A stretch of 64,000 nucleotides of DNA from an uncultured Candidatus Saccharibacteria bacterium (GTDB lineage Bacteria > Patescibacteriota > Saccharimonadia > Saccharimonadales > JACDBH01). Location of the stretch: contig CAZXOA010000001.1 in NCBI GenBank assembly GCA_964642275.1, forward strand, positions 12,729 through 76,728, given 5' to 3'. The position numbers and the translations under genes are program-made. Under the pieces are notes generated by a model. The model made no database searches and was not told the origin of the DNA. It saw only the letters and a list, made by a program, of their open reading frames with translations. Shown here in pieces: positions 1-64,000 of this stretch; the stretch's first letter is position 1, and every line of letters starts with the position of its first letter.

Positions 1-256
1 TCTGGGCATCAAAACCTGCCCTGATTCGGGTGTTGGTCAAAAGCACAATTATTTGCGAGGCATCTAGGTCATGAACTCCCTTATGAAACTTCATGACCCG
101 ACCAAAGGGAGTCTGCCGAGCATTGTGTCTTTTGACAACGAGCCGAGTCAAGGCGGGTTTTGGCCCAGTGTTTCTTGGCTACTTCTCAACAAGGAGAAGT
201 AGTAACTTGCTTCTTGGTTTCAAGAAGATAGAGATTTGTTTCTTTACAAAGAAAAA

Positions 257-2584
257 CTACTTCTTCTTCCGCCGACCAAACTTCTTCTTAGCCGGAGCCT
301 CGTCAAGCAGTTTCTTTGCCTGGGCCTCTGTCACCGTAGTCGGGTCGGTATCTTTGGGGATGCGGGCGTTCTTTTTGCCATCGGTGACGTACGGGCCGAA
401 CGGGCCGCGCAGAACTTGAATAGTGCCAAAATCTGCTACATTACGCTCGGCGATTTGTTTGAGCTTTTCTTCTATCAGCTCATTGGCTTCTGCTTCGGTG
501 ATAGTAAAGGCGCTGAGCTTTTTGATTGATACGTAAATCGGCTTGGGCTTGAGCATTTTGCCGCTCTTGCCTTTCTCTGATTCGCCTTCAAACTGTACGT
601 AGGGGCCAAAGCGGCCTATATCCGCCAAAATATCTTTGCCGTCCTTGGTTTTGCCAACCAACCGTGGCAAGCCGAACATTGGCAGTGCTTGTTCGAGCGT
701 GACATCATCCATGGTGACGCCGTCGGGCATCGGGGCGAATTCGGGCTTTTCTTCGTCTGAGGTCTCGCCGCGCTGCAGCATGGGGCCGTAGCGGCCAAAG
801 CGTACGACAATCGGTTTGCCGGACTTGGGGTCGTCTCCGAGTTTGCGCTGCTGGCTGGTTTCCTCGCGCGAGACATCAGCACTAGCTTTGATAAGCGGCT
901 TGAAATCATCGTTGTAGAACTCAGCAATCATTTTGTTCCACTTCACTTTGCCTTCTTCGATGTCGTCGAACTCTTTTTCGGCGCCAGCGGTAAAATCGTA
1001 ATCAACAATCGGTGCAAAATACTTGGTGAGGAAGTCGGTGGTTACTTCTGCAACGGAGGTTGGAATCAGCTTGTTTTTGTCGGCACCAGTGATAACTTTT
1101 TCTTCTTTGCCGCCAAGCTGGTCGCCATCGAGAATGAGGGTGTTGATGATGCGCTCTGCCCCCTGCAAGTCACTTTTTTCGACGTAGCCGCGGTCCTGAA
1201 TTGTTGAAATAGTTGGTGCATACGTAGATGGCCGGCCGATACCCATTTCTTCCATGGCTTTGACGAGGCTGGCCTCTGAATAGCGGGCTGGCGGCCGGCT
1301 GAAGGTCTCGGTGGCTTGAATCAGGCCCGGTGTGAGGGTTTGCCCCTGTTTGAGCTCCGGCAGGATGACATCGTCTTTGCCGCCACCGTAAACCCGTAGG
1401 AAGCCGTCAAATAGCAGGACTTCACCCTTGGCCATAAAAACTTCAGGTCGCTGTGAGATGGCGATTGATACCTCGGTCTTATCTACCTTGGCTGGTGTCA
1501 TCTGGCTGGCGAGGGCGCGCTGCCAGATGAGCTTGTAGAGTTTCTTTTGCTGTTCATCGTTGCCGGCTGCGTCTTTATTAAAATCGGTCGGCCGGATGGC
1601 TTCGTGTGCCTCTTGGGCACTGCTGTTCTTGGTCTTGAATTGGCGAACTTGGTGATACTCTTTGCCAAGATTCTTGAGGATGTAACTCTCGGCATTTTTA
1701 ATGGCCTGGCCCGAGAGCACCGTGCTATCGGTACGCATGTAGGTAATATGACCAGATTCGTATAATCGCTGGGCGAGCGTCATAGTCTGGCGCACAGAGT
1801 AGCCGAGCCGGCGGCTGGCCTCTTGTTGGAGCGTGCTGGTCGTAAACGGCGCGCCTGGGTTGCGGCTGCCGGGCTTTTTCTCGATCGCGGTGACGGTGTA
1901 GGTCGCGCCGATAGAATCTTTTAGGAACTTCTCGGCGGCCTTTCGGTCAGCTAGCTTCTCGGTCAGTTCAGCTGGGAATGTTTCTTTGCTGCCGGTGAAG
2001 TCACCAGTGACCTTGTAGGTACTTTCTGCTTCAAAGGCGCGGATTTCGCGTTCGCGCTCAACGATAATGCGTACGGCTACAGATTGGACGCGTCCAGCGC
2101 TGAGGCCCGCACGGACCTTTTTCCATAATACGGGTGATAATTCGTAGCCGACCAAACGGTCGAGCACGCGGCGGGCCTGCTGGGCGTCTACCAGTTGCAG
2201 ATCAACGGTGCGCGGGTTCTCGACGGCGTGCAAGATGGCGTCTTTGGTAATCTCGTGGAACACGATACGCTTGGTCTTCTTAGGGTCCAAACCAAGCGCT
2301 ATACAGAGATGCCAAGCTATCGCCTCGCCTTCACGGTCTTCATCGGATGCCAGCCAGACTTCATGGGTTTTGGCCAGTTTCTTCAGTTCTGCGACGGTCT
2401 TTCTCTTTTCTGGAGAAATCTCGTATGTTGGCTCGAAGTTGTTGGCCTTATCTATAGATATGCCCTTTTTTGGCAGATCACGAATATGGCCAAAGCTGCT
2501 TTTGACCGTAAAATCCTTGCCCAGGAATTTCTCAATTGTCTTGGCTTTGGCCGGGCTCTCTACTATTACTAAGTTTTTGCTCAT
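257..2584 (-). CDS. topA: DNA topoisomerase I
   Basis: 775-aa ORF with a Toprim N-terminus (MSKNLVIVESPAKAKTIEKFLG...) and a Lys-rich C-terminal tail. It sits immediately downstream of dprA, the conserved smf-topA arrangement. Confidence 0.9.
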   Translation of the reverse strand: MSKNLVIVESPAKAKTIEKFLGKDFTVKSSFGHIRDLPKKGISIDKANNFEPTYEISPEKRKTVAELKKLAKTHEVWLASDEDREGEAIAWHLCIALGLDPKKTKRIVFHEITKDAILHAVENPRTVDLQLVDAQQARRVLDRLVGYELSPVLWKKVRAGLSAGRVQSVAVRIIVEREREIRAFEAESTYKVTGDFTGSKETFPAELTEKLADRKAAEKFLKDSIGATYTVTAIEKKPGSRNPGAPFTTSTLQQEASRRLGYSVRQTMTLAQRLYESGHITYMRTDSTVLSGQAIKNAESYILKNLGKEYHQVRQFKTKNSSAQEAHEAIRPTDFNKDAAGNDEQQKKLYKLIWQRALASQMTPAKVDKTEVSIAISQRPEVFMAKGEVLLFDGFLRVYGGGKDDVILPELKQGQTLTPGLIQATETFSRPPARYSEASLVKAMEEMGIGRPSTYAPTISTIQDRGYVEKSDLQGAERIINTLILDGDQLGGKEEKVITGADKNKLIPTSVAEVTTDFLTKYFAPIVDYDFTAGAEKEFDDIEEGKVKWNKMIAEFYNDDFKPLIKASADVSREETSQQRKLGDDPKSGKPIVVRFGRYGPMLQRGETSDEEKPEFAPMPDGVTMDDVTLEQALPMFGLPRLVGKTKDGKDILADIGRFGPYVQFEGESEKGKSGKMLKPKPIYVSIKKLSAFTITEAEANELIEEKLKQIAERNVADFGTIQVLRGPFGPYVTDGKKNARIPKDTDPTTVTEAQAKKLLDEAPAKKKFGRRKKK

Positions 2585-2814
2585 AAAGGTTATGCATAAG
2601 AGTGTAGCACGACAATTTTTATCGTGTCACCCGACGCTCAAGCCTAGCACAGGGGTTTTTAGTTTGGCAAATAGAAATGTTCTTGCGACCAAGAACCAAG
2701 TCGCTTCTTTTCTGTGTCAGCAGAAAAGAAGCCAAAAGACTGACCGGCAGCGCTGAATAATTAACTTGCTTTTCGTCCTTTTGGACTCATCAGAACAACC
2801 GCACAGTTGTTTAA

Positions 2815-3050
2815 GCGGAAATGACAAGCAGACAATAGTTTAGGAATGGGAGAGTGGCATGAGGGCCAAACGCCTGGGTTATCCCAAACTACTCTCTGCC
2901 TGCCACTGCCGCTCGTGCGTTCAGCTCTCGCTGAGGGCCCTCGCGTACAGCGAGCGTGTGTCTTCTATTCCTAAACACACAAGATGAGGGGCAAGAGCAC
3001 CCTGAAATGCACTTGCTTCTCACCTTGTGATGTCTGTCTGCTTGTCAAAA
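2815..3050. ncRNA. candidate structured RNA element in the dprA-topA spacer; identity unknown
   Basis: GC-rich segment in a 695-bp non-coding gap. It has nested long-range complementarity: tgacaagcagaca (2822-2834) pairs with tgtctgcttgtca (3036-3048), gtttaggaa (2838-2846) pairs with ttcctaaac (2970-2978), and there is the gagggccctc palindrome plus further local hairpins. Strand cannot be determined. Confidence 0.25.
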
Positions 3051-3279
3051 ATCAAGGGGAGACAAAACTCGACCCTATCTTCTCATTATATCACACATTT
3101 CAAGCCTTGTCAATGATTTTTGCTTATTTACCACTGCTCCACCACTATTAAGCAGACACTTTTCGGCCGAGGGTCATTTGGTGTATTTTGAGGCTTCCAT
3201 TTCGGAAGCGTACATGTGGGTACGGTGAAGAAATGTCCTGAAAATACGGCAAATGACCACTCCAAAAATGTCTGCGCGC

Positions 3280-4128
3280 TTATGCGAGTCCCCATAGGTT
3301 GTTGCCCAAGGGGCGAATCCGCCCGGTGAGTTCAAGCATGGTGAGAGACTGGTTGAACTTGGCCGGGTCGAGCTCGCTCTTTATAAGCAGTTCGTGGCCG
3401 TCTGATATCCCGTCTGCCAGTAGCTCCAGGATACGGCGCTCTTCTTCGGTGCTGGTGATGGTATCGGCTGGTTTGTTGGTGAATTTCCAAGGCATTTCAT
3501 TGACAATATCGTTAATGTTTCTGACCAGAACCGCTCCGGCCTTTATCAGATTGTTCGTACCCTCTGAGGTTGGGCTGTTAATCGGCCCGGGGACGGCAAA
3601 GACCGGTATGCCAAGCTCGAGTGCAAATCGGGCGGTATGCAAACTGCCGCTGTTCACAGCAGCTTCGGTTATCAGCAATCCCTCAGCCAGGCCTGCTATT
3701 ATCCTGTTGCGCGCAATAAAATTGTGGCGCATCGGCTCGGTACGCTTAGGATATTCGGTTACGAGCAACCCTCCTGCACCGGCAATCCGGCGGGCGAGCT
3801 GAAAGTGTGAGGTCGGATATATCCGATCAAGACCAGCGGGAAGGACGGCAACGGTGCCACCTCCGGCGTCGAGGCAACTTGTGTGGGCGATAGAATCGAT
3901 CCCAAGCGCCAAGCCGCTTACAATCACCACCCCCTTCCTTGCGAGATCGCTGGCCAGCTTGGCGGTGACGCTACGGCCATACGGAGAAACCTTGCGACTT
4001 CCCACGATTGCTATGCGGGGCTTCTCCATCATATGTTGCAGGTGATTTCCTGATACAAAGAGTTGTTTTGGAGGCTCGTGCAATCGTAGCAGTTCTTGAG
4101 GTAAATCAGGGGTAGTAAGCGTAACCAT
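3280..4128 (-). CDS. dprA: DNA processing protein DprA (Smf)
   Basis: Rossmann-like DprA motifs (IVSGLALGIDSIAHTSCLDAGGGTVAVLPAGLD). The ORF is open to 4173 (GTG), but the ATG at 4128 (MVTLTTPDL...) preceded by GGAG is the more likely start. Confidence 0.8.
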   Translation of the reverse strand: MVTLTTPDLPQELLRLHEPPKQLFVSGNHLQHMMEKPRIAIVGSRKVSPYGRSVTAKLASDLARKGVVIVSGLALGIDSIAHTSCLDAGGGTVAVLPAGLDRIYPTSHFQLARRIAGAGGLLVTEYPKRTEPMRHNFIARNRIIAGLAEGLLITEAAVNSGSLHTARFALELGIPVFAVPGPINSPTSEGTNNLIKAGAVLVRNINDIVNEMPWKFTNKPADTITSTEEERRILELLADGISDGHELLIKSELDPAKFNQSLTMLELTGRIRPLGNNLWGLA

Positions 4129-4160
4129 ATTGACATTATTCTCCAAAAATGAAATAGGTA

Positions 4161-4189
4161 TTGACATAATCACACAAATTTGCTAAAAT
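4161..4189 (+). promoter_or_regulatory. consensus sigma-70 promoter (TTGACA-17-TAAAAT) with no ORF downstream
   Basis: TTGACA at 4161-4166, an exact 17-nt spacer, TAAAAT at 4184-4189. It fires into a non-coding 350-nt region. Confidence 0.5.
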
Positions 4190-4195
4190 GGCAAC

Positions 4196-4549
4196 TTGTA
4201 ATCACCTGTGAGGTGAATTACGTACCTTATACCCCTATGCTAACCCATGGCAACATAAGTTGCCGTGATGTTAGAAAAGCTTTAGAACGTGCCAAGACAA
4301 GTTGTTACCCTCCACTTATCTCACGCATGTATATCCTTGGATATACGGCGTTCTAAAGCACACTATTCCCTTTAACCCCGTGTACCCACCGCGTTTTATT
4401 TGCGGCTATAATTGGCGTTACATCGGACAAACCTAGAGTGGGCCGACGAGTATCTTTACGAGAATACTGGTCGGAGGCCTTCAAGGTGGGTTGAAGGGTG
4501 TAATGAGCCTTCAGCGGTGCCCACCCCCTCTGAAGGCTCTTTATATTTG
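4196..4549 (+). ncRNA. promoter-to-terminator structured RNA or long regulatory leader upstream of the sigma factor gene
   Basis: Bounded by the consensus promoter at 4161 and a terminator hairpin at 4505-4549. It has multiple hairpins (cacctgtgaggtg; ggcaac-ataa-gttgcc; ccgacgagtatct/agaatactggtcgg). It holds only a 39-aa ORF with no Shine-Dalgarno sequence. Confidence 0.3.
4505..4549 (+). terminator. rho-independent terminator with an attenuator-like alternative pairing
   Basis: A 10-bp perfect stem, gagccttcag (4505-4514) with ctgaaggctc (4530-4539), followed by tttatatttg. The upstream hairpin ccttcaa/ttgaagg (4478-4497) shares the same heptamer, so B:C and A:D pairings are possible. Confidence 0.45.
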
Positions 4550-4585
4550 TAAAAGGAAATGAAAGTATTATTTTATAATACTATA

Positions 4586-4615
4586 TTGACAGATTATACA
4601 ATTCTGTGCTATAAT
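4586..4615 (+). promoter_or_regulatory. sigma-70 promoter (TTGACA-18-TATAAT) for the sigma factor gene, implying a leaderless transcript
   Basis: The -10 hexamer ends at 4615 and the ATG is at 4623, so the predicted TSS coincides with the start codon. Confidence 0.5.
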
Positions 4616-4622
4616 AAACTCT

Positions 4623-5957
4623 ATGTATATGTACAGAGATGAGAAAACCATCTACGATTATCCTGAACTATACGAGGATAATTATACAGGTTTCGATGCC
4701 ACTCAGCGATGGGAGGCCGGCGTGGTTTCTGTAGATGAGATGTTTGACCCATATTGCCAGGATGTGTCGGCGGATGCTCTGCCCGAAGGCAGGTTTCCTT
4801 TTATGACAGATGCCGACAGGGCTTTTGATCAGAAAATGCGGAGTCTCTGCCCTGCAGCAGGCTACTTGGATAAAGATGAGGAAGCGCTACTGACACGCCA
4901 GGCTCAGGATGGCTCACAAGAGGCCAAAGAGCGTTTGCTTGAGACGAATCTGAAGTTTGTTTTGTGGTTTGCTCGTGAAACCATGGGGTGGCACAAAAAA
5001 CGTAACCAGGAGGTGGGTCGCGAAGCTACTGACTCCAGCGTTACAAACGGCAAGCTACAAGACTATGCTGCCGCACCGCTTGACTATTCCGATAGAGTAC
5101 AAGCAGTAGCTATGGGGTTACTTCAGGCAATAGAAAAGCATGATCCCGAACGAGGCAGGCTCAAGACCATTGCCAGCATTTATATGGAGAGAGCGTTAGT
5201 CAGAGAGATACAGGATACCTCGGAGGAGTTTATAACACGTATACCAGTCCATAGGCATGGCGAATACCGCAGGATTATGGGCAGTACCCGGCAAGCCGCC
5301 GATGAAGGCCGACGGCCGAACCTTGATGAGACAGTCTATGAAACGGGTTTGAGCCATGAATTTGTGGAGTGGATATCTGGTCGGATGGTCACTCTGCGCA
5401 GCGGTTTATCCGTGCAGTACTTAACCGAATACTTCGATGATCAGGCCGAGGACGGGCATGATAGCGATGGCCCTTTGAGCTTTGCGGATCGGGTACAAGC
5501 GCAGGAGGGTTTATCGGCTGAGGCGGTGAGCGGACAAATAGCTACTCAAAGAGTAGTTGAAGAGGTGCTCAATGACCTGAGCGAACGGGAGCGGAGTGTG
5601 GTTGAGATGCGCTTTGGTATTGCCGATAATTCACCCATGCCACTTCATGAGGTTGCACAGGCTCTTGCAGAGATTACCGGGAAGCAAATTACGAGGGAGC
5701 GTGTCCGGCAGATCGAAGCCAAGACCCTGGCTAAGCTTCGGCACCCAAATAAGAGCGGGCCACTCAGGGGGGTATTAGATGGAGGCGCTCATGAACCTGG
5801 TAGTGGAAACAGAGATGGCGTCATCTATGTTACTCAAGACGAATTAGCCGGTTTAAACCTGCCACCCGTTGTTAGATTCGATAACAGGCCGAGCTATAAG
5901 TACAGAGATACGGATCGCCCTCGGCGGTCAAGATTTAAGTACACAGAGGACTGGTAG
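4623..5957 (+). CDS. RNA polymerase sigma factor, sigma-70 family, with atypical N- and C-terminal extensions
   Basis: Region 2 (LETNLKFVLWFARE...; DRVQAVAMGLLQAIEKHDPERG) and a region 4.2 HTH (QALAEITGKQITRERVRQIEAKTLAKLRH). About 70 extra C-terminal residues follow region 4, and there are insertions between the conserved regions. Confidence 0.7.
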   Translation: MYMYRDEKTIYDYPELYEDNYTGFDATQRWEAGVVSVDEMFDPYCQDVSADALPEGRFPFMTDADRAFDQKMRSLCPAAGYLDKDEEALLTRQAQDGSQEAKERLLETNLKFVLWFARETMGWHKKRNQEVGREATDSSVTNGKLQDYAAAPLDYSDRVQAVAMGLLQAIEKHDPERGRLKTIASIYMERALVREIQDTSEEFITRIPVHRHGEYRRIMGSTRQAADEGRRPNLDETVYETGLSHEFVEWISGRMVTLRSGLSVQYLTEYFDDQAEDGHDSDGPLSFADRVQAQEGLSAEAVSGQIATQRVVEEVLNDLSERERSVVEMRFGIADNSPMPLHEVAQALAEITGKQITRERVRQIEAKTLAKLRHPNKSGPLRGVLDGGAHEPGSGNRDGVIYVTQDELAGLNLPPVVRFDNRPSYKYRDTDRPRRSRFKYTEDW

Positions 5958-6007
5958 TCTGGGATTGTAGGTTTATCTTACGGACAGAGCGGCTTTGACA
6001 AGGTGAG

Positions 6008-6646
6008 TTAAGCTAGGAAGTTCCTTGTTTCGGGGGTGAGTTTTTCGCCGAAGATGGCTTCGTTGAGGATAGCGATTGTTTCGGTCGAAAGTGCTTTTAG
6101 CTTGCCCTGCTCTTCTGCGCTAAACTTCTGAAGGACAAAGTCGGCTGAATCTATCTGCTCAGGCTTTTTGGGGCCAATGCCGATGCGTACGCGGGCAAAA
6201 TCTTCGCCGCAGTGCTGGATGATCGACTTGATACCGTTGTGCCCTGCTGCGCTGCCGCCAATGCTAGTGCGGATTTTGCCGAACTTTACATCCAGCTCAT
6301 CGTGCACGACGATGGTGTCGGCATTTGATATTTTATAAAAACGTTGCACAGCCTGCACAGCTTCGCCGCTGAGATTCATAAAAGTCCGCGGTTTTATGAC
6401 AATAATCCGGGCCGAGCCGATTTTTAGGTCGGCCACAAGGCTCTTGAGAACCTTTTTTTCGCTGTATGAGCCATTTTCAGCCTCTACGAGGCGGTCTGCA
6501 CAGTAAAAGCCGATATTATGCCGGGTGTGATCGTATTCGGTGCCTGGGTTGCCGAGGCCCACGATAAGTTTGGTCTTTTCGGTGCCAAAACTGACGTTAT
6601 ACGTCACTTCAATTTCTGGCTGCTGGCGGCGCTGAAATAATCCCAT
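6008..6646 (-). CDS. pth: peptidyl-tRNA hydrolase
   Basis: Pth family signature (GLGNPGTEYDHTRHNIGF...). Confidence 0.9.
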   Translation of the reverse strand: MGLFQRRQQPEIEVTYNVSFGTEKTKLIVGLGNPGTEYDHTRHNIGFYCADRLVEAENGSYSEKKVLKSLVADLKIGSARIIVIKPRTFMNLSGEAVQAVQRFYKISNADTIVVHDELDVKFGKIRTSIGGSAAGHNGIKSIIQHCGEDFARVRIGIGPKKPEQIDSADFVLQKFSAEEQGKLKALSTETIAILNEAIFGEKLTPETRNFLA

Positions 6647-6783
6647 ATCAAGATAAGTATATCCTAATTATCCTGTGACATGTCACCTGTTACCTAACAT
6701 TACCCTATAACCTGTAGCGATGAATCGTCACACGATAATTCTTACAGTTATATCACAGGTGACACGCTCATCGTTCATTGTGT

Positions 6784-7059
6784 CTAGGCTGTGGCTTGTT
6801 CGAGGCTGGAGATTCTGGTTTCGTGATCGACAAGTTGGGCGCCGGTTGTTTCGAGAATTGTATCGACTTTTGCCTCCACGTCGTCAATCTTTTGCGTAAG
6901 CTTTGCCTCGACATCATCAATCTTCTGCCCAAGCTTCTCTAGGCCAGTCTTCAAATTACTGATATCTTCCCTTAAGTCGTTGGTCTGCAGGCTCAGCTGT
7001 TGGCTTACAGTGTTAGCAATAAACTGCTTGAGGTCTTGCAATAGCTCTTCGTTGGTCAT
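6784..7059 (-). CDS. small coiled-coil protein with tandem QKIDDVEAK repeat, function unknown
   Basis: 91-aa ORF with heptad-like composition and an internal 9-aa tandem repeat that is also visible as a roughly 23-nt imperfect DNA repeat at 6885-6940. Confidence 0.4.
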   Translation of the reverse strand: MTNEELLQDLKQFIANTVSQQLSLQTNDLREDISNLKTGLEKLGQKIDDVEAKLTQKIDDVEAKVDTILETTGAQLVDHETRISSLEQATA

Positions 7060-7076
7060 GAGCCTATTTTATCACG

Positions 7077-7637
7077 TTAATCTTCTGAGGTTTCGCCTTC
7101 TTCGCTGTCGGATGCTTCGGCGGCATCCCAGATTTCCTGCTGGCGTTTGCTGTATCTGAACAGTGCAACAAAAACGAGCCATATCATAATAAGAAACGGT
7201 ATGGCCCAGAGATATAGAGCCTCCTGCGGCGGGCGGTTGTCGGCCAGGTTGCGGGCATAGTTGGGGTTCTTTGGGTAATAGCCGGCACGGATGGTGTGGC
7301 CGACCTCGTATGCAATGCCGCTGGCCGTAGGAGTACGGACAGATTTTTGCTCGCCCTCCCGGGTTACGAAATCGAACGTAATAAAGGTGGTGACGGTGCC
7401 TATGTCGTCGGTGTGCCCAGTGCTGATATGGGTGACGGTGCCAGTGGTTTGGATGAGATTGCCTGGATTCGCCCTGGCAAACCAGATAAGGCCGCCCAGC
7501 AAAACAGCAATGACGGCAAAGAAGCATGCCGCACTGAGGGTTGAGTGCTTGATGAGCGGGTCCTGTTCTATATCTTCAACGATTTGACGATAGTACTTCC
7601 GCGATATGTTGGTTTTCGGCGCGTAATTGCCGTACAT
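7077..7637 (-). CDS. hypothetical membrane protein (two predicted TM helices)
   Basis: 186-aa ORF with hydrophobic segments (ACFFAVIAVLLGGLIWFA; AIPFLIMIWLVFVALF). It was chosen over the overlapping His/Arg-rich frame 7072..7527. Confidence 0.4.
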   Translation of the reverse strand: MYGNYAPKTNISRKYYRQIVEDIEQDPLIKHSTLSAACFFAVIAVLLGGLIWFARANPGNLIQTTGTVTHISTGHTDDIGTVTTFITFDFVTREGEQKSVRTPTASGIAYEVGHTIRAGYYPKNPNYARNLADNRPPQEALYLWAIPFLIMIWLVFVALFRYSKRQQEIWDAAEASDSEEGETSED

Positions 7638-7655
7638 GCCCCTTATGGTATCACG

Positions 7656-8048
7656 TTAGTAGTCGCCGGAGTATTCAGGATTCGTGAGGGTTTCGAGGGC
7701 CCTTTGTCTTCTCTTTTCATGGAGTTCGCCTGAGTAATCAACCGCGTCCAAATGATTGACGGCATAATTCAGATGGCCAATGTAGAAGGTCAGTACGCTC
7801 TGAATGCCCTTTTCTGAGTCATTCCCGGGTGGTGTAATCGTATTCCGGCAACGAGCAAGATGTGCAGCAAGTCGCGAAATACGAACACGGTCTTGTCGTA
7901 TGGCGGATCTAATCGCTGCGCTAGATATTTCACGTATTAGAGATTCTCTAGCTTCAGAATCTCCCGATGATATAGCAGCTTCAGTTAATGCGAGAAAGTC
8001 TCGGAATCCTGGGATGCCGTTATCTATAGAGTCAGCACTGTTTAGCAT
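7656..8048 (-). CDS. hypothetical protein
   Basis: 130-aa ORF in a dense same-strand gene series, with no recognisable motif. Confidence 0.3.
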   Translation of the reverse strand: MLNSADSIDNGIPGFRDFLALTEAAISSGDSEARESLIREISSAAIRSAIRQDRVRISRLAAHLARCRNTITPPGNDSEKGIQSVLTFYIGHLNYAVNHLDAVDYSGELHEKRRQRALETLTNPEYSGDY

Positions 8049-8086
8049 ACTAACTCTATTATATGACTACATAGCCCTTGAGCAAG

Positions 8087-9562
8087 CTATAGCTTTTTGC
8101 CGGGGGTGTCTTTGTAGCGGTCTTTGGGTATCTGCTCTGGACGCAAGTGTTTTTTCCAGTCGAGTTTGTCCTCTTTTTTGCCGTGGACTTTTTTCTCGTG
8201 CTGTTCGATCCACCAGAATTTGATGCCCGTGCCTTGGAAATCAAAGGTTTCGCGGAAAGTCCGCTCCAGATGGCGGCGATATGACCAATGCAGATATTTG
8301 AGCTGTGACCCAAACACCTTGAAACTCGGGTACGGCATGCCCTCTTCCTGTACCACATAACGGAGTTTTGGCTGGCGGTTTTTAAGCCCAGCTGGCGGGT
8401 GCCTGTCGGTGGTTTTGTGCAGCCAGTTGTTCAGTTCGGTGGTCTTGAGCCGCTTGCGGCGGGTTTCGTCGATTTCGAGGACAATATCAAAGATTTTAGC
8501 GACGTTGTGGCCAGTGACAGAGCTGGTGACTATCATTGGTGCCCACGGGATAAAATCGAAGTCGTATTTGATGCGTGGGATGAGCTTGTCGTGGGTAAAG
8601 GCGTCTTTGTCGTCCAGGCTGTCCCACTTGCTGACAACGAGCACCAGGCCCTTGTGGGCTTCTTTGATCATGCCGGCAATTTTTTGGTCGAGCTGTACGC
8701 TTGGTTCGTTGACATCAATGAGTAGCAGGCAGATATCGGCCTGCTCTATGGCCGAGAGGCTGCGGATAACGCTGAATTTTTCGACGCCGCGTTCGATCCG
8801 GCCGCTCCGGCGAATGCCGGCGGTATCAAGGAGTTCGATTTCGCGCTGCATATACTTGACCACCGTGCGGTTGATATCGCGGGTGGTGCCTGCACGGTCG
8901 GCTACAACTGCCTGCTGTTTTTTGGCAAGTGTGTTAAATAGCTGTGATTTGCCTACGTTCGGGCGGCCAAGAATGGCCAGGCGGATGCGGTCATCGGCCT
9001 CTTTGATACTGGCTGCCGGCAGAAGTTCTGACACATGCTCAAACAGTTCCTCTAGTCCCTTCCCTTGCGATACAGAGGTAAGAAAAATATCTTTGACGCC
9101 AAGTTTGCGGAATGGGTCAAATACCAGCGATTGCGGGTCAGCGTTGACGTTTTCAATTTGTAATCTGCCGCTGCCTAGTTTGAGCTGGTCGGCTTTGTTG
9201 ACTGCTAGGACCACGGGTTTGCGGGTTTTGAGAGCCATTTTGGCAACCCGGCGGTCTTCTTCACTCAAGACAGTATGAGCTTCTATCATGACAATAATGA
9301 TGTCGGCGCTGTCGGCTGCCTGGGTGATTTGCTCCTGGATGGTGAATTCAAAGTCATCCTCAGCGGCCTTGAGCCCGGCGGTGTCGACCAGCCAAAAATC
9401 CTTGCCGTCATAGCTGCCTTTGCCGTAGATACTATCGCGCGTCGTGCCGGGCTCGTTGGCGACGATTGCCTCGCGGGCCCCGATGACGGCATTAAACATA
9501 CTGGACTTGCCCACATTGGCACGCCCGACGATAGCTACGATTGGTACTTTTGTCTTCGACAT
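8087..9562 (-). CDS. der: ribosome-associated GTPase Der (EngA), double GTPase
   Basis: Two G-domains (GRANVGKSS...; GRPNVGKSQLFN...) plus a KH-like C-terminus. It also carries a Lys-rich C-terminal tail of about 45 aa. Confidence 0.9.
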   Translation of the reverse strand: MSKTKVPIVAIVGRANVGKSSMFNAVIGAREAIVANEPGTTRDSIYGKGSYDGKDFWLVDTAGLKAAEDDFEFTIQEQITQAADSADIIIVMIEAHTVLSEEDRRVAKMALKTRKPVVLAVNKADQLKLGSGRLQIENVNADPQSLVFDPFRKLGVKDIFLTSVSQGKGLEELFEHVSELLPAASIKEADDRIRLAILGRPNVGKSQLFNTLAKKQQAVVADRAGTTRDINRTVVKYMQREIELLDTAGIRRSGRIERGVEKFSVIRSLSAIEQADICLLLIDVNEPSVQLDQKIAGMIKEAHKGLVLVVSKWDSLDDKDAFTHDKLIPRIKYDFDFIPWAPMIVTSSVTGHNVAKIFDIVLEIDETRRKRLKTTELNNWLHKTTDRHPPAGLKNRQPKLRYVVQEEGMPYPSFKVFGSQLKYLHWSYRRHLERTFRETFDFQGTGIKFWWIEQHEKKVHGKKEDKLDWKKHLRPEQIPKDRYKDTPGKKL

Positions 9563-9567
9563 AGATG

Positions 9568-10230
9568 TTAAATTATAACAGAATAATCTCCTTGTTTCAA
9601 GTCGTTCAGCTGGTAGTGACCGAAGTTTGTGCGGTGGAGCTTCTCAATTTTGTAGCCAAGGTGCGAGAATGTACGGCGGATTTGGCGGTTGCGGCCTTCA
9701 GACATACGAACTTCCCAGGTCTTTTCACTCTGTCCGATCATGGCCAGTTTTAACTTGCTGATGCCGTCGTCTAGTCTGACGCCTTTGTGGCTAATATGGT
9801 CTTGATCGATCGGGTCGAGGGCTTTATCGAGCGTGATGTGGTATATCTTTTCCTTCTGATGCTTAGGGTGCGTCAGTTTGAACGAGAGGTCGCCGTCGTT
9901 GGTCATGAGCAGCAACCCGCTGGAATTTTTATCAAGCCTGCCGACGGGTTGCAGATGCCAGAGATCGCGCGGCAGCAGGTCGTACACAGTTTTGCTGCCC
10001 TGGCCGTTGCGGGATACGACGTAGCCTTCGGGCTTGTTGAGCATGATAGTGGTGTGCTTAGGGTGGTCTTCGAGCGGATGGCCGTCGAGCGTTACCGTAT
10101 CGCTCTCTATAACGGTGTCGCCAATACGCGCCAATACCCCGTTTATTTCTATTCTGCCCTCTCTAATAACATCGTCAGCGCTTCGTCTACTGTACGAAGT
10201 GGCTTGGGCGATGAATTGGTTGAGTCGCAT
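9568..10230 (-). CDS. pseudouridine synthase, RsuA/RluB family (S4 domain plus catalytic domain)
   Basis: N-terminal S4-like MRLNQFIAQATSYSRRSADDVI, and a catalytic region with HRTNFGHYQLNDL. Confidence 0.8.
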   Translation of the reverse strand: MRLNQFIAQATSYSRRSADDVIREGRIEINGVLARIGDTVIESDTVTLDGHPLEDHPKHTTIMLNKPEGYVVSRNGQGSKTVYDLLPRDLWHLQPVGRLDKNSSGLLLMTNDGDLSFKLTHPKHQKEKIYHITLDKALDPIDQDHISHKGVRLDDGISKLKLAMIGQSEKTWEVRMSEGRNRQIRRTFSHLGYKIEKLHRTNFGHYQLNDLKQGDYSVII

Positions 10231-10239
10231 TGATCTCCT

Positions 10240-11736
10240 CTACAGTGCAATCGTATTCGGGTCTTGCTTGTCATCCTGGGGAGCAGATGTCTGCCCTGGT
10301 TGTGGGGTTGGTACTGGAGGCGGCGTGACACCTGCACTACCAAGTACGGCTGCTATTTGCTCTTTCTCTTCCTCTTTAGCAAGCAGCGCATTGAGATCGG
10401 GCTTGGTGTCGACACCGTTCAATGGCTGGATTATTTTCTTGCCTGACGTATCTGAGGGCAAGGTGCTGTGTGGCTGCTCGGGTTCGGGTGCTTCGGTACC
10501 GGGAGCTTCAGATGGCTCAATAGCCGGAGAAGCGGGTACTGTCGTGTCTGCCGGTGTATCCGATGGAGGCGTTGCGACGGGCATTGGGGCTACGGGATCG
10601 GCCGGTGGCAGAGGTGCAAGAGGGTCTGGCGGGATGACCAGATCTTGCCGGGGTGCTAGAGCTTCTTCGGTAGTGACATCGGGCGTGACGGTGCCATCGG
10701 AGGCTATTGTGACAGGAGCTGGCTGTGCCTCTGGCGTATTGACAAAGTCGGCAACCTGCTCGGCAACAATCTGCTGTTCGTTGGCAACACTCGGAGCTTC
10801 TTCGAGCTGCTTCTCGGTACTTTGCGGGAGATCAGGTGTAGCAGCCTCCTGAGCGGCGGGTGCTTCTGGTACTGTTTCTGCTGGCGGTACTGCGGTTTCG
10901 GCAGCAGGAGCAGGGCTGGTTTCTGGTTCAGCTGCAGGTACTTCTGCCGTATCTGTAATCAAGGGATTCACCGGTGGAGCTGGTGCGGCCTCGGGGCTTG
11001 CTGGCAGAACGGGATGAGATGATGTGGATTCAGAAGGTGCGGCCGCTTCGGCAGTTGCCGTATCAGCTCCTAGTGTAGTTGTAGTAACCTCGTCAACTGT
11101 GGTGCTTGAGCTTGTATCATTCACGGAGGCTGTCACGATTGGGCTTGAGGTAGCGTCTGCGGAAGGGTTGGAAACAGCGTTTGGTTCGGTTGCCGGAGAA
11201 GCGGGTACTGTCGTGTCTGCCGGTGTATCCGATGGAGGCGTTGCGACGGGCATTGGGGCTACGGGATCTGCCGGTGGCTGCGGCGCGGGAGCAACTGGCT
11301 CTGGCATTGGCGCCATGGCAAGCGGAGCGACGGGCGCGGGGTCTTCTGGGGCTGCCGGTTCACCGCTGGTGCCCTCAAGCACCTCCTTTGATACACGGAT
11401 AACGTCTTCGAGCGTCACCTGCGACTTTACAAGATAACGGTCGGCACCGAGCTTGTCGGCGCGGTCTTTGTCTTCTATCTGGCTGAGAGCGGTCATCATA
11501 ATAATTTTGGTGTTTTTTGTCTCGGGGGAGCTGCGCAGGATATCAAGCATGTCAAAGCCGCTGATCTTGGGCATCATGACATCGGAGATAATGAGGTCTG
11601 GACGTTCTTTTACGGCCAGAGCAAGCGCCTCTTCTCCGTCATGGGCTGACACAATTTCATGGCCTTCGGCAAGCAATCGGGCCTCGTAAATCTCTCTTAG
11701 ATTGTTGTCGTCCTCGACGAGCATGATTTTTGCCAT
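10240..11736 (-). CDS. response regulator with a receiver domain only, fused to a roughly 370-aa Pro/Ala/Thr/Glu-rich low-complexity tail
   Basis: CheY-like receiver (MAKIMLVEDDNNLREIYE...DLIISDVMMPKISGFDML...KIIMMTA) in the first ~125 aa, with no recognisable output domain. The tail holds a repeated 29-aa block. It lies downstream of a PAS histidine kinase on the same strand. Confidence 0.75.
   Translation of the reverse strand: MAKIMLVEDDNNLREIYEARLLAEGHEIVSAHDGEEALALAVKERPDLIISDVMMPKISGFDMLDILRSSPETKNTKIIMMTALSQIEDKDRADKLGADRYLVKSQVTLEDVIRVSKEVLEGTSGEPAAPEDPAPVAPLAMAPMPEPVAPAPQPPADPVAPMPVATPPSDTPADTTVPASPATEPNAVSNPSADATSSPIVTASVNDTSSSTTVDEVTTTTLGADTATAEAAAPSESTSSHPVLPASPEAAPAPPVNPLITDTAEVPAAEPETSPAPAAETAVPPAETVPEAPAAQEAATPDLPQSTEKQLEEAPSVANEQQIVAEQVADFVNTPEAQPAPVTIASDGTVTPDVTTEEALAPRQDLVIPPDPLAPLPPADPVAPMPVATPPSDTPADTTVPASPAIEPSEAPGTEAPEPEQPHSTLPSDTSGKKIIQPLNGVDTKPDLNALLAKEEEKEQIAAVLGSAGVTPPPVPTPQPGQTSAPQDDKQDPNTIAL
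10523..10609. repeat. 87-bp direct repeat, copy 1, inside the response regulator tail
   Basis: gccggagaagcgggtactgtcgtgtctgccggtgtatccgatggaggcgttgcgacgggcattggggctacgggatcggccggtggc. It is near-identical to 11192-11278, with one mismatch. Confidence 0.8.
11192..11278. repeat. 87-bp direct repeat, copy 2, 669 bp from copy 1
   Basis: Same sequence as 10523-10609 apart from a g-to-t change. On the coding strand it encodes the PADPVAPMPVATPPSDTPADTTVPASPA block. Confidence 0.8.
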
Positions 11737-11803
11737 TGGTACTTCCCCTGTTTTATCTTCTTAGTATCGCTTGTGGTTTTATTGTATCACGACTCATGGC
11801 ACG

Positions 11804-13132
11804 CTACAGCTTCGTATCCGCCCCTGTAATAGTGGGGAGCTCGGTTGCCTGTTGCTTCTGGAGCTCGGTTGCCTGTGTCGTACTGATTCGAGGAAGGTTT
11901 ATGTAAAAAATGCTTCCTTTGCCTACCTCGCTCTCAACCCAGATTCTCCCGTGGTACATCTCAACGATCTTCCGGCAGATAAATAGGCCCAGGCCGGTGC
12001 CGCCGATAGTACGAGTGGCCGAATTATCAACCCGATAAAACTTCTGAAACAGATGAGATACATCTGCAGCCGGTATGCCCGGACCGGTATCCTGGACACG
12101 GACCTGCACGACTGATGGGTCGCCGGTCAGTCCAATGGATACCTTGCCGGATTCGGTGTATTTTACTGCGTTATCGAAGAGGTTGGTGACAACTTCTCGT
12201 ATGCGGTCAGGGTCAACCTGTACGTAGTACAGCGGCTTAACAAGATTTGTATCGCTGGCATCGATGATACTATCCTGTGCGCCGAGTACGAACTCGAGCG
12301 CCAAACCCTTTGCTTGTGCAGTGAATTTGAGGGCATCGGTGACATCATGCAGGAATTGTCCCATCTCCACGACGACCGGGTGGTTTGTCAGTCGGCCGTC
12401 TTCTGCTTTTGCGCTTGTGAGAAGGTCTTGAAAGAGTTTGCCAAGATGTTTTGTGCTGTCATGTGCTTTGTCCAAAAAGCCCCGGGCCTTTTCGTCAATA
12501 TTGCTCACTTTATCGTTTAGCGCCAGTGCGAGGTAGCCCTCGATTGCGGCAACGGGCGTGCGCATTTCGTGGCTGGCAGTACTGATAAAGTCTGCCCGTT
12601 GAGCCTCCTCTCGTCGCTGTTCGCTGACATCGCGAAAAACTGCGACGGCGCCGCCGACACCTTCGTCGGCATCAAGAATCGGCGTGACGGTGATATCCAC
12701 AGAGATAACCCCCTTTGACTTTGTGGCGAGGCTGGCGAGCCTGTCGCTGGTGACGGTCTTTTCTGCATAGGCCTTAAAAAAGGCATTCTCTGATTCCTGG
12801 TACGGCTCACCTCTGTCGTTCTGGAACTGGAATACCGCTTTGTAGTCAATGCCAACGGCTTCGTGAGGATCCCATCCGGTGATAATCCCGGCAGCAGGGT
12901 TGAAGTGCTGGATGGTCTGTTCCGCATCCAGAAGGATGACTCCGTCACTGATAGATTTGAGGATGATATCAGACTTGAGCTTTTCATTTTTTAGGCTACC
13001 GGCAAGCACGCTTGCCTTGCCGAGCTTGGCAACACTTTTGCTGCGTTGACCGTAAAGCATGAGAGCAGCAATCACGCCGATGACAATAGCTGCGCTTCCC
13101 CCGATAACAAGATATGGTCCCACTCGTGTCAC
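11804..13132 (-). CDS. sensor histidine kinase (TM, PAS, HisKA, HATPase_c)
   Basis: H-box ISTASHEMRTPVAAIEGY and G-boxes (DTGPGIP...GGTGLGL). There is a TM helix at the N-terminus. Confidence 0.8.
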   Translation of the reverse strand: MTRVGPYLVIGGSAAIVIGVIAALMLYGQRSKSVAKLGKASVLAGSLKNEKLKSDIILKSISDGVILLDAEQTIQHFNPAAGIITGWDPHEAVGIDYKAVFQFQNDRGEPYQESENAFFKAYAEKTVTSDRLASLATKSKGVISVDITVTPILDADEGVGGAVAVFRDVSEQRREEAQRADFISTASHEMRTPVAAIEGYLALALNDKVSNIDEKARGFLDKAHDSTKHLGKLFQDLLTSAKAEDGRLTNHPVVVEMGQFLHDVTDALKFTAQAKGLALEFVLGAQDSIIDASDTNLVKPLYYVQVDPDRIREVVTNLFDNAVKYTESGKVSIGLTGDPSVVQVRVQDTGPGIPAADVSHLFQKFYRVDNSATRTIGGTGLGLFICRKIVEMYHGRIWVESEVGKGSIFYINLPRISTTQATELQKQQATELPTITGADTKL

Positions 13133-13182
13133 CCTTATGCTTTATTTACTAGAGTTAAGTATAACTTAAAACCGGACCAATC

Positions 13183-13212
13183 AAAAAAGCACCAGATAGC
13201 CCGGTGCTTTTT
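13183..13212. terminator. bidirectional hairpin terminator after tRNA-Glu
   Basis: aaaaaagcacc-agatagccc-ggtgcttttt: a GC stem flanked by an A-run and a T-run. Confidence 0.4.
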
Positions 13213-13234
13213 ATGTGCATGTTCTAGCATAGAG

Positions 13235-13311
13235 TGGTGACCCCGGCGGGATTCGAACCCGCGATCTTCTGGATGAGAACCAGATATCCTGAACCGCTAG
13301 ACGACGGGGCC
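13235..13311 (-). tRNA. tRNA-Glu (anticodon CTC), CCA encoded
   Basis: The reverse complement is ggccccgtcgtctagcggttcaggatatctggttCTCatccagaagatcgcgggttcgaatcccgccggggtcacca. It has a cloverleaf with the T-loop GGTTCGAATCC and a 7-bp acceptor stem with one G-U pair. Confidence 0.85.
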
Positions 13312-13445
13312 AAGTTACTTTGCTCTAACTTTCAATTTGCATTGAGTAATTTACAAACAGAGCTCCACAATTCTAGCACAACAGGGGCGGTTTGTCTATA
13401 TTAGGATTGATTTTATCAGTAAAGAATTGTAAAATATGGTTAATT

Positions 13446-14156
13446 ATGAGACAGATCGCTGATTTTGTATTGGTGCACGGTTCGGGTGTTGATCCTCTGA
13501 ATCCTGGTATGCCATCGCCTGTTACTGCAAGAAATGCTGATGAGGCAGCCAAGCTAGTAACGGCGGGTAATGTGAACTGGGTGGTTACAACCGGCCTCGG
13601 ACCACTCGGTAATGAGATTTCTTCGGAAGCGGACGCAGCTGGTAATTACTTAGTACGGCATTGTGGAATAAATCCCGACGTAGTTTTTCGTTTCTCTGGT
13701 TCAACATCAACCCTCGGCAATCAGATAGGCGGTATTGCTCGGATGGGAGATTTAGGCAGTAGCTGGATTGGCGTGTGTCGTGAGACGCAGCTGCCGCGTG
13801 CAAAGAGGCTCGGCAAAGCTGTGGCTACGGCAACCAAGACTGAGCTGGTTCGCTACATTGGTTCGCCAGAGGCTTCGCTTGGTCTTTTACATCTTGCTAA
13901 GGCATATGGACGTGAGTTGTTCCAGGATACGTTTCTAACCAAGCCTTTCTTGAGGGGGTGCGAAGGCATGTCTCCAGACGAAATGTTGGAGTTCTATGAT
14001 CGTATCAAGCGAAGAAGCGGTGCCTCAGTTGCAAAGGCTGCTATTCATGGTACTCGGCGGGCTAAACATAACCTTTCCGGGTGGCGTAGTGGAATAGGGC
14101 GAAGCCCGGCAGGATTGGAAGCCAGTACGTCAGCAAGCGATAACCAAGTGCGATAG
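13446..14156 (+). CDS. hypothetical protein (possible DUF218/YdcF-like)
   Basis: ORF starting MRQIADFVLVHGSGVD. Its 3' end overlaps the convergent 14062.. gene by about 95 bp. Only a weak family resemblance. Confidence 0.3.
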   Translation: MRQIADFVLVHGSGVDPLNPGMPSPVTARNADEAAKLVTAGNVNWVVTTGLGPLGNEISSEADAAGNYLVRHCGINPDVVFRFSGSTSTLGNQIGGIARMGDLGSSWIGVCRETQLPRAKRLGKAVATATKTELVRYIGSPEASLGLLHLAKAYGRELFQDTFLTKPFLRGCEGMSPDEMLEFYDRIKRRSGASVAKAAIHGTRRAKHNLSGWRSGIGRSPAGLEASTSASDNQVR

Positions 14157-15009
14157 ATAAAGCGGTTGAGGTTGGAGTGCCGGTTGCAACAAGGGCTGCC
14201 GTGAGGGCTGCCTCGGCCCCGCCAATACCGCCCGGCGTCGGTGTAATGGTGGCGCCAATGACGCCGGAACTAAAGACAATCAGTGTTTGCACAAGTGATA
14301 ACTCTACTCCCAGGGCTCTTGCAACGGTATAAAGCACGCCTGCATAGAGCGCGGTAACCATACTTGCCGCCAAAAAGCCCGCCAGCAGTCTCTTGGGCCG
14401 CTTTTGGTAGAGCGACAGCGCCTTTGCGATGCCCAGCACAAGCTGCAGCAGCTTATTCTTTATAAGTGGTACGGCGACTAGTATAAGAGCACACAGGATA
14501 AAGGCAGCGAGAACTACTGGCAGCACAAAGCTCGGGAGCTGAAGCGGCGTAAGCTGATGGGTCGAAAAAATAACAGCGCTGAGCAGGATGGCCATATGGC
14601 CGGCAAACCCGAGCAGGTTATTGAGCGCAACAACCGAGCCCGCCTCAACTATAGTGTGTTTTTGGCGGTGCAGATATCTGACATTAAGCGCGACTCCGCC
14701 CGCACCGGCCGGAAGCAGCTTGGTGGCGAACCCGCTTGCAAGCTGGATGATAACGGTACGCCTGTATGATACGGGCCTTATAGCGAGCGCCATGAAGGCC
14801 GTAGCTGCGGCAAAAAATGTCAGAAACGTCAGGCCTATCCCGGCGGCGACAAACCAAAGATTCGCCTCTGTAAGGCTCTGTAGTGCCTGCGCCAGCGATT
14901 CGCGCTGCGGGATGAGTACTAGCAGCGCCAACAGCATTGCAATCGATACGATGACATATATTCGGGTAAGTCGCCGCGGACGGCGCGAGTGTGGATGGTG
15001 TTTTTGCAT
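14062..15009 (-). CDS. flippase-like membrane protein (lysylphosphatidylglycerol synthase TM-region / UPF0104 family)
   Basis: Polytopic membrane protein with an N-terminal RRPRR stretch and multiple TM helices. The start is taken at an internal Met to avoid overlap with the upstream response regulator. Confidence 0.55.
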   Translation of the reverse strand: MQKHHPHSRRPRRLTRIYVIVSIAMLLALLVLIPQRESLAQALQSLTEANLWFVAAGIGLTFLTFFAAATAFMALAIRPVSYRRTVIIQLASGFATKLLPAGAGGVALNVRYLHRQKHTIVEAGSVVALNNLLGFAGHMAILLSAVIFSTHQLTPLQLPSFVLPVVLAAFILCALILVAVPLIKNKLLQLVLGIAKALSLYQKRPKRLLAGFLAASMVTALYAGVLYTVARALGVELSLVQTLIVFSSGVIGATITPTPGGIGGAEAALTAALVATGTPTSTALSIALGYRLLTYWLPILPGFALFHYATRKGYV

Positions 15010-15019
15010 GCTCTCCCTG

Positions 15020-15421
15020 CTACAGTTTATCGATAAACGTGACGAGCTCTTTTGGAGTGATGGCTGCCTTGATGAGGTAGCCATCGGCTTGGCTCTCTAT
15101 CTCGGCTCTTGTCTCTTCATCTTGGTCGAGATTGGTGGTGATGATAATCTTGCTGGGGAATCCAGGGGATTTTTTCGGGTCGCGTAATATGCGCAGGATC
15201 TCAATCCCGGTCATATCGGGCACCATGAGATCGAGCAGCACAACATCGTAGCCGTTGGTCTGAGCTATCTCGAGACCATCGAGACCATTCAGTGCCGTAG
15301 TGACGTCATACCCAGCTTTGCGCAGGGCGCGTTCATACAGCTCGCTAATAAAGAACTCATCCTCGATACACAGAATTCGCTTTTGGCGAGTCGGTTGCAG
15401 TTTTTCAACAATTTCTACCAT
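15020..15421 (-). CDS. single-domain CheY-like response regulator
   Basis: 133-aa receiver (RILCIEDEFFISELYER...DVVLLDLMVPDMTGIEIL...KIIITT). Confidence 0.8.
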   Translation of the reverse strand: MVEIVEKLQPTRQKRILCIEDEFFISELYERALRKAGYDVTTALNGLDGLEIAQTNGYDVVLLDLMVPDMTGIEILRILRDPKKSPGFPSKIIITTNLDQDEETRAEIESQADGYLIKAAITPKELVTFIDKL

Positions 15422-15433
15422 AAATCTATCTCG

Positions 15434-17017
15434 CTATCTCCTGTATAGGGTGTGGTTTTTTATCCATCCATTAGCTTGGCGCTGGATGCCGTCGCTGCCG
15501 TCTGATTTTTGCCCTGCCGCAATGGCTGCAAATGGCTGCAGGCTGAAACCAAAGGTGCTTCCCTTGCCCTCTTTGCTCGTCGCCCAGACATCGCCGCCGT
15601 GTGCCTTGATAAGCGACTTAACGAGAAACAGCCCAAGTCCGCTCCCGCCAACAGCATTTTTTGAGCGGTGCGACCGGTAAAATTTGGTAAACAGACCCTT
15701 TAGGACACTTTCTGGAATACCAGCTCCCTGATCTGTCACAGTTGTCTCGACCAGACCCTCTGCACCTAGCTTGGCTTCTACCAGAATATCCGGGGCTTGC
15801 CCGCTATACTTGACGGCGTTATCAAGCAGGTTGATGACAACCTCGGAGATACTGATTTTATCAACGCCGACAGTGGGCAAATCAGGAGCTATTGTTAGCT
15901 GAATGCGCTTGCCTCGCACCTGGGCTCGGTTCTGCATGTCGGCAACGATGTGCTGTAAAAGCTCTGGCCAGCTTGCCTCAGTCAGATTGAGTGTGAGCTG
16001 GTCTTCTTCTACCCGGGCAACATTAAGGATATTACTCACAAATGCCGATAGGTTTTGCGAAGCTGCGCTCATCTTGTGCATAAACTCTTTGTGCTCTGGG
16101 CTAAGCGACTCGCCAAGCTCATCCTCGAACAGCTCGATATAACCGCGGAGCATAGTGAGCGGTGTACGCAGCTCATGCACAGCCATAGCCACAAAGGTGG
16201 TTGCTTGGTCCTGCACGCTGTAGGCGCCGCTGCGGTCAAACAGCACTAGCACGGCTTCGTTGCCAGCGCTGTTGTCTTTGCTGAACGAGGCAGCCAGGTC
16301 GAATTTTTTACTGACATTATTGTCGAGCGATAATTTGACCTGTTCCCAAGTGCGGCTATCTGTCGCTTTGTTTTGGCTGGAGGTCTCGAGCCATGACTTA
16401 AGAGTATCTTCTGAGTTGAACGACATGCGTAGTATATCGTGCACGCTCTTGCCCTTCATCGAGGATATTTCTATGCCCAGGTACTGTGCCGCAGCATTAT
16501 TAATGTCGGTGATTACCCACTGCTTATCCAAAATAAATACCGGTAGCGGGATGCTTTCTATGAGTCCGCTAGCGAGAGGCGTTGCTTGTACTGCTGGTAT
16601 CGAAGCTGCAAGTGCGGGTGAAGCGGCGGTTTGCTGCTGCGCAAGCGACGGTACACTGCTGGCATGGTCATAGATCTGCATTATGATTGCGCTCACAAAC
16701 TCCCGGCCCGACTTGAGCTTGTTCAGATCAGGTGCAGGAGTATTCGACCGCTCAGGACTGACGTGCCAGACGGCCTGCCATATCATCTCAAGCGGCGTGG
16801 CGCTGGTTGCCATCAAAATCTTGTAACCGATACAAATGCCAACGAGATACACTGCTCCAGTCAAGATGCCAACTATGAGCATGCCGTGGTCGGTGAACTC
16901 GTGCATACCGATGAAAACACCGGCGCCCAAAAGCCCCGGCAGGACAAGTGCACACACGGCTGCTATGGCCAGCGTTTGCTTATAACGCTTGAAGTGGTTC
17001 ATCCCGCCGCACTCCAC
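15434..17017 (-). CDS. sensor histidine kinase (TM, PAS-like, HisKA, HATPase_c)
   Basis: H-box AMAVHELRTPLTMLRGY. ATP-lid motifs DQGAGIP and GGSGLGL. Confidence 0.8.
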   Translation of the reverse strand: MECGGMNHFKRYKQTLAIAAVCALVLPGLLGAGVFIGMHEFTDHGMLIVGILTGAVYLVGICIGYKILMATSATPLEMIWQAVWHVSPERSNTPAPDLNKLKSGREFVSAIIMQIYDHASSVPSLAQQQTAASPALAASIPAVQATPLASGLIESIPLPVFILDKQWVITDINNAAAQYLGIEISSMKGKSVHDILRMSFNSEDTLKSWLETSSQNKATDSRTWEQVKLSLDNNVSKKFDLAASFSKDNSAGNEAVLVLFDRSGAYSVQDQATTFVAMAVHELRTPLTMLRGYIELFEDELGESLSPEHKEFMHKMSAASQNLSAFVSNILNVARVEEDQLTLNLTEASWPELLQHIVADMQNRAQVRGKRIQLTIAPDLPTVGVDKISISEVVINLLDNAVKYSGQAPDILVEAKLGAEGLVETTVTDQGAGIPESVLKGLFTKFYRSHRSKNAVGGSGLGLFLVKSLIKAHGGDVWATSKEGKGSTFGFSLQPFAAIAAGQKSDGSDGIQRQANGWIKNHTLYRR

Positions 17018-17066
17018 TTGGCCTTCTGGAACTTAACGAGATTCATTGCCCTCCCCTCTGGTCTTG

Positions 17067-18305
17067 TCATGGTGTGAAGCTAACTTTGCTTGTACTGTCT
17101 ATCATTGTAAACCATGTCTGCCCACGATTGAGCTCGATTGTCTTGCCTTCGCCGTCTTTGAGTTCCCACTGTGCGCTGCGGGCTGCTTTGTGCCAGGTCC
17201 CTTGCGTTACAGTGCCATCCTGGAATACAAACACTGCGCCCGAGCCCGTTGTGCCGTAGGTCGTGTGTATACGGTTGGGATGTATGCCTTTGCTGAGCAC
17301 CGGTACTACCACGACATTCGGTGCAATTTGGGCGCCGTTTTCGGCATCGACATGTGCTTGCCCGCCTTGGGCCCTGAGATAGGTATTGGTGGTAGGGTCG
17401 TAGACGAATCCGACATTGTAGAGACGGCTCGAAATATTGAGTGTTATATTCTTGGCATTCGGTGCATCTATGGGTGCCGCGTCTTTGCGCATAAATCCGG
17501 TGAATTCAGAAGAGTAGCTGCGCGCGCTTAGCAAATCAAGTACCTGCTGGCCTGTGGTGTAGTAATTGTGCGGCGCATAGCGGTTGCTGACGCGGCGCAT
17601 GATACCACGGTCGCTGTCGATATCTTTGAGGCCAAGGTTTCTTACGTCCTGTAGTGCCTCTGGTGATCCGCCAGCGTGTACAATAGCTGCGTCAAACGGC
17701 AAGAACCAGTCTATAAAATACGGGCGCAGGCTGCGCACCGGCCCGATATTGGCCGGGACATTATCCTGGTACACCGCGTTAAACCGCGTGATACCGCCCT
17801 CTGCGACGGCTTCAAATATCATATCGGCTTCTCTTAGGCCTGATTGCGGACGTGCCTCGGGGCTGTTTTCTATCTGTACGGCATACAGCGGGCGGTTGTT
17901 GATGTCGGCTGATGCAAGTTCACGCCCACTGAGGCGGCTGTAGATTGGTTCAGGCGGCAGCTCTGGTTCTGGTTCCGGCTCTTGCCGAACAATCGGCGCT
18001 GGTGAAGTATCTCGAATAATAAAGTAGTACACAGCCGCGGCTGCTCCGCCAAGGAGCAGGATCATGACGGTAATTGCAACAATCCACTGCTTTTTCGTCT
18101 TAGGTGTCGGAACCTTAAGTGCAAATTTCTTTTTTGGCTTCGGCGTCTTTACTTCAGTTTCTTCTGCAGGGGCTTCTCTTGCGCTTGGCGCGGTTTCGGC
18201 TGGTGCTGGCCATACCTCTATGTGCTGATTTTCCGGCTCGCTCAACGGCGTGCTTTCTTCAGGGTCAATCTTAGGCCGTTTTGGCCTGCGGATAAATTCA
18301 TCCAT
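17067..18305 (-). CDS. DUF3048-family secreted/membrane-anchored protein
   Basis: N-terminal Lys-rich stretch plus a TM helix, then the conserved ENSPEARPQSGLREADMIFEAVAEGGITRFNAVYQ block typical of DUF3048. Confidence 0.55.
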   Translation of the reverse strand: MDEFIRRPKRPKIDPEESTPLSEPENQHIEVWPAPAETAPSAREAPAEETEVKTPKPKKKFALKVPTPKTKKQWIVAITVMILLLGGAAAAVYYFIIRDTSPAPIVRQEPEPEPELPPEPIYSRLSGRELASADINNRPLYAVQIENSPEARPQSGLREADMIFEAVAEGGITRFNAVYQDNVPANIGPVRSLRPYFIDWFLPFDAAIVHAGGSPEALQDVRNLGLKDIDSDRGIMRRVSNRYAPHNYYTTGQQVLDLLSARSYSSEFTGFMRKDAAPIDAPNAKNITLNISSRLYNVGFVYDPTTNTYLRAQGGQAHVDAENGAQIAPNVVVVPVLSKGIHPNRIHTTYGTTGSGAVFVFQDGTVTQGTWHKAARSAQWELKDGEGKTIELNRGQTWFTMIDSTSKVSFTP

Positions 18306-18384
18306 ATTGGACCTATTTTAGCATAAGCTTCTACAGGGGTAAAATCTTGAATCTGCACCATAAGATGGTATAATAGCTGCAAGT

Positions 18385-19359
18385 ATGCACGTTACTGTGA
18401 ACCAGCACGAGACCGCTGAGCTTGGCCAGCTTCAGACGGTGAGTTTTGAGCCTAATAACCCGGCAAAGGGAGAGCTAGGCTTATATTTCGGTGGTATTAA
18501 TGCACGTATTGGCACGCTAGATACCTTTGCGGCAAGTCACGCGCTTGCGGACTGCTTGGGCATAAAGGTCTTGTTTGTTGAAAGACCCGGAGATGGATCG
18601 AGTACTTTGCCGGCAAAACCCTCGCTTAGGAAAGCCTATGAACGCCACGGTTATCCTGTTATCGCAGATGCAGTTCTAGAGGCCGTAATGCCGCAGCCAA
18701 TAGCTGAAAAAGTGTGTGTTGCAGGTGTATCGCTTGGTGCTCAGCATGCGTCAGAAACAGCTCGGGCTATTGGGCCAAGCAATCATTCGGTATTGTTATT
18801 TGATTCGGGCGGGCTACGCCAGAGAGAGTTTCCGCCGCTGGGCGTTTCTAGATATCTCACTTATCTTCCCGTCGAGGCCGTGGCGGTGGCGAGAGGCAGG
18901 GCAGCAAGTATAGAGCAGGCCTATGGCAGAGATGGAATGGGTAAGCAGTTTCAAGAATTTCTGGAGAATAACCCCGAGGTTGTAAACCGTACAACAAAAG
19001 AAGGAGACCGGCACACAAAGGTATCGCTCGCAAGAGAGCTGGGCCGAATGACTAGTGGTCAAGGTATTTTCGATGTTGCGTTGCTCTTGGAGCAGGCTTT
19101 AGAAGACCAAAGGCCTTTTGAGCTTAGGGCGAGCCGCTCTGCAGTAAGGAAGTATATTGACCCCCGTACGCCTGAGCATATGAATAGCTTGTTAGATCAG
19201 CTTGATGCTCGCTGGTTGCCAGATGAGCAAATCGCTATGGGTGTACGATACGGTTTCGATCAGTGTGGCCCTCGTTGGCATAATGCCGCTTCGTCACCTG
19301 CCGCCGTAAAGAGGTTGGTAGGTACATCCATAGACGACCTTGCTCGCCGCCTCCGATAA
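18385..19359 (+). CDS. hypothetical protein with an alpha/beta-hydrolase-like GXSXG motif
   Basis: GVSLGAQHA nucleophile-elbow-like motif. No other assignable domain. Confidence 0.35.
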   Translation: MHVTVNQHETAELGQLQTVSFEPNNPAKGELGLYFGGINARIGTLDTFAASHALADCLGIKVLFVERPGDGSSTLPAKPSLRKAYERHGYPVIADAVLEAVMPQPIAEKVCVAGVSLGAQHASETARAIGPSNHSVLLFDSGGLRQREFPPLGVSRYLTYLPVEAVAVARGRAASIEQAYGRDGMGKQFQEFLENNPEVVNRTTKEGDRHTKVSLARELGRMTSGQGIFDVALLLEQALEDQRPFELRASRSAVRKYIDPRTPEHMNSLLDQLDARWLPDEQIAMGVRYGFDQCGPRWHNAASSPAAVKRLVGTSIDDLARRLR

Positions 19360-19378
19360 CTCTGGTACAATTGAGGTG

Positions 19379-20992
19379 ATGTACTCAGAGAAACTTATGA
19401 ATCGTTTGGTGGGGTTGCTCGCGCCTGATGGGTTTATAGCCCGTGAGGAGAGCGAGGCGCGCTACCCTGCCCGGACGCTGCCGGAGGGGGCTATTGTTAC
19501 ACGTTCTGCGCCCAGCCCGACCGGTTTCGTGCATATCGGCACAATCTACATGTCGCTCATAAATAAACTTGTTGCTGCCCAATCGCAGGGCGTTAACATG
19601 CTGCGCATGGAAGATACTGACAAGAAGCGCGAGGTCAAAGGGGGCATCATGACTATCGTGACGGCTCTGGACCAGTTTTCGCTGACACCAGACGAAGGCG
19701 TGGACGCTGACGGCAAGAGTTATGGCGCCTATGGTTCGTATCTGCAAAGCGAGCGCGGCCCAATATATATGGGATTCGCGGTCGAGCTGCTCAAGTCCGG
19801 CCGAGCATATCCCTGCTTTGCCACTGCAGAAGAGCTTGATACCAACTACAAACAACAACAAGCCGAAAAAGTACGTCCCGGCTACTACGGAAGGTGGGCC
19901 ATCTGGCGGGACAAGTCAGAAGCAGACATAACTGAAGCCTTGGATAGTGGCCGGCCGTTCGTCCTGCGCTTTCGGTCCGAGGGCTCTCATGACAAACGTA
20001 TAGGTCTTGACGATGTGCTGAAGGGGCATATTGAGCTGCCGGAAAATGATCTGGACATACCGCTGATTAAATCCGATGAATGGCGCCTGCCGACTTATCA
20101 CTTGGCACATATAGTGGACGATTATCTGATGCGTACCAATATTATCCTGCGCGGCGATGAATGGCTCCCTAGTACGCCGTTGCACATCGAACTGGCTCAA
20201 GCGCTCGGTATCACACCGTTCCGCTATGCGCATTTTGCGCCCATCAGTGTCCTGGACAAGGGCAACAAGCGCAAATTGTCAAAGCGCAAGGATCCCGAGG
20301 CAGACATTCAATACTTCGTTAAAGCCGGTTATCCAGAGGAAGCAGTACTGGAGTACCTGGTGGGACTTGCTAATAGTAATTTTGAAGAATGGCGGCTGGC
20401 AAATCCGTCCGTTCCCCTCTGGGAATTTCCGTTCACGTTTGAAAAATGGTCTAAAGCCCGCGGTGCGCTGCTTGATATGGCCAAGCTCGAAGATTATGCC
20501 AAGGACTATATCGCCACGCTGCCCCTCAGTGATTTTCAGCGGCATATTCTGGCGGTGGCTTCGCCTGAGTTCGCAGGTGCCTTGCAGGCCGACCCAGATT
20601 ACACGCAGCGCGTACTGATGATTGAGCGCGAGGGTGACAAACCTCGCAAAGATCTGGCCAAGTTTGCTGACGCCTACGAACAATACGGCTACTTCTTTGA
20701 CCCGCTGTACAAGGGTGATTTTAAGAACCGCATAGCAGAGGAGCTCAAAGATTATACTGCCGAGCAAATCTCCTCTGTTCTGCAGCAATATTTAGGCGAC
20801 TATAATTATGCTGACGATTCAGAAACCTGGCTGGCCAAAACTCGTGCTGGTGCCGAAAAAACTGGCCTGCATATGCGCGACTACACACGCGTCATCCGCG
20901 TCAAACTCACCGGCAAATCCCGTACCCCCGACCTCTGGATGCTTCAGCAGACTATGGGTTCAGACCGTGTCCAGGCTCGATTAGTACAGTAA
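19379..20992 (+). CDS. gltX: glutamyl-tRNA synthetase
   Basis: Class I HIGH motif (SPTGFVHIGTIYMS) and a KMSKS-like KLSKRKD. The start is uncertain: the ORF is open from 19340 and overlaps the upstream gene. Confidence 0.85.
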   Translation: MYSEKLMNRLVGLLAPDGFIAREESEARYPARTLPEGAIVTRSAPSPTGFVHIGTIYMSLINKLVAAQSQGVNMLRMEDTDKKREVKGGIMTIVTALDQFSLTPDEGVDADGKSYGAYGSYLQSERGPIYMGFAVELLKSGRAYPCFATAEELDTNYKQQQAEKVRPGYYGRWAIWRDKSEADITEALDSGRPFVLRFRSEGSHDKRIGLDDVLKGHIELPENDLDIPLIKSDEWRLPTYHLAHIVDDYLMRTNIILRGDEWLPSTPLHIELAQALGITPFRYAHFAPISVLDKGNKRKLSKRKDPEADIQYFVKAGYPEEAVLEYLVGLANSNFEEWRLANPSVPLWEFPFTFEKWSKARGALLDMAKLEDYAKDYIATLPLSDFQRHILAVASPEFAGALQADPDYTQRVLMIEREGDKPRKDLAKFADAYEQYGYFFDPLYKGDFKNRIAEELKDYTAEQISSVLQQYLGDYNYADDSETWLAKTRAGAEKTGLHMRDYTRVIRVKLTGKSRTPDLWMLQQTMGSDRVQARLVQ

Positions 20993-21156
20993 GTTCAGCA
21001 CAGAGAGGTTCGGATCTCGTACACCGGGGATTTCAAGCGACTGCACCCCATCCTGTCGGAATTACCTGCGGGAGTATATTGTTGCGTTTATGTACATTAT
21101 TGGATTATAATAATCCGAATATTGAATGTGTTTTTCATTATAGGAGGCAGTTACTT

Positions 21157-21918
21157 ATGGGCGAAAGAACCAGAGTCTTGATCGAAGGAATTAAAGATTA
21201 CGGAGCATATACTCTACTTGGTGCGGGCGCTACCGGTCTAGTCGGGCTGGGGGCAGGATATATCGCTGATACTTTCGAAGGCAGAGGACAAGAAGGCGTC
21301 CTGGCTGCCGCGGAGGCAGAACTTGCTGGCGCAACAGCGGCCGTTTCAGATTTCGAATCCCAGCTTGTGAAACAGATTGAGGCTTTTGGCGCAGGCTGTG
21401 TTGGCGCGATTACGCTCTATGCAGACGCAGGTCCTTTTGCTGGAACCAGCGAGGCCGAAATGGTATCTGACCTGACTGGCGACCCCTGCTCTGATGATCC
21501 AGCAGAGGTTCGTACTGCCGTAGGACAGGTAATTCCATCTCAGAACGGTCTTGCAGAGGCTGCGGCTTTTGATTTTGATGGTACCCGCGCAGCTATTGCA
21601 GCCACACAAGAGCAGATAGTTGATGATCAAAATCAACCATTGGCTGCATGGGGGCTTGCTGCTGGCGCAGCTTTGGGAGCTGCGGCAGGGATCGCAATCG
21701 CCGGTGAGTTACGAGGAAGGGAAAAACGCGGAAAATCCTGGGTGCTTCATCCTGATACGTATCCTGGAAAAATAGGTCCATTATTGGACGAATCCGTGCC
21801 AGTCGTAAGACGTAACAAGTGGGGTGTAATAGTGCCGAAACCTCTTCCTAATCTCTACTATATAAGCGAAGAAAGGATGAAAAGAATACAAGACATAGAG
21901 AGTCGTTGGCAAGGGTAA
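21157..21918 (+). CDS. hypothetical Gly/Ala-rich membrane protein
   Basis: AGGAGG 9 nt upstream of the ATG at 21157. Hydrophobic Gly/Ala-rich segments. Confidence 0.4.
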   Translation: MGERTRVLIEGIKDYGAYTLLGAGATGLVGLGAGYIADTFEGRGQEGVLAAAEAELAGATAAVSDFESQLVKQIEAFGAGCVGAITLYADAGPFAGTSEAEMVSDLTGDPCSDDPAEVRTAVGQVIPSQNGLAEAAAFDFDGTRAAIAATQEQIVDDQNQPLAAWGLAAGAALGAAAGIAIAGELRGREKRGKSWVLHPDTYPGKIGPLLDESVPVVRRNKWGVIVPKPLPNLYYISEERMKRIQDIESRWQG

Positions 21919-21963
21919 TTCCACAGCGGCTACGCCATACGGCAGCCAACTCACAACTTGTGC

Positions 21964-22206
21964 TTAGACCTCAAACTTCTGAATGTGGTCGCTGAGTTTT
22001 TCGAGGAAATCTTTGGCCTGTTTGGGCGACATGGCGACGCGGCTGATAATCTGCTGCTGATTGGCGCCTGGCAGTGCCTGGGCAAAGCCAAGCGTCACAA
22101 AATTTTCGTTGGATCCTATCAGATACCCGTCCACAGCCAATACGGGTGTTTTCTCGGGGTTTATATTAAAGTTGATGACGCTATCGGGCTTATCTGATTT
22201 TGCCAT
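21964..22206 (-). CDS. small hypothetical protein (DUF3467-like)
   Basis: 80-aa ORF with clean composition. Weak resemblance to DUF3467. Confidence 0.35.
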   Translation of the reverse strand: MAKSDKPDSVINFNINPEKTPVLAVDGYLIGSNENFVTLGFAQALPGANQQQIISRVAMSPKQAKDFLEKLSDHIQKFEV

Positions 22207-22338
22207 AAAAGTTTCCTCTTTAGTACCTCTAGTGTATCAGATACCGGCAGTAGCGCTGATAATGAGCTTTGGCGGTTTCTTTGTCCGGCAAAATGACTGG
22301 TTTGTCTCTGTTAGTCATACGAAAAGAGGTGGGTTATG

Positions 22339-22367
22339 TTGACATACTTGACAGCGTGTGGTATAAT
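22339..22367 (+). promoter_or_regulatory. orphan consensus promoter TTGACA-17-TGgTATAAT (extended -10)
   Basis: Perfect -35 and -10 hexamers with a TGn motif. Downstream there is only a 29-aa Trp-rich ORF (22381-22470), then the 3' end of a convergent gene. Confidence 0.45.
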
Positions 22368-22479
22368 GTACAATAAGAAGATGTGGTCACAATGGCACCA
22401 CCTCACCCTGCTCTGTTATAGGCAAGAAATACTGACCTTGATTTGGTATATGATTCCCCCGGCAAGATGAGTTGCAGGA

Positions 22480-23028
22480 CTAGGCTGGTGATTGCATCAG
22501 CTGCAAAAGCTTGATGGTGGTGTTCCAGGTGCGAATAGTTGTGCATTTATATGCGGGCGTGCCGACGATTTTGCTCATACGGCTTTTGGTGCGCTGTGCC
22601 CCAAGGCGCTGAAAATATACGACTGTTTCGCCTTCCCAGGCGGTGTCGATGTCTGAGTTTGGAGTGGTGACCTTCATAAGCTCGCTGGCGGGTACGTCTA
22701 GCATGAACGCCACGTCCGAATAGTAGGTGTCTGGTTTTGTCCCGAAGCCTTTCGGCGCTTCTTTTATAATCTTTTCAAGCTCGTCCCTCATAATGGCCCG
22801 GACTTTAACGAGCTGGCTATCAAGCTTGAAGCCCTTGGTGATAACGTCTTCGACCGTACGCGCCACGGCATCTGCGGGCATATCCGATTCGAGAAGGATG
22901 TTGCCGCTGTTGATGTAGCTTAAGACATTCTCAAAACCAGCCTCGGTAAGACGGGATTTGAGCTCGGCCATAGACACGGTGTTCTTGCCGCCGACATTGA
23001 CTCCGCGCAGCAGACAAAGATATTTCAT
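22480..23028 (-). CDS. DUF1697 family protein
   Basis: N-terminal MKYLCLLRGVNVGGKNTVSMAEL matches the DUF1697 signature. Confidence 0.65.
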   Translation of the reverse strand: MKYLCLLRGVNVGGKNTVSMAELKSRLTEAGFENVLSYINSGNILLESDMPADAVARTVEDVITKGFKLDSQLVKVRAIMRDELEKIIKEAPKGFGTKPDTYYSDVAFMLDVPASELMKVTTPNSDIDTAWEGETVVYFQRLGAQRTKSRMSKIVGTPAYKCTTIRTWNTTIKLLQLMQSPA

Positions 23029-23108
23029 ATGTACAATTGTAGTGTATCTCTGTCGATTTTGTGCTTACTGTCAGGGGGAGTTTGTCAGGTTCTAAGGAAG
23101 GGGCTCGC

Positions 23109-24581
23109 CTAATCGTCGATGACTGTTTGCGTCAAAGCCTTTTTGTTGCCATCAGTCTTGGACTCTTCAAAAGTAAAGACATTATCATAATCGCGGTCAA
23201 AGAAAGGCCCTGAGTGCAAACGAGATGTCACGAGAGTGTTCTCGTTGCTGCCGTCAAAATCAACTATGTATGATTGGTCCATGGCGGTGAAGATGTAGCG
23301 GTGGCCGTCCATCCAGCGGATTTTGTCTGTGAGGGCAATGTCCTGCGCAAGTTCGATCCTGTATTGATTGCCGTGTTCGAGATCCAGCGTGATAATCCTA
23401 TTGCCGCTCTGCAGCCCGATGAACTGCGTGTTGGCAGAAAACGATACAAATTGCGGGCTATCCAGCCGAATGAGAGCAAAAACCTGCGGAGAGCCGGCAC
23501 CTTGATGCTTGAGTGTTGCGAGCGGGTTTTCGTATACAGATACAACGGTATCGGCAGAGCTGCCGGCGACGTAAAACCACTTGTTATCATATCTTGATAC
23601 ATCCATGACGTACCGCGGCGCGGCGGTGACTGTTTTGAGAACATACGTCTTGTCTCCTTCGAGAATACGTATGTCTGCTTTGTCGGCACTGACGTCTTGC
23701 TGGGTTGCGTACATGACAATATCGTCGCCGTATGTGGCATAGTCGATGACTGCGTCGGCCAGCGGGGCCGAAATTGTACGATTGCCCAGATTAGCGGCTC
23801 GAAGCAAACCAGGAGTTGAGTCGAGGTAATAGAATTGGTCGTGCCGCTTATTTTTGAGCGAAACAACTTGCGGCGCAATACCAAAAGCGGTGTTGAGATT
23901 CACCGTTTCGGCAGGCTGTTCCCTGTCTAGTACGAGGAATTCTGATGTTTCATCAAACGTGCGCTCGAACATAACGTGCCGGTTATTGTTTGACCACTCT
24001 ATAACCCTGAGCGAGGCGATGGCGCCCGGATTTGTCAGGGCTGCCGGAGGTACGACGATACTTGCCGGCTGCCGATCTGGACTATTCAGGTCAAATACCT
24101 GGAATTGATAGGTCTGGCCGGGAACTTGTACTAACACCCAGCGTCTGTCAGGGCTCTGGGTTGCAAGTGCCGGGAGGGCATCAAATTGAGCGACATCGGT
24201 TGTAACGAGCTGGTTTGGCAGCAGGAACGGATATACCAACCGCTGGATTTGACCGCCCTCAAGGTTGAAGGTTCGCTCCCAGGTGCGGTAGCCATCGCGC
24301 TCCAGTCGGATAGTGTAGACGCCGGACGGCAATACCATGCGGGCATCGGTCCTGCTGCGGTGTTCTTTATCATTGACAAATATCCGGGCGCCCTGCGGTT
24401 TGGAGTCGACAAATACAATGCCGTTTTGGATGAGCGTGCCGGTCTTGCGGTCAATATCGTATCCGTAGGCGAGGTATAAAATCGTCATAGTGCCGATCGC
24501 TACCAAAATACCCATAAGCACATAGCCCAGCATGAGCCGTCTTCTATGAGCCTTTTTACGTTTGGGGTCTAAAAAATCCAT
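23109..24581 (-). CDS. hypothetical membrane-anchored protein (N-terminal TM, large extracytoplasmic domain)
   Basis: 490-aa ORF with a basic N-terminus followed by a TM helix (LMLGYVLMGILVAIGTMTILYLAY). Confidence 0.4.
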   Translation of the reverse strand: MDFLDPKRKKAHRRRLMLGYVLMGILVAIGTMTILYLAYGYDIDRKTGTLIQNGIVFVDSKPQGARIFVNDKEHRSRTDARMVLPSGVYTIRLERDGYRTWERTFNLEGGQIQRLVYPFLLPNQLVTTDVAQFDALPALATQSPDRRWVLVQVPGQTYQFQVFDLNSPDRQPASIVVPPAALTNPGAIASLRVIEWSNNNRHVMFERTFDETSEFLVLDREQPAETVNLNTAFGIAPQVVSLKNKRHDQFYYLDSTPGLLRAANLGNRTISAPLADAVIDYATYGDDIVMYATQQDVSADKADIRILEGDKTYVLKTVTAAPRYVMDVSRYDNKWFYVAGSSADTVVSVYENPLATLKHQGAGSPQVFALIRLDSPQFVSFSANTQFIGLQSGNRIITLDLEHGNQYRIELAQDIALTDKIRWMDGHRYIFTAMDQSYIVDFDGSNENTLVTSRLHSGPFFDRDYDNVFTFEESKTDGNKKALTQTVIDD

Positions 24582-24795
24582 ATAATCTAAAAATGTTATT
24601 CAGTAAGGTGTGCCTCAACTGAGTGTATCACAGATTGAGTAACTGGTTTATCCGGAAATCGCCAGCGTGGGGCTTGCAACCAGTCACTCTCCGCAGTAAG
24701 ATTATTCACATAGGCATCACTGCATGTCTCATAATTTCTCGATATAAAGAGATCAGGGTAACAACAAGGCACGTCCGTATGGGCGTAGGGTATAC

Positions 24796-25854
24796 GTGGG
24801 TAATCCAAAACAGACGATAATTGAAATCAACGGCAAGAAATACGACGCTCGTACCGGTAAACTGGTGAGCGCCCAGGCCGTGCCGTCTCAAAAGATATCT
24901 CCCACTCCCAAACCAAAGCCTGCGCACAAGACTGTCGTGCAGGATATTGCACGTCCATCGTCTGCATCTCAACCCGCCAGACGGAATGTCCAACGGAGCC
25001 AGACGCTGATGCGAAGTGCGGTAAAACGGCCCGCAAAGCCGGCTGCTGTCAAGAGTACTCAGGCAAAGCGCGTATCTGACATCACGTCTGTTAAGCCGCT
25101 TCCTGCCAAGCATATGCCGCTCCAGGCCAACGCGGCCCGTGTATCCCGTGCCCAGAAGGTCGAACGGAGCAAGCTTGTGTCTAAGTTTGGTGCCCAAGGC
25201 GCATCTGTAATAGCCCATCCAATACAACCCCAGATCGTAACCAATCGAGTCGAAGCGCTCCCGGTACGGCCGGCACCTATGCTTAAGCCTCATAATCCGG
25301 TGGAGTCTATCCTGGAAAAGGGTCTTAAGAATGCTACCAGCCACACACAAACTCTTGATAAGAAAATTGCAAAAAAGACCCGCAGAAAGACAAAGCGCAA
25401 ATCACGTCTGGCTTCTTATGCAACCGGCGCGCTGGCAGCGGTTCTGCTCGGCGGCTTCATTGCCTATCAAAATATCCCGAATATCTCTATGCGTTATGCT
25501 GCTGCCCGCTCGGGCGTGCAGGCGACCTTGCCGGGATATCAGCCGGCCGGGTTTGCGCTGAGTAATCACATCCAGTACAACCCGGGCCAGATTACGGTAC
25601 GATTTGCCTCCAATACCGATACCCGCCAGTTTAGTATCACCCAGCGTGAGACGGTCTGGAATAGCGAGGCCTTGCTGAGCAACTACGTGTCCACCAAGAC
25701 GGATCAGATTCATAAATACGAAGACAAAGGCCGCACCATATTCTTGTATGGCGACAACAATGCTACTTGGGTCAACGGTGGCGTTTGGTATGACATAGAG
25801 GGTAATTCAGAACTCAACAGCGACCAGCTGATTCGCATTGCTACTTCTATGTAG
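24796..25854 (+). CDS. hypothetical protein: basic Pro/Lys-rich N-terminal region, one TM helix, C-terminal extracytoplasmic domain
   Basis: 352-aa ORF. The TM helix is at ASYATGALAAVLLGGFIAY. It may start with GTG. Confidence 0.4.
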   Translation: MGNPKQTIIEINGKKYDARTGKLVSAQAVPSQKISPTPKPKPAHKTVVQDIARPSSASQPARRNVQRSQTLMRSAVKRPAKPAAVKSTQAKRVSDITSVKPLPAKHMPLQANAARVSRAQKVERSKLVSKFGAQGASVIAHPIQPQIVTNRVEALPVRPAPMLKPHNPVESILEKGLKNATSHTQTLDKKIAKKTRRKTKRKSRLASYATGALAAVLLGGFIAYQNIPNISMRYAAARSGVQATLPGYQPAGFALSNHIQYNPGQITVRFASNTDTRQFSITQRETVWNSEALLSNYVSTKTDQIHKYEDKGRTIFLYGDNNATWVNGGVWYDIEGNSELNSDQLIRIATSM

Positions 25855-25919
25855 CTCCTTTTTCTCAGAGGAGAAATCTTTTATGTGCAGACGAAAGAGC
25901 GCAACCCCTCTGGGGGGTT

Positions 25920-27119
25920 TTAGAAAATACCGTTCCAGATACGCGACCAGAGCGATGGTGCGTTGCCCGCCAGAACGGGCGGCTGATGGTCGGTTTTTAT
26001 GGCAGTGCTGGCAATGTTGCTGCTTGGATCAGGGCTGATTTGCTCGCCCCATACAACAAGCCGATTAATAGTAGTGCCCGGCGGATCGCAGGTGATAAGC
26101 GCCATGGTGCTGGTTTTGCCCGGTACATCACCCAATACTTCAACCTGGCTCGGGCTAACGATTTCCTTTTTGAATACGCGGTACACGTAGCGCACACCGT
26201 TCTTTTCCAGATAAAACGTGTCGTCATTCTCGAGCCGGCTGAGTAGTACAAAGGCAAATTTGTACTGGCCTCGATTGAGGATATTGTTGCTGCTGTGTCC
26301 AAAGATAGCGCCGTTGCCCTGCTCGCCGGGGTTGCTGGTAGTGGCGTAATGAACCACGCCGCGCTCCAAGCCCTCTTGCACAGCGGCCTCCTCGACCGTT
26401 TCTACGTCATAGACAACCGGCAGTTCGACATTGATTTTTGGGATAATGAGCTTTGGGTCGCTGCCAACCGGCGTATTACTGCCAGCGATGAGCGGCGATG
26501 AACTGACGGTTTTGCTTGGGCTGACAAAGGGTGCAATGAACCGCTCGTTAAAAAAGCCAAACAGCAGAAGGAGCATGGTAAAGGCACCTGCTCCCACTCC
26601 GAACCCGAGCGATTTGAGATGCTGTTTGCGGCTGAGCTTGCCGCGGGTCTGTACCTTTGATGTAATTTGCTTTTTGAGCTCGGCGATAGATTGCGGGCGC
26701 TTGGCTTTGGTGCCAACTGGAGGCGGCGGTGAGAAATCGGCGGCAAAGATGCTGCTGGCTTGTGCCTGTGGGCCAGCTGGCTGAACTGCCTGCGAGGCAA
26801 AGGTCGGCTTGTGTTCCTGTGCATGGTAGAACTCATTCCAGACCTCGTGCTTTTCCTTGTCGGGCAAAGCGGTGTAGTAGTCGTGCCATTCGGTTTGGAT
26901 GTGGGCAAACGGCTTGCCGGATGCAGCCAAGTCTGCCATGAACCTCTGATGTTTACTTCGTTCTTTTGGCTCTTCCTGAACGCTCTCAATCGATACAGTA
27001 ACGGCGTCTGGCGCTTGCGCATACAATGACGTTAGTTTGCTGCGAATGAGGTTTGCGGCATCATTGTGAGGATTGTTATCGCCCGGAAGCGCAAATGTTG
27101 GCTGGCTATCGTCTTTCAT
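25920..27119 (-). CDS. sortase-family transpeptidase with a long N-terminal cytoplasmic extension
   Basis: C-terminal sortase domain with the active-site motif MALITCDPPG (TLXTC). About 190 aa precede the TM helix. Confidence 0.7.
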   Translation of the reverse strand: MKDDSQPTFALPGDNNPHNDAANLIRSKLTSLYAQAPDAVTVSIESVQEEPKERSKHQRFMADLAASGKPFAHIQTEWHDYYTALPDKEKHEVWNEFYHAQEHKPTFASQAVQPAGPQAQASSIFAADFSPPPPVGTKAKRPQSIAELKKQITSKVQTRGKLSRKQHLKSLGFGVGAGAFTMLLLLFGFFNERFIAPFVSPSKTVSSSPLIAGSNTPVGSDPKLIIPKINVELPVVYDVETVEEAAVQEGLERGVVHYATTSNPGEQGNGAIFGHSSNNILNRGQYKFAFVLLSRLENDDTFYLEKNGVRYVYRVFKKEIVSPSQVEVLGDVPGKTSTMALITCDPPGTTINRLVVWGEQISPDPSSNIASTAIKTDHQPPVLAGNAPSLWSRIWNGIF

Positions 27120-27218
27120 GGGTAAATCATAACTAGTATAACAGATATGGCTTCTCGATAGACCGTCTTTGTTGTATAATCTCCCCTGTTGGTTATCAAA
27201 TCATCACACTTTAAGGAA

Positions 27219-27305
27219 GCCGCGGTGGTGGAATTGGTAGACACGCCGGACTCAAAATCCTGTGTCCATTAGGACGTGCCGGTTCAAGTCCGGCCCGCGG
27301 TACCA
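27219..27305 (+). tRNA. tRNA-Leu (anticodon CAA), long variable arm, CCA encoded
   Basis: gccgcggtggtggaattggtagacacgccggactCAAaatcctgtgtccattaggacgtgccggttcaagtccggcccgcggtacca. It has the T-loop GGTTCAAGTCC and a class II variable arm. Confidence 0.85.
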
Positions 27306-27456
27306 TATTAATTATGAGAGGGCAGCTACGGCTGTTTTTTTATTTCACACATGGCTGTTACCGAGACAATTCACACGACACATGTATCTGAAGCGCCTGA
27401 GCTTTTACCTGCAGATAGTACTTTACTTGGGGCGCTCGCAGACATGCAGCGTATAG

Positions 27457-27993
27457 ATGCTGAATTACATTATGAGCGTAATACCCCGCCCTTCGAAGTG
27501 CAAAATGACAGTAGAAGATGGCAGACCAAAAAAACTTGCAGAGAGCGTAGTATCTCGTTTTGTGCACAAGTATTGGTCTTCACAGCAGTATAATCATTTG
27601 CCGCAAGTGGTCACTATTGATAGCCTCAGGCTTTTTGGGCAATCCCTAGGAGTCATAGGCCCTCAAAGGGTTGCGAATAACGGCCGCCATGCAACGTATG
27701 CTCAGGGCTTATATACTTGGGCCCAAGAAAGAGGAGAATGCGCATATTGTGATACGCCTGTCCATCCGATGGCCAATATGCACGCTGATCACATAGTTCC
27801 CCATCATGAAGGCGGTAAAACAGAGGTAGAGAATCTGGCCTGCGCTTGTAAGGACTGTAACATTGCAAAGGGAAATTGGGATGCCGAATACTACTTGAGC
27901 CAGCTTCAAATAGGAGGCGTGGGCTGGCGTCAGCAACGACTAGTGCAGCAGCAAAAGTATTTTGCTGAGCGGCAGTGGCAGCCTTGGGCTTAA
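27457..27993 (+). CDS. HNH endonuclease
   Basis: HNH motif CAYCDTPVHPMANMHADHIVPHHEGGKTEVENLACACKDCNIAKGN. The start is uncertain; internal Met at 27505. Confidence 0.7.
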   Translation: MLNYIMSVIPRPSKCKMTVEDGRPKKLAESVVSRFVHKYWSSQQYNHLPQVVTIDSLRLFGQSLGVIGPQRVANNGRHATYAQGLYTWAQERGECAYCDTPVHPMANMHADHIVPHHEGGKTEVENLACACKDCNIAKGNWDAEYYLSQLQIGGVGWRQQRLVQQQKYFAERQWQPWA

Positions 27994-28832
27994 ATAATCA
28001 AAGAGGTAGTGATGGACTCGTAGGGTTTGGTGGGGTTTTGCATCCAGAAGACTGCCGCTCGTGCTGAGATATCTGGCTGCCAGTGACGGTTGTCATCTGG
28101 CATTTTGGTAGAGCTGACCATTCCTCTATGAGCCACGACAACGGTGTCCTGCTCTTTGGTGATGATTGTAGCTTGTTGTATATCTTTTGTCAGGCTGTGC
28201 AAAGCCTGAGCCAGGAGCATGAGGCCCATATCGTGTAAAAAAGGTGTTTCGAACTTGTGGTGTACAGCCAATTTCTGTAGCTGTGGCATGTCTGGCGCTA
28301 CGGCAGTCAATTCCCTGTTAAACAGAAGTTCCGGGTGCATCAGGAAATAGTCGACGGCGTCTTGGCTGACAAGAAGCGGCCCGCGGTATTTTCTGACAAA
28401 GTTTTCCAGTACAACCGCTGTTTCTGAGTTTTTACCAAAATCACCCGCCAGCAAAACTGTGTCTGACCAGCTGGCCCAGACAAGGAGCTCGTCCAGCGCA
28501 TTGCGTGCAAAACTGCCGCTAGGAGTGCTTGGGGCAAACTCGTATGGTCCAAGAGGCCCAACAGTCTTTCTAAGGGCGTCGGGTAGGACGAGCCGGATAT
28601 GGCCTGCCCCGCTTTTTTCGGCTGCGCTGTAGGCTTCGCCCACCGAGGCAAAACCATGGAGGTTCCCGCCAATGATAAGCAGCTTGCCCGCGCCGTGCTT
28701 GGTCTCTGGCCGGCTCCAAAGAATGTCCTCAAACAGGGGTTTGCTAGCGGTCTGTTTCTGCCAGTATTCTTGCATACGTCTCAGTATCAGGCAGATAACA
28801 CAGTTCGGCAAGCTGTTTGAAGTTGTAGCCAA
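27990..28832 (-). CDS. YjeF C-terminal-like carbohydrate-kinase-fold protein (putative NAD(P)HX dehydratase family)
   Basis: GAGKLLIIGGNLHGFASVGEAYSAAEKSGAGHIRLVLP matches the YjeF_C N-terminal signature. The C-terminal ATP-site motif is divergent. Confidence 0.45.
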   Translation of the reverse strand: MATTSNSLPNCVICLILRRMQEYWQKQTASKPLFEDILWSRPETKHGAGKLLIIGGNLHGFASVGEAYSAAEKSGAGHIRLVLPDALRKTVGPLGPYEFAPSTPSGSFARNALDELLVWASWSDTVLLAGDFGKNSETAVVLENFVRKYRGPLLVSQDAVDYFLMHPELLFNRELTAVAPDMPQLQKLAVHHKFETPFLHDMGLMLLAQALHSLTKDIQQATIITKEQDTVVVAHRGMVSSTKMPDDNRHWQPDISARAAVFWMQNPTKPYESITTSLII

Positions 28833-28945
28833 TCTGCGTCATATGTATCAAGACCACCCTTCACAAGACAATTAGGTGGGATGATTCAGCTTGCGTCTTT
28901 GGCTATTTGGGCGTATAAATTGTTTTATAGTGCTTAATTAAGGAG

Positions 28946-29608
28946 GTGCGTATGATCGTAGCAGCAACATTACTTGTTGCCATAGGCGTTGTGGTGAGCT
29001 TGCTCGGCGCAAAGCTATTCAAATTACTACTACCAATTTTCGGGTTGGTGACCGGCTCAATGGTCGGTTTCATTGGCTTCCAGGCTGTTTTCGGCTCAAA
29101 TGCCGTCAGCACAGCATTGGCCATTGTCGTAGCGTTGGTTGTGGGGCTGGTTTTTGCCGTCATGTCATATCTGTTTTTTGATCTTGCTGCAACCTTCATC
29201 ATCATTGCTCTTGGCGCAGTGGCTTTTTCGTATCTGGGCGTCGCGCTTGGACTGAATGAGCAAGGGTTTGTGGTGTTTCTGCTAGGTCTTGCTGGTGCAA
29301 TACTTGCAGGGATCTATGCAACCAGCACTGCCATGAGCATCAGACTGGTCGTCACGGTTACCTCGCTTCTCGGTGTAGCTTATATTTTGACAGGACTCAT
29401 GCTAGTGGTCGGGGATGTTACTCTGGCAGACTTGCACGAGGCGGGCATCGTGCGGACACTACTATCTGTCGTTGACCAGTCGTTCCTGTGGTTCCTTGTA
29501 TGGGTTGGGGGCTCATTAGTTGCTGCGCAGGCGCAATACCGTCTGGCGCTGGCTTCATTTGCCGCCAATGCCTTTGAGTACATTGAGCGTACACCCACTA
29601 AGAAATAA
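28946..29608 (+). CDS. hypothetical polytopic membrane protein
   Basis: 220-aa ORF with about six hydrophobic helices. The start codon is preceded by AGGAGG. Confidence 0.4.
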   Translation: MRMIVAATLLVAIGVVVSLLGAKLFKLLLPIFGLVTGSMVGFIGFQAVFGSNAVSTALAIVVALVVGLVFAVMSYLFFDLAATFIIIALGAVAFSYLGVALGLNEQGFVVFLLGLAGAILAGIYATSTAMSIRLVVTVTSLLGVAYILTGLMLVVGDVTLADLHEAGIVRTLLSVVDQSFLWFLVWVGGSLVAAQAQYRLALASFAANAFEYIERTPTKK

Positions 29609-29627
29609 GAATTAACGAGGAGAAAAT

Positions 29628-29954
29628 ATGGCAAAGCAAACAACAAGACAACACACAATTATTCGCCTCAAGGCGTCATCATGGGCAACCTTCCAGGGTA
29701 GCTTTGCGGCTATTATAGGGCTTGGCGTTGCAATCCTGCATAGCCTTGACTCTGTCGTGGCAATGGCAGAAGCAACCGATAGCGTGCTCCGTGGCATGGC
29801 GTTCGGGCTTGCAACGGGCATAGTCAGTATTATCGTAGTGCCGCTTATTTACTTTGCACTTGGCTGGCTGTTCGGCATTGTACAGGCATGGATTTTTAAC
29901 ACCGTGCTTGGTGTAGCTGGCGGTCTGGTTGTCGAGACCGGAGACGAAAAGTAG
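29628..29954 (+). CDS. small hypothetical membrane protein
   Basis: 108-aa ORF with GGAG upstream and two or three TM helices. Confidence 0.35.
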   Translation: MAKQTTRQHTIIRLKASSWATFQGSFAAIIGLGVAILHSLDSVVAMAEATDSVLRGMAFGLATGIVSIIVVPLIYFALGWLFGIVQAWIFNTVLGVAGGLVVETGDEK

Positions 29955-29957
29955 TCT

Positions 29958-30464
29958 ATGCCCCAGTCCGGCGCACAATCCCTGCAGATAACGGACAGAG
30001 GTCTCTCTCTGCGTATTGTGCAGTCGGGCGCATTTGTCTTTTTGATCTGCGCTTTTGTCAGTATCTTGTTCCTGGCAGTTTTGGGATTACAGACAAGGAC
30101 TGAGCGTGTTGTCCTGCTCGGTTTATGGGCCGCACTGCTCCTTATGTGGGCAGGCGGATCGGCCATGGCGTGGGTCAAGCGCGGCAAAGAGCAGTATTTT
30201 CTTATGCCGGAAGCGGTTGTCGTGTCCCGGCAGGGCTTCATGCACGGACAGGAAGAGCTGTTCCGCTACGATTCGATTCTATCTGTACGAGTAAAGCAAA
30301 CTATGTTTGGCAAGCGTCACGGCTATGGAGATATCATACTGTCTATTCCCCGGTTGCACGGCCAGGTTGTTCTGCGCGACGTTTTGCAGCCGCAGCAATG
30401 CGCAGTTGAGATCAAAAAGCATATTGGCAGCCGCAGCACTAGCCCCAGTTCGCTTATAAGCTGA
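29958..30464 (+). CDS. bacterial PH-domain (bPH_2, YdbS/YdbT-like) membrane protein
   Basis: Two N-terminal TM helices followed by the characteristic FRYDSILSVRVKQTMFGKRHGYGDIILSI block. Confidence 0.5.
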   Translation: MPQSGAQSLQITDRGLSLRIVQSGAFVFLICAFVSILFLAVLGLQTRTERVVLLGLWAALLLMWAGGSAMAWVKRGKEQYFLMPEAVVVSRQGFMHGQEELFRYDSILSVRVKQTMFGKRHGYGDIILSIPRLHGQVVLRDVLQPQQCAVEIKKHIGSRSTSPSSLIS

Positions 30465-30607
30465 GCTATAGTTAAGGAGCCGCAAAATCCCCCGCCTAAT
30501 GGTCTGGGGGATTTTTGTTGGTGTTAGTTCTGCACGGGCTCCTCTTGTGGGTATAAATACCGAACTTTTTCAGGAAACTTTCAGCATAGTGGCGTACAGT
30601 AATACCC

Positions 30608-31279
30608 ATGCGAGTATTAGTTGCAGAAGATGAGCCGAAAATTTCCCGGAGCATAAAGAAAGGGCTTGAGGCAGAAACCTTCAGTGTGGATGTGGTCGAA
30701 GATGGCGATAGCGCGCTGAGTTACGGACGCAGCCCTGAGTACGACATTATTGTTATGGACTGGATGCTGCCCGGCAGTATTGACGGCCAGCAGGCTACCA
30801 AGTTGTTGCGCGATGAGGGTATCAAGACGCCGATTCTGATGCTGACGGCCCGCGATGGTATTGAGCACAAAGTAACAGGGCTCAATAATGGTGCCGATGA
30901 TTATCTTTCAAAACCGTTTGCCTTTGACGAGTTAGTCGCGCGGCTGTACGCCCTCCTACGTCGGCCGCGCGATTTACTTGGCAAGGCGATTCTGGCCGGC
31001 CGTCTGGCGCTTGATCCTGTGAGCAAGCGTGTTACCTGCAATGGCGAGGATATCGAACTGACTGCAAAAGAGTTTGCATTGCTCGAGTACCTTATGCGCC
31101 GCGCAGGCACAGTGGTCAGTAAAGATGAGCTTATCATGCATGTGTGGAGCGATGACGACAACGTACTGCCGAATACCGTCGAAGTGTATATTGGCTACCT
31201 CAGAAACAAGATAGACAAACCCTACAAAACCGATGTTATCCAGACACGGCGCGGCTTTGGCTATATAATCAATCCCTAG
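30608..31279 (+). CDS. OmpR-family response regulator
   Basis: Receiver domain plus a winged-helix trans_reg_C domain (LTAKEFALLEYLMRRAGTVVSKDELIMHVW). Confidence 0.85.
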   Translation: MRVLVAEDEPKISRSIKKGLEAETFSVDVVEDGDSALSYGRSPEYDIIVMDWMLPGSIDGQQATKLLRDEGIKTPILMLTARDGIEHKVTGLNNGADDYLSKPFAFDELVARLYALLRRPRDLLGKAILAGRLALDPVSKRVTCNGEDIELTAKEFALLEYLMRRAGTVVSKDELIMHVWSDDDNVLPNTVEVYIGYLRNKIDKPYKTDVIQTRRGFGYIINP

Positions 31280-31280
31280 T

Positions 31281-32309
31281 ATGTCTATCCCTGCTTTTAC
31301 TATTACCTCGGCTCGGCTGAGACTGGCATTAACCTATCTATCGATCATAATGATCCTGAGCCTTGGGTTCAGTGGGGTGTTTTATTATCAATCGGTCGAT
31401 GAAGCACGGCGCAATCTGCAACGTCAGCAGGTGCAGCTGCGCGAGTATCTCTACTTTGCGACTCCTGAGGGCATCCAGACTATACAGGACAGGCAGCTTT
31501 CTCTGTTTCGTAACAATCTTATAAAGCGCTTGGCAGCGGCAAATGCTGGCATGCTGTTGCTAGGCGCTGGTGTGAGCTACATCTTGGCGCGGCGGAGCTT
31601 GCGTCCGCTTGAGGAGGCTCTACAGGCACAGAGCCGCTTTACGAGCGATGCAGCACATGAGCTGCGCACGCCGCTAACCGCCATGAAGACCGAAATCGAG
31701 GTCGGCCTGCGTGCAAAGACTATCAAGACCAGCGAAGCCAAAGAGATACTCACGAGCAACCTCGAAGAGATTGCCAAGCTGGAGGTCCTCACATCTGCCC
31801 TGCTTCGTCTGGCAAAAAGCAGCGAAACGATAGACAAGTCGCAGTGGAAAGATTATAGGCTCGATGATGTACTGCATACTGCTGAGGCGCGTGTGGCAAA
31901 CAGGGCTAAGGCTCGGAATATTACACTTCAGCGTCAGAAAACCAAGCTCGTCGTGCATGGCGATCCGGATCAGTTGACCGAGCTGTTTGTGACGCTGCTG
32001 GCAAACGCAGTCAAATACAGCCACGAAAACGCAAAAGTTCAGATAACTGCTGCCAGAAAAGACGATAAAATTCGGGTAGATATCATCGACAAAGGCATCG
32101 GCATTGCCGAAGTCGACCTGCCGCATATTTTTGACCGCTTTTACCGTGCGGATTTGTCACGTAACAAAACCAAGGCCAACGGCTATGGCCTGGGCCTCAG
32201 CCTTGCTCGCGCCATTGCCGACGCGCACGGCGCAGAAATTAATGTAAAGAGCGAATACGGCAAAGGCTCGACCTTCACCGTCGAACTGCCAAGGGCCGAC
32301 TTGGTTTAG
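31281..32309 (+). CDS. sensor histidine kinase (HAMP-like, HisKA, HATPase_c)
   Basis: H-box AAHELRTPLTAMKTEIEV, G-box GLGLSLARAI. The start codon is 2 nt after the response regulator stop. Confidence 0.8.
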   Translation: MSIPAFTITSARLRLALTYLSIIMILSLGFSGVFYYQSVDEARRNLQRQQVQLREYLYFATPEGIQTIQDRQLSLFRNNLIKRLAAANAGMLLLGAGVSYILARRSLRPLEEALQAQSRFTSDAAHELRTPLTAMKTEIEVGLRAKTIKTSEAKEILTSNLEEIAKLEVLTSALLRLAKSSETIDKSQWKDYRLDDVLHTAEARVANRAKARNITLQRQKTKLVVHGDPDQLTELFVTLLANAVKYSHENAKVQITAARKDDKIRVDIIDKGIGIAEVDLPHIFDRFYRADLSRNKTKANGYGLGLSLARAIADAHGAEINVKSEYGKGSTFTVELPRADLV

Positions 32310-33100
32310 GTTAGTTTAATACTTACTGGGCAGTGATCGCTGCCCATTTGATCAGGATGGATTTCGGCACTTTTGACTTTTGACTTGATAGACTTTGAGA
32401 CCAAGAAATAATCAATTCTCCAGCCGACGTTGCGTTCGCGGCTTTTGGCAAAATGGCTCCACCAGGTGTAGTAGCCATTGCCTTGCTTAAACATGCGGAA
32501 GGTATCAACGAACCCGGCCGCCAGCCAGTTGTCGAAGCCTTCGCGCTCTTCCATTGTGAAGCCCTTCTTGCCTTTGTTTGGTTTGGGGTTAGCGAGGTCG
32601 TCTTCGGTGTGCGCGACATTCATATCACCGCAGTAGATGACCGGCTTTTTCTTCTGCAGATCTGCACAGTACAACATGACCGCCTTATCCCATTGTCGGC
32701 GCAGCGGCAGGCGCGTGAGATCATCTTTGGCATTCGGCGTATAGGCCGTCACAATATAAAATTCGTCAAACTCAGCGGCAATCACTCTGCCTTCGTCATT
32801 GCTCTGGCCGTAATTATCGTTGACTAGCCCGCCTGCCTTTACAAATTCCTCCGGAATATCGTTAATGATCGCCAGCGGCTTAATCTTGGTGAAAATCGCT
32901 GTACCGCTATAGCCCTTTCTGGCCCTTGACGAGTTCCAGTATTCCTCGTACTCGGGCAGATCTATCTCGGCCTGCCCCTGCTCTGCTTTGGTTTCGTTCA
33001 GGCACAGAATATCTGGCCGATGCTCAGCCATAAACTTCTGAAACTCGCCCTTTTTAATAACCGCTCGGATTCCATTCACATTCCACGCATATATTTTCAT
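32306..33100 (-). CDS. xth: exodeoxyribonuclease III (AP endonuclease)
   Basis: EEP-family motifs (MKIYAWNVNGIRA...; SDHCPV). Confidence 0.85.
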   Translation of the reverse strand: MKIYAWNVNGIRAVIKKGEFQKFMAEHRPDILCLNETKAEQGQAEIDLPEYEEYWNSSRARKGYSGTAIFTKIKPLAIINDIPEEFVKAGGLVNDNYGQSNDEGRVIAAEFDEFYIVTAYTPNAKDDLTRLPLRRQWDKAVMLYCADLQKKKPVIYCGDMNVAHTEDDLANPKPNKGKKGFTMEEREGFDNWLAAGFVDTFRMFKQGNGYYTWWSHFAKSRERNVGWRIDYFLVSKSIKSKVKSAEIHPDQMGSDHCPVSIKLT

Positions 33101-33150
33101 ATATACAGTGTACCAAATTGCTAATTAATAATAATTAGGTTATAATATTT

Positions 33151-33714
33151 ATGATGTTAGAACTCTGGACAAACCAAACTATGCATGGGTCAAGGTTTAA
33201 GCTGAATGCCGACGGCTTGAAAGATGAGCCAATAGCCGAATCGTTTTGCACTAAGCCTTTCCCTACTCATGCACGTATTGATGGGGATAATATTTTCTTT
33301 GGCAAGCTCACAGACTCTAATCAGGAGAGATTGGAGCACCAGGCGGAGGGCAGTATTGTTTGGCAGCATCACGATGCACTTCTGCAGGTAACCTTGCAGT
33401 GGACTGGTGCGCAAACTGGCTTGGTGCTATGCCCGGATGGCAGAGGGTCTTTTAGTCCGGTGAGGGCTCGGTTCAAGAAAAGTGTAAACGCGGTTCGTAT
33501 GAGATCTTTCAGGCATGGTACGGAATTGGCATTTGGCTATATGCCATCCATTGGCGCCGAGCTGGATACTGTGTCTGTCGATTGGGGCGCGGAGAATCCA
33601 GAGCTTGCTGTAGACAGAATTGTTGATAAGCACCTGGATTTAATTGTCGAGGGGAAAATCAATCAAGTTCTAGACGGAACAATGGACCTTGCTACTCAGC
33701 CTTTGCTACACTAA
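33151..33714 (+). CDS. hypothetical protein
   Basis: 187-aa ORF immediately upstream of pyrH, with no motifs. Confidence 0.3.
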   Translation: MMLELWTNQTMHGSRFKLNADGLKDEPIAESFCTKPFPTHARIDGDNIFFGKLTDSNQERLEHQAEGSIVWQHHDALLQVTLQWTGAQTGLVLCPDGRGSFSPVRARFKKSVNAVRMRSFRHGTELAFGYMPSIGAELDTVSVDWGAENPELAVDRIVDKHLDLIVEGKINQVLDGTMDLATQPLLH

Positions 33715-34425
33715 GTGGCAATGGCATATAAACGAGTACTTTTGAAGCTGTCGGGCGAGCAGCTGGCGGGTCGCGAGGGCGGGATTGACCCGGATTTTGT
33801 GGCCTGGTTGGCCGGAGAAATCAAAAAAGCAACTGAAACAGGCGTGGAAATCGCAATTGTCGTTGGCGGCGGCAACTGGCTACGCGGGGCAACATTTGCA
33901 AAGGAAGGTATCGAACGTGCCACAGCCGACTACATGGGTATGCTGGCCACCGTTATGAACGGTATGGCGCTGGTGGATTCGCTGGAACATTTCGGCCAGC
34001 CCTGCCGCCTGCAGACCAATGTGCACATCAACCAGGTTGCCGAGCCTTTTATCCGGCGCAAAGCTATCCGGCACCTAGAGAAAAAGCGCGTAGTTATTGT
34101 GGCGGGAGGTCTTGGTAAACCATATCTGACTACCGACACTGCCGCTGCATCTGTAGCGTTGGAGCTGGATTGCGACGTCATCCTCAAAGCCACTAAGGTT
34201 GACGGTATCTACGACAAAGACCCTGCAAAGCACGGAGACGCAAAGAGATTCGATGTACTGGATTATCAGGAGGCAGTCAGAAACCCTGACGTCAAAGTCA
34301 TGGACAAGGCAGCCCTAGGTCTTGCTATGGAACAGCGTATCCCGCTGATTGTCTTTGATCTGCACCAGGACGGCAATATTCTGCGGGCGGTATCAGGCGA
34401 GTCTATCGGCACGCGGGTCGGATAA
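33715..34425 (+). CDS. pyrH: UMP kinase
   Basis: KRVLLKLSGE...VVGGGN signature of the amino-acid-kinase fold. Confidence 0.9.
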   Translation: MAMAYKRVLLKLSGEQLAGREGGIDPDFVAWLAGEIKKATETGVEIAIVVGGGNWLRGATFAKEGIERATADYMGMLATVMNGMALVDSLEHFGQPCRLQTNVHINQVAEPFIRRKAIRHLEKKRVVIVAGGLGKPYLTTDTAAASVALELDCDVILKATKVDGIYDKDPAKHGDAKRFDVLDYQEAVRNPDVKVMDKAALGLAMEQRIPLIVFDLHQDGNILRAVSGESIGTRVG

Positions 34426-34506
34426 GCACATAAGTTTTTAATGCGAAGTCCCTTATATTTTGTTGCAAAAATTGCTAAAATTGATACAGAAACAAGGAGG
34501 TGAAGT

Positions 34507-34716
34507 ATGACAACACAGGAATTTTTAGACCAGCATTTATGGTGGATAATCCCCCTTGCCCTCTGGGAGCTTGCGTGGAAAGGCTTTGCTCTCTGGAGAG
34601 CGGCGCGTAAGGGTGACAAGGGCTGGTATATTGCCCTGCTTATCATAAATTCAGCCGGCTTGCTGCCAATCCTGTATCTCTACGTATTCAGCAAGGAAAG
34701 GGACCAAAAGAACTAA
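34507..34716 (+). CDS. small PLDc_N-like membrane protein
   Basis: 69-aa two-helix protein ending LPILYLYVFSKER, typical of the PLD-nuclease N-terminal domain family. GGAGG RBS upstream. Confidence 0.45.
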   Translation: MTTQEFLDQHLWWIIPLALWELAWKGFALWRAARKGDKGWYIALLIINSAGLLPILYLYVFSKERDQKN

Positions 34717-34717
34717 G

Positions 34718-35401
34718 ATGGCAGCTACAGAAAGATCAAGACTCAACTGGCTGCGTGCCGCCATGCTTGGCGCCAATGACGGCATTGTGTCTATTGCGGC
34801 GCTCGTTGTCGGTGTGGCTGGTGCAACGCAGGACGAGCACATTATCCTCATTACCGGTATTGCTGGGTTGGTGGCGGGCGCTTTGTCTATGGCTGCCGGC
34901 GAATACATATCTGTCAGCACGCAGCGTGATGCCGAGCGGTCATACATCCGGCGCGAAAAACAGCAGCTCAAGACTGATCCGGATGGCGCCCTGCAGGAAT
35001 TGGCCGATCACTATGCCGAGAAAGGGCTTTCAAAATCCGTGGCTGCAAAGGTTGCCAAAGAACTTACCGCGCACGATGCCTTGGCGGCTCATCTGGAGAT
35101 AGAATTCGGCTTGGACGAGGATGATCTTACTAATCCCTGGCATGCAGCCTTTGCATCGGCCGTGTCATTCTCTGCTGGCGGTATTATACCGCTTATTGCG
35201 ATTCTCTTGCCGCCTATTAACATGCGTGTTGCAGTAACATATGTATCTGTGATAATTGCACTTGCCTTGGCTGGCTATATCAGCGCTAAGCTCAGTGATG
35301 CAAGCGTCAAGCGCGCTATCCGCCGCGTGGTTATTGGCGGTACATTTGCGATGACGGTGACCTATATCATCGGCCACATTTTCGGCGTGAGCATTGGATA
35401 A
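34718..35401 (+). CDS. VIT1/CCC1-family membrane metal (Fe/Mn) transporter
   Basis: N-terminal RLNWLRAAMLGANDGIVSIAALV signature of the VIT family. Confidence 0.7.
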   Translation: MAATERSRLNWLRAAMLGANDGIVSIAALVVGVAGATQDEHIILITGIAGLVAGALSMAAGEYISVSTQRDAERSYIRREKQQLKTDPDGALQELADHYAEKGLSKSVAAKVAKELTAHDALAAHLEIEFGLDEDDLTNPWHAAFASAVSFSAGGIIPLIAILLPPINMRVAVTYVSVIIALALAGYISAKLSDASVKRAIRRVVIGGTFAMTVTYIIGHIFGVSIG

Positions 35402-35553
35402 GCGCGCACGAATTTTGGGAATGGTAGTTCTCGCTTAGCCGGGGATATTTTTCCATCGTATTAGGTATACGCTTCCGAAATAGTGCCTCGTCTAAACAAA
35501 AACTACCCTTGGCCCAAAATTAGTGCTTAACAGTGGTTTTGCGGTGCTTGAGG

Positions 35554-36069
35554 CTAGAGTTTGCCCCAGTCTTTTGCAATAAGTTTCTGCCACAAGCCGC
35601 CCGCAGTTACAAACTTTTCAGGAGCGGTCTCAAGCTCCTTTAGAAGAGCTGGCTTGCTGACCCAGCGGACCTGCTCAACTTCTTCCTTTTGCAACACAAA
35701 GACTTCAACTGGCCAGTCAACAGTCGCGTGGTACGAGGCAGCATAGCGACCAGTGCCGTCTTTGTGCCAGTGATGCTGGCGGTATATCTCCTGAGGCTTG
35801 ATACCCGTCAGACCGATTTCTTCTCCGGCTTCCTTGGTGATGTTACTCAAGAACGTTTCGCCTGGCTCGAGTGTGCCCGATGCAGCTGGGCCCCATAGTC
35901 CCGGGCTATGCTTCTTTTCCCAACTCCTTTGCGCGAGTAGCACTTCGCCATGGCTGTTCTCGACCCAGAGCGCAGAGATAGCCAGAATATCCCCTGCCTC
36001 GAGTGCGTGCCTGTCTTTTTCTCCGATAAAACTTCCCTGCTTATCTGTGAGTACGCCCATATTGCTCAT
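35554..36069 (-). CDS. NUDIX hydrolase
   Basis: Nudix box GTLEPGETFLSNITKEAGEEIGL. Confidence 0.75.
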   Translation of the reverse strand: MSNMGVLTDKQGSFIGEKDRHALEAGDILAISALWVENSHGEVLLAQRSWEKKHSPGLWGPAASGTLEPGETFLSNITKEAGEEIGLTGIKPQEIYRQHHWHKDGTGRYAASYHATVDWPVEVFVLQKEEVEQVRWVSKPALLKELETAPEKFVTAGGLWQKLIAKDWGKL

Positions 36070-36524
36070 CTGAGGCTCCGGGCGGTGTCGCGGTCTTGGT
36101 CGCGTCGCTTTATCGTTTCTCGTTTATCGTATTTCTTTTTTCCTCTACCTATCGCAATCTCTAGTTTAATAAACCGGCCTTTGGTCAGAAATTTAGTCGG
36201 GACAATGGTATTGCCCTGCTTTTTTGCTTCGATGAGTTGGTCGATTTCGCGCTGCTTGAGCAGGAGTTTGCGGTTGCGTATCTGAACTTCACTGGGCAGA
36301 TTGGCGGCGTTAGTTTTGAGCGGGGTTACAAGGCTGTTCATTAACCATACTTCCCCGTCTTTTACCTGTACAAAAGCCCCTTGCAGGCTGGCATGATGTT
36401 CGCGCAGACTGCGCGTCTCTGCCCCTGTTAAGGCAATACCGGCAACATACGAATCCTTGAGATCGTAGTCAAAACTCGCCCGCTTGTTGCGGATAACACC
36501 GGTAGGTTGCTTCTTTTTTGCCAT
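36066..36524 (-). CDS. smpB: SsrA-binding protein
   Basis: SmpB family (IRNKRASFDYDL...). It overlaps NUDIX by 4 bp. Confidence 0.85.
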   Translation of the reverse strand: MAKKKQPTGVIRNKRASFDYDLKDSYVAGIALTGAETRSLREHHASLQGAFVQVKDGEVWLMNSLVTPLKTNAANLPSEVQIRNRKLLLKQREIDQLIEAKKQGNTIVPTKFLTKGRFIKLEIAIGRGKKKYDKRETIKRRDQDRDTARSLR

Positions 36525-36592
36525 AACTCCTCTATTTTACCCCTCATCTGTTATTTTTGATAGTAACAGAGGTAAAGATGATGTAAAAACGA

Positions 36593-36621
36593 TTGACAAA
36601 AGGTGCAGGCCGTGCTATAAT
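36593..36621 (+). promoter_or_regulatory. consensus promoter TTGACA-17-TATAAT giving a leaderless transcript
   Basis: The -10 hexamer ends at 36621 and the ATG is at 36629. Confidence 0.5.
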
Positions 36622-36628
36622 ACAATAT

Positions 36629-37786
36629 ATGAATACACATAAACCATTGCTTGAATCGCACTACGTCGATGCTCTCCAACGGGTGGGGTTTTCTTCCGAT
36701 CATATTGCCGAGGCACAGACGACTCGCGAAGTTCCTCTTTCTTACGGAAATGATTTAAAATTGACATATTCCCGTGTCAATGAAATGGGCGGTGATCTAA
36801 CCTTCTATATACCAGGGTTTACCGAGGGGCGCGTTGCAAAAACTCCGACTGCTCTGGCGCTTGCCGAAGTTGGTGAGGATGGGAGCCCAGGGCTCGATGT
36901 TGTATATATCGATCAGCAGCGTAAGGGCATCGCTCCACTCTCTGGGGAGGACGCACCGATAGATCCAAGGAGCAAATTCACTGGCTGGATGCGTAATCGA
37001 TTTGAAATGTTACGTGATAAGCTGACGAACTCTGATAGGCAGAAGGAGACTCCAAAAAGTGCACTTCGCGCGCAAGCTCTTGGGCTGCTGGCTGTGGTAG
37101 AAGCTGAGGCGCAACCTGACCAACGGCTTAACTTTGTGACACACAGTATGGGGTCTTTGGTTATTCAGGATGCTGTAAGGGTGGCTCAGGAGCAAGATCT
37201 GCCATATTTTGACGATGCAAACATTGTCCTGCTTACCCCGGCGGGGCTTTATGAAAGGGAATCTCTTCCCCGTATTGCGGCTCGTCTAGGCAAGAGCCTC
37301 CTCTTGGAAAACTTTTCTAGGAAGGAGTTTGAGGACCCTAAGATGGCTATGCTCAAGGCCGGTATGAAAAATCTCTTTGCCAATATACGCAAGTCATGGG
37401 CCGAGGCTCGAGCAGCGGGCAGCGAACGGCTTGATATCAAAGCCCTCTTAAGCCAAGGTATCGGCTCCCTGGCTGTTGTGTCGTATGGCGGAGATGCGGC
37501 TTATTCATACCGACACCACGAATCTATCACGGCAGCTGAGGACGGTCGCGTTGCTTGGTTGACACCGATCAGTACAGATCTTATCAAGGAGAGAAGAGTT
37601 AAGGCCGAAGCACTTATGGCTGGCAGAAATTATACCGATGTCCAGCGCGAAGCTTTCCTTAATTCCTATATGAAGCCAAAGAAGAAAGATGTCGTAAGGG
37701 GTGCGACTCATAATGATGAGCAGTTCAATCCTCGTCGTGTCGGGGGCGCAGTTAAGCAATATCTCGCGAGCAAGAAAGCTGCTTAG
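36629..37786 (+). CDS. alpha/beta-hydrolase (lipase/esterase-like) protein
   Basis: GXSXG nucleophile elbow VTHSMGSLV. The start MNTHKPL sits at the predicted TSS. Confidence 0.5.
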   Translation: MNTHKPLLESHYVDALQRVGFSSDHIAEAQTTREVPLSYGNDLKLTYSRVNEMGGDLTFYIPGFTEGRVAKTPTALALAEVGEDGSPGLDVVYIDQQRKGIAPLSGEDAPIDPRSKFTGWMRNRFEMLRDKLTNSDRQKETPKSALRAQALGLLAVVEAEAQPDQRLNFVTHSMGSLVIQDAVRVAQEQDLPYFDDANIVLLTPAGLYERESLPRIAARLGKSLLLENFSRKEFEDPKMAMLKAGMKNLFANIRKSWAEARAAGSERLDIKALLSQGIGSLAVVSYGGDAAYSYRHHESITAAEDGRVAWLTPISTDLIKERRVKAEALMAGRNYTDVQREAFLNSYMKPKKKDVVRGATHNDEQFNPRRVGGAVKQYLASKKAA

Positions 37787-38961
37787 CGGAGCTGCTCATT
37801 CTCCTGTTTAATGCGCTGGATTTCGGTCTTGGCTGTTTGCCATAGATCGGGAGCATTACGGCTAGTCTTCATCTGATACCACCACTCTACGCCCCATAGA
37901 TCGAATGCGCGCATTCCGGTGCCTTCGGCGTATCTTATGCGAGCTTCTAGCATGCCAGGGTTCATTGACCTGTAAAGCTCTTCGATGGACTCCGTTTTCA
38001 TGCTGCGGTTCTCTGGCAGCCATGCCTCTGTTTGGAGCTCATGGATAAAGGTATCCTTGCCTGTTGTCAGCTCGGTTGCTCCCGCCAGGAAGGCGTAGAA
38101 CCATGCTGGTAGCGGGTATTCAAAGTAGCGATTAGTAATGGTCTTGTCCCACACGCGCTTGTAAATCGAAGCAGCAACCATGTCTGCGCGCGGCTCGCCA
38201 ACAGGCCAGCTTGGTGTGGCATTGTTGCTGCGGCTGACTATAACAGGTCTTGCGGGGTCAATCTTTTTGACAAATTCAAATTCGCGCACGAGCCGTTCGC
38301 GGCTATGATCCGGGCAGCCGCCGAATACGCTCAAGAAGAATTCGTTTTCGAGCTGGTAAGAGACCAGGCTCTGGCGGTTTTTGTAGCGGTTGATCGTTTC
38401 CTCGGTGTAGTCCAGCAAATCTTCCGTCCATTCCGGCATTGTCTTGATCATGGCCCATTCGGGGCCATGACACTCTGGCCAGCGCGGCTGGCGCAGGCCG
38501 ATGGCGAGGCTGACTGTACCGCCCGCCTGCTCTATCATGTCGAATTGCCAGTCGAGTTCGTCAAAATTGTACACGTCTGGCTGCGGTTCGTGGTTTTTCC
38601 AATAGCTGACCAGGCGGAAGTGTTTGATGCCCAGATCATCAATCATTGCCTGCAGGGTTTCGTGCGGGTCGACTTCTAGGTAGCGTGCGTAATCGGGTAT
38701 AAAAGTTGCGCCTACAATTAGGGGCTCGTTTTTGTGTTTGCTGATGTACCACTGCGCGATGCCGTACATACTTCCGAAGATAAGCAGTACGGTTGCAAGC
38801 GATCCTATCAGGAGCTTTTTCCAGAATTTTGTTCGCACTGTCCAGGCGGTGAAACGGTACCAGAATACCTGCCAGAAGCCAGCGCTTGCCGGCGGCTTTT
38901 TAAAACTGCTGGTGTGTTTGATGCGTGGTTTTTTTGCCGTCATGATAGTATTTGTAAGCAA
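37783..38961 (-). CDS. membrane-anchored TIM-barrel glycoside-hydrolase-like protein (GH42/GH5-like)
   Basis: N-terminal TM helix. WKNHEPQPDVYNFDELDWQFDMIEQAGG and YQLENEF resemble GH clan-A motifs. Confidence 0.35.
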   Translation of the reverse strand: MLTNTIMTAKKPRIKHTSSFKKPPASAGFWQVFWYRFTAWTVRTKFWKKLLIGSLATVLLIFGSMYGIAQWYISKHKNEPLIVGATFIPDYARYLEVDPHETLQAMIDDLGIKHFRLVSYWKNHEPQPDVYNFDELDWQFDMIEQAGGTVSLAIGLRQPRWPECHGPEWAMIKTMPEWTEDLLDYTEETINRYKNRQSLVSYQLENEFFLSVFGGCPDHSRERLVREFEFVKKIDPARPVIVSRSNNATPSWPVGEPRADMVAASIYKRVWDKTITNRYFEYPLPAWFYAFLAGATELTTGKDTFIHELQTEAWLPENRSMKTESIEELYRSMNPGMLEARIRYAEGTGMRAFDLWGVEWWYQMKTSRNAPDLWQTAKTEIQRIKQENEQLR

Positions 38962-39755
38962 TGACTAAGCCGCTTACGTTATCAATAGTTATACCAGTTC
39001 ACAACGAAGAAAGCCACATTAAAGCCTGCTTGGATGCTATTTCTGTGCAGGACAGGCCTCCTCTAGAGGTGATTGTGGTTAATAACAACTGCACGGATAG
39101 CACAGTTGCGCTTGCCGCGGAATATCCTTTTGTGCGGATTGTCAACGAGAGCCGTCCGGGTATCGCTCATGCCCGAAATGCGGGGTTTAATGCCGTCAAG
39201 GGCGAGATCATAGGCAGGATTGATGCGGACACCAGACTACCAAAAAACTGGGTGAGGATCATGAGTAATTTCGCTACCAAGCATCCGGACAGCGCACTGA
39301 CTGGCGGGGCATATTTTTATGATTTGAAGCCGGGGGGTTTCTTTGGCTGGATTCAAGGTCAAGTTGCCTTCCGTATGAACAGGTTTATTATCGGACATTA
39401 CATAACGTGGGGTTCGAATTTGGCATTCCGGCGCGAACTCTGGGATGAGGTGAAAGCTGAGCTGCACAACGACAAAGATATACACGAGGATATGGATCTT
39501 GGGATGCACCTTCACGACAAGGGCTATCGGATAACATATAAAGCCGGGTTGAAGGTAGGCATAGACTCAAGATTATTCAGCCGAAAGCGCAGAACCAGGA
39601 AGCAGCACCTTGCTTACTTGAAAATGTGGCCAAGAACACTCTCAAAGCATGGGTATAAGAGAGTCTGGGTGGGGTGGCTGGGTGTATATATCGTGTATTT
39701 TTCTTATTACCCGTTTTTTATTCTGCACTGGGCAAGTCAGAAGCTGGAAAAGTAG
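38961..39755 (+). CDS. family 2 glycosyltransferase
   Basis: LSIVIPVHNEE...RIDADT DXD-type GT2 signature. Confidence 0.7.
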   Translation: MTKPLTLSIVIPVHNEESHIKACLDAISVQDRPPLEVIVVNNNCTDSTVALAAEYPFVRIVNESRPGIAHARNAGFNAVKGEIIGRIDADTRLPKNWVRIMSNFATKHPDSALTGGAYFYDLKPGGFFGWIQGQVAFRMNRFIIGHYITWGSNLAFRRELWDEVKAELHNDKDIHEDMDLGMHLHDKGYRITYKAGLKVGIDSRLFSRKRRTRKQHLAYLKMWPRTLSKHGYKRVWVGWLGVYIVYFSYYPFFILHWASQKLEK

Positions 39756-39756
39756 C

Positions 39757-40344
39757 TTAGGCGGGGTTAGTGGTCTTTTTGTCGCCGTCCTGCTGGATGC
39801 GGCAGGCGCCCCATAGGCCGAGGCTTTGTTCCCTAGCTTGGCGTTCTAATTCGCGGAATTCATCCATTTTTTCAAACGGAAACAGCGTGTAGGCAAATCC
39901 GTATCCCTGCCGGATAAGCTCGGCGTTTACCAGTCTGCCGTCGGGTAGATACACGTAGCGCAGCAGCCGGTTGTAGCGGTCGCGGTTGGTGTTGGTAGGA
40001 TCGGCCTCGAGCCTGACCGGGCTGTTGCCGATGAAAGACTTGGTAAACTCGCTAGCGGCTTTGCCAAAGCACTGGACACTGGTGCGCGGATCCTGTGTTT
40101 CGGGTGTGTCTACCCCTATAAATCTCACGCGTTCAATTGTGCCATTCATATCTACCGCGATGGTGTCGCCATCTTCAAATGAGGCGACAGCGTATTGCCC
40201 GGGCTGTGTGGTAACGACCGCTTGCTTGGTGGTGTCGATCCACCCAAATTGTTGAGCCAGCAGGGTTGCGCCGATAACACAGAGCGCCAAAAACAGGCTG
40301 AAAAGCTTCCGTTTTTGAGCTTTAGTGAGTAGTTTGCGCGCCAT
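39757..40344 (-). CDS. thermonuclease (SNase-like) secreted nuclease
   Basis: N-terminal signal/TM helix. SNase motif RFIGVDTPE, and NAELIRQGYG. Confidence 0.7.
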   Translation of the reverse strand: MARKLLTKAQKRKLFSLFLALCVIGATLLAQQFGWIDTTKQAVVTTQPGQYAVASFEDGDTIAVDMNGTIERVRFIGVDTPETQDPRTSVQCFGKAASEFTKSFIGNSPVRLEADPTNTNRDRYNRLLRYVYLPDGRLVNAELIRQGYGFAYTLFPFEKMDEFRELERQAREQSLGLWGACRIQQDGDKKTTNPA

Positions 40345-40361
40345 GCTCTTCAGTATAGCAA

Positions 40362-41363
40362 TTAGTCTTTAAATACAGGCGGGTTGGGATTCTTGATGGC
40401 CAGCGAGCCAATGATACCGCCGGCGAGCAGCCCTCCGATAATGAGCAGGCTAAGATTGGTTGATATATGTGCGTCAAGCCACTGCATGCCAAACACTTCG
40501 CTCGGTGCAATGGCCAGCTTGATACCGACAAAAATCAGCAAAAATGCCAGTGCGTAATTGAGCAGCCAAAAACTATCCTTGATATGGTCAAACACAAAGT
40601 ACAGCGCACGCATACCAAGAATTGCTGCGGCGTTACTGGCAATAATAATAAACGGCTCATGCGAGACCGCCAGCACTGCCGGGACAGAATCGACGGCAAA
40701 GACAATATCGGTAAATTCAACCACTAGCAGTGCCATAAACAGCATAGTGGCAACGCGCTTGCCGTTTTCGTGTGTAAATAACTTATGGCCGTCAAGTTTG
40801 TGGCTCACCGGTATGAACATCTTGGCGATTTTGAAGAAGCGGCTGCTGGCTGGATCATACTCGTGCTCTCTGTTAGTGCGGAGGATCTTGAAACCGCTCC
40901 AGAGCAGGATGAGGCCGAAAAGTATGAGTACTGGTTCGAATCTTTCTATCAGCGCAATGCCCGCAAACACAAAGATAGTGCGCAGCACAATAGCGCCAAT
41001 CACTCCCCAGAACAGCACCCGGTGCTGGTATTTCTTCGGGATTTTGAAGTATGCAAGTATCAGCGCCCAGGTAAATACATTGTCGATGCTGAGCGACTTC
41101 TCTATCAGGTACCCGCTAAAGTACTGCCCTGCGGCCTCGTTGCCAAAGACATTCAGAATAACGACACCAAGTCCAATCCCCAGTAAGATCCAGGCGACTG
41201 ATTGCCAGACGGCGTCCTTAATCTTTGTGGCTTCGTCTTTGCGGTGCAGTACAAGGATATCAACTAAGATGAGTGTAAGGAACCAAGCGCCAAGCACGGC
41301 CCAATGCCACCACTGAACGTCGAGATTAAGAGCGAGCGCTCGCACTGCTTCAGCAAAATACAT
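40362..41363 (-). CDS. TerC-family integral membrane protein
   Basis: Polytopic protein with TerC-like repeats (SLSIDNVF...; AVDSVPAVLAVS). Confidence 0.7.
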   Translation of the reverse strand: MYFAEAVRALALNLDVQWWHWAVLGAWFLTLILVDILVLHRKDEATKIKDAVWQSVAWILLGIGLGVVILNVFGNEAAGQYFSGYLIEKSLSIDNVFTWALILAYFKIPKKYQHRVLFWGVIGAIVLRTIFVFAGIALIERFEPVLILFGLILLWSGFKILRTNREHEYDPASSRFFKIAKMFIPVSHKLDGHKLFTHENGKRVATMLFMALLVVEFTDIVFAVDSVPAVLAVSHEPFIIIASNAAAILGMRALYFVFDHIKDSFWLLNYALAFLLIFVGIKLAIAPSEVFGMQWLDAHISTNLSLLIIGGLLAGGIIGSLAIKNPNPPVFKD

Positions 41364-41472
41364 ATGTTGGCTGTATTATGTCGCTTCTTGCGCCAAAGAC
41401 GCAAGGCTTTTTGCTGCTTTTGCGATCTACAGAGGCAGTGCTGGGTTACTAGACATTTATCATAATCGTGGT

Positions 41473-42066
41473 ATGATAGATTTTATGGCCGAACGAGATG
41501 GATCACTTAAAAAGGAACAGCGCCTTAAAACAGCGCGGACTATCCTCTGTACCGCCGCTCTTTCTGTGCTCGGGACGCTTGTTGCCAGCGAAGCGGTGCG
41601 CGAACCCGAGCCTGAACACGCTCATAGCTACTACAGGCCGCTTGATGATTTTGCCGAAGGTCCCGCCACATGGCAGGAGTATGAAGCTATGATAGGCTTA
41701 ACGCATCAGAGTACCTTTCGTGAAACCCCCTCTCTCACGCCCAGCGAGTTTATAGATTATCAGGAGGGCGGCGAAGCCGGTTTTGTTATTCATGAGGTCT
41801 TGATGAATACAGGAGAGATTAGAATGGTAAGGGTTGCGAATGGAAATGGTGCCAGAGTAGCGCCATTGATCGCAAGGTGGTGTTTTAATGGTACTATGCG
41901 CATGGACATGGTGGCTCTAAGAGACATCGAAACAAGGCTGGGCACAGACCTAAGCGTGCTGCCTGGGCATGAGGATACTTGCCGAACGGATGCGGTGTAT
42001 AACAACGCCTGTCTGCCAGTCGAAGCGTGGGCGAATATCCCGCAGAACAGCTCCCGCGTCTGTTAG
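41473..42066 (+). CDS. hypothetical secreted/membrane protein
   Basis: 197-aa ORF with an N-terminal hydrophobic helix. Confidence 0.3.
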   Translation: MIDFMAERDGSLKKEQRLKTARTILCTAALSVLGTLVASEAVREPEPEHAHSYYRPLDDFAEGPATWQEYEAMIGLTHQSTFRETPSLTPSEFIDYQEGGEAGFVIHEVLMNTGEIRMVRVANGNGARVAPLIARWCFNGTMRMDMVALRDIETRLGTDLSVLPGHEDTCRTDAVYNNACLPVEAWANIPQNSSRVC

Positions 42067-42464
42067 GTCCCCTGCCACAAGCCAAATTCTTCTTAGTATA
42101 CATTATATCATACCATGTCAAGTATGTCAATAGTTTCTGCTCATTTACCCCTGTTTCACGCGGCTTTCACGGCCGATAGGCTGTGTATAGACAACGCCCT
42201 TTCAGGGCTTCTGCTTTCCTGCCCGGCTTTCAGAAAACAGATTACGAAGCAGCTGTCCGTTCGGGTAATTTCTTGTTCCGAGGACTGTTTGAAATGCGGT
42301 AGCATGAGTTCCACAGGAACAACTTGAATGGACAGCTGGTTTGTAGTCTTGTTTTTATGAACCGCCGTGTCGTTTTTTGTGTTCCCGTTTTTGTCGATGC
42401 AAAAATGGAACGATTCGGTTCCTTATCTAAGGAACAAAGGGGTTTGTCTCTTTATAAAAGAAGT

Positions 42465-43034
42465 CTAAAAATCAATGCCTTTATTCGCGAGGAATTTATC
42501 ATCGAAATGGTGCTTCATTTTGGTCATGTGGGTAGCGATATCGACTCTTTCTAACAGCTCCTCTGGGAAATTACGGCCGGTCAGGCAGAGGCTGGTTTTG
42601 GGCGCACGCCTAGTGATTAGTTTTTCCAGCTGCTTTTTGGTTAGCAGGCCGTCGTGTACGGCGTTGTTGATTTCGTCGCAGATGACCAGGTCGTATGTGC
42701 CGGTGCTGGCGGTTTCAAACGCGGCCTCGAACGTTTCTTTGGCGGCCTGCTTGTGTTCGGCTTCGGTTACGTCCTTTTCGCTTAAGTCGCCGGCGTTATA
42801 AAACCCCTTGCCGCCTTTGTAAAACAGCAGTTTATCACCATACAGCGGTGCGATCTTCTCGATAAAATCGTGTTCGCTGACCTGCCATGATTTGACGAAC
42901 TGGATAAACGCCACCCGCCAGCCGGCGCCAAGCGCCCGCGCTAGTAGCCCAACGCCAGCAGAGGTCTTGCCCTTGCCTTCGCCGGTGTATACCACCACGA
43001 CCGAATCCTTGGTCTTGTAATCCTCAAACGCCAT
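42465..43034 (-). CDS. cob(I)yrinic acid a,c-diamide adenosyltransferase (CobA/CobO/BtuR family)
   Basis: P-loop VYTGEGKGKTSAGVGL and the conserved C-terminal region. Confidence 0.75.
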   Translation of the reverse strand: MAFEDYKTKDSVVVVYTGEGKGKTSAGVGLLARALGAGWRVAFIQFVKSWQVSEHDFIEKIAPLYGDKLLFYKGGKGFYNAGDLSEKDVTEAEHKQAAKETFEAAFETASTGTYDLVICDEINNAVHDGLLTKKQLEKLITRRAPKTSLCLTGRNFPEELLERVDIATHMTKMKHHFDDKFLANKGIDF

Positions 43035-43054
43035 ATTTACTTATTTTAGCAGGG

Positions 43055-43687
43055 TTATACAGGAGTTGCATCCAAGTCGTAGCCAATCGGTCGGCGTAGT
43101 TCCTCGGCGGAGTTGTGGGGTTTTGCATAAATTTGTCCCAGGAAAAGATTGAACTCGTCAAACCCGTTGTGGTCTGCAAAGGACTTGTCAACGGTACCAA
43201 GAATGTTCGTCTGGTTGTCAACCAAGAATGCAGCCATTGATACACGAGCTTCTTTGTGGGGGCTTATGATCCTAGAGCATGTTCTAAGTTCCATGGAGCC
43301 TTGCTTCAGGTGCGATGCGGCTCTTGCAGCGCTTCTCCAATCTAGTCTTTGGCCGCCATCTCCAATAGTGAATGAAGAAAATGCGCCGTCACCGATAAAG
43401 GCCATAGATGCTACTTCCGGATTGCGAATCACTTCAATAATCTCATCAAGAGCAGGTTGTAACAAGATTGTAGCGCCCAAGAAACGTCTTGCTCGGTCTG
43501 CTGCAAGTACTTGTGCATGCTCTGCAAGTGTTTGTTTGTTCTCTTTTGTTCCACCTGAAGTTATGATGACGGCCTGACCTTCGTCCGAAGGCAGGCTTAG
43601 CTGGCCCGATTGAAGCAGCTGCTCTCGGTGTTCAACAGCGTCCACTACCTGGTTGTATCTGTAAACTCCACCTGAAATACGTCCCAT
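43055..43687 (-). CDS. hypothetical protein
   Basis: 210-aa ORF. The IITSGGT motif hints at a nucleotide-binding Rossmann-like fold, but the family is not assignable. Confidence 0.3.
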   Translation of the reverse strand: MGRISGGVYRYNQVVDAVEHREQLLQSGQLSLPSDEGQAVIITSGGTKENKQTLAEHAQVLAADRARRFLGATILLQPALDEIIEVIRNPEVASMAFIGDGAFSSFTIGDGGQRLDWRSAARAASHLKQGSMELRTCSRIISPHKEARVSMAAFLVDNQTNILGTVDKSFADHNGFDEFNLFLGQIYAKPHNSAEELRRPIGYDLDATPV

Positions 43688-43791
43688 ATACTTATTATAT
43701 CACACATACTAATAATATGCAACAGGTTTACTAGGTGGCTATCCTCTCAAGGCAAGTACATCCCAAGAGGGTTCAACTGTTTACTATTCTT

Positions 43792-44376
43792 TCAGGATTG
43801 TTGTTCTGCTCGTTTGGGAATGATTTCGCCTGCAAGAGCGAGCCTAACTGCGCAGATGGTATATCTTATATCAGGGTCAAGCCGGCCCGTCATTTTATCT
43901 ATTCTTTCCAAGTTATGGAGGACTGTGGTCGAATTCTTGTATCTCTCGGTATCTTCCTTCAAGTCGGCCAGCGTATTTTTGTCTCTGAGTGTGCTGGAGA
44001 TGAGCGGGTCGTTAGCGGTGAGCAGCCGTTCGATCTGTTTGTCTGTCATCTGAGAAAATAATGTCGGCTCCGGGGCTTGGGGCAGATCAGGCGCTTCAGC
44101 GGTGTCGACATAGACAATAAGCTCGGCGCGTCTCTGCTGCGGAGCTGTGGATCTGTTCTTTGAAGTCAGTATTTCCCTGATTTTATGATGCGTAAGTACT
44201 ACAGGTAATGGTATGACAGTCGCTTCGGTGCTGGCAATTGCACCGGTGCTATGGCCAATCATCCGGAGTCTTTCATCGAATCTCGGATCATAAGGCTCCA
44301 ACCACGCCCGCTCTGCACCTTGCTCTGCGGCTGGGTCGGAAATATCCTGGTTGAAACACCTCGCTGCTACTCCCAT
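43792..44376 (-). CDS. hypothetical protein
   Basis: 194-aa ORF with no motifs. Confidence 0.3.
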   Translation of the reverse strand: MGVAARCFNQDISDPAAEQGAERAWLEPYDPRFDERLRMIGHSTGAIASTEATVIPLPVVLTHHKIREILTSKNRSTAPQQRRAELIVYVDTAEAPDLPQAPEPTLFSQMTDKQIERLLTANDPLISSTLRDKNTLADLKEDTERYKNSTTVLHNLERIDKMTGRLDPDIRYTICAVRLALAGEIIPKRAEQQS

Positions 44377-44439
44377 GAGCCATACAGTACAGCAGCCCCA
44401 GTATCGGGGCTGTGATGTGGCTCACAAGAAATATGTGAT

Positions 44440-44682
44440 TTAGGACACAATATTGTGTTTTTTAAGAGACTCGTCGATTTTGGGGCGGTCGAAGCCGACA
44501 ATAATATCGCCCTTGATATCAATCACGGGGATTCCCATCTGGCCGGATTTTTCAATAGCTTCTTCGGCAATGCTGCGGTCGGATTCAATATCTTTGGTGT
44601 CATAAGAAACACCAAGCTTATCGAGGTATTCCATTGCTGCGTGACAAAATGCGCACCAGCTTGCGCTATAGACGGTAACCAT
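44440..44682 (-). CDS. glutaredoxin-like protein (NrdH/thioredoxin fold)
   Basis: CxxC active site VTVYSASWCAFCHAAMEYLD. Confidence 0.65.
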   Translation of the reverse strand: MVTVYSASWCAFCHAAMEYLDKLGVSYDTKDIESDRSIAEEAIEKSGQMGIPVIDIKGDIIVGFDRPKIDESLKKHNIVS

Positions 44683-44683
44683 A

Positions 44684-44872
44684 CTATCTCTCCCTGTTAT
44701 TTATCTTGATTGATGCCTTAGACGTTTTTCGCAGCAGCCACTGCATACTAAGGGAGACGCATAGAACAGCTCCGATAATAATCATAATTGTTACAACGTT
44801 TGTTGAAATAATGTGTCCGACTGCTTCTGCTTCTGTGGCGTGTTCTACACCGTGGTGCGCAAATAATTCCAT
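44684..44872 (-). CDS. small His-rich membrane peptide, coupled to the glutaredoxin gene
   Basis: 62-aa ORF whose stop is 2 nt from the nrdH-like start. It has one TM helix. Confidence 0.25.
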   Translation of the reverse strand: MELFAHHGVEHATEAEAVGHIISTNVVTIMIIIGAVLCVSLSMQWLLRKTSKASIKINNRER

Positions 44873-44994
44873 AGTGGTTATAGTATATCATTTGGACGCA
44901 AGTGAGCACATGGCGTGTGTATTGTGCCTGGATTTAGAAAAATGGTTTGGCGATGCTTGTAAAGTATGCGTCTCCTCTGTTATAGTGAATCTAA

Positions 44995-45342
44995 ATGGGT
45001 AAAGCCGCTACGCGTAAGCGAACGAGGAAGTTTAAGGGTGACCCGGTTGTAGATCAACTGGCGGTTGCTAATGCCCGCGGCATGTTTTTTGCCAATCTGT
45101 TTGGCATGGGGTGGCGCTTGGCGCTCATTGTGCTCGTACCGATTTTTGCCGGGGTGCAGCTTGATAAGAAGTTTGATACGGCGCCGTCACTCACATTGGC
45201 GGCATTTTTTCTTGCGGTTTTTGGAGCCGGTGTTATGATTGCACAGACCTACAACGACATGGCCAAGCAACAAGCGCTCGATGACGCAAAAGAAACAAAG
45301 CGCAAGCAGCGCCGGCTGTTAAGAAGGAGAAAGAATGCTTAG
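44995..45342 (+). CDS. ATP synthase protein I/AtpZ-like small membrane protein
   Basis: First gene of the atp operon. Two TM helices and a basic N-terminus. Confidence 0.4.
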   Translation: MGKAATRKRTRKFKGDPVVDQLAVANARGMFFANLFGMGWRLALIVLVPIFAGVQLDKKFDTAPSLTLAAFFLAVFGAGVMIAQTYNDMAKQQALDDAKETKRKQRRLLRRRKNA

Positions 45343-46165
45343 ATTTTTGTCAGTTTTTGCTGCAGTAGAAGAAAGCGGCCCAGCAATTCACATGACACCG
45401 GGCGAGCTGTTTACGCTTGGCGGGATTAGTGTCACCAACTCGATGGTATGGGGAGCTGTGTCTTCATTGTTTATTATTTTGCTGCTTGTTACTGTTGCGC
45501 GTCGTATGACGATACGACCAAAGCGCGGCTTTACGCAGTTTGTCGAGATAGGCACCGAATTTATTATCTCTACCATTCAGAGCGCTGTTGGTTCACGCAA
45601 AAAGGCCATCAAGTATGCGCCTTATTTTGTGACGGCATTCTTTTTTGTGATGTTTACGAACTGGCTGGGGCTTATACCTGGCGGCGGCGAGGCTGTGGTT
45701 TACAACAATCAGCCGATAGTTCGCCCATTCACAGCTGATTTAAACGGCACTCTGGCGGCATCGCTCGTTATGATGGTGCTCGTGCAATATTTCGCAATCC
45801 GCGACTTAGGCGGCAAGAAGTACCTGCGCCACTTCTTTGCTGGCAGCCTCAAAAATCCTGCCACATATCTGCTTGGTGTCTTTGAGATGTTTTCTGAACT
45901 GACCAAAGTCGGAAGCTTGGCGCTTCGGCTTTTCCTGAACGTGGCTATTGGTGAGGCAATCATTGCAATCTTTACGTATCTTGGCAGCTTTGCTGCGCCG
46001 ATCACCGTGCTGCCTATCCTGATACTGGAGCTGTTTATCGGCGCGCTCCAAGCCTACATATTCACCATGCTTACTATTATGTACCTGTCTGCGGCCATCA
46101 AGCACAATCATGAGGCCGAAGATCTGGAACGTCACGAGCTCGCTAAGCAGGCTGCAAGTGCGTAG
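45335..46165 (+). CDS. atpB: F0F1 ATP synthase subunit a
   Basis: Polytopic protein with the conserved Arg-containing helix (LALRLFLNVAIGE). Confidence 0.85.
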   Translation: MLRFLSVFAAVEESGPAIHMTPGELFTLGGISVTNSMVWGAVSSLFIILLLVTVARRMTIRPKRGFTQFVEIGTEFIISTIQSAVGSRKKAIKYAPYFVTAFFFVMFTNWLGLIPGGGEAVVYNNQPIVRPFTADLNGTLAASLVMMVLVQYFAIRDLGGKKYLRHFFAGSLKNPATYLLGVFEMFSELTKVGSLALRLFLNVAIGEAIIAIFTYLGSFAAPITVLPILILELFIGALQAYIFTMLTIMYLSAAIKHNHEAEDLERHELAKQAASA

Positions 46166-46202
46166 TAGGAACCAATTAAGTAAATAAAGGAGTTATAGAA
46201 AG

Positions 46203-46409
46203 ATGGAATTAGAAATCATCGGTAAAGGCATTATGATGGCATTTGGTATGCTTGGCCCAGCAATTGGAATTGGTATGATCGGCTCAGCCTTCATGAACGC
46301 CGTCGGACGCAATCCGGAGGCAGCCAAGTATTTCGGCCAGATCTTTGTGATTATCGCTATCGTCGAGCTTATGGCATTGCTCGTATTCGCATCACTATTC
46401 ATCATTTAA
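46203..46409 (+). CDS. atpE: F0F1 ATP synthase subunit c
   Basis: 68-aa hairpin proteolipid with the GxGxGxG helix and a carboxylate helix (IVELMALLVFA). Confidence 0.85.
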   Translation: MELEIIGKGIMMAFGMLGPAIGIGMIGSAFMNAVGRNPEAAKYFGQIFVIIAIVELMALLVFASLFII

Positions 46410-46440
46410 GCGCGGAGTTATAGAAAGATAGAAAGGAATT

Positions 46441-46965
46441 ATGCTACCAACGTATTTTGCAGCTGCAGCAGACGAAGGCGGGATTTTGGGTTTTAGCGTC
46501 CAGGCATTCATTATCCAGATCATCACGTTCATTCTTGTCTTTATACTGCTCAAGAAGTTTACATTCAATAAGATTGTTGCCCTGCTTGATCAACGCCATC
46601 AGGTTATCAATGAAGGTGTCCGCCATGGCCAGCAGATGAGACAGGAGCGCGAAAGGTTCGAAAAAGAAACCGGCAAAATTGCCCGTGAAGCACGACACCA
46701 GGCCGATGAGATTATCGGCGATGCGCAAAAAGAAGCGCGCGAGATTGTCCGCGAAGCTGAAAAGGCAGCCAGCAAGAAGTCAGAGCTTATCCTGGCAGAT
46801 GCTGAAGCCCGGATTAACGAAGAAGTCGCTCAGGCCAAGCGCCGGGTAGAAAAAGACGTTGCCGAGCTCGTATCTGAAGCAACCGAAGCGATTGTCGAAG
46901 AAAAAGTCGATAGCAAACGCGACGCAGAGCTTATCGATAAGGCAATAAAGAAGGGCCGTAAATAA
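46441..46965 (+). CDS. atpF: F0F1 ATP synthase subunit b
   Basis: N-terminal TM helix followed by a long charged coiled coil. Confidence 0.8.
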   Translation: MLPTYFAAAADEGGILGFSVQAFIIQIITFILVFILLKKFTFNKIVALLDQRHQVINEGVRHGQQMRQERERFEKETGKIAREARHQADEIIGDAQKEAREIVREAEKAASKKSELILADAEARINEEVAQAKRRVEKDVAELVSEATEAIVEEKVDSKRDAELIDKAIKKGRK

Positions 46966-46967
46966 GC

Positions 46968-47378
46968 ATGAGTACGGCCGTCACGCGTAAAGAGCTGGCC
47001 GCTATTGTCGGTGAGAAGACACTGGCGATCTCTGACCGTGCCGAACTGGCGCGCAGCGTCGCGGCCTATATTGCTACCGAAAAGAAACCGGTAGATATTG
47101 ATTCGCTCGTGCGTGATGTTATGCAGTACCGGCTCGAGCGCGGGTATGTGGAGGCTATTGCCTACAGTGCTCACGTACTCCCGGATAACGTGCTCATAGA
47201 TATCGAGAAATTATTGCAAAAGCAGTATCCCAAGGCACACAAGGTGCACATTGATAATAGAATCGACGAGACTGCTGTAGGCGGGGTGCGTATTGAGCTC
47301 CCAAATGAAACGCTCGACTTGAGCATCAGATCAAAACTCAATTTGTTTAAACGGCGGTTATCCGAGGAAAGGAACTAG
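46968..47378 (+). CDS. atpH: F0F1 ATP synthase subunit delta (short form)
   Basis: Its position between b and alpha, and the OSCP-like C-terminal region. 136 aa, shorter than the typical ~180 aa. Confidence 0.65.
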   Translation: MSTAVTRKELAAIVGEKTLAISDRAELARSVAAYIATEKKPVDIDSLVRDVMQYRLERGYVEAIAYSAHVLPDNVLIDIEKLLQKQYPKAHKVHIDNRIDETAVGGVRIELPNETLDLSIRSKLNLFKRRLSEERN

Positions 47379-48932
47379 ATGGCGGTAAAGGATGTATCAA
47401 TAGCAGATTTGTCGGCGGATATTCGCGCGGCGATTGCAGAGCTGAAAAAGCGGCCGGAGATCGAAGAGACTGGTATCGTTACCCGCGTGGGTGACGGTGT
47501 GGTCTGGATTTATGGCCTGACTACGGTAGGTTATAACGAGATGGTCGAGCTGGAAGCGACCGACGGCAGCAAGCTGATTGCGTTCGCCTTCAACCTTGGC
47601 CAAGAAGAAATCGGGGCCGTGCTGCTGGGCGAGGATACGCTGGTAAAAGCTGGTGCCAAGGCGCACCGTACCGGCAAAGTTGTTGAGGTACCGGTCGGGC
47701 CCGAGCTGATTGGCCGCGTAGTCGACCCAATGGGCCGCCCGCTGGACGGCAAAGGTGCTATTAAGGCTAATGCAACCAGCCCAACAGAGAAGATTGCCCC
47801 AGGTGTGCTTGCCCGCAAATCCGTACACGAGCCGCTGGCAACCGGCATCATCGCCATCGATGCCATGGTGCCAATTGGCCGCGGCCAGCGCGAGCTGATT
47901 ATTGGCGACCGCCAGACTGGTAAAACCGCCATCGCGCTCGATACTATGATCAACCAGCATCGCCAAGGCACTGGTGTCATCAATATATACGTCGCAATTG
48001 GCCAAAAGATGAGCAAGATTGCCCGCCTGGTCGAGCGGCTCAAGCGCGAAGGCGTGATGGAGCAGACCATCGTGGTCGCGACATCCGCTGCCGACCCTGC
48101 TCCGCTGCAGTATCTGGCGCCTTACGCCGGTGCAACTATGGGCGAATACTTCCGTGATAACAAACAGCACGCGTTGATTATCTATGACGATCTTAGCAAG
48201 CACGCAGCGGCTTACCGCCAGATGTCGCTCTTGCTCCGCCGCCCGCCGGGACGCGAGGCGTATCCGGGTGATGTCTTCTATCTGCACAGCCGGCTTCTAG
48301 AGCGCGCTGCCAAGCTCAGCGACGAGCTTGGTGCCGGTAGCTTAACTGCCCTGCCGATTATCGAGACGCAGGCTGGTGATATCTCCGCCTATATTCCAAC
48401 CAACGTGATTTCTATCACCGACGGCCAGATCTTCATGGAAACCAACCTGTTCTACCAAGGTATCCGCCCGGCCGTATCAGTTGGTTTGTCCGTCTCGCGC
48501 GTGGGTGGCTCTGCCCAGACCAAGGCGGTCAAATCGGTTGCCAAATCACTTCGTGTGGATCTGGCGCAGTTCCGCGAACTTGCCTCGTTCAGTCAATTCT
48601 CGACTGACCTTGATGCCGATACCAAGCAGCGTATTGAGCGCGGCACCCGTCTGACCGAACTGCTCAAACAGCCGCAATACAGCCCGTATGCGGTATGGCA
48701 GCAATACGTCATGCTGCTGGCCGCAACCAGCGGTGCGTTTGACGAAGTCGAGGTCAGCAAGATCAAGATAGCCGAGGCTGCCCTGCTGCGCGAATTCAAG
48801 AACAAGCAGGCTAAAGTGCTGGAGCACATCGACGCTGGCAACGAGCCTGACGATAAGGATAAAGAAGCTATCCTGAAACTTGCTAAGCACGTTGCCGAAA
48901 GCTACCACCCAGTAGAGAAAGAGAGTAAGTAG
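47379..48932 (+). CDS. atpA: F0F1 ATP synthase subunit alpha
   Basis: P-loop GDRQTGKTA and the alpha signature. Confidence 0.95.
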
Positions 48933-48936
48933 CGAG

Positions 48937-49209
48937 ATGGAGATGACCCAAGACATCAGTATTACTGCCGAAGATGCTCAGCGCGCTGCGCAGTTGTGGC
49001 CAGCCTATGCTCACACTCCTGAGCATATAGGCGGTTTGTATGCCGGCGCGATTGCGGCCGGCGTACCGCCAGAAGCAGCACCTGGCTTGGTTGCTCGGGC
49101 GGCAGTTGAAACTGCCCCCACTAATATTCGTGCAAAGTGCGGTGACTTTTTAGTCGGTTTTGCTTTTGCCAGCCAAAACTACCATCCAGTCGATAAGGAA
49201 GCTAAGTAA
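48937..49209 (+). CDS. small unknown ORF intercalated between atpA and atpG
   Basis: 90 aa. It starts 5 nt after the atpA stop, and its stop abuts the next ORF's ATG. Confidence 0.35.
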   Translation: MEMTQDISITAEDAQRAAQLWPAYAHTPEHIGGLYAGAIAAGVPPEAAPGLVARAAVETAPTNIRAKCGDFLVGFAFASQNYHPVDKEAK

Positions 49210-49458
49210 ATGCCTTACGAAGATATGCCAACGGGCACGTTTCTAACTGTTGACAAGGTTTCCTTACTTGACATGTCAAAAGCTGCTGCTATTGCAAGAA
49301 TTTCGTTTGCAAGCAGGAACCAAGATGCCTACCAGGTAGTGGTCGGTGACAACCTGGTAGCTTGTATACATATTCACAATGGAATAAGCCCGATAGCACA
49401 AGAGATCCTTGATTCAAAAAATTCAGATGAAGAAGGAGACCGAGCAGCAAATGGCTAG
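49210..49458 (+). CDS. small unknown ORF intercalated between atpA and atpG (second)
   Basis: 82 aa. Its ATG directly follows the previous TAA. It overlaps the atpG start by 8 nt. Confidence 0.35.
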   Translation: MPYEDMPTGTFLTVDKVSLLDMSKAAAIARISFASRNQDAYQVVVGDNLVACIHIHNGISPIAQEILDSKNSDEEGDRAANG

Positions 49459-50316
49459 TACGCAGCAGCTTAAACGGCGCATCGGAACCGTCAAGAACAC
49501 TAAGCAGATTACCAAGGCTATGGAATTAGTAGCTGCTTCGAAGATGCGTAAGGCTACGGAGGCTGCGCATCGCGGTCGTGCCTACCGCGAGGCAGCGCAC
49601 AGTATGTTGGCCCGCTTGTCTACCGTGACCGAGATCACCGAGCACCCGTTGTATACGACTCGTGACATCAAGACTCGTCTGTATGTAGTTATCACTTCCG
49701 ACCGCGGCTTAGCTGGTGCGTACAATGCTAATATCATCAAGCTGTTGACGCGCGCCATCAAAGATGACCGTGCCGAAAAAATTCAGAGCCAGATTATCAT
49801 CGTGGGCAAACGCGGTGCGCAGTTTGTACGCCGGATCGAGGGTATCGACATTATTGCTGCATATGCAGACTTTGGTGATCATCCAACAGCCAATGATATC
49901 CGTCCAATTCTTGATACGGTTATTGAACAGTACCGCACTGAGGCAGTTGACCAAGTCCGTCTGCTGTACACCGAGCACAAATCCAATCTGGTACAGATCG
50001 CGCAGAATCTTGCTGTCCTGCCCGCCTCGTTCGATGCCGAAGCAACCGAGGAACAGGGCCTGGCTGACGTGACATTTGAGCCAAGCGTGCAAGAAGTGCT
50101 TGAGAACGTAACTGAGCGTCTGCTGGAGGTGCAGATCTGGCAAGCCATGCTTGAGTCAATCGCCTCAGAGCAGTCAATGCGCATGCTGAGCATGAAAAAC
50201 GCCACCGACAACGCAGGCGAAATCATCGACGACCTGACGCTCGAATTCAACACGGCCCGCCAGGCTAAAATCACCCAAGAGTTGGCAGAAATCACCGGCG
50301 GCGCGGAGGCAATGAA

Positions 50317-50320
<4 letters not shown>
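49451..50320 (+). CDS. atpG: F0F1 ATP synthase subunit gamma
   Basis: N-terminus MASTQQLKRRIGTVKNTKQITKAMELVAASKMRKA matches the gamma consensus. AAGGAG lies upstream. Confidence 0.85.
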
Positions 50321-51929
<1,609 letters not shown>

Positions 51930-52160
51930 GTGAGGATCCTTGAAGGTATTGGCGAATCAGCCAGTCAATGGCTCGCTAATCCTGATGGTGGGCCTGGCCA
52001 ACTGCGGCTTTTTGCTCCGGAAGGGCTCGGAAAAATCCTGGTTGGCTATATGGATTGTGGGTTTAGCCCAGAAAAAGTGAGAATCATGGTTAGAGACCCT
52101 AATGCCAATGACGTTTTGCATGTAAGACTACCTCATAGTTCGGGGGCAAACTGTGATTAG
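51930..52160 (+). CDS. small unknown ORF intercalated between atpD and atpC
   Basis: 76 aa. GTG start directly after the atpD TAG. It overlaps the atpC GTG start. Confidence 0.35.
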   Translation: MRILEGIGESASQWLANPDGGPGQLRLFAPEGLGKILVGYMDCGFSPEKVRIMVRDPNANDVLHVRLPHSSGANCD

Positions 52161-52581
52161 TTTTCAGCTTGTCAGTCTCGACGGTGTGAAATTCTCTGAG
52201 GAAGTCTATGAGATTATTCTGCCGACAATGGACGGCGAGATCGGCGTGTTGCCCGGCCATATGCCGCTGATTAGTGTGGCGCAGCGCGGTGTGATTTCGG
52301 TGCGCCGCGACAAAGCACACCCGGATGATATGATGGAGCACTTTGCTATCTCTGGTGGCGCAATCGAAGTCACAGGTACTACCCTGCGTGTACTCGTGGA
52401 CGAAGCCGACGCATCCGACGAAATCTCTGAAGAAGAAGCCCGCGAGGCCATGGAGCGCGCTAGGAAGTTGCTTGCCGACGCCAAAGACCAAGTGAGTCTT
52501 GATCAAGCCCAGAGCCTCATAGACCGCTCGGCTGTGCGCCTGCAGGTGGCAGGTCTCAAACGCCGTTCTCGTAGAGGGTAA
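52153..52581 (+). CDS. atpC: F0F1 ATP synthase subunit epsilon
   Basis: N-terminal beta-sandwich signature (LVSLDGVKFSEEVYEIILPTMDGEIGVLPGHMPLIS). Confidence 0.8.
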   Translation: MISFQLVSLDGVKFSEEVYEIILPTMDGEIGVLPGHMPLISVAQRGVISVRRDKAHPDDMMEHFAISGGAIEVTGTTLRVLVDEADASDEISEEEAREAMERARKLLADAKDQVSLDQAQSLIDRSAVRLQVAGLKRRSRRG

Positions 52582-52683
52582 GACACGCTCGCACCGAGGG
52601 TGTTGTAATCTGTTGATAACTATTTGCAATTGTCAGCAAAAACCCTTATCGTAATAACATAAATTAACGGAGGGTTTACCCGT

Positions 52684-53436
52684 ATGACAGTGCGATCAAG
52701 GATCGCGATGTTGGCGGCGGAGTTTTTGGGTACTGCTGTACTCGCGACTGTTGTCATCAACGTTTCACGATCACAAATTGGAATTGGCTATTTTGTAGCT
52801 ATCGGCGCAGGTTTGGCGCTGGCCCTGCTCGTACTTGCCTTTGGCAAGACATCGGGCGCGCATTTTAACCCAGCGGTTACTATTGGTCTTTGGACCTTGC
52901 GCAAAATTCAGACCGTCCAAGCTATTGCCTACATTGCAATGCAAATGCTTGGTGGTTTGGCTGCATGGCAGCTCGCTAACTACTTTGTTGGCAGCGAGAT
53001 CCGCAGCATTGCTGGCGACAGCTTTGAATGGAAGCTGCTCGTTGCGGAAGCGGTTGGTACATTTGTATTTACCTTTGCAATTGCAGCAGCACTTTACCAG
53101 GACCTAAAGACCGGCCAAAAAGCAGCGCTTATTGGCGGTGGTTTGTTCCTTGGTATCGTTGTAGCCGCGATTGCATCTAACGCTGCACTTAACCCAGCGG
53201 TGGCCCTTGCAAACCAGACGTGGGCACGAGCCTACATCTTTGGGCCGATCATCGGTGGTGTTATTGGCTTTAATCTGTATGTTCTGTTGTTTGCCCCGGC
53301 AAGCTCGCTCGTACCGGCTCGTCGTGCCTCGGCTACGACAGTCGTAGAAGCACCAGTCGCTACAAAGACAGCTGCCCGTTCGACTGCAAAGAAGGCTCCG
53401 GCAAAGAAAAAGCCAGCCGCACGTAAGAAGAAATAA
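52684..53436 (+). CDS. MIP-family channel (aquaporin/glycerol facilitator)
   Basis: Two NPA boxes (HFNPAVT; LNPAVA). GGAGGG RBS. Confidence 0.8.
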   Translation: MTVRSRIAMLAAEFLGTAVLATVVINVSRSQIGIGYFVAIGAGLALALLVLAFGKTSGAHFNPAVTIGLWTLRKIQTVQAIAYIAMQMLGGLAAWQLANYFVGSEIRSIAGDSFEWKLLVAEAVGTFVFTFAIAAALYQDLKTGQKAALIGGGLFLGIVVAAIASNAALNPAVALANQTWARAYIFGPIIGGVIGFNLYVLLFAPASSLVPARRASATTVVEAPVATKTAARSTAKKAPAKKKPAARKKK

Positions 53437-53461
53437 TCTTACCTTAAAGATTTGCGATAAA

Positions 53462-53493
53462 CAGCCCCGACTGACGGGGCTGTTTATTATTTG
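53462..53493 (+). terminator. rho-independent terminator after the MIP gene
   Basis: cagccccg-actga-cggggctg stem-loop followed by tttattatttg. Confidence 0.6.
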
Positions 53494-53529
53494 CGCGGAG
53501 TACCCATGCAGACAGTGGTGTAAAAACTT

Positions 53530-55017
53530 TTGTGGGCTATACTGGAGACAGTATCTATGAGCAATACAAATACAGACATGCAAAAGCATTCATCTGAGTC
53601 GGCGCTCCCGGTTGGCGGCAAGAGCATTACGCCAAACTTGCGCGCACTGCGCCTGGCGCTGACAATCAGCGACCAGCTGCTGTCTATGGGCGTGTCGGCT
53701 GCCAGTGTGGTGTCACGGGCTCTTGATATAACCGAAGCGTACTGCAAAGACCCGGTCCATGTAGATATCAATTCGAACGTCATCATGCTCTCGCAGATTC
53801 GGGATCTCAAGAGCGAACCGCTGACGCTAATCCGACCTACCGCTCCGCGGACGGTTAATAGCCGGACCATTCATGCTATACAGGATTTGGTTTATCGTAT
53901 TCGTTCGCGCAAGCTGAGTCTGACTCAGGCAGAAGACGAGCTCGACAAAATACTGACTTCCCCCAAAGAGTACCCGACATGGCTTCGTTCGGCAGCGACA
54001 GCTGGTATTGCCACGGGTGTGAGCCTCATGTTTACTAGCAACTGGCGCGTTATTGTCACTACTTTTTTTGTTGCCTTTATCGTTGAGCGTTTTATGGACC
54101 TGCTTTATAAGAATTCGATGGCTACGTTTTTTCGCCAGGCTGCCGTTGCTGCTTTTGTGACCATCGGCGCGGCACTGATACATATGCTTGCCAGAAACGG
54201 CGTCGATTTTTTTGCCGGTATTGACCCGTCGTACATTGTTGTCGGCGGTATTATTATGCTGCTCTCCGGTCTGGCTATTGTCGGGGCTATTCAGGATGCT
54301 ATTGATGAATATTACGTGACGGCCAATGCGCGTATCCTCAAGGTCCTTATTCTGACCTCGGGCATTGTTGTCGGTGTTTTGATTGGCCTGTATGTTGCGC
54401 AGAAGCTGGGAATAGGCATCACTGTTTCTGCCGATTCGCTTGCCACGGGAGACGTTACCTTCAGGATTATCGGTGCAGGCATTGCCGCCGGCTCGTTTGC
54501 ACTCTCGACGCACACCCGGCTGCGTGCGGTCGTGTGGGCTGGCATGGTGGGATGCACCGCGCTCATCATTATGCTCCTTGCCAGAAACGCGGGCCTCTCG
54601 GCTATTCCTGCCAGTGGTATCGCTGCGCTCTGTGTAGGACTTATTGCTAAAACATTGTCGAGAGTGTGGCACACGTCATCATCTGGTATTGTGGCGGCTG
54701 GTATTATTCCGCTTGTTCCAGGTCTAGCGCTCTATAACGGCCTTATGCAGCTGGTGGATCACCCTACTGGCGACCCGCTGTTCTTTATGGGAATCGGTAC
54801 GCTGTTTACCGCCTTTGCCGTAGCACTGGCGATAGCAGCCGGTGCATCCTTTGGCACAACTCTCTCGCGTCCCTTTAGTCAGAGGCAGGTGCAAAAGCGC
54901 AACACAGGACCCTTCGCTGATTTTATGCGCGAACAGCTTGAGCTTGGAAAAACCCAGGCCGGCACGGTTCTGCGAAAGTCGGCAAAATACCTCAAATCAT
55001 CTTTTGATGATAAATAA
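53530..55017 (+). CDS. ThrE-family threonine/serine exporter (fused DUF1212 and DUF3815 halves)
   Basis: 495-aa polytopic protein with the architecture and size typical of ThrE. Confidence 0.6.
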   Translation: MWAILETVSMSNTNTDMQKHSSESALPVGGKSITPNLRALRLALTISDQLLSMGVSAASVVSRALDITEAYCKDPVHVDINSNVIMLSQIRDLKSEPLTLIRPTAPRTVNSRTIHAIQDLVYRIRSRKLSLTQAEDELDKILTSPKEYPTWLRSAATAGIATGVSLMFTSNWRVIVTTFFVAFIVERFMDLLYKNSMATFFRQAAVAAFVTIGAALIHMLARNGVDFFAGIDPSYIVVGGIIMLLSGLAIVGAIQDAIDEYYVTANARILKVLILTSGIVVGVLIGLYVAQKLGIGITVSADSLATGDVTFRIIGAGIAAGSFALSTHTRLRAVVWAGMVGCTALIIMLLARNAGLSAIPASGIAALCVGLIAKTLSRVWHTSSSGIVAAGIIPLVPGLALYNGLMQLVDHPTGDPLFFMGIGTLFTAFAVALAIAAGASFGTTLSRPFSQRQVQKRNTGPFADFMREQLELGKTQAGTVLRKSAKYLKSSFDDK

Positions 55018-55043
55018 ATGCCTCGGTGGTTTCTCGGATCAGT

Positions 55044-56798
55044 CTAGTTTTGATTGTAGACAGATTGCAAATGCGCCTGCAGCGTATCTGACTTTTCGGC
55101 AGACCAATTGTCTGGCTGAGTGACTGCCGCCCATGCATATACAGCGGTGTCGTCATAGTAATGCCCCCGGCCGATAGGTGCCGACGCGGCTATAGCTTGG
55201 TCTAGACCGATCTGCAAAAAACTGACAATTGGATACCAGCTGGTACGCGGCGATACGTCGGGTGCACGTGTTTCGTCAAGCCAGTCCGGCTTGTTGAACA
55301 GCAAATCGAAATTGAACCATACCACCGGATCAGAACCATGCTGCTGGAATAAAATTCTGGTGTCGCTTTGCCACTGTTGTTCTGCAGCCAGGATGTCATC
55401 TCGTGAGGAAACAAACTGCACGGTTCGGCCGCCGCGGTAGGTCGGCTGCCACTCCGGGCTGCCTGCATCGCGGGCATCGGTTATCTGCCGCCACAGCTCA
55501 GCTGCATTCGGCGTACCGACAAACAGGACACCGTCAACCGACCGGCGCATATCATTAACACCGCTAAAGGCCGACTGCCCGCCGAACGAACCAAGGCTCA
55601 GGCCATATACGATCAATTTTGGGCGCGATTCGCGCGGGAGCTCTGCCCATTCGTCAATCACGGCATCGTACAGCGCCCTGCCAGCCAGGCGGGCGTTTTC
55701 TTGGTCAACGAGGAATGAAATCCAGCTAGGCAGATAGGAGTATTGCTGCGACACAATAGCGGTATTTCCGCCGTGCATGTACTCAACAGCGTCCATGACA
55801 GTCGGATCAAGCCAGCCGGTGCCGGTTGCGGTGGCGAGTACTAGGAGGTCTCGCTCAAAAGCGCCGGTGCGTTTCAGTTCTGCCAGTGCCAGCTCGGCAC
55901 GGGCCTCTGCGCTATCGGCGCTGGCAAGCCCAGCATAGACGCGGATAGGCTCAAGACTTGCCTTTCCGCTAAACGTACTGATATCTTCTGCGGTTGGGCC
56001 GCTGCCCACAAAACCCCTGCCCTGAAAGCCGATGTGTTCCCACGGGATGAGCGATTCCGGACTGCCCGAACGCAGGCTGCTGACTGGTTGCACAACACCT
56101 TCTGGTGCGCGGTCGTCTCGCAGGCTGAAAGCATTGTTCACGAGACTGTACATATTTGACACCAACAGGCCGCTCAGTACCCAGTAGACAAACCAGGCGC
56201 TGACAACGATGGCAATACCCACACCAACCCGTTTTGGCAGGCGCTTGTGCAGGAGTACACTCAGCCGGTGGTTGATTGCCTGGATTCCCTTGCCTATCAG
56301 CAGCAGCGGCACAAAAACCGCCAGCGATACAATCGGCAGTACAATCATGTTCAGGTCGGTAAAGGCTCGTCCGGTATCCAGGATTTCGTGCACTTCATTC
56401 TGCCACATTTTGCCAAGAAACAGGTAGATGATAACCAGCAGCGGCAGCAGTACAATCGCACCCCGCCAAGCCCATTGGCGCACCTGTAGCGAAAACTTAT
56501 ATTCGGTAAACCAGCGGATAAGCGAGCTCAGGCCCACGCCGATTGCGTAGCCGGCAGTCAGTGAAAGCCCGCTGATAACGCTCTGCAGCCACCACGGCCG
56601 GGGCAGCAGCGACGGAAACAAGGATATGCAAAAGAACAGGATACCCAGTACTAATCCGCCGTACACCGGCCGCCATCCCAGAACACGCTCAATAATTCGT
56701 GCTGGCCAAGCCTTGGCCTGTGGCGATTTTTGACGCCTTTTCATATCAGTATCATACCAGAGACAACACTGATTAGAAATGTTGCTTCTTAGGGGCAA
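55044..56798 (-). CDS. membrane-anchored alpha/beta-hydrolase family protein (Abhydrolase_9-like)
   Basis: N-terminal multi-TM region plus a C-terminal hydrolase domain with a GLSLGS nucleophile elbow. Confidence 0.5.
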   Translation of the reverse strand: MPLRSNISNQCCLWYDTDMKRRQKSPQAKAWPARIIERVLGWRPVYGGLVLGILFFCISLFPSLLPRPWWLQSVISGLSLTAGYAIGVGLSSLIRWFTEYKFSLQVRQWAWRGAIVLLPLLVIIYLFLGKMWQNEVHEILDTGRAFTDLNMIVLPIVSLAVFVPLLLIGKGIQAINHRLSVLLHKRLPKRVGVGIAIVVSAWFVYWVLSGLLVSNMYSLVNNAFSLRDDRAPEGVVQPVSSLRSGSPESLIPWEHIGFQGRGFVGSGPTAEDISTFSGKASLEPIRVYAGLASADSAEARAELALAELKRTGAFERDLLVLATATGTGWLDPTVMDAVEYMHGGNTAIVSQQYSYLPSWISFLVDQENARLAGRALYDAVIDEWAELPRESRPKLIVYGLSLGSFGGQSAFSGVNDMRRSVDGVLFVGTPNAAELWRQITDARDAGSPEWQPTYRGGRTVQFVSSRDDILAAEQQWQSDTRILFQQHGSDPVVWFNFDLLFNKPDWLDETRAPDVSPRTSWYPIVSFLQIGLDQAIAASAPIGRGHYYDDTAVYAWAAVTQPDNWSAEKSDTLQAHLQSVYNQN

Positions 56799-56878
56799 AA
56801 AACACCAAATACTTGCTATATATTGACAAGTATGATATAATTATAAGATAGGCTCATATTTAACACCTATCTGTATTC

Positions 56879-57184
56879 ATGTACAAAGATCAGACACCCA
56901 CCCTACCTAATCCTGATTCACGTCCAGAAGATTGGATTGACTATGCAGCGTGTGCTACTGCAGAGTTTTCGTTTGATGGATTTCCGGAGGCAAAGAGTCG
57001 CAAAAGCGCGTTTGGCTATAAGCACGTTGCGACTGCGGCAAGCATCTGTGCGGACTGCGTCGTTTTCAGCCAGTGTTTGGAAGAGCTGCAAGACACCCGT
57101 CGGACCGATCGTAACACTGGCTCAGTCCAAGCCGGTCACTTCGTCGGCAAAAATGGCGGGTTATTCAATCTCTTAGACCAATAG
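56879..57184 (+). CDS. WhiB-like (Wbl) Fe-S transcription factor
   Basis: W-x3-AAC...FFP-like N-terminal motif (WIDYAACATAEFSFDGFPE) and the Cys pattern C-x30-C-x2-C-x5-C (ICADCVVFSQC). Confidence 0.6.
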   Translation: MYKDQTPTLPNPDSRPEDWIDYAACATAEFSFDGFPEAKSRKSAFGYKHVATAASICADCVVFSQCLEELQDTRRTDRNTGSVQAGHFVGKNGGLFNLLDQ

Positions 57185-57216
57185 TTTGTCCCCATTAATT
57201 TACCGCAAGAAGCCAG

Positions 57217-57351
57217 CTACTGGCCGCGCGTAATCTGCTCGATAATAATCACCTGCTCATCTATAGCTTGTTTTTCGGCCGGCGTGAGCGGCCGTTCGGG
57301 CTTTGGCCGGAATAACTTTTTCAGTGCGCTTAATAATTTAGACATAGTCAT
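57217..57351 (-). CDS. 44-aa peptide ORF directly downstream of the GIY-YIG gene
   Basis: Reads MTMSKLLSALKKLFRPKPERPLTPAEKQAIDEQVIIIEQITRGQ. It starts 13 nt after the GIY-YIG stop. Not in the supplied ORF track (<60 aa). Confidence 0.25.
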   Translation of the reverse strand: MTMSKLLSALKKLFRPKPERPLTPAEKQAIDEQVIIIEQITRGQ

Positions 57352-57363
57352 TACAAAACTTAT

Positions 57364-57651
57364 CTAGTGGCCGCCTTCTACGATATACCCCAGGTCCTTT
57401 AGCTTTACCGCATGTCTATACTCCATATCTAGCGCCTCTTGCCTGGTTTTCAGGTGTGGAATATGTTCGTACAAATCAGGACGGAGCTCAAGTTGCATTG
57501 CGCTGCGCAGACAGGGTGCGGAGTGCGTGCCTTCTTTGTGTTGCTTTAGCCTCTCCTCTGGTTTTAGGTAGGTCTGACCGACATATACATTGTATGGATC
57601 GCCGTCTATCTCTAGAACATAAATACAGTATGTGTATTTTTTGTTTGCCAT
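57364..57651 (-). CDS. stand-alone GIY-YIG nuclease domain protein (95 aa)
   Basis: GIY-YIG motifs: YCIYVLE ... YVGQT ... R (RLKQH) ... E (EALDME). Its start is coupled to the upstream gene's stop, 1 nt apart. Confidence 0.6.
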   Translation of the reverse strand: MANKKYTYCIYVLEIDGDPYNVYVGQTYLKPEERLKQHKEGTHSAPCLRSAMQLELRPDLYEHIPHLKTRQEALDMEYRHAVKLKDLGYIVEGGH

Positions 57652-57652
57652 A

Positions 57653-58636
57653 CTATTCCGTCACCAGTTCAGGATTGAATAATTGGACCGTATGATCCCT
57701 TGGTGTTATGTCGCCAATAGTGGTAAGCTTGGTTATCTCAAGTTTTGGCTTCTTAAGCTCATCATCAGCATCTAGCTTCTTCTGTGTACGGATAATCGTA
57801 GCTTCTATTTCAATCTCTTTGTCAAACAGTGAATCCTTTATATCGCGTATCTCTTTGCTCTTGAGCGTGGATGTCAAAATATGACCACCATACACGAACC
57901 CCAGTGTCCCGGTATTGGTGTTTGCACGTGATAAAGTACCTTTTAATTTCAGATTTTCGCCATGCTGCCACTCTGGGAACACGACCCCGTCATCATCAGC
58001 ATTGTTGCTGCCAAAATAGGGTTTACTATCGGCATCGATTCTAACTATAGTGTCTGACTGTGTTGTCTCGCCGGCCTCACCTATAAAAAGTTGCGTGTCG
58101 TTATCCACGACGCTTGTTATCTTCTTGAATATGTCCTTAGGAGCTTTAGCGTAAGTCTCAAGTTCATCCTTAGTAACGGTCAGCTCTTCTCCAGAAGGGT
58201 TTATTATTACAATGTTGTCAGCGCCAGTTATCTTGGTTTCTTCTGGATGAAATTGGTGTTTGCCCATCACGCCCATATGCTTGGCGATTCTGGCGGTCGA
58301 CTTTATCTTCTTTACCGCTTTATCAAGGATCTCCTTTGATGTTTTATCTCCAACGTCATTCTTGGCCATTTGTGTTCCTGCTGAAATCGCGTAGGCGGCA
58401 AGCCCACCTCCAATCACAACGCTTACCAGCCAAGCTATTAGTGAGCCTGATTCTAGTCGTATCTCGATATCATAATTATCTTTTAACTCTGGGTGCTCTG
58501 AGTTGATAAAATACTTGGTTGTTTTTTCGATGCCAGACAGAATATTATGCACGTCAGTCAGTGTTATTTTGCCGTCCTCAACACGCTTGCCTTCAAGTTT
58601 AATAAAGTTCAGGTTGTCATTTTCGGCTTCACCCAT
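57653..58636 (-). CDS. hypothetical single-pass membrane protein (327 aa) with its own promoter
   Basis: TM helix LIAWLVSVVIGGGLAAYAISAG. No recognisable domain. AT-rich. Leaderless consensus promoter at 58643-58671. Confidence 0.4.
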   Translation of the reverse strand: MGEAENDNLNFIKLEGKRVEDGKITLTDVHNILSGIEKTTKYFINSEHPELKDNYDIEIRLESGSLIAWLVSVVIGGGLAAYAISAGTQMAKNDVGDKTSKEILDKAVKKIKSTARIAKHMGVMGKHQFHPEETKITGADNIVIINPSGEELTVTKDELETYAKAPKDIFKKITSVVDNDTQLFIGEAGETTQSDTIVRIDADSKPYFGSNNADDDGVVFPEWQHGENLKLKGTLSRANTNTGTLGFVYGGHILTSTLKSKEIRDIKDSLFDKEIEIEATIIRTQKKLDADDELKKPKLEITKLTTIGDITPRDHTVQLFNPELVTE

Positions 58637-58642
58637 GTTGAC

Positions 58643-58671
58643 AGTTTAACAATAACCAATCCTACTTGCAA
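58643..58671 (-). promoter_or_regulatory. consensus promoter TTGCAA-17-TAAACT on the minus strand for the 327-aa gene, implying a leaderless transcript
   Basis: Minus strand reads ttgcaa-gtaggattggttattgt-taaact-gtcaac-ATG, so the ATG lies at the predicted TSS. Confidence 0.4.
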
Positions 58672-58702
58672 TCCGGCCAATAGTATTGTATTAACGTAAG
58701 CG

Positions 58703-61700
58703 TTATGACATTTCGATAACGGCGATTTCTTCGGGGGTTAGGTTGTAGAGTTGGTAGACTAGTTGGTTGATTTTGGCTTCTTGGGTGGAGATGTCGGCAG
58801 CGGGGTTAGTGGTTTTGACGTCGATGATCTCTGTGACGAGCTGCTCTATCCTAGACTCCAGCTCATCACTACCCGGGCTTGGCTTCGGTATCGGGAAGTC
58901 CGCTACGACATCTCCCTTCAACTCAAGCACATCGCCTTTTACGGCACCTTTATTTTTGAGCCAGACTAGCGCTAGCTTTGAGTTTAGCAATGCTAAACAT
59001 AGCTCTAGGCTCCTTTTTGATGAGTCATACACGAAGTAGGTGTCAGTGCCAGAAAACCACTCGTCTTTAATGAGCGAGAATATATTGGTCTTTGCTCTGT
59101 ATGGAAATACGATTTTATCACCGGTAAACATGCGAACATCTCTTGGCCATAGAAGTGTGTACCAGGCTTGTTTTGAGCGTTTGATCTGGGCTCTGTCGGC
59201 AAGAGCATCGCGGTGCGATTCAAGGTACTTGTATATTTGCGGATTATCTTCTGGCACAAAATCTTTATCAACATAAAGCACACTCTTGGTAGCAAGAGTC
59301 CGGGTTATGTATTTCTTGACATCCGAGTTCTTGAAAAATGGCTTTATGTATTGACGCTCCGATTCGCTGATTTTATCAAAAAAGTCCGGTCGGCCATCAA
59401 ATATAAAAACCGTATTATTACCAGTTTCCAGTCCTTTGCTTACTTTATAGTAGTCCTTTACCCGAGGGTGCTTCAGTGTAATGTCTTCCATTAGCGTATT
59501 GACTAGGTTGTCTCTAAGGTCTATAAAACCGCGACTGTTGTATATGTTAGCCTGGGATATGTTGTAGTATTCGGTGTCTTCATCTATGCCGCTTAGGATT
59601 TGCGGTATAGCAGACGATGAGTCGCCAGGATAGCCCTTCCTGCTCGTTATGATTGTCTGGCAGTCTACATCGTGTTTGCCTTTTCGTAGCTGCGTAATCA
59701 GGTTATGCTGACCGATGGCGCTCTCAAATATCTTCAATTCATGGAAGTTAATGAAACGCAAAGGAGTTGCTCGTGTCTTATAATCTGCACGCAGCTTATC
59801 CGCGTTGGTTGCCGTTAGGTAGTAATTGGTCGAGATGAATGTTAGGACTCCGTTGTCGTGCAGGATATCTAGTCCAAGATGGAAGAAGAAGTAGAACAAG
59901 TCCATCTTGCCCTTGTAGAAGCGTTGGCCTAGGGATGTTGTCTTAAGGTTATCAAACATCGCCTTATGTCCTTTTTCTCCAACATACGGCGGGTTGGCTA
60001 TGACAATATCAAAGCCATCTATACCAAACATCCACTCGGCATCAAACCAGTCCGTTGGCTTGTCTTCAAACGGTTCCCAGCGTGAAAGCATTGTGTATCT
60101 ACCGGAAGCTTGGCCTCCGAATTCATCAATTGTTTTCATGAACATTTGTTTTTGAAGCCGGTCAAACTCGTTTCGCAAAGCTTCGCGCTGGCCAACATTT
60201 GCAGTAAAGTACTCGTCACGTATCCTGCGTAGTGCATCTATGTGGTCGGTGTCTTCTAGTAGCGAGCTTTGTTTTGCTGCAGTTTCGGCAGGCAAACCAA
60301 CGAGTGAGTTGGCAGTGACAAACTTGAAGTCCAGGTTTGGCAGTGGACGGATGCCTCTGTTGTCTTTACTGTCATCAACTTCTTCTTCAATAATCAGTGT
60401 TAGGAAACAGCGGAGCTTTGCGATCTCTGTCGCTATTGTTTGGATATCTACGCCAAAAATGGACTCGCGTATGACGCCAAGCTTTCGCAGGTAATCATAG
60501 TTTTCATTACGATACTTTTCCTCTATATCACGGCGGAGTTCAGGGGAAGTGATGTGTTTGAGCTGATTTTCCAGCCATCGCTCTGCGTGTTCATCAACCT
60601 GCTGGAGTATGTAGACAACCTTTTGCAGGATGCCTATCGGGAACGCACCGGAGCCACAGGCTGGATCGAGTATGGTTAGGCCGGCCAGCGCGGTCACAAC
60701 CTTTTCCTTTTCGCCGTCCGTCAGTTCACGCTCTTTGTCGTCTTCTTGACCCCAACTAATGAGAGCTTTGAGCTTTTCTTCGTCAACACCAGTCTTACAC
60801 TTTAGGCATTCCAGCAGCGAGCTGTCTACCATGTAGTCCACTATTTCGCGTGGCGTGTAGAAGCTGCCAGTGGACTTGCGCGCAGACTCGCCCGTTTCTG
60901 GATTTATTTCAGCCAACAGGTTCTCAAAAATGCGCCCCAGCATTTCCGGGTCGATTGAAAGGTCTACATCGTACGAAGTGTTTTCATCTACCGTAAAGTT
61001 ATACTGTTCGAGGATAGAGAACAGTTCGATAAACCAGCCATCGGGTATAGATACAAGGCCAGGATTGCCGCCGCCGGTGAAACTATTCTGCTGGTAGTAG
61101 TCGCCTGCGTGGGGGCTAAACAGGCCGCCATTCAAATACGGGACAGTTGAGAACGGTACTTCGCGTAGTGATTCGTGGCGTTGCCCAACGCGCTTGTTGA
61201 GCAACTCAAAGAACAATGGCTCAAGAATACTGTGGTAGTAATCGGCATGTGCGGCTACTGCGCTGAGCGACAATAAATCATCGGGTACAATTGGTATTCC
61301 GGCATTACTTTTCTTTTCTTTGAGAAACCAACTAAAAACTATACGACCTATCAGCCTAACCGCAAATTCCTGATGCTCGTTACCCGTATCAGCTTTGCCA
61401 TGAATCTTTAATTGCCCCGGATATTCTTTGATACCACGCTTGCCGCCAACTAGCTTCGTGAAGAGATCGGCCACCGAGGCATAGAACTGCTTATTGACTA
61501 CTTCGACAGAGAAGCGCTCTTGCAGCTGCTTGATATCTTCGACGCGGCCTTTTTCTATCAGGTACTTGTAAGGTGTGACAGTCTTTGCACCTACGCCCAA
61601 TAGGTATGAATAGCGGCGCGGGTTGCTGTCTTTTTTGACCACTTTGCCATCTTTGATCTGTAGCGTAGATGTTAGCAGTGAGAGTCGCCAGTGATCGTTG

Positions 61701-61981
61701 CCGTCGTGAAAGGCTATGATGGCGTTGCGGATTTGGTGGTTACGTAGAACTTTAAAAGCGGCTTGGGTGATTGCGATGCGCTTGCCCGAGTCGGTCTCCT
61801 CACACTCTGCTTCAAGTACCGTAACATCGAAATCCCTCGACTTTGATTCGCCGAGTTTCGTTACGCTGGTAAGGATTGAACCGTCAGCGCGCACTTGGCG
61901 TTCGTCTCTTTGATAATCTGGCAAGAAGCCTTTCAGAAAGGTGTCAAAAAGTTCTTTGTTATAGGGTTTATCTAATATCAT
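58703..61981 (-). CDS. MmeI/PglX-like gamma-class N6-adenine DNA methyltransferase (Type IIG/IIL-like, 1092 aa)
   Basis: MmeI-like N-terminal domain (VPYLNGGLFSPH; TGSFYTPREIVDYMV), SAM motif I ILDPACGSGAFPIG, catalytic motif IV VIANPPYVGEKG, and a roughly 450-aa C-terminal TRD-like region. ATGA overlap with the upstream helicase gene. Confidence 0.85.
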   Translation of the reverse strand: MILDKPYNKELFDTFLKGFLPDYQRDERQVRADGSILTSVTKLGESKSRDFDVTVLEAECEETDSGKRIAITQAAFKVLRNHQIRNAIIAFHDGNDHWRLSLLTSTLQIKDGKVVKKDSNPRRYSYLLGVGAKTVTPYKYLIEKGRVEDIKQLQERFSVEVVNKQFYASVADLFTKLVGGKRGIKEYPGQLKIHGKADTGNEHQEFAVRLIGRIVFSWFLKEKKSNAGIPIVPDDLLSLSAVAAHADYYHSILEPLFFELLNKRVGQRHESLREVPFSTVPYLNGGLFSPHAGDYYQQNSFTGGGNPGLVSIPDGWFIELFSILEQYNFTVDENTSYDVDLSIDPEMLGRIFENLLAEINPETGESARKSTGSFYTPREIVDYMVDSSLLECLKCKTGVDEEKLKALISWGQEDDKERELTDGEKEKVVTALAGLTILDPACGSGAFPIGILQKVVYILQQVDEHAERWLENQLKHITSPELRRDIEEKYRNENYDYLRKLGVIRESIFGVDIQTIATEIAKLRCFLTLIIEEEVDDSKDNRGIRPLPNLDFKFVTANSLVGLPAETAAKQSSLLEDTDHIDALRRIRDEYFTANVGQREALRNEFDRLQKQMFMKTIDEFGGQASGRYTMLSRWEPFEDKPTDWFDAEWMFGIDGFDIVIANPPYVGEKGHKAMFDNLKTTSLGQRFYKGKMDLFYFFFHLGLDILHDNGVLTFISTNYYLTATNADKLRADYKTRATPLRFINFHELKIFESAIGQHNLITQLRKGKHDVDCQTIITSRKGYPGDSSSAIPQILSGIDEDTEYYNISQANIYNSRGFIDLRDNLVNTLMEDITLKHPRVKDYYKVSKGLETGNNTVFIFDGRPDFFDKISESERQYIKPFFKNSDVKKYITRTLATKSVLYVDKDFVPEDNPQIYKYLESHRDALADRAQIKRSKQAWYTLLWPRDVRMFTGDKIVFPYRAKTNIFSLIKDEWFSGTDTYFVYDSSKRSLELCLALLNSKLALVWLKNKGAVKGDVLELKGDVVADFPIPKPSPGSDELESRIEQLVTEIIDVKTTNPAADISTQEAKINQLVYQLYNLTPEEIAVIEMS

Positions 61982-64000
61982 TTGCGCAAATCTTCTGTAA
62001 ACATGATAATTTCACTTACACTGTCGATGGCTTCGGCTTTTTGCTTGATAACATTGAGGTAGTGTGGGGTGAACTTTTGCTTTAATTCCTGAACGGTATC
62101 ACCTAAATTTTCTTCATCTAGACGTAATTGGGAAATATATTTGAGCTCACCGTTCGACAAATCGTCGAATTCACGGATGGCGTCATAAAGATCAAACAAG
62201 TAGTCACGTTCCGGTGGGTATGTTTCTTTGAGTGCCTCGACAATTTTCAGAGCCTCTGCCCTGCGCCCCTGTATCTTCGGCAGGGGGTGCGGAGCAGTAA
62301 TACGTTTGCGCAGTATTTCAAACTTTTTATCCAGCTGCGCGTCACCTTTGAGAGACTTTTCTTCTCTGTCGGCTTTAAAGTGTGGCAACACGAATTCTGG
62401 TGACACGATTTCAGCCCCTAAATCGTACCCTGTGGCCAAGGCAAACATTATTCCATTGCCACGTTTGGCAAATGATATAGATACATTCTTGGCTTTGCCT
62501 TCTCTCACAATACGCGTGCGTTCCGGAATATTCTGAACTTCATTCAATAAATTCTTGTCATGCTTGATCGAGTTATAGATGTTGCGATATTCGTTATCCC
62601 AAGAACGCTCGCTAGATGCTTCGTCTGCATCATTGTATGTACTCTTGAAGTAGCTCTTCAGATCTTCATCTGGTGTAAGTGTGCGGGTATCACTGCCGAC
62701 AATGTTATTGATGAGTAACATTTTGAGTGTGCTTATGCCTTTAACGTTGGCGATGTCTTCACCCACATCAGTCGGGAAGAAATTGTAGATGTAAATGTTG
62801 TCAAACATCTTCTGGTTGATACGGTTGATACGACCTATGCGCTGGACGACTCGGGTTGGGTTGTACGGTATGTCGTAGTTGATAATGATGCCGGCACGGT
62901 GGAGGTTGAAACCTTCTGATAGTGCATCGGTAGCCACAATGATATCGTAGTCGTTTTTCTGATCGCCATCGTACGAGGCATCGAAGTTTTCCGACACAAT
63001 CTTTTTCAGTTCGTTGCCGGATGAACCGGTGTAGAGCAACGTTCGCTCAAGGCCATGCTCTCGCAAATTTTTAGCCACATATTCTGCCGTGTCTGCATAG
63101 CCAGAGAAGATAACAATTTTGCGCTCTGGGTTTTCTGCGAGCAACTCTTGGAGCTTTTGTTCTGTACGCTCTTGCTTTGGGTCGTCGCCAGTCAGGCCGC
63201 GGGCAAACCAATCTTGCTTAATCTTTTGGAGTAGTTCTAGGTCTTTGCGTGCAAATATTGCAAATGAGTCTTCGAAGAGTTCTCGAGGGATAGGGATCGC
63301 AGTTTTTTTGATAGCGTCTATATCAATTTCTTCACCGCTATCAATAAGGCCCATGATCTCGTCTATGGAATCGAATTCTTCTAGGTCATCGGGGTCGACT
63401 AACTCACCTTTTTTCAGAATAGGCACATATCCCTTATCCCACCATTTGAGAATGATGTCATGCGATCGAATCATCTTGTCAAGTGTGGACTGAAAGGCAT
63501 ACTTTGAGCTCTCGAAGCGTTGCACGAGCAACCGGCGCATGAACTGAGCCAGGTTTGCTTGAGCAGTCTTGAGGTCGGTATCGTCGAAGAAGTCCTTGTA
63601 CTTTTCTACAAATTCATCACGATCTCTGATGTATGATGCCGATTGGTAGCGTGCGCCATTAAAGCCATTCTCCGCATCTGTCAATTTTTCTAGCGTACTA
63701 ACATACAGTTGGCGAATATTGCCTAGGTCATATTCAACCAATTCTGGTCCAACTACTTCCGGGAACTCGATATTTTGGTTGTGGAGGTCGTCGGCATACT
63801 CTTTGATTTCTTTGAGGTCAATACGTGACCGTCGAATAATCACTGGTTCGATAAGTAGGCGCAGGTCATGACTAAGTTTTTGCAGCTCGGTCTTAACCTC
63901 ATCAGTCATATTCTTTTTGCCGAGTCTCTCTAGTTTTTTGTATTTACTGATTAAATCGTCGAATCTCAGTCCAAGATTATCAACCGAGTTAATGGTCGAA
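61978..64000 (-). CDS. SNF2-family (SF2) helicase, N-terminally truncated by the window edge
   Basis: Helicase C-terminal lobe with SNF2-type motif VI (DIIVATDALSEGFNLHRAGIIINYDIPYNPTRVVQRIGRINRINQ). The reading frame stays open upstream of the annotated Met at 63909 to position 64000. Confidence 0.7.
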   Translation of the reverse strand, partial: STINSVDNLGLRFDDLISKYKKLERLGKKNMTDEVKTELQKLSHDLRLLIEPVIIRRSRIDLKEIKEYADDLHNQNIEFPEVVGPELVEYDLGNIRQLYVSTLEKLTDAENGFNGARYQSASYIRDRDEFVEKYKDFFDDTDLKTAQANLAQFMRRLLVQRFESSKYAFQSTLDKMIRSHDIILKWWDKGYVPILKKGELVDPDDLEEFDSIDEIMGLIDSGEEIDIDAIKKTAIPIPRELFEDSFAIFARKDLELLQKIKQDWFARGLTGDDPKQERTEQKLQELLAENPERKIVIFSGYADTAEYVAKNLREHGLERTLLYTGSSGNELKKIVSENFDASYDGDQKNDYDIIVATDALSEGFNLHRAGIIINYDIPYNPTRVVQRIGRINRINQKMFDNIYIYNFFPTDVGEDIANVKGISTLKMLLINNIVGSDTRTLTPDEDLKSYFKSTYNDADEASSERSWDNEYRNIYNSIKHDKNLLNEVQNIPERTRIVREGKAKNVSISFAKRGNGIMFALATGYDLGAEIVSPEFVLPHFKADREEKSLKGDAQLDKKFEILRKRITAPHPLPKIQGRRAEALKIVEALKETYPPERDYLFDLYDAIREFDDLSNGELKYISQLRLDEENLGDTVQELKQKFTPHYLNVIKQKAEAIDSVSEIIMFTEDLRK

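What the first reader, a model, noticed from the sequence alone, without database searches (positions are those of the whole stretch)
4161..4549. Orphan consensus promoter driving a roughly 350-nt structured RNA that ends in an attenuator-like terminator just upstream of the sigma factor gene
A textbook TTGACA-17-TAAAAT promoter is followed by about 340 nt lacking a credible ORF but rich in hairpins. It ends with two adjacent hairpins built from the same heptamer. ccttcaa/ttgaagg pairs at 4478-4497, and gagccttcag/ctgaaggctc pairs at 4505-4539 followed by a U-run. This allows mutually exclusive terminator and antiterminator pairings.

A second promoter at 4586 then drives the sigma factor gene leaderlessly.

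The element could be an independent sRNA, or a riboswitch/attenuator-type leader that controls read-through into the sigma factor gene.
Basis: seen in the sequence. Interest (0 to 1): 0.55.

Follow-up and report, generated by a model that had tools for sequence, protein, structure and literature searches.

The report
New structured RNA gene of Saccharibacteria
The stretch is a free-standing gene for a roughly 355-base, intricately folded non-coding RNA that is conserved next to dprA across Saccharibacteria (TM7), matches no catalogued RNA family, and is not a leader of the neighbouring sigma-factor gene.

Summary
These are the TG-extended near-consensus promoter (4161-4189), about 355 nt with no credible ORF, a terminator hairpin with U-run (4505-4548), and a second promoter at 4586.

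The element is a real, conserved RNA gene. More than 100 homologous copies were recovered from Saccharibacteria contigs (88 clusters below 90% identity). All keep the promoter, long invariant blocks and helices supported by compensatory changes. G-U pairs outnumber A-C 116 to 13, which fixes the + strand.

Synteny is topA(-) dprA(-) RNA(+) pth(-). The downstream gene is convergent, and the sigma gene is an insertion seen only in this genome. The attenuator or leader reading therefore fails and the independent-RNA reading holds.

Rfam 15, ARAGORN and tests for RNase P, tmRNA, SRP and 6S hallmarks were all negative. No paper describing it was found.

There is one functional lead. The invariant 11-nt apical loop UGUUACCCUCC is complementary (10, 13 and 19 contiguous nt) to the ribosome-binding site of hsp20 in all three Saccharibacteria hsp20 genes examined. 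Function remains inferred.

The parts
4161..4189 (+). Promoter of the RNA gene: -35 TTGACA (4161-4166), 17-nt spacer, TG-extended -10 TGCTAAAAT (4181-4189)
   Evidence: scores it 11/12 with TG. Among 95 unique homologues selected for TTGACA, the spacer is 17 nt in 87, the -10 box is TAnnAT-type in nearly all, and the TG extension is present in 94. It is also conserved in the relatives found through DprA, independently of any RNA pattern.
4193..4549 (+). Transcribed RNA, about 355 nt. The 5' end is inferred from promoter geometry (about 4193-4198) and the 3' end from the U-run.
   Evidence: Folding z = -7.0. Homologues were found in more than 100 loci. The strand is fixed by 116 G-U against 13 A-C pairs in the helices.
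4198..4221 (+). P1, 5' hairpin (GUAAUCACC...GGUGAAUUAC)
   Evidence: The hairpin is kept in 79 of 79 representatives with 76 different sequences. It averages 9.6 bp and -9.0 kcal/mol against -3.0 for shuffles.
4222..4239 (+). Block A1, a conserved single-stranded C-rich linker (ACCUUAUACCCC core at 4224-4235)
   Evidence: Invariant or nearly invariant columns. It is unpaired in all consensus folds.
4240..4274 (+). P2: CUAAC (4240-4244) paired with GUUAG (4270-4274), enclosing a variable hairpin (4247-4266). Relatives carry anything from a 4-nt loop to an insertion of about 170 nt here.
   Evidence: In most relatives GUUAG can alternatively pair with a second CUAAC downstream of P3. That copy is absent in the window, which has CUAUU.
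4279..4359 (+). P3 long helix, GCUUUAGAACG (4279-4289) with CGUUCUAAAGC (4349-4359). It closes a three-way junction that holds the A3 stem-loop and hairpin P3b (4329-4346).
   Evidence: RNAalifold predicts 16 pairs, 7 of them with compensatory double changes.
4299..4317 (+). A3 apical stem-loop: 4-bp stem AAGU/ACUU and 11-nt loop UGUUACCCUCC (4303-4313). It contains an anti-Shine-Dalgarno-like CCUCC. The flanking helix P3a covaries.
   Evidence: Invariant in all 8 loci found through DprA, independently of the pattern. The flanks covary. The loop is complementary to hsp20 ribosome-binding sites in L038, L138 and L139.
4368..4378 (+). P5 5' strand, CCCUUUAACCC
   Evidence: Pairs with 4488-4498. 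Compensatory variants are AAC/GUU to AAG/CUU in 12 sequences, CCUUUCAAC/GUUGAAAGG, and CUCUUCAAC/GUUGAAGAG. The helix is 100% paired.
4379..4487 (+). Central domain, architecture A: helix 4379-4387/4414-4425, hairpin 4390-4404, helix 4431-4444/4476-4487, and an apical hairpin 4445-4475 with the conserved loop UCUUUACGAGAA
   Evidence: 98.6% of cells paired, 13 pairs with changes on both sides, 0 of 500 shuffles reach the observed values, and slid controls give 34-54% paired. A second architecture (B) replaces this domain in 67 of 88 representatives.
4488..4498 (+). P5 3' strand, GGGUUGAAGGG. The preceding GGUGGG lies at 4485-4490.
4505..4548 (+). Intrinsic terminator: 10-bp stem (4505-4514 / 4530-4539), a 15-nt loop CGGUGCCCACCCCCU (4515-4529) that is invariant across the family, and a U-run (4540-4548)
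   Evidence: Stem positions 2-9 each show 3-5 Watson-Crick pair types, and 8 of 10 pairs change on both sides. The loop core GGUGCCCACCCCC is unchanged in every full-length copy, including those not selected for it. At least 5 U in 8 nt occur in 91 of 95 copies.
4166..4194 (-). Candidate dprA promoter on the opposite strand (TTGCCA-17-GATTAT with TG), fully overlapping the RNA promoter. The dprA ATG is at 4128, 33 nt from the RNA's -35 box.
   Evidence: scores it 9/12 with TG. The spacing between dprA and the RNA's -35 box is 32-36 nt in most loci. Its function is inferred.

Best explanation
Window 4161-4549 is a complete, independently transcribed gene for a structured non-coding RNA of about 355 nt. 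The RNA belongs to a family conserved throughout Saccharibacteria (TM7).

**Architecture.**
- Transcription starts at a near-consensus TG-extended sigma-70 promoter. It ends at an intrinsic terminator that in most genomes abuts the convergent pth gene.
- The 5' domain holds hairpin P1, a C-rich linker (A1), P2, and a long helix P3 closing a three-way junction. The junction displays an invariant 11-nt loop, UGUUACCCUCC.
- The 3' domain is closed by a long-range helix P5, with a lineage-variable core.
- The terminator hairpin carries an invariant 15-nt C-rich loop.

**What is shown.** Conservation, strand, helices, synteny, the absence of a cis target, and the absence from known families.

**What is inferred.** The RNA acts in trans through its invariant, exposed C-rich loops.

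**Candidate partner.** The most concrete candidate is the translation-initiation region of hsp20 mRNA. The A3 loop would pair with the Shine-Dalgarno sequence and spacer and block ribosome access. Heat could relieve this repression. The size and complexity of the fold suggest further partners, whether protein or RNA, beyond this one pairing.
For: **Promoter, terminator and fold.**

**Homologues.**
- Copies found through DprA relatives keep the promoter, blocks and stems with compensatory changes.
102 full units were recovered, giving 88 clusters below 90% identity.

**Strand and helices.**
- G-U outnumbers A-C 116 to 13.
- Covariation supports P3, P5, and the central domain and terminator (0 of 500 shuffles).

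**Not a cis element.** Synteny is topA-dprA-RNA-pth with a convergent downstream gene.

**Not coding.** Block spacing is not in register modulo 3.

**No known family.** Rfam at gathering and permissive E-values on the window and 19 relatives; ARAGORN.

**hsp20 lead.**
- The reverse complement of the A3 19-mer sits directly before the ATG of an Hsp20 ORF in L038.
- Two further Saccharibacteria hsp20 genes, fetched as a test, have 13 and 10 contiguous complementary nt covering the SD.
- These rank 1st and 5th of 286 SD-bearing initiation regions by duplex energy. Values are -24.7 and -19.7 kcal/mol against a mean of -9.3, sd 3.4.
- GGAGGGUAA is not a generic ribosome-binding site. It occurs nowhere else in the 64-kb window and only 4 other times in 894 kb of held Saccharibacteria DNA.
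Against: - No expression data were available, so the transcript ends are inferred.
- The hsp20 link rests on three orthologous genes that are not fully independent. One exact 19-mer hit in a very large database could be chance.
- A3 does not vary, so covariation with the target cannot be tested.
- A 330-600-nt multi-domain fold is far more elaborate than known base-pairing sRNAs need, so pairing with hsp20 may be secondary or coincidental.
- The window has no hsp20 gene and no convincing target for A1, A3 or A6.
- The invariance of A3 in the metagenome set is partly by construction, because it was the search pattern.
Confidence: 0.75

Rival explanations
1. Cis-acting leader, attenuator or riboswitch. 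The structured RNA senses a signal and its terminator controls read-through into the sigma-factor gene at 4623.
For: The terminator lies 75 nt upstream of the sigma ORF on the same strand. In this one sequence the two 3' hairpins share a heptamer, so alternative pairings can be drawn.
Against: - The sigma gene is absent from this position in every relative. The downstream gene there is pth on the opposite strand.
- The sigma gene has its own 12/12 promoter.
- The shared heptamer is not conserved.
- ttgaagg belongs to the covarying helix P5.
Confidence: 0.03
2. A highly diverged copy of a universal housekeeping RNA (RNase P RNA, tmRNA, 6S RNA or SRP RNA) that standard models miss, as reported for RNase P RNA in some CPR bacteria.
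For: - Size, a strong promoter, a single copy and phylum-wide conservation fit a housekeeping RNA.
- CPR RNase P RNAs can fall below Rfam thresholds (PMC8172020).
- There are short resemblances to E. coli M1 RNA. The reverse complement of A1 matches AUAGGGGU--AUAAGGUACG, and block A5 resembles the M1 sequence GGGUGAAAGGGUG, which I recall as the J11/12 region.
Against: - No RNase P, tmRNA, 6S or SRP match even at E up to 10. ARAGORN is negative.
- RNase P hallmarks are absent: CR-I in 0 of 88 on the RNA strand, and a CR-V/P4 3'-strand motif in 0 of 88. The 5' and 3' ends are not paired.
- The stronger M1 resemblance is on the wrong strand. It lies in what I recall as the P13/P14 region, helices that one search reports missing from many CPR RNase P RNAs.
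- Both complete Saccharimonadia genomes in PMC8172020 yielded an RF00010-type RNase P RNA. One of them appears to be the contig of L051, matched by its length of 1,005,352 bp, and L051 also carries this RNA.
- The fold is multi-domain, not the 6S rod with a central bubble.
Confidence: 0.06
3. Its main role is local. The strong RNA promoter overlaps the divergent dprA promoter back to back, so transcribing the RNA (or antisense overlap with the dprA 5' end) sets the level of the competence gene dprA.
For: - The dprA start codon lies 32-36 nt from the RNA's -35 box in most loci.
- A TG-extended promoter on the opposite strand overlaps the RNA promoter.
Against: - The RNA is retained with all its blocks in genomes where dprA is not adjacent and topA lies 100-730 nt away, for example L014, L083, L100, L116 and L124.
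- Promoter interference would not need 350 nt of covarying structure or invariant loops.
Confidence: 0.08
4. A scaffold or catalytic RNA of a ribonucleoprotein or RNA-only assembly, in the manner of raiA, OLE, ROOL and GOLLD RNAs. The complementarity to hsp20 would then be incidental.
For: - The RNA has many invariant nucleotides in loops and junctions.
- It has a multi-domain fold with a swappable central domain and large optional insertions.
- It is a single-copy gene next to a competence gene and a translation-related gene. This echoes raiA motif RNA, which lies between comFC and raiA (PMC10861870).
Against: - No partner protein or activity can be inferred from the data.
- There is no Rfam match to any of these classes.
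- 'Mini' versions (L023, L096) keep only A1, P2 and A3. This argues that the A3 module works alone.
Confidence: 0.3
5. A small-protein gene or a decaying pseudogene rather than an RNA gene.
For: ORFs of 58, 44 and 46 aa can be drawn.
Against: - The ORFs have no Pfam match.
- Spacing between the invariant blocks is spread evenly modulo 3 across 88 homologues.
- Conservation is highest in loops and includes every codon position.
- The helices covary.
Confidence: 0.01

Closest known systems
raiA motif RNA (Bacillota/Actinomycetota; PMC10861870)
   Same: - Single-copy, free-standing, trans-acting structured ncRNA with many invariant nucleotides and covarying helices.
- Alternative versions of one domain.
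- The gene sits next to a competence gene (comFC there, dprA here) and a translation-related gene (raiA there, pth here).
   Different: - No match to the Rfam raiA model at permissive thresholds.
- Larger here: about 330-600 nt.
- Ends in a conserved terminator with an invariant loop.
- Different phylum.
C-rich-loop base-pairing sRNAs such as RsaE/RoxS and S. aureus RNAIII (from my own knowledge)
   Same: - Own promoter and terminator.
- Exposed C-rich loops (CCUCC, CCCC) able to pair with Shine-Dalgarno regions.
- A candidate target ribosome-binding site, hsp20.
   Different: - Three to four times longer.
- Multi-domain fold with long-range helices.
- No sequence or model similarity.
- The target is supported only by complementarity in three genes.
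Large ornate bacterial ncRNAs of unknown function (OLE, ROOL, GOLLD; PMC12286853, seen)
   Same: Large, highly conserved, elaborately folded, lineage-restricted, and of unknown biochemical role.
   Different: - Smaller than these.
- No model match.
- Chromosomal housekeeping-like synteny rather than association with phages or extremophiles.
Transcription attenuators and riboswitch leaders
   Same: A structured 5' region followed by a hairpin and U-run terminator.
   Different: - No gene downstream on the same strand in relatives.
- No conserved alternative pairing.

Membership tests
Riboswitch / transcription-attenuator leader | Lies in the 5' UTR of, and is conserved together with, a downstream gene on the same strand | tested here: not met
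   In about 100 loci the downstream gene is pth on the opposite strand. The sigma gene occurs in the window only.
Riboswitch / transcription-attenuator leader | Conserved, mutually exclusive terminator and antiterminator pairings | tested here: not met
   - The terminator stem sequence varies freely.
- The local hairpin ccttcaa/ttgaagg is absent in architecture B.
- ttgaagg is engaged in the covarying helix P5.
Intrinsic (Rho-independent) terminator | GC-rich stem followed by a U-run, maintained by compensatory changes | tested here: met
   10-bp stem with 8 of 10 pairs changed on both sides. At least 5 U in 8 nt in 91 of 95 copies.
Bacterial RNase P RNA | Match to the covariance models RF00010/RF00011 | tested here: not met
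   No hit on either strand at E up to 10 in the window or E up to 1 in 19 relatives.
Bacterial RNase P RNA | P4 core sequences (CR-I GNAANNUCNGNG; CR-V-type ACAGAA..GGCUUA) and paired 5'/3' ends (P1). The consensus is recalled from memory and was checked on E. coli rnpB. | tested here: not met
   - CR-I occurs in 0 of 88 on the RNA strand and 1 of 88 on the opposite strand.
- The CR-V-like motif occurs in 0 of 88.
- Both motifs are present in E. coli M1 RNA.
- The RNA ends are a 5' hairpin and a terminator, not a paired P1.
tmRNA | tRNA-like domain (acceptor stem, T-arm, CCA) and a tag reading frame | tested here: not met
   ARAGORN finds none in the window. A T-arm-like motif occurs in 1 of 88. 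There is no Rfam tmRNA hit.
6S RNA | Rod-like fold with paired ends and a large central bubble; match to RF00013 | tested here: not met
   No Rfam hit. The consensus structure is multi-domain with unpaired ends. RNA-polymerase binding is not testable here.
raiA motif RNA | Match to the Rfam raiA model (P1-P6, two pseudoknots, 51 conserved positions) | tested here: not met
   No hit at permissive thresholds. The resemblance is in gene context and general character only.
Trans-acting base-pairing sRNA with an anti-SD seed | Independent transcription unit with an exposed conserved seed | tested here: met
   Own promoter and terminator. The invariant 11-nt loop UGUUACCCUCC sits on a covarying stem.
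Trans-acting base-pairing sRNA with an anti-SD seed | Conserved complementarity to the translation-initiation region of a target mRNA | tested here: inconclusive
   Three of three hsp20 genes show 10, 13 and 19 contiguous complementary nt. They are outliers among 286 initiation regions. The limits are three orthologous genes and no covariation.
Trans-acting base-pairing sRNA with an anti-SD seed | Demonstrated effect on target translation or stability | not testable with these tools
   This needs genetics or biochemistry.

The most novel reading that the evidence does not exclude
This is a previously undescribed class of large structured RNA, present as a single-copy, strongly transcribed gene throughout Saccharibacteria. 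It displays invariant C-rich loops. At least one of these is an anti-ribosome-binding-site seed for the small heat-shock protein mRNA. The rest of the fold serves an additional function, possibly as a ribonucleoprotein or a sensor. It would be a housekeeping-grade riboregulator in a phylum where the TM7x transcriptome preprint states that no small RNA had been validated.
Probability: 0.5. Interest if true: 0.8.

Novelty: categorically new. Interest (0 to 1): 0.72.

Why it matters
- **A gap in a poorly understood group.** Saccharibacteria and other CPR bacteria have tiny genomes and few recognisable regulators. The TM7x transcriptome preprint states that no small RNAs have been validated in that organism.
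- **Likely importance to the cell.** An RNA this large, with invariant loops, kept in one syntenic place across the whole group and driven by a near-consensus promoter, is likely to be important for the cell.
- **Open questions it joins.** It adds a new member to the short list of large bacterial RNAs whose function is open.
- **Testability.** Saccharibacteria can now be transformed naturally (PMC10633639). The RNA can therefore be deleted or mutated, and the hsp20 hypothesis tested directly.
- **Annotation.** It also gives annotators a conserved marker that current pipelines miss.

Tried and rejected
1. **Rfam 15.** Searches at gathering and permissive thresholds on the window, on 7 relatives and on 12 further relatives gave nothing relevant.
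2. **tmRNA.** ARAGORN found none.
3. **RNase P.**
   - The reverse complement of A1 resembles E. coli M1 RNA (AUAGGGGUUCAUAAGGUACG): local score 29 against shuffles at 18.2 +/- 2.2, maximum 27.
   - I rejected this as chance. It is on the wrong strand, it lies in what I recall as the non-conserved P13/P14 region, and the P4 core motifs are absent.
4. **Sigma protein as a route to relatives.** DprA worked instead.
5. **Kissing interaction between GGUGGG (4485-4490) and CCCACC in the terminator loop.**
   - The two are complementary, but GGUGGG is replaced in L026, L037, L066 and L090 while the loop stays unchanged.
   - In architecture A, GGUGGG is used in other helices.
   - The interaction is therefore unsupported.
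6. **Mutual-information scan between blocks.** It recovered only the known helices and no pseudoknot.
7. **Targets in the window.** Duplex scans with A1, A3 and A6 over both strands found nothing beyond background.
8. **Mobile-element origin.** No similarity in the phage or plasmid collections. One IMG/VR contig (L135) carries a normal full copy.
9. **Closest DprA relatives.** P0122 and P0125 sit on contigs that end about 50 nt upstream of dprA, so they gave no RNA sequence.
10. **Literature.** Searches for a description of this RNA in Saccharibacteria or CPR found none.
11. **Covariance model.** None was built, because a full-length model exceeds the calibration limit. Anchored alignments and RNAalifold were used instead.
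Full report
**Layout.** The window carries topA (257-2584, -) and dprA (3280-4128, -; DNA_processg_A, E = 5e-73). Next comes a 494-nt gap (4129-4622). It is followed by a sigma-70-family ORF (4623-5957, +) and pth (6008-6646, -). The finding occupies the gap.

**Observation.**
- The + strand promoter is TTGACA-17-TAAAAT at 4161-4189, scoring 11/12 with a TG extension.
- A 12/12 promoter lies at 4586-4615, and the sigma ATG follows 7 nt after its -10 box.
- The hairpin arms are ccttcaa 4478-4484 / ttgaagg 4491-4497 and gagccttcag 4505-4514 / ctgaaggctc 4530-4539, followed by tttatattt.
- The stretch folds far better than shuffles: -128.9 kcal/mol, z = -7.0.
- The small ORFs in it have no Pfam match.

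**Is it a known RNA?** Rfam 15 finds only two tRNAs in the 64-kb window at gathering thresholds. It finds nothing relevant in 4050-4700 at E up to 10 on either strand. ARAGORN finds no tmRNA.

**Relatives.**
- The sigma protein was useless as a handle. Its best relative among 5.8 billion proteins is 33% identical, and the genome scan gave one unrelated actinobacterial locus.
- DprA has many relatives at 55-78% identity, several of them named Candidatus Saccharibacteria or Saccharimonadales.
- In seven such contigs the gene order is pth, a small variable gene, a 450-700-nt gap, dprA, topA, and then a 349-aa sigma-like gene.
- The gaps align with window 4161-4550. The promoter is conserved. Six long blocks are invariant. 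Large insertions sit inside hairpins, for example about 170 nt in P2 of L006 and L010.
- The terminator stem changes in a compensatory way: CCUUCAG/CUGAAGG, CCUCCAG/CUGGAGG, CUUCCAG/CUGGAAG, UCUCCAG/CUGGAGA and CCUGUAG/CUACAGG.

**Breadth.**
- 102 loci held a complete unit: TTGACA upstream and the 3' block GCGGTGCCCACCCCC downstream. 95 of these were unique, giving 88 clusters below 90% identity. The window is a median 61% identical to the others.
- In the 95 unique copies the spacer is 17 nt in 87. The TG extension is present in 94. At least 5 U in 8 nt follow the terminator stem in 91.

**Strand.** In the P3 helix and the terminator stem of 65 anchored sequences there are 1748 Watson-Crick, 116 G-U and only 13 A-C pairs. 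The RNA is therefore read from the window's + strand, in agreement with the promoter and the U-run.

**Structure.**
- P1 is a 5' hairpin present in 79 of 79 representatives with 76 different sequences.
- A C-rich conserved linker (A1) follows, then P2 (CUAAC/GUUAG) enclosing a variable insert.
- P3 is a long helix of 16 predicted pairs, 7 with double compensatory changes, and it carries a conserved A-A mismatch. It closes a three-way junction.
- One arm of the junction is the invariant stem-loop A3 (AAGU-UGUUACCCUCC-ACUU), sitting on a covarying helix.
- P5 is a long-range helix (4368-4378 with 4488-4498). Its compensatory variants are AAC/GUU to AAG/CUU in 12 sequences, CCUUUCAAC/GUUGAAAGG in L018, and CUCUUCAAC/GUUGAAGAG in L020.
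- For the window-type 3' domain, a 44-pair structure is 98.6% paired across 15 sequences. It has 13 pairs changed on both sides. None of 500 shuffles reaches any observed measure, and slid controls give 34-54% paired.
- The central domain exists in two architectures, A in 21 and B in 67 of 88 representatives.
- The terminator loop core GGUGCCCACCCCC is unchanged in every full-length copy, including copies not selected for it.

- The 3' arm of the first hairpin (ttgaagg) is part of P5.
- The 5' arm (ccttcaa) pairs with 4431-4444 in the consensus.
- In architecture B that arm is replaced by unrelated sequence.
- The terminator stem is free to vary, so the heptamer shared by the two hairpins in this genome is not a conserved feature.

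**Not a leader.**
- tblastn of the window's neighbours against about 100 oriented loci gives the same picture almost everywhere. dprA lies divergent at 32-36 nt, or topA does where dprA is missing. pth lies convergent downstream, sometimes 3-40 nt beyond the terminator.
- No gene is ever read from the RNA's strand downstream.
- The window's sigma gene is an insertion between the RNA and pth, and it has its own consensus promoter.

**Not coding.** Distances between the invariant blocks are spread evenly modulo 3: 31/26/23 and 24/28/36.

**Not a disguised universal RNA.**
- CPR bacteria are known to have diverged RNase P RNAs (PMC8172020), so this was examined closely.
- No RNase P, tmRNA, SRP or 6S model matched the window or 19 relatives at permissive thresholds.
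- The P4 core motifs, which are present in E. coli rnpB, are absent from 88 of 88 members on the RNA strand.
- The RNA ends are not paired.
- A short resemblance to M1 RNA lies on the non-transcribed strand, in what I recall as a non-conserved part of M1.
- The two complete Saccharimonadia genomes of PMC8172020 both yielded an RF00010-type RNase P RNA.

**Not mobile.** There is no similarity in the phage or plasmid collections.

**Literature.** Searches found no description of this RNA. A TM7x transcriptome preprint states that no small RNAs are validated in that organism.

**Functional lead: how it arose.**
- Three of the 19-mer hits were not full copies.
- L023 and L096 are 'mini' versions that keep only A1, P2 and the A3 stem-loop. 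In L096 the stem-loop sits on a long terminator-like stem. The 5' module can therefore stand alone.
- In L038 the reverse complement of the 19-mer lies immediately before the ATG of an Hsp20-family ORF: AAGUGGAGGGUAACAACUU-AUG.

**Functional lead: the test.**
- As a test, two other Saccharibacteria hsp20 genes were fetched.
- Their ribosome-binding sites read GUGGAGGGUAACA in L138, 13 contiguous nt complementary to the loop, and UGGAGGGUAA in L139, 10 nt.
- Duplex energies with A3 are -32.3, -24.7 and -19.7 kcal/mol. The ordinary anti-SD tail gives -9.8 on the same sites.
- Among 286 SD-bearing initiation regions in all the held Saccharibacteria DNA, the mean is -9.3 and the sd 3.4. L138 ranks first and L139 fifth.
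- GGAGGGUAA is not the usual ribosome-binding site of this lineage. It occurs nowhere else in the window, where typical sites are AGGAGGUG-like. It occurs only four other times in 894 kb.
- None of the three hsp20 leaders contains an internal C-rich partner, as read from the sequences.

**Functional lead: limits.**
- This is suggestive, not proof. The three genes are orthologues.
- A3 never varies, so there is no covariation test.
- One exact 19-mer match could arise by chance in a database of that size.
- The window has no hsp20 gene, and its own sequence offers no convincing target.

**Best account.**
- Shown: a free-standing, strongly promoted, terminator-ended, elaborately folded RNA gene of a family not in Rfam 15, conserved across Saccharibacteria.
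- Inferred: it acts in trans through invariant C-rich loops.
- Hypothesis: the A3 loop masks the hsp20 ribosome-binding site. The complexity of the fold suggests further roles.
- The overlapping divergent dprA promoter may add a local effect. It cannot explain the conserved structure or the copies that lack an adjacent dprA.

**Comparison.**
- In character and context the closest known RNA is the raiA motif RNA. It is single-copy, trans-acting and complex, and lies beside comFC and raiA.
- In proposed mechanism the closest are the C-rich-loop sRNAs such as RsaE/RoxS.
- It is a member of neither, because the models do not match.

Noticed in passing
window 2765-2819 (- strand); also L010:5355-5409, L037:3085-3143: Sub-threshold type III hammerhead matches of 30.3, 38 and 39.2 bits (gathering score 48.5; E = 2.6e-4 to 2.6e-5). 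They have the canonical core CUGAUGAG-stem II-CGAAA and lie in the dprA-topA gap on topA's strand. Stem II covaries among genomes (GUCC/GGAC, GCUC/GAGC, GCUG/CAGC). The motif was found in 5 of 67 loci with enough upstream sequence.
   Followed up: partly
window 2585-3113 (- strand): A 12/12 consensus promoter (3113..3085, - strand) heads a 496-nt non-coding stretch upstream of topA. The stretch folds with z = -7.3 and contains the hammerhead-like element. It may be a long structured topA leader or a second RNA gene.
   Followed up: partly
window 4623-5957 (+): The 444-aa sigma-70-family protein is an orphan. It has region 4 and a weak region 2. Its only close matches are its own records, and the next best hits are about 33% identical RpoD proteins, several of them named as actinobacterial. 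Relatives instead carry a 349-aa sigma-like gene (Sigma70_r4 with a faint HARE-HTH hit) beyond topA. The gene looks like an insertion between the RNA gene and pth. Its 12/12 promoter is placed for a leaderless transcript.
   Followed up: partly
L023 and L096 (metagenome contigs): These are 'mini' versions of the RNA. They keep the A1-like linker, P2 (UCUAAC/GUUAGA) and the invariant A3 stem-loop on a long stem, and lack the whole 3' domain. In L096 the enclosing stem ends in a U-run.
   Followed up: no
L006:2880-3480 and L010:2850-3470 (- strand): Two relatives carry an insertion of about 170 nt inside P2 and an extra 29-nt hairpin before the terminator. L018 and L129 carry about 200 nt of extra sequence before the terminator. 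The family tolerates very large expansions at fixed points.
   Followed up: no
window 4166-4194 (- strand): A TG-extended promoter-like site for dprA (TTGCCA-17-GATTAT) overlaps the RNA promoter completely, back to back. The two genes may therefore compete for RNA polymerase.
   Followed up: partly
L135 (IMG/VR contig IMGVR_UViG_3300049064_000004): A contig filed as viral carries a complete, ordinary copy of the RNA gene. It is probably a Saccharibacteria fragment or a prophage-bearing contig rather than a phage-borne copy.
   Followed up: no
L038, L139: In two Saccharibacteria contigs hsp20 is divergently paired with a comFC-like gene (zinc-ribbon N-terminus or Pribosyltran hit). In L138 and L139 hsp20 lies next to T4SS-pilin genes.
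   Followed up: no

Follow-up and report, generated by a model that had tools for sequence, protein, structure and literature searches.

Receivers that act without a DNA-binding domain are known from DivK, CpdR, Spo0F and RssB, the first three being tail-less and RssB carrying a folded PP2C-like domain. Variable linkers with conserved docking peptides are found in FtsZ (C-terminal linker and peptide) and in SSB (acidic tip). The microdomains of RNase E are described in PMC4435900. RomR (Myxococcus xanthus MXAN_4461; also in Bdellovibrio) combines a receiver, a Pro-rich disordered region and, at its C-terminus, a short and acidic helical region by which MglC is bound at nanomolar affinity, its output being purely a protein–protein interaction (PMC12719032).

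A response regulator with the same three-part design as RomR—an architectural match, judged from the description in PMC12719032—is encoded by an uncultured Candidatus Saccharibacteria bacterium (10240..11736, minus strand, stop codon at 10240-10242 in the ORF list; 498 aa) within the stretch of 64,000 nucleotides analyzed here, hereafter the window. Its receiver is without a DNA-binding domain, as in DivK, CpdR, Spo0F and RssB, but, unlike these, it is followed by a long tail. No sequence relationship to RomR is seen beyond the receiver and the motifs of the two proteins appear to be unrelated; the W394 helix of RomR has no apparent counterpart in the saccharibacterial tail, which has no Trp, and a profile of the C-terminal module of the tail retrieved only saccharibacterial-type proteins among the best 150 of 589 matches. 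Neither MglA, MglB, MglC (Roadblock) nor RomX is found by Pfam among the ORFs of the 64-kb window, which is a part of the genome. In contrast with RomR, the saccharibacterial regulator has a dedicated classical kinase adjoining it, and further islands are present in its tail, namely M0, GKKVIQP and the tip DPNxIAL. FtsZ, SSB and RNase E share with it a fast-evolving, biased linker bearing conserved peptides of docking type, a likeness of design only, as both the folded domain (a receiver here) and the motifs differ.

The ORF opens with an ATG that has a Shine-Dalgarno-like GGGGAAG element 5' of it, and its product is matched exactly in a public protein collection by P0001, which is a singleton and is encoded on an NCBI contig of 136 kb. 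The sole Pfam domain is Response_reg (PF00072; aa 4-105, 78.8 bits against a cut-off of 30.2), NCBIfam models give partial matches that are confined to the receiver and fall far under their curated cut-offs, and neither collection yields a match to Trans_reg_C, GerE, Sigma54 or HTH in the regulator, in agreement with an earlier note on this DNA, which had described a CheY-like receiver lacking any DNA-binding or enzymatic output domain. Several other assignments were rejected: a transcription factor of the OmpR/PhoB, NarL or NtrC type, as there is no C-terminal DNA-binding or ATPase domain; the PleD type (receiver plus GGDEF), whose model reaches 85 bits against a cut-off of 474 and covers the receiver alone; RssB (‘Regulator of RpoS’; NCBIfam 55.8 bits against a cut-off of 329, aa 3-120 alone), the PP2C-like part being missing; and a chemotaxis CheY, given the HisKA/PAS partner kinase, the absence of che/fli genes from the 64-kb window and the 376-aa tail. 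Two plus-strand ORFs that overlap the tail (10034..10852 and 11024..11437) were likewise rejected as genes and are regarded as antisense artefacts of the Pro/Ala codon composition; it is the minus-strand frame that is kept in homologues.

The receiver (aa 1-122; 11371..11736, minus strand, as are all further parts of the gene given below), delimited by Pfam PF00072, AF2, Foldseek and family identity, contains the catalytic set D9/D10, D52 (codon 11581-11583), T82, Y101 and K104, which is invariant in 116 family sequences with the exception of D10. AF2 predicts a (beta-alpha)5 fold with pLDDT of about 85-94, and a Foldseek search with this model retrieves the receivers of RpaA, VicR, PleD, CheY4 and RR468 (rmsd 1.3-2.0 Å), with target-normalised TM-scores of at least 0.9 against isolated receiver structures. 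Across 28 species-level relatives the receiver is 80-92% identical (median 87%), compared with 55-79% for Der, 50-77% for the kinase and 47-60% for RluB encoded at the same loci, and its surface is almost invariant on all faces across the family; such extreme constraint suggests several interaction surfaces.

Directly upstream of the regulator, across a gap of 67 bp, lies a gene for a sensor histidine kinase (11804..13132, minus strand), which has one N-terminal TM helix and PAS, HisKA and HATPase_c domains (Pfam) and resembles PnpS, WalK and PhoR in NCBIfam, all under cut-off. An rluB-like pseudouridine synthase gene (9568..10230) is separated from the regulator by 9 bp and from the GTPase gene der (8087..9562) by 5 bp, both being identified by Pfam and located on the minus strand. 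The order kinase–regulator–rluB–der is fixed across related loci, and the kinase is directly upstream of the regulator in every one of them that reaches that far (26/28), which points to the PAS kinase, whose position the earlier note had reported, as the conserved, cognate partner of the regulator. A stand-alone receiver gene (15020..15421) and, elsewhere, a sortase gene are also present in the window, which encodes three kinases and three receivers in all.

The tail (aa 123-498, 376 aa) is rich in Pro (20.5%), Ala (17.6%) and Thr (11.4%), has a net charge of -48 and contains a single aromatic residue and zero Trp, a stretch for which no parallel exists in the remaining ORFs of the window (56 ORFs compared). 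Most of it is predicted to be disordered, as had been supposed of a Pro/Ala/Thr-rich low-complexity region of about 370 aa, the linkers having AF2 pLDDT <50. Linker 1 (aa 123-305; 10822..11370; pLDDT mostly <50), which is acidic and rich in Pro, Ala, Thr and Ser, allows no alignment between species in the conservation map, and in relatives the PDLN motif is separated from the receiver's end by 115 to 476 aa. However, the claim that the tail is devoid of output has to be revised, as homologues share four or more short conserved islands in fixed order, among them an invariant-type C-terminal tip.

The mid-tail island M0 (aa 306-351; 10684..10821), recognized by conserved E, Q and F columns and by AF2, is predicted to form two helices (aa 306-312 and 317-333; SVANEQQIVAEQVADFVNT) and then a small hairpin (VTIASDGTVTPD), with pLDDT of 82-94 when the entire protein is modelled and of 80-93 when the tail is modelled alone, and has the family consensus aQTxxxEQxxVxxQIxxFV. 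It is followed by a small clade-specific island, QDLVIP (aa 364-369; 10630..10647), which takes the form DL[VKIH]LP in nearer relatives. Island A (GKKIIQPLNG, aa 432-441; 10414..10443; family consensus GKK[VI]IQP[IL]ND) emerges from per-position counts in 99 homologues and from a profile search, and island B (KPDLNALLAKEEEKE; 10336..10404) from homologue counts and AF2, which predicts a helix at aa 448-467 with pLDDT of 78-91, with or without the receiver; its family form is KPDLNALLAKEExKE, in which P, D, L, N, L, L and E hardly vary. Island C is the extreme C-terminal tip, DPNTIAL-COOH (10243..10263; family form D-P-N-x-[IV]-[AS]-L), where the final Leu is found in 109/120 homologues and, at the preceding positions, D in 102, P in 111, N in 92, I/V in 104 and A/S in 117 of the 120. 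No second ORF with either this tip or island B is found in ~446 kb (the window and related loci together). M0, A/B and C are detected together in 77 proteins, and in every one of these the order is M0, B, C. Nevertheless, the islands are not all universal in the family, M0 being absent from some clades or swapped for another helical island (AAxNAxKLAxxVNxLL).

The outcome that the earlier note had named as speaking against its description, a conserved folded domain in homologues, is borne out only in part: the islands are indeed conserved, but they are predicted to be short helices and a hairpin rather than a domain with a match among PDB folds. A fold search of the PDB with the tail-only model gives zero matches at E<1, and an extended alignment of M0 alone gives none at E<=0.01 among 5.8 billion proteins, where a profile of ~30 positions cannot reach significance. 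M0 is modestly amphipathic (5.7% of shuffles reach its hydrophobic moment) and the helix of island B not notably so, and amphipathic character is accordingly not counted as evidence here. While the islands are modelled confidently, their pLDDT is the same without the receiver, and the AF2 models are therefore silent on what they touch; the high pLDDT of a conserved helix would not amount to proof of a binding function.

The regulator belongs to a large, undescribed family of Saccharibacteria. A search of 1.84 billion representatives with the profile of the C-terminal module gives 589 matches at E<=0.001, i.e., at least 589 clusters at 50% identity. Among the best 150 of these 589 matches, which were inspected, no alternative architecture with the module is found, and it lies at the C-terminus or within about 30 residues of it in 149, the exception being a 1252-aa protein with a weak, repetitive match. 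The 123 listed module proteins that were new to the set comprise 96 with the family receiver, 26 short fragments and the 1252-aa protein just mentioned. More than 100 full-length relatives span 279 to 644 aa in overall length, the shortest of the 120 listed family members having 279 aa; the length variation anticipated for the tail is thus seen, between species.

Within this variable tail, two 87-nt copies of a direct repeat differ by one mismatch (GCA/GCC, synonymous) and both encode PPADPVAPMPVATPPSDTPADTTVPASPA, 29 identical residues. Copy 1 is N-proximal (codons 154-182; 11192..11278) and copy 2 C-proximal (codons 377-405; 10523..10609), and their spacing of 669 bp corresponds to 223 codons and is therefore in frame. 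The repeat is real and far above chance, as its longest exact run is 77 nt, compared with a mean of 10.5 nt and a maximum of 18 nt when the tail codons are shuffled (1000 shuffles), which confirms the repeat as originally described. Alignment with P0002 and P0003, the closest relatives of full length, shows a gap opposite copy 1 and a similar but diverged segment opposite copy 2; copy 1 is apparently derived and copy 2 apparently at the ancestral position. The duplicated block (28-29 aa) is found in none of the relatives, and the proposal of a recent duplication is accordingly supported: to judge from these comparisons, the repeat would have arisen recently and specifically in this lineage, through ectopic duplication or gene conversion of part of a linker, and is probably not a functional motif in itself. 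Independent in-frame linker duplications are seen in relatives (L021, 117 nt, 87%; L023, 53 nt, 96%; L004, L016 and P0049), and segmental duplication appears to be the usual route of linker growth in the family. Recombination between the two copies would delete the conserved mid-tail island, and thus would not be a neutral change in length.

An assembly artefact, i.e., a chimeric or falsely duplicated segment of a metagenome-assembled contig, has to be considered because the source organism is uncultured and the sequence is present as a single copy in public data. Searches for near-identical strains in which tail length might be compared yielded none: the protein is a singleton cluster among 15 billion proteins, an exact 32-mer from the repeat has no match in metagenome contigs, and a protein-guided metagenome scan recovered 11 relatives, none of them near-identical (best 93%, receiver only). 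However, the copies differ at one synonymous base, have different flanks and keep the frame in their spacing, the parts of the gene follow one another as in its relatives across both copies (receiver, linker, M0, hairpin, DLVIP, A/B, C), and analogous in-frame linker repeats occur in relatives from independent assemblies. In addition, common assemblers at typical settings end with k-mers longer than the exact run of 77 nt. An artefact is therefore very improbable.

The combination of a conserved receiver with a fast-evolving, floppy tail that bears conserved patches implies that the signal is most likely passed on via partner proteins and not via DNA. The protein appears, with reasonable probability, to be a cytoplasmic response regulator without a folded output domain, whose output is protein–protein interaction through short motifs on a disordered acidic linker. 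The adjacent membrane-anchored PAS kinase, to judge from the catalytic residues and the gene pairing observed, would phosphorylate D52 of the receiver, which may itself offer several interaction surfaces. The tail would serve as a flexible spacer whose length is free to evolve, and would present the helical islands M0 and A/B and the hydrophobic tip DPNxIAL to putative partner proteins, and it is most likely in these short motifs that the output resides. The regulator would then be a phosphorylation-controlled scaffold or adaptor, and the scaffold or tether previously put forward for the tail is the best reading of it.

An unlikely alternative is that a tethered peptide acts in cis, island B (KPDLNALLAKEE) or M0 folding onto the alpha4-beta5-alpha5 face of its own or of another receiver, with autoinhibition or phosphorylation-dependent head-to-tail self-association as the outcome, as with the FliM peptide on CheY-P. 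The D-L-N-A-L-L of island B recalls the CheY-P-binding E-I-D-A-L-L of FliM/FliY (PMC6700473, PMC9126983), which in FliM lies in the N-terminal peptide LSQxEIDALL, so that a CheY-like receiver and an acidic-hydrophobic helix of the form xLxALL are both present here. CheY and FliM are separate proteins, whereas in the saccharibacterial regulator the peptide is tethered in the same polypeptide to a CheY-like receiver with an aromatic switch residue (Y101), the surface of which is nearly invariant throughout, as expected if several faces are used; by analogy, such a FliM-like peptide might allow phosphorylation-dependent self-association. However, the likeness is short and non-specific (six residues, 4/6 identical and two conservative) and was spotted post hoc, and island B is about equally like the FtsZ C-terminal peptide (DIPAFLRK), which makes the pattern generic for short acidic-hydrophobic helices. 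Furthermore, removal of the receiver leaves the pLDDT of M0 and B unchanged, a comparison that lends no support to docking, the co-variation of receiver and island B in a divergent clade (L021, L022, L023 and L028) is confounded by phylogeny, and, in contrast with the chemotaxis system, the window contains no flagellar or chemotaxis genes and the kinase is of the HisKA type rather than CheA. Less likely still is a reading of DPNxIAL-COOH as a non-polar C-terminal degron of the ssrA/ClpXP type, by which the regulator would be proteolytically controlled or act as an adaptor, its disordered tail providing an initiation region for unfolding. Such a role is compatible with the scaffold model, the motif being strictly terminal with its final Leu in 109/120 homologues, and has precedents: a non-polar C-terminus is a classic signal for ClpXP and Tsp, and among single-domain receivers CpdR and RssB act in proteolysis. 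Yet the tip is seen in no further ORF of the ~446 kb, and D-P-N equals the hydrophobic end in conservation, a pattern suggestive of a specific docking site and not of a generic degron; no tmRNA for comparison of the tag is found in the window or related loci.

That the tail is a passive spacer or entropic bristle with incidental islands, behind what is in effect a stand-alone receiver acting either as a phosphate sink or as a diffusible regulator like CheY or DivK, is quite improbable. Most of the tail is indeed unconstrained in both sequence and length, and the true stand-alone receiver gene at 15020..15421 indicates that such regulators are in use in the same genome, but the islands are kept across at least 589 clusters (50% identity), in fixed order and always C-terminal, and none of the 120 listed members is shorter than 279 aa, although a passive tail would be lost in reduced genomes. 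An exported or surface-associated tail acting as an extracellular tether, as the earlier note had also envisaged, can scarcely be entertained: while its Pro/Thr/Ala-rich stretches resemble the cell-wall-spanning regions of Gram-positive surface proteins and a sortase is encoded elsewhere in the window, the N-terminus is the receiver itself, with neither a signal peptide nor a TM segment, the C-terminus is DPNTIAL, with no LPxTG-type sorting signal, and the receiver must meet the cytoplasmic kinase core (DHp domain).

No paper on this family was found in the literature on response regulators and two-component systems of Saccharibacteria, Nanosynbacter, Southlakia and Patescibacteria. A syntenic 495-aa gene of Southlakia epibionticum, the one species amenable to genetics, is SEML1_0311, which has a receiver as its only domain and is automatically annotated as ‘Regulator of RpoS’; it can be placed in the family on the grounds of its synteny, length and domains rather than of its sequence. 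In Tn-seq data it is called ‘essential’ by HMM at both T1 and T2 and its kinase non-essential, although 47-52 transposon insertions and ~2700 normalised reads remain despite the call (PMC10633639 Table S1); the family is unmentioned in the main text of that paper. An importance of the family gene is possible on the basis of this call. Together with the fixed position of the kinase–regulator pair beside der and rluB, and with a receiver more conserved than an essential GTPase, it makes the pair a strong candidate for a core control circuit.

Regulators are very few in the tiny, parasitic and obligately epibiotic Saccharibacteria. With the motif map, what was a ‘hypothetical response regulator’ is resolved into defined peptides (M0, GKKVIQP, PDLNALLAKEE and the tip DPNxIAL), and the family would join RomR as a second and independent case of a receiver in bacteria signalling via a disordered, motif-bearing tail, as well as an illustration of linker evolution through repeated in-frame segmental duplication. 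On a more tentative reading, a membrane or cytoplasmic PAS signal could be coupled to the growth or ribosome-biogenesis machinery, as the regulator is always encoded with der and rluB, or else to the machinery of host attachment. On this reading the regulator may be a Saccharibacteria-wide, possibly essential signalling hub with its whole output in short linear motifs on a disordered tail, which, if true, would amount to a eukaryote-style scaffold within an ultra-small epibiotic bacterium.

The ORF at 10240..11736(-), with an ATG start codon behind a Shine-Dalgarno-like element (GGGGAAG), encodes a 498-aa response regulator belonging to a large, undescribed saccharibacterial family in which an ultra-conserved receiver carries a fast-evolving disordered tail bearing short conserved motifs. 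Protein searches retrieved more than 100 relatives (279-644 aa), annotated no further than 'hypothetical protein', 'response regulator' or 'CheY-like chemotaxis protein'. Every related locus, taken from a species-representative genome, carries the label Candidatus Saccharibacteria, Saccharimonadales or just 'bacterium'. Response_reg is the sole Pfam domain (aa 4-105, 78.8 bits vs a cut-off of 30.2), and NCBIfam yields only partial matches (e.g., PleD, RpaB, PhoB, RssB), all confined to the receiver and far under curated cut-offs, which bears out the initial description of a CheY-like receiver without DNA-binding or enzymatic output. Every factual statement of the earlier note proved correct, and its interpretation is supported in part. 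AlphaFold2, run with the family alignment, models the receiver at pLDDT ~90, and Foldseek matches to the model fall on this part only (RpaA, VicR, PleD, CheY4 and RR468). Receivers (aa 1-122) of related loci are 80-92% identical to the window protein (median 87%), compared with 55-79% for Der, 50-77% for the kinase and 47-60% for RluB in the same loci, and ~70 positions are invariant in the 116-sequence family alignment. Conservation exceeding that of the essential GTPase Der implies strong constraint over most of the receiver surface.

The PAS kinase reported directly upstream indeed lies 67 bp away, with one N-terminal TM helix and PAS, HisKA and HATPase_c domains; downstream come, after 9 bp, an rluB-like pseudouridine synthase and, 5 bp further on, der. 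This gene order, from kinase to der, is kept in 28 loci wherever the contig reaches, often with pth next. A tRNA-Glu(CUC) sits upstream of the kinase both in the window (13235..13311(-)) and in most related loci (L003-L048). Most relatives have it on the strand opposite to the kinase-regulator pair; it shares their strand in the window and in locus L004, pointing to a small local inversion. At its 3' end, the kinase gene contains an exact 17-nt direct repeat (11836-11852 and 11860-11876, 24 bp apart) that doubles 'QATEL' in the kinase C-terminal tail (…TTQATELQKQQATELPT…).

The same arrangement occurs in Southlakia epibionticum ML1, where PAS kinase SEML1_0312 is followed by SEML1_0311, pseudouridine synthase SEML1_0310, a hypothetical gene and Der (SEML1_0308) (PMC10633639). 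SEML1_0311 (1488 bp, 495 aa) is auto-annotated 'Regulator of RpoS', marked as a core family (PMC10633639 Tables S1 and S2), and has only a Pfam receiver (aa 4-106; PMC10633639); its orthology to the regulator is assigned from synteny, size and domain content, not sequence. The Tn-seq HMM first calls it non-essential (T0) and then essential (T1 and T2); the kinase is called non-essential throughout (PMC10633639). Since SEML1_0311 retains 47-52 insertions and ~2700 normalised reads (PMC10633639), the essential call is ambiguous and would fit only part of the gene being essential.

The window holds two further two-component pairs. One comprises a PAS-HisKA-HATPase kinase (15434..17017(-)) and then a stand-alone 133-aa receiver (15020..15421(-)), preceded by a DUF3048 protein (17067..18305(-)), an arrangement with a Southlakia counterpart (SEML1_0319, 0318 and 0317); about 65 nt of the receiver ORF overlap the annotated start of an LPG-synthase-like ORF (14062..15084). 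The other pairs an OmpR-type regulator (receiver plus Trans_reg_C, 30608..31279(+)) with a HisKA/HATPase kinase (31281..32309(+)), so that the genome also has conventional DNA-binding regulators. A 444-aa sigma-70-type factor (4623..5957(+)) shows only regions 2 and 4, the former weak (21.5 bits, under its cut-off), with nothing detected in its long N-terminal part. Also present are a PEGA-domain protein (23109..24581(-)), a sortase with a long N-terminal extension (25920..27119(-)) and an HNH endonuclease (27457..27993(+)) next to tRNA-Leu(CAA) (27219..27305). An Eco57I/MmeI-like restriction-modification methylase fusion (1092 aa, 58703..61981(-)) and, directly upstream, a helicase-C-domain protein (643 aa, 61978..63909(-)) probably form a defence or restriction-modification module.

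The regulator tail (376 aa; 20.5% Pro, 17.6% Ala, 11.4% Thr) has a net charge of -48 and one aromatic residue, and comparison of 56 ORFs found no similar stretch elsewhere in the window. Its portrayal as disordered and low-complexity holds for the linkers (231 residues, pLDDT <50), but not as a featureless chain: position-specific counts and the 116-sequence alignment revealed conserved islands separated by unalignable linkers. These are M0 (aa 312-334, aQTxxxEQxxVxxQIxxFV), followed by a small hairpin (VTIASDGTVTPD); A (aa 432-441, GKK[VI]IQP[IL]ND); B (aa 445-459, KPDLNxLLAKEExKE); and C, at the extreme C-terminus (aa 492-498, D-P-N-x-[IV]-[AS]-L-COOH), found in ~109 of 120 homologues. Their order is constant in all 77 proteins where simple patterns detect every island, and their spacing is broad (115-476 aa from receiver end to B, 28-94 aa from B to the C-terminus). 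In some clades M0 is absent or gives way to another helical island, the predicted-helix-like AAxNAxKLAxxVNxLL. This and two further clade-specific islands, I.[VI]..DG[TS][VI] (hairpin) and DL.LP, come from the family alignment, with L005, L014, L019 and P0040-type sequences as the cases noted. A divergent clade (L021, L022, L023, L028) has the variant forms PNI[NY]ELYEKEM and DPNDPA[NS]FAL, together with PLVEPSEQDLIHAQN and IDVSQIEGLxVGEEQPL.

AlphaFold2 assigns pLDDT 82-94 to M0 and the hairpin and 78-91 to a helix over aa 448-467. When aa 300-498 were predicted alone, as a test of docking on the receiver, island confidence was the same as in the full-length model (M0 80-93, B 79-91), and the tail-only model had no PDB fold match, making the islands confidently predicted local elements in a disordered chain. 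An A-B-C profile gave 589 matches at E<=0.001 against 1.84 billion representative proteins. Among the best 150 of these, the module lies at, or ≤~30 residues from, the C-terminus in 149, the exception being a weak repetitive match in a 1252-aa protein; 123 are new proteins (96 with the family receiver, 26 short fragments, 1 weak match). On these best 150 matches, the module is specific to the receiver-tail architecture.

Within the tail, two 87-nt blocks, copy 1 (N-proximal, 11192..11278(-)) and copy 2 (C-proximal, 10523..10609(-)), encode the same 29 residues and lie 669 bp (223 codons) apart. The near-identity highlighted in the earlier note is real: their longest uninterrupted match spans 77 nt, whereas shuffling the codons of the tail 1000 times never gave one of more than 18 nt. 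Four points make an assembly artefact unlikely: the two copies have different flanks and a single synonymous difference (GCA/GCC), their spacing preserves the reading frame, colinearity with relatives extends through both copies, and analogous repeats occur in independent assemblies. The 29-aa block was found in no relative; copy 2 aligns with a diverged yet recognisable segment of the nearest full-length relatives (47-49% identity) and copy 1 sits in an alignment gap, so that copy 1 appears to have arisen recently, by ectopic copying or gene conversion, in line with the recent duplication first proposed. The protein and metagenome collections searched held no strain-level relatives. Independent in-frame linker repeats (blocks of 22 to 39 aa, 79-100% identity) occur in regulators of other species: L021 (6422-6754; 117 nt, 87% identity, 216 bp apart), L023 (6463-6749; 53 nt, 96%), L004 (6450-6842; 34 nt, 94%), L016 (a 22-aa block) and P0049 (34 aa repeated exactly). 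Recurrent segmental duplication is thus the normal way of linker expansion. As the copies flank M0, the hairpin and a DLVIP island, recombination between them would yield a 275-aa protein without these elements that keeps A, B and C, resembling natural short forms of 265-279 aa; such a loss would affect function and could not count as neutral variation in length.

The best-supported reading is a cytoplasmic regulator that the adjacent kinase would phosphorylate at D52, a transfer we infer from the residues and pairing observed, with output through protein-protein interaction via putative binding islands and with the acidic Pro-rich linker serving as a flexible spacer whose length is free to vary. 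The surface location once considered for the tail is not supported, the N-terminus being the receiver itself, without a signal peptide. The tip of island C, strictly terminal and non-polar, could be a degron; smpB lies at 36066..36524(-), and an ARAGORN scan of the whole 64-kb window detected no tmRNA gene. A minority alternative treats island B as a tethered receiver-binding peptide, its DLNALL resembling EIDALL, the motif with which FliM and FliY bind CheY-P (PMC6700473, PMC9126983). This match is, however, short and was noticed after the fact. Island B resembles the FtsZ C-terminal peptide about as well, which counts against such a role.

Among described proteins, Myxococcus RomR comes closest in design to a regulator with interaction islands: its receiver is followed by a disordered Pro-rich region and then by a C-terminal helix with nanomolar affinity for MglC (PMC12719032). 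The likeness is architectural (receiver, disordered linker, C-terminal helical motif), whereas the motifs differ, Trp is missing from the tail and the 64-kb window showed neither Mgl nor Rom genes; on these grounds the protein is not assigned to the RomR family. By analogy with RomR, the design of receiver, disordered linker and binding motif would be already known and the family not categorically new; it nevertheless defines a core signalling module, open to testing, in bacteria that are still poorly understood.

What the first reader, a model, noticed from the sequence alone, without database searches (positions are those of the whole stretch)
57217..64000. Low-GC defense-like island: SNF2 helicase coupled to an MmeI/PglX-like N6A methyltransferase, then a membrane protein, mini GIY-YIG nuclease and peptide module
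Five co-oriented minus-strand genes.

First, a truncated SNF2-type helicase is translationally coupled (ATGA overlap) to a 1092-aa MmeI-like gamma-class adenine methyltransferase.

Second, a separately promoted trio follows: a 327-aa single-pass membrane protein, a 95-aa GIY-YIG nuclease, and a 44-aa peptide.

The region is visibly more AT-rich than the flanking housekeeping genes, which suggests horizontal acquisition.

MmeI-like methyltransferases normally act alone (Type IIG/IIL) or within BREX as PglX, and SNF2 helicases pair with adenine methyltransferases in DISARM class 1. Here none of the obligatory partners (PglZ, BrxC, BrxL, DrmA/B/C) lies downstream. A trans-acting GIY-YIG nuclease plus a membrane protein is not part of any named restriction or BREX architecture that I know. 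Either the rest of a known system lies beyond 64000, or this is an undescribed helicase-dependent modification/restriction arrangement.
Basis: partly seen in the sequence, partly recalled or inferred. Interest (0 to 1): 0.85.

Follow-up and report, generated by a model that had tools for sequence, protein, structure and literature searches.

The report
Two-gene helicase-nuclease plus methylase restriction module
The region holds a widespread but unnamed two-gene restriction-modification-like module, a DNA motor fused to a nuclease plus an adenine methylase with a swappable DNA-reading domain. The three small genes after it are unrelated passengers, not parts of a new five-gene system.

Summary
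The five minus-strand ORFs, the ATGA overlap and the low GC are real.

The contig beyond base 64000 was recovered (L001, identical over 9,826 nt). It shows the helicase is a complete 1,100-aa protein with an N-terminal HKD (phospholipase-D) nuclease domain and an SNF2 motor. No PglZ, BrxC, BrxL, DrmA, DrmB, DUF499 or DUF3780 gene lies on either side.

Helicase and methylase form a self-contained pair. In 78 loci from many phyla the methylase gene follows the helicase directly in 64 of the 65 that have room. The catalytic core is conserved (50-77% identity) and the C-terminal target-recognition domain is mosaic (13-35%). No third gene recurs.

The pair scores below every curated cut-off for BREX and DISARM. 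The best reading is an ATP-dependent restriction-modification system that works like Type III or Type ISP, built from an SNF2 motor and an HKD nuclease. I found no experimental test of it.

The 327-aa protein, the GIY-YIG protein and the 44-aa peptide are absent from 78, 78 and 77 of those loci. They are also absent from a partly syntenic relative that carries the pair (L096). They are separate cargo.

The 327-aa protein belongs to an unannotated family (PHROG 32975). It has a conserved hydrophobic segment and a C-terminal OB fold.

Verdict: a new variant of a known kind, of moderate interest.

The parts
61978..64000 (-). C-terminal 673 codons (residues 428-1100) of a 1100-aa HKD-nuclease/SNF2 helicase. 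The N-terminal 427 residues (HKD motif, Walker A, DEAH) lie beyond the window, at L001:6702-7982.
   Evidence: Open frame to the window end. Helicase_C E 9e-18. Full protein in L001 has PLDc_2 at 21-206, SNF2-rel_dom and Helicase_C. H145/K147/G170-S171-x-N173, GLGKS 303-307, DEAH 372-375 and QRxGR 813-817 are invariant in 14 homologues.
58703..61981 (-). 1092-aa gamma-class N6-adenine DNA methyltransferase. It has an N-terminal alpha/beta domain (about 1-130), a helical region, the methylase core (motif I DPACGSGA 439-446; NPPY 663-666) and a variable TaqI_C-like target-recognition domain (about 700-1092).
   Evidence: Pfam Eco57I and weak MmeI_Mtase/TaqI_C hits. PADLOC Type IIG models from residue 155 on. 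AlphaFold model pLDDT 82. Foldseek matches to CamA, M.BseCI, PglX/BrxX, BpuSI and MmeI. Core 50-77% against TRD 13-35% identity.
61978..61981 (-). ATGA stop/start overlap coupling helicase and methylase.
   Evidence: Sequence CAAATGATA. The same or a gap of at most about 30 nt is seen in most of the 64 other loci.
57653..58636 (-). 327-aa protein of an unannotated family. It has a conserved hydrophobic segment (residues 63-91) and a C-terminal OB fold (about 225-310). It is separate cargo, not part of the pair.
57364..57651 (-). 95-aa stand-alone GIY-YIG domain protein. Its start lies 1 nt after the stop of the 327-aa gene.
   Evidence: Pfam GIY-YIG 26.2 bits against cut-off 22.6. Junction TAGTATG. 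No homologue in any of the other loci or in the phage records.
57217..57351 (-). 44-aa conserved small protein of unknown function.
   Evidence: An 81%-identical 42-aa ORF in L010 is again the last gene after a helicase-methylase pair. Similarity is confined to the coding part.
56879..57184 (+). 101-aa WhiB-like protein (C25...C57-x2-C60-x5-C66), convergent with the island genes.
   Evidence: Pfam Whib 22.6 bits against cut-off 23.6. PHROG WhiB families down to E 2e-8.
56823..56852 (.). One arm of a 30-nt inverted repeat (26/30 complementary). The other arm is at L001:4992-5021, equivalent to position 66961-66990. Both arms are promoter-like and bracket the low-GC stretch.
   Evidence: 0 of 200 shuffles give such a pair.

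Best explanation
Genes 61978->64000 (continuing to 65280 on the contig) and 58703-61981 form a self-contained two-subunit, ATP-dependent restriction-modification-like module.

The methylase subunit reads an asymmetric DNA site with its variable C-terminal domain. It methylates an adenine (N6) to mark host DNA.

The second subunit is translated from an overlapping reading frame and presumably bound to the first. It carries an SNF2-type double-strand DNA translocase and an N-terminal HKD nuclease.

On unmodified foreign DNA the motor would be licensed by the methylase/recognition subunit and pull DNA through using ATP. Each chain has only one HKD motif. I therefore infer that cutting requires two nuclease domains to meet, for example when two translocating complexes collide or dimerise. 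This would resemble Type ISP and Type III enzymes in logic, with different parts.

Shown here: domain content, intact motifs, strict gene pairing, mosaic recognition domain, defence-island and mobile context, cross-phylum spread.

Inferred: physical complex, methylation protecting the host, translocation, cleavage on HKD dimerisation, anti-phage function.

The 327-aa, GIY-YIG, 44-aa and WhiB-like genes are independent cargo in the same low-GC stretch.
For: - Contig extension: a full 1100-aa helicase with PLDc_2, SNF2 and Helicase_C domains. The neighbours are a G5 protein, two unknowns and a UvrD-PD-(D/E)XK helicase, with no defence partners.
- All catalytic motifs are invariant.
- The methylase gene starts at or within about 30 nt of the helicase stop in most of the 64 loci that carry it. 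Only L022 has room and no methylase.
- Neighbour clustering finds no third gene in more than 8 loci.
- Methylase core identity is 50-77% and TRD identity 13-35%.
- Seven loci carry an invertase. In the four where it was checked (L011, L037, L045, L072) an inverted second TRD copy lies between methylase and invertase. This is typical of restriction-modification specificity switching.
- Neighbours elsewhere are SoFic, bSEFIR, Schlafen/AlbA_2, recombinases and integrases.
- About 4,000 helicase homologues at 60-86% identity occur in Saccharibacteria, Clostridia, Elusimicrobiota, Dehalococcoidia, Thermotogae, Pelagibacter and an archaeon.
- The island genes have GC below every background ORF.
- The HKD-SNF2 plus N6-methylase combination is read as an RM-like effector and protector in Type-2 BREX-related systems (PMC12839542).
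Against: - I found no experimental test of this two-gene module. Defence, methylation and cleavage are all inferred.
- A physical complex was not modelled.
- The methylase N-terminal domain (1-130) has an alpha-beta-beta-beta-alpha-beta-type layout. It could be a nuclease-like fold, so the methylase chain might have its own activity.
- DISARM, which also combines an SNF2 protein, a PLD nuclease and a methylase, does not need its PLD nuclease (PMC9142583). Cleavage by the HKD domain should therefore not be taken for granted.
- GC3 deviation is modest.
Confidence: 0.62

Rival explanations
1. All five genes form one system in which the membrane protein senses or anchors, and the GIY-YIG protein is the trans-acting nuclease for a helicase-methylase core that lacks one.
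For: The genes are co-oriented and tightly packed: a 66-nt gap with no terminator-like site, then gaps of 1 nt and 12 nt. All share the low GC. The slot just after the methylase carries other small co-oriented genes in relatives: L010 has 187 aa plus 845 aa, L094 has 329 aa plus 66 aa, and L092 has 304 aa plus bSEFIR. 327-aa homologues sit next to an AlwI R-M system and next to a Schlafen-type helicase plus MazG.
Against: The core does have a nuclease, the HKD domain. The 327-aa and GIY-YIG proteins are in 0 of 78 other helicase loci. They are also absent from the three closest relatives, L094-L096. 327-aa homologues in 11 other loci have no helicase, methylase or GIY-YIG gene nearby.
Confidence: 0.1
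2. The pair is a fragment or degenerate remnant of a larger known system (class 1 DISARM, BREX, or a DUF499-centred BREX-related/Hma system) whose other genes are elsewhere or lost.
For: The best PADLOC and NCBIfam hits after 'HKD+Snf2' are DrmD, BrxH, DrmMI and PglX. Type-2 BREX-related systems use the same N-terminal HKD-SNF2 helicase with an N6-methylase.
Against: No DrmA, DrmB, PglZ, BrxC, BrxL, DUF499 or DUF3780 lies within 6.7 kb upstream or 7 kb downstream. None recurs in 78 loci. Scores are far below curated cut-offs: DrmD 153 against 610, PglX 64 against 500. Both genes are intact and highly conserved as a pair across phyla, which does not fit a remnant.
Confidence: 0.06
3. The methylase is itself a bifunctional Type IIG/IIL-like enzyme that cuts with its own N-terminal domain. 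The HKD-SNF2 protein is an accessory, or a separate Type IV-like or abortive-infection-like effector.
For: PADLOC Type IIG restriction-methylase models give the best hits, E 4e-79. The overall fold resembles BpuSI, MmeI and DrdV. The N-terminal 130 residues form a compact alpha/beta domain of unknown function.
Against: The Type IIG models align only from residue 155 on. Residues 1-200 match no Pfam family or PDB sequence. Only D26 and E57 are conserved acidic residues. There is no conserved (D/E)xK: the sequence is E57-A-E-C. Strict pairing with the helicase argues for one machine.
Confidence: 0.1
4. The pair is not a defence system. It is an epigenetic or DNA-transaction module: an orphan regulatory methylase plus an SNF2 remodeller or repair helicase.
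For: The closest solved relative of the methylase half is CamA, an orphan regulatory methylase. The best solved helicase relative is RapA.
Against: There is an intact HKD nuclease motif, a hypervariable TRD, invertible TRD copies, and a defence-island and mobile context. The distribution is patchy and cross-phylum at 60-86% identity.
Confidence: 0.07

Closest known systems
Type-2 DUF499-centred BREX-related (BR) systems, relatives of Hma (Rakesh & Krishnan, NAR 2026, PMC12839542)
   Same: An SNF2 helicase with an N-terminal HKD endonuclease is paired with an N6-adenine methylase. It is interpreted as an RM-like effector plus self-protection. Schlafen-HATPase-wHTH genes are frequent neighbours.
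   Different: Those systems are defined by a DUF499 AAA+ ATPase, and in 98% of cases a DUF3780 gene. Neither is present here or recurs in the 78 loci. The PADLOC HmaA model matches only the Helicase_C part (E 1.5e-21).
Class 1 DISARM (DrmA, DrmB, DrmC, DrmD, DrmMI)
   Same: It combines an SNF2 helicase (DrmD-like), a PLD/HKD nuclease (DrmC-like) and an N6-adenine methylase (DrmMI-like).
   Different: The core DrmA helicase and the DUF1998 protein DrmB are absent. Here the PLD domain is fused to the SNF2 protein. DrmD scores 153 bits against a cut-off of 610 (definition from PMC9142583).
Type ISP restriction-modification enzymes (LlaGI, LlaBIII)
   Same: The set of activities is the same: nuclease, SF2 motor, gamma-class N6A methylase and C-terminal TRD. 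It is also expected to recognise an asymmetric site (PMC3874165).
   Different: Type ISP is one polypeptide with an Mrr-type PD-(D/E)xK nuclease and a Type I-like motor. Here there are two polypeptides, an HKD nuclease and an SNF2 motor. No sequence match to Type ISP chains was found in the PDB search.
Type III restriction-modification (Mod + Res)
   Same: A two-gene layout: a methylase/recognition subunit plus a helicase-nuclease subunit.
   Different: From my own knowledge, not tested here: Type III Mod is a beta-class methylase and Res carries a PD-(D/E)xK nuclease. Shown here: a gamma-class motif order (motif I at 439-446 before NPPY at 663-666), an HKD nuclease at the N-terminus and an SNF2 motor.
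'C3a139, HKD+Snf2' family (Shah et al. 2018, PMC6546367) in PADLOC
   Same: It is the best PADLOC hit for the helicase (E 3e-49) and has the same HKD plus Snf2 architecture.
   Different: It was described only as a protein sometimes encoded near type III CRISPR-Cas cassettes. No methylase partner or function was defined.
SauUSI (Type IV)
   Same: An N-terminal PLD nuclease is fused to an ATP-dependent helicase domain (PMC12707154).
   Different: SauUSI has an SRA-type reader of modified cytosine, no methylase partner, and cuts modified DNA.

Membership tests
BREX | PglZ phosphatase and BrxC ATPase genes in the locus | tested here: not met
   No such Pfam or PADLOC hit in any gene from L001:1 to 17807. 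No recurrent third gene in 78 loci.
BREX | PglX-type methylase above the NCBIfam cut-off | tested here: not met
   BREX_1_MTaseX scores 64.3 bits against a cut-off of 500. The fold is related: Foldseek E 3e-23 to PglX/BrxX.
DISARM class 1 | DrmA helicase plus DrmB (DUF1998) | tested here: not met
   Absent from the contig. The only DrmA hits are the generic helicase core of the SNF2 protein.
DISARM class 1 | DrmD SNF2 helicase (equivalog) | tested here: not met
   NF038317 scores 153 bits against a cut-off of 610.
Type-2 BREX-related / Hma | DUF499 AAA+ ATPase and DUF3780 protein | tested here: not met
   No such domain in the genes flanking the pair. No conserved large ATPase neighbour in 78 loci.
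Type-2 BREX-related / Hma | SNF2 helicase with an N-terminal HKD nuclease, next to an N6-methylase | tested here: met
   PLDc_2 at 21-206, then SNF2 and Helicase_C. An Eco57I-type methylase lies adjacent.
Type ISP R-M | Single polypeptide with an Mrr-type nuclease | tested here: not met
   Two ORFs with an ATGA overlap. The nuclease is HKD.
Type ISP R-M | Gamma-class N6A methylase followed by a C-terminal TRD | tested here: met
   Motif I lies before NPPY. TaqI_C-like variable C-terminus. CamA/M.BseCI-like fold.
Type ISP / Type III R-M | ATP-driven translocation or diffusion, and cleavage that needs two sites | not testable with these tools
   Needs biochemistry.
Type IIG/IIL (MmeI-like) | Active PD-(D/E)xK nuclease in the same chain as the methylase | tested here: inconclusive
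   Residues 1-130 form an alpha/beta domain. There is no Pfam or PDB sequence match and no conserved (D/E)xK. The domain could not be fold-searched on its own.
GIY-YIG nuclease superfamily (95-aa protein) | Pfam PF01541 above the gathering score | tested here: met
   26.2 bits against 22.6. By my reading of the sequence, a CIY...YVG pair, R34 and a conserved Glu are present.
WhiB-like (101-aa protein) | Pfam PF02467 above the gathering score; four-Cys motif | tested here: inconclusive
   22.6 bits against 23.6. The C-x31-C-x2-C-x5-C pattern is visible in the sequence. PHROG WhiB families reach E 2e-8.

The most novel reading that the evidence does not exclude
The HKD-SNF2 plus gamma-methylase/TRD pair is an experimentally untested class of two-subunit ATP-dependent restriction-modification enzyme. 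It uses a chromatin-remodeller-type motor and a phospholipase-D-type nuclease, and it is abundant in Saccharibacteria and gut Clostridia. In addition, the slot just after the methylase gene recruits lineage-specific auxiliary effectors that are co-transcribed with the pair and act as a second layer. Here those are a membrane-anchored OB-fold protein and a mini GIY-YIG nuclease; elsewhere they are bSEFIR or other unknowns.
Probability: 0.2. Interest if true: 0.65.

Novelty: new variant of a known kind. Interest (0 to 1): 0.4.

Why it matters
If the pair works as proposed, it is a minimal, very widespread restriction-modification architecture with thousands of homologues across bacterial phyla and in at least one archaeon. 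Current defence annotation (PADLOC, NCBIfam) does not name it, and RefSeq labels the genes only as 'helicase-related protein' and 'N-6 DNA methylase'.

It would link BREX-related/Hma, DISARM and Type ISP/III systems. That link would show which parts, such as the DUF499 ATPase or DrmAB, are additions to a simpler motor-nuclease-methylase core.

It is common in Saccharibacteria (CPR) genomes, where barriers to DNA uptake limit genetic work. Knowing its recognition motifs could therefore have practical use.

For this window specifically, the result removes a false lead: there is no evidence for a five-gene system with a trans-acting GIY-YIG nuclease.

Tried and rejected
- E. coli genomes: no match to the region. 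Phage records: only an atpD match.
- A first genome-contig scan with the flanking Abhydrolase_9 protein found nothing.
- The host organism could not be named. Cluster look-ups carry no names, and AtpD is not on record for a contig look-up. The nearest relatives of the pair are Saccharibacteria MAGs. A WhiB-like gene and the flanks do not settle the taxon.
- The 327-aa protein has no hit in viral contigs or phage records, and only 8 metagenome loci without a common neighbour. Two Vibrio replicon hits have no annotation and no cassette-type repeats. A profile search against PDB sequences found nothing. Pfam matched none of 48 family members.
- The 329-aa gene that follows the closest methylase relative (L094/L095) looked like a 327-aa homologue by length, but it is unrelated.
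- The afdb50 fold library was unavailable.
- The methylase N-terminal domain could not be fold-searched alone. Sequence searches of it were empty.
- Literature searches found no paper that tests the two-gene module. The library lacks most subscription journals and REBASE, so this is not proof of absence.
- The island holds no tRNA gene and no flanking direct repeats that would mark an integration site.

Full report
**Observation**

- The helicase frame stays open to the last bases of the window.
- Helicase stop and methylase start overlap as ATGA. The 327-aa and GIY-YIG genes are 1 nt apart. The GIY-YIG and 44-aa genes are 12 nt apart.
- Helicase, methylase, 327-aa and GIY-YIG genes have 43-47% GC. 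That is lower than any of 44 long background ORFs in the window (mean 52.1%, minimum 47.7%). GC3 deviates less.
- Pfam gives Helicase_C, Eco57I (with weak N6_Mtase, MmeI_Mtase and TaqI_C) and GIY-YIG. It gives nothing for the 327-aa and 44-aa products. A convergent 101-aa ORF at 56879-57184 is WhiB-like.

**Beyond the window**

An exact-protein look-up found the same contig in a public assembly (L001). Its reverse complement is identical to window 54175-64000 over 9,826 nt, so window position = 71982 - L001 position.
- The helicase is a complete 1,100-aa protein: PLDc_2 (HKD) domain at 21-206, then SNF2-related and Helicase_C domains.
- Upstream lie a G5-domain protein, two unknown proteins and a high-GC UvrD-PD-(D/E)XK helicase. 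Downstream of the trio lie the WhiB-like gene and an Abhydrolase_9 protein.
- No gene matches PglZ, BrxC, BrxL, DrmA, DrmB, DUF499 or DUF3780.
What lies there is the system's own nuclease domain.

**The pair is a module**

- The helicase has about 4,000 homologues at E <= 1e-10. Many are 60-86% identical across phyla.
- A scan of one genome per species returned 78 loci. They come from Saccharibacteria (closest, 82-85%), Clostridia, Christensenellaceae, Elusimicrobiota, Dehalococcoidia, Thermotogae, Pelagibacter and a methanogen.
- A methylase homologue starts at or just after the helicase stop in 64 of them. The others end too early, except L022, where a BspA-type gene follows instead.
- Clustering all neighbouring ORFs shows no other family in more than 8 loci. 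The sporadic neighbours are Schlafen/AlbA_2-HATPase regulators, Fic (PADLOC SoFic), serine recombinases, integrases and a bSEFIR protein. This is defence-island and mobile-element company.
- HKD (H145, K147, GSxN 170-173), Walker A (303-307), DEAH (372-375) and motif VI (813-817) are invariant in the helicase. Motif I (439-446) and NPPY (663-666) are invariant in the methylase.
- Residues 1-670 of the methylase are 50-77% identical to homologues. Residues 700-1092 are only 13-35% identical, even where the core is 75% identical.
- Seven loci carry a small invertase downstream of the methylase. In the four where it was checked, an inverted second copy of the C-terminal domain lies between them.
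- Mosaic and switchable recognition domains are the signature of restriction-modification specificity subunits.

**Structure**

- The methylase model (pLDDT 82) matches CamA and M.BseCI best (TaqI-like methylase plus TRD). Over its whole length it then matches PglX/BrxX, BpuSI, MmeI and DrdV.
- Its first 130 residues form a compact alpha/beta domain with no sequence relatives in Pfam or the PDB. The domain has no conserved (D/E)xK motif.
- I could not fold-search that domain alone, so a nuclease-like fold is not excluded.

**Family membership**

- Curated models reject DISARM DrmD (153 against 610 bits), BREX PglX (64 against 500) and the 'phospholipase D anti-phage protein' (138 against 1100).
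- The best PADLOC hit for the helicase is 'C3a139, HKD+Snf2'. Shah et al. listed this family only as an occasional neighbour of type III CRISPR cassettes.
- The closest described system is the Type-2 BREX-related (Hma-like) class. It has the same N-terminal HKD-SNF2 helicase with an N6-methylase, but it is defined by a DUF499 ATPase and a DUF3780 protein. Both are absent here.
- In function the pair resembles Type ISP and Type III enzymes, with a different nuclease, motor and methylase class.
- RefSeq annotates a plasmid example only as 'SNF2-related protein' plus 'N-6 DNA methylase'.
- I found no experimental study of the two-gene form. The library searched is incomplete.

**Mechanism proposed**

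- The methylase/TRD subunit recognises an asymmetric site and methylates adenine.
- The HKD-SNF2 subunit, made from the overlapping frame, binds it, translocates on unmodified DNA using ATP and cuts.
- Each chain has a single HKD motif. From general knowledge of Nuc and BfiI, HKD nucleases form their active site from two motifs. I therefore infer that cleavage needs two subunits to meet.
- DISARM does not need its PLD nuclease, so cleavage is the least secure step.

**The trio**

- The 327-aa and GIY-YIG proteins occur in none of the 78 helicase loci.
- They also do not occur in the three closest relatives of this island (L094-L096). L096 keeps helicase, methylase, a homologue of the 136-aa neighbour and the Abhydrolase_9 gene, yet it has none of the trio and no WhiB-like gene.
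- Conversely, 327-aa homologues sit in unrelated contexts: after an AlwI R-M system, beside a Schlafen-type helicase plus MazG, and elsewhere. They are never with a helicase, methylase or GIY-YIG gene.
- The 327-aa family comprises 227 representative clusters, nearly all 310-350 aa. It has no Pfam domain in 48 members and only 'hypothetical' names. It matches PHROG 32975 of unknown function.
- The 44-aa peptide is a real gene. An 81%-identical copy closes another helicase-methylase island in a Saccharimonadaceae MAG, after different cargo.
- The slot after the methylase thus holds different genes in different genomes. This keeps open a weak 'auxiliary effector' reading, but there is no evidence of a functional link.

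**Island**

- A 30-nt inverted repeat (26/30; none in 200 shuffles) lies at window 56823-56852 and at L001:4992-5021. It brackets the low-GC stretch.
- Both arms look like promoters. It is absent from the other 92 loci.
- Whether it marks element ends or a duplicated promoter is unresolved.

**Verdict**

There is an unnamed helicase-dependent restriction-modification arrangement, but it is a two-gene module with its own nuclease. It is widespread and a variant of known kinds.
- The membrane protein, GIY-YIG nuclease and peptide are not part of it.

Noticed in passing
window 56823-56852 and L001:4992-5021: A 30-nt inverted repeat (26/30 complementary; 0 of 200 shuffles) brackets the roughly 10-kb low-GC stretch. 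Both arms look like extended -10 promoters pointing inward. The window arm precedes the WhiB-like gene. It may mark element ends or be a duplicated promoter or operator.
   Followed up: partly
L011, L037, L042, L045, L046, L048, L072 (about 0-2 kb after the methylase gene): A resolvase/invertase of about 200 aa lies downstream of the methylase. In L011, L037, L045 and L072 an inverted ORF between them encodes a second copy of the methylase C-terminal recognition domain (36-48% identity). This is probably an invertible specificity switch. My script picked the helicase instead of the methylase in L042, L046 and L048, so those three were not tested.
   Followed up: partly
window 57217-57351; L010:19646-19774: The 44-aa peptide has an 81%-identical homologue in a Saccharimonadaceae MAG. 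There too it is the last gene after a helicase-methylase pair, but behind different cargo (187 aa plus 845 aa) and before an HTH_3 gene. DNA similarity is limited to the coding part.
   Followed up: partly
window 57653-58636: The 327-aa protein founds an unannotated cross-phylum family: 227 clusters at 50% identity, PHROG 32975 and no Pfam. It has a conserved hydrophobic segment and a C-terminal OB fold. In three contexts, counting this window, it lies next to R-M or other defence-type genes.
   Followed up: partly
window 56879-57184 (+): A WhiB-like 101-aa protein with the C-x31-C-x2-C-x5-C motif matches phage WhiB PHROG families. It scores just below the Pfam cut-off. Its presence is odd if the host is a Saccharibacteria-like organism, as the nearest relatives of the island suggest. 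The host taxon could not be determined.
   Followed up: partly
L010:16549-19646; L094:4491-5833; L092:12660-14559: The position directly after the methylase gene holds different co-oriented genes in different genomes: 187 aa plus 845 aa unknowns; 329 aa plus 66 aa unknowns; a 304-aa unknown plus a bSEFIR/TIR protein. It looks like a variable cargo slot.
   Followed up: partly
L022:1994-9565: This is the only locus with room after the helicase gene but no methylase. A 1371-aa BspA-type leucine-rich-repeat gene on the other strand follows instead. It may be decay or a mis-assembly.
   Followed up: partly
L001:1192-4119 (outside the window, equivalent to 67863-70790): The UvrD-PD-(D/E)XK (AddA/AdnB-like) helicase-nuclease next to the island has unusually high GC (59.3%, z +3.3; GC3 75%) for this genome.
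   Followed up: no
L001:4982-5071 (outside the window): A promoter-like site is followed within about 35 nt by a strong terminator-like hairpin (GGCCGCC...GGCGG plus a T-run), between two convergent genes. It could be a very short transcript or only a shared terminator.
   Followed up: no
L096:4714-15672 compared with window 55044-64000: In a 40%-GC relative the helicase and methylase are 76% identical to those of the window. The neighbouring Abhydrolase_9 and 136-aa proteins are only 48% identical. This fits recent transfer of the pair, strong constraint on it, or both.
   Followed up: partly
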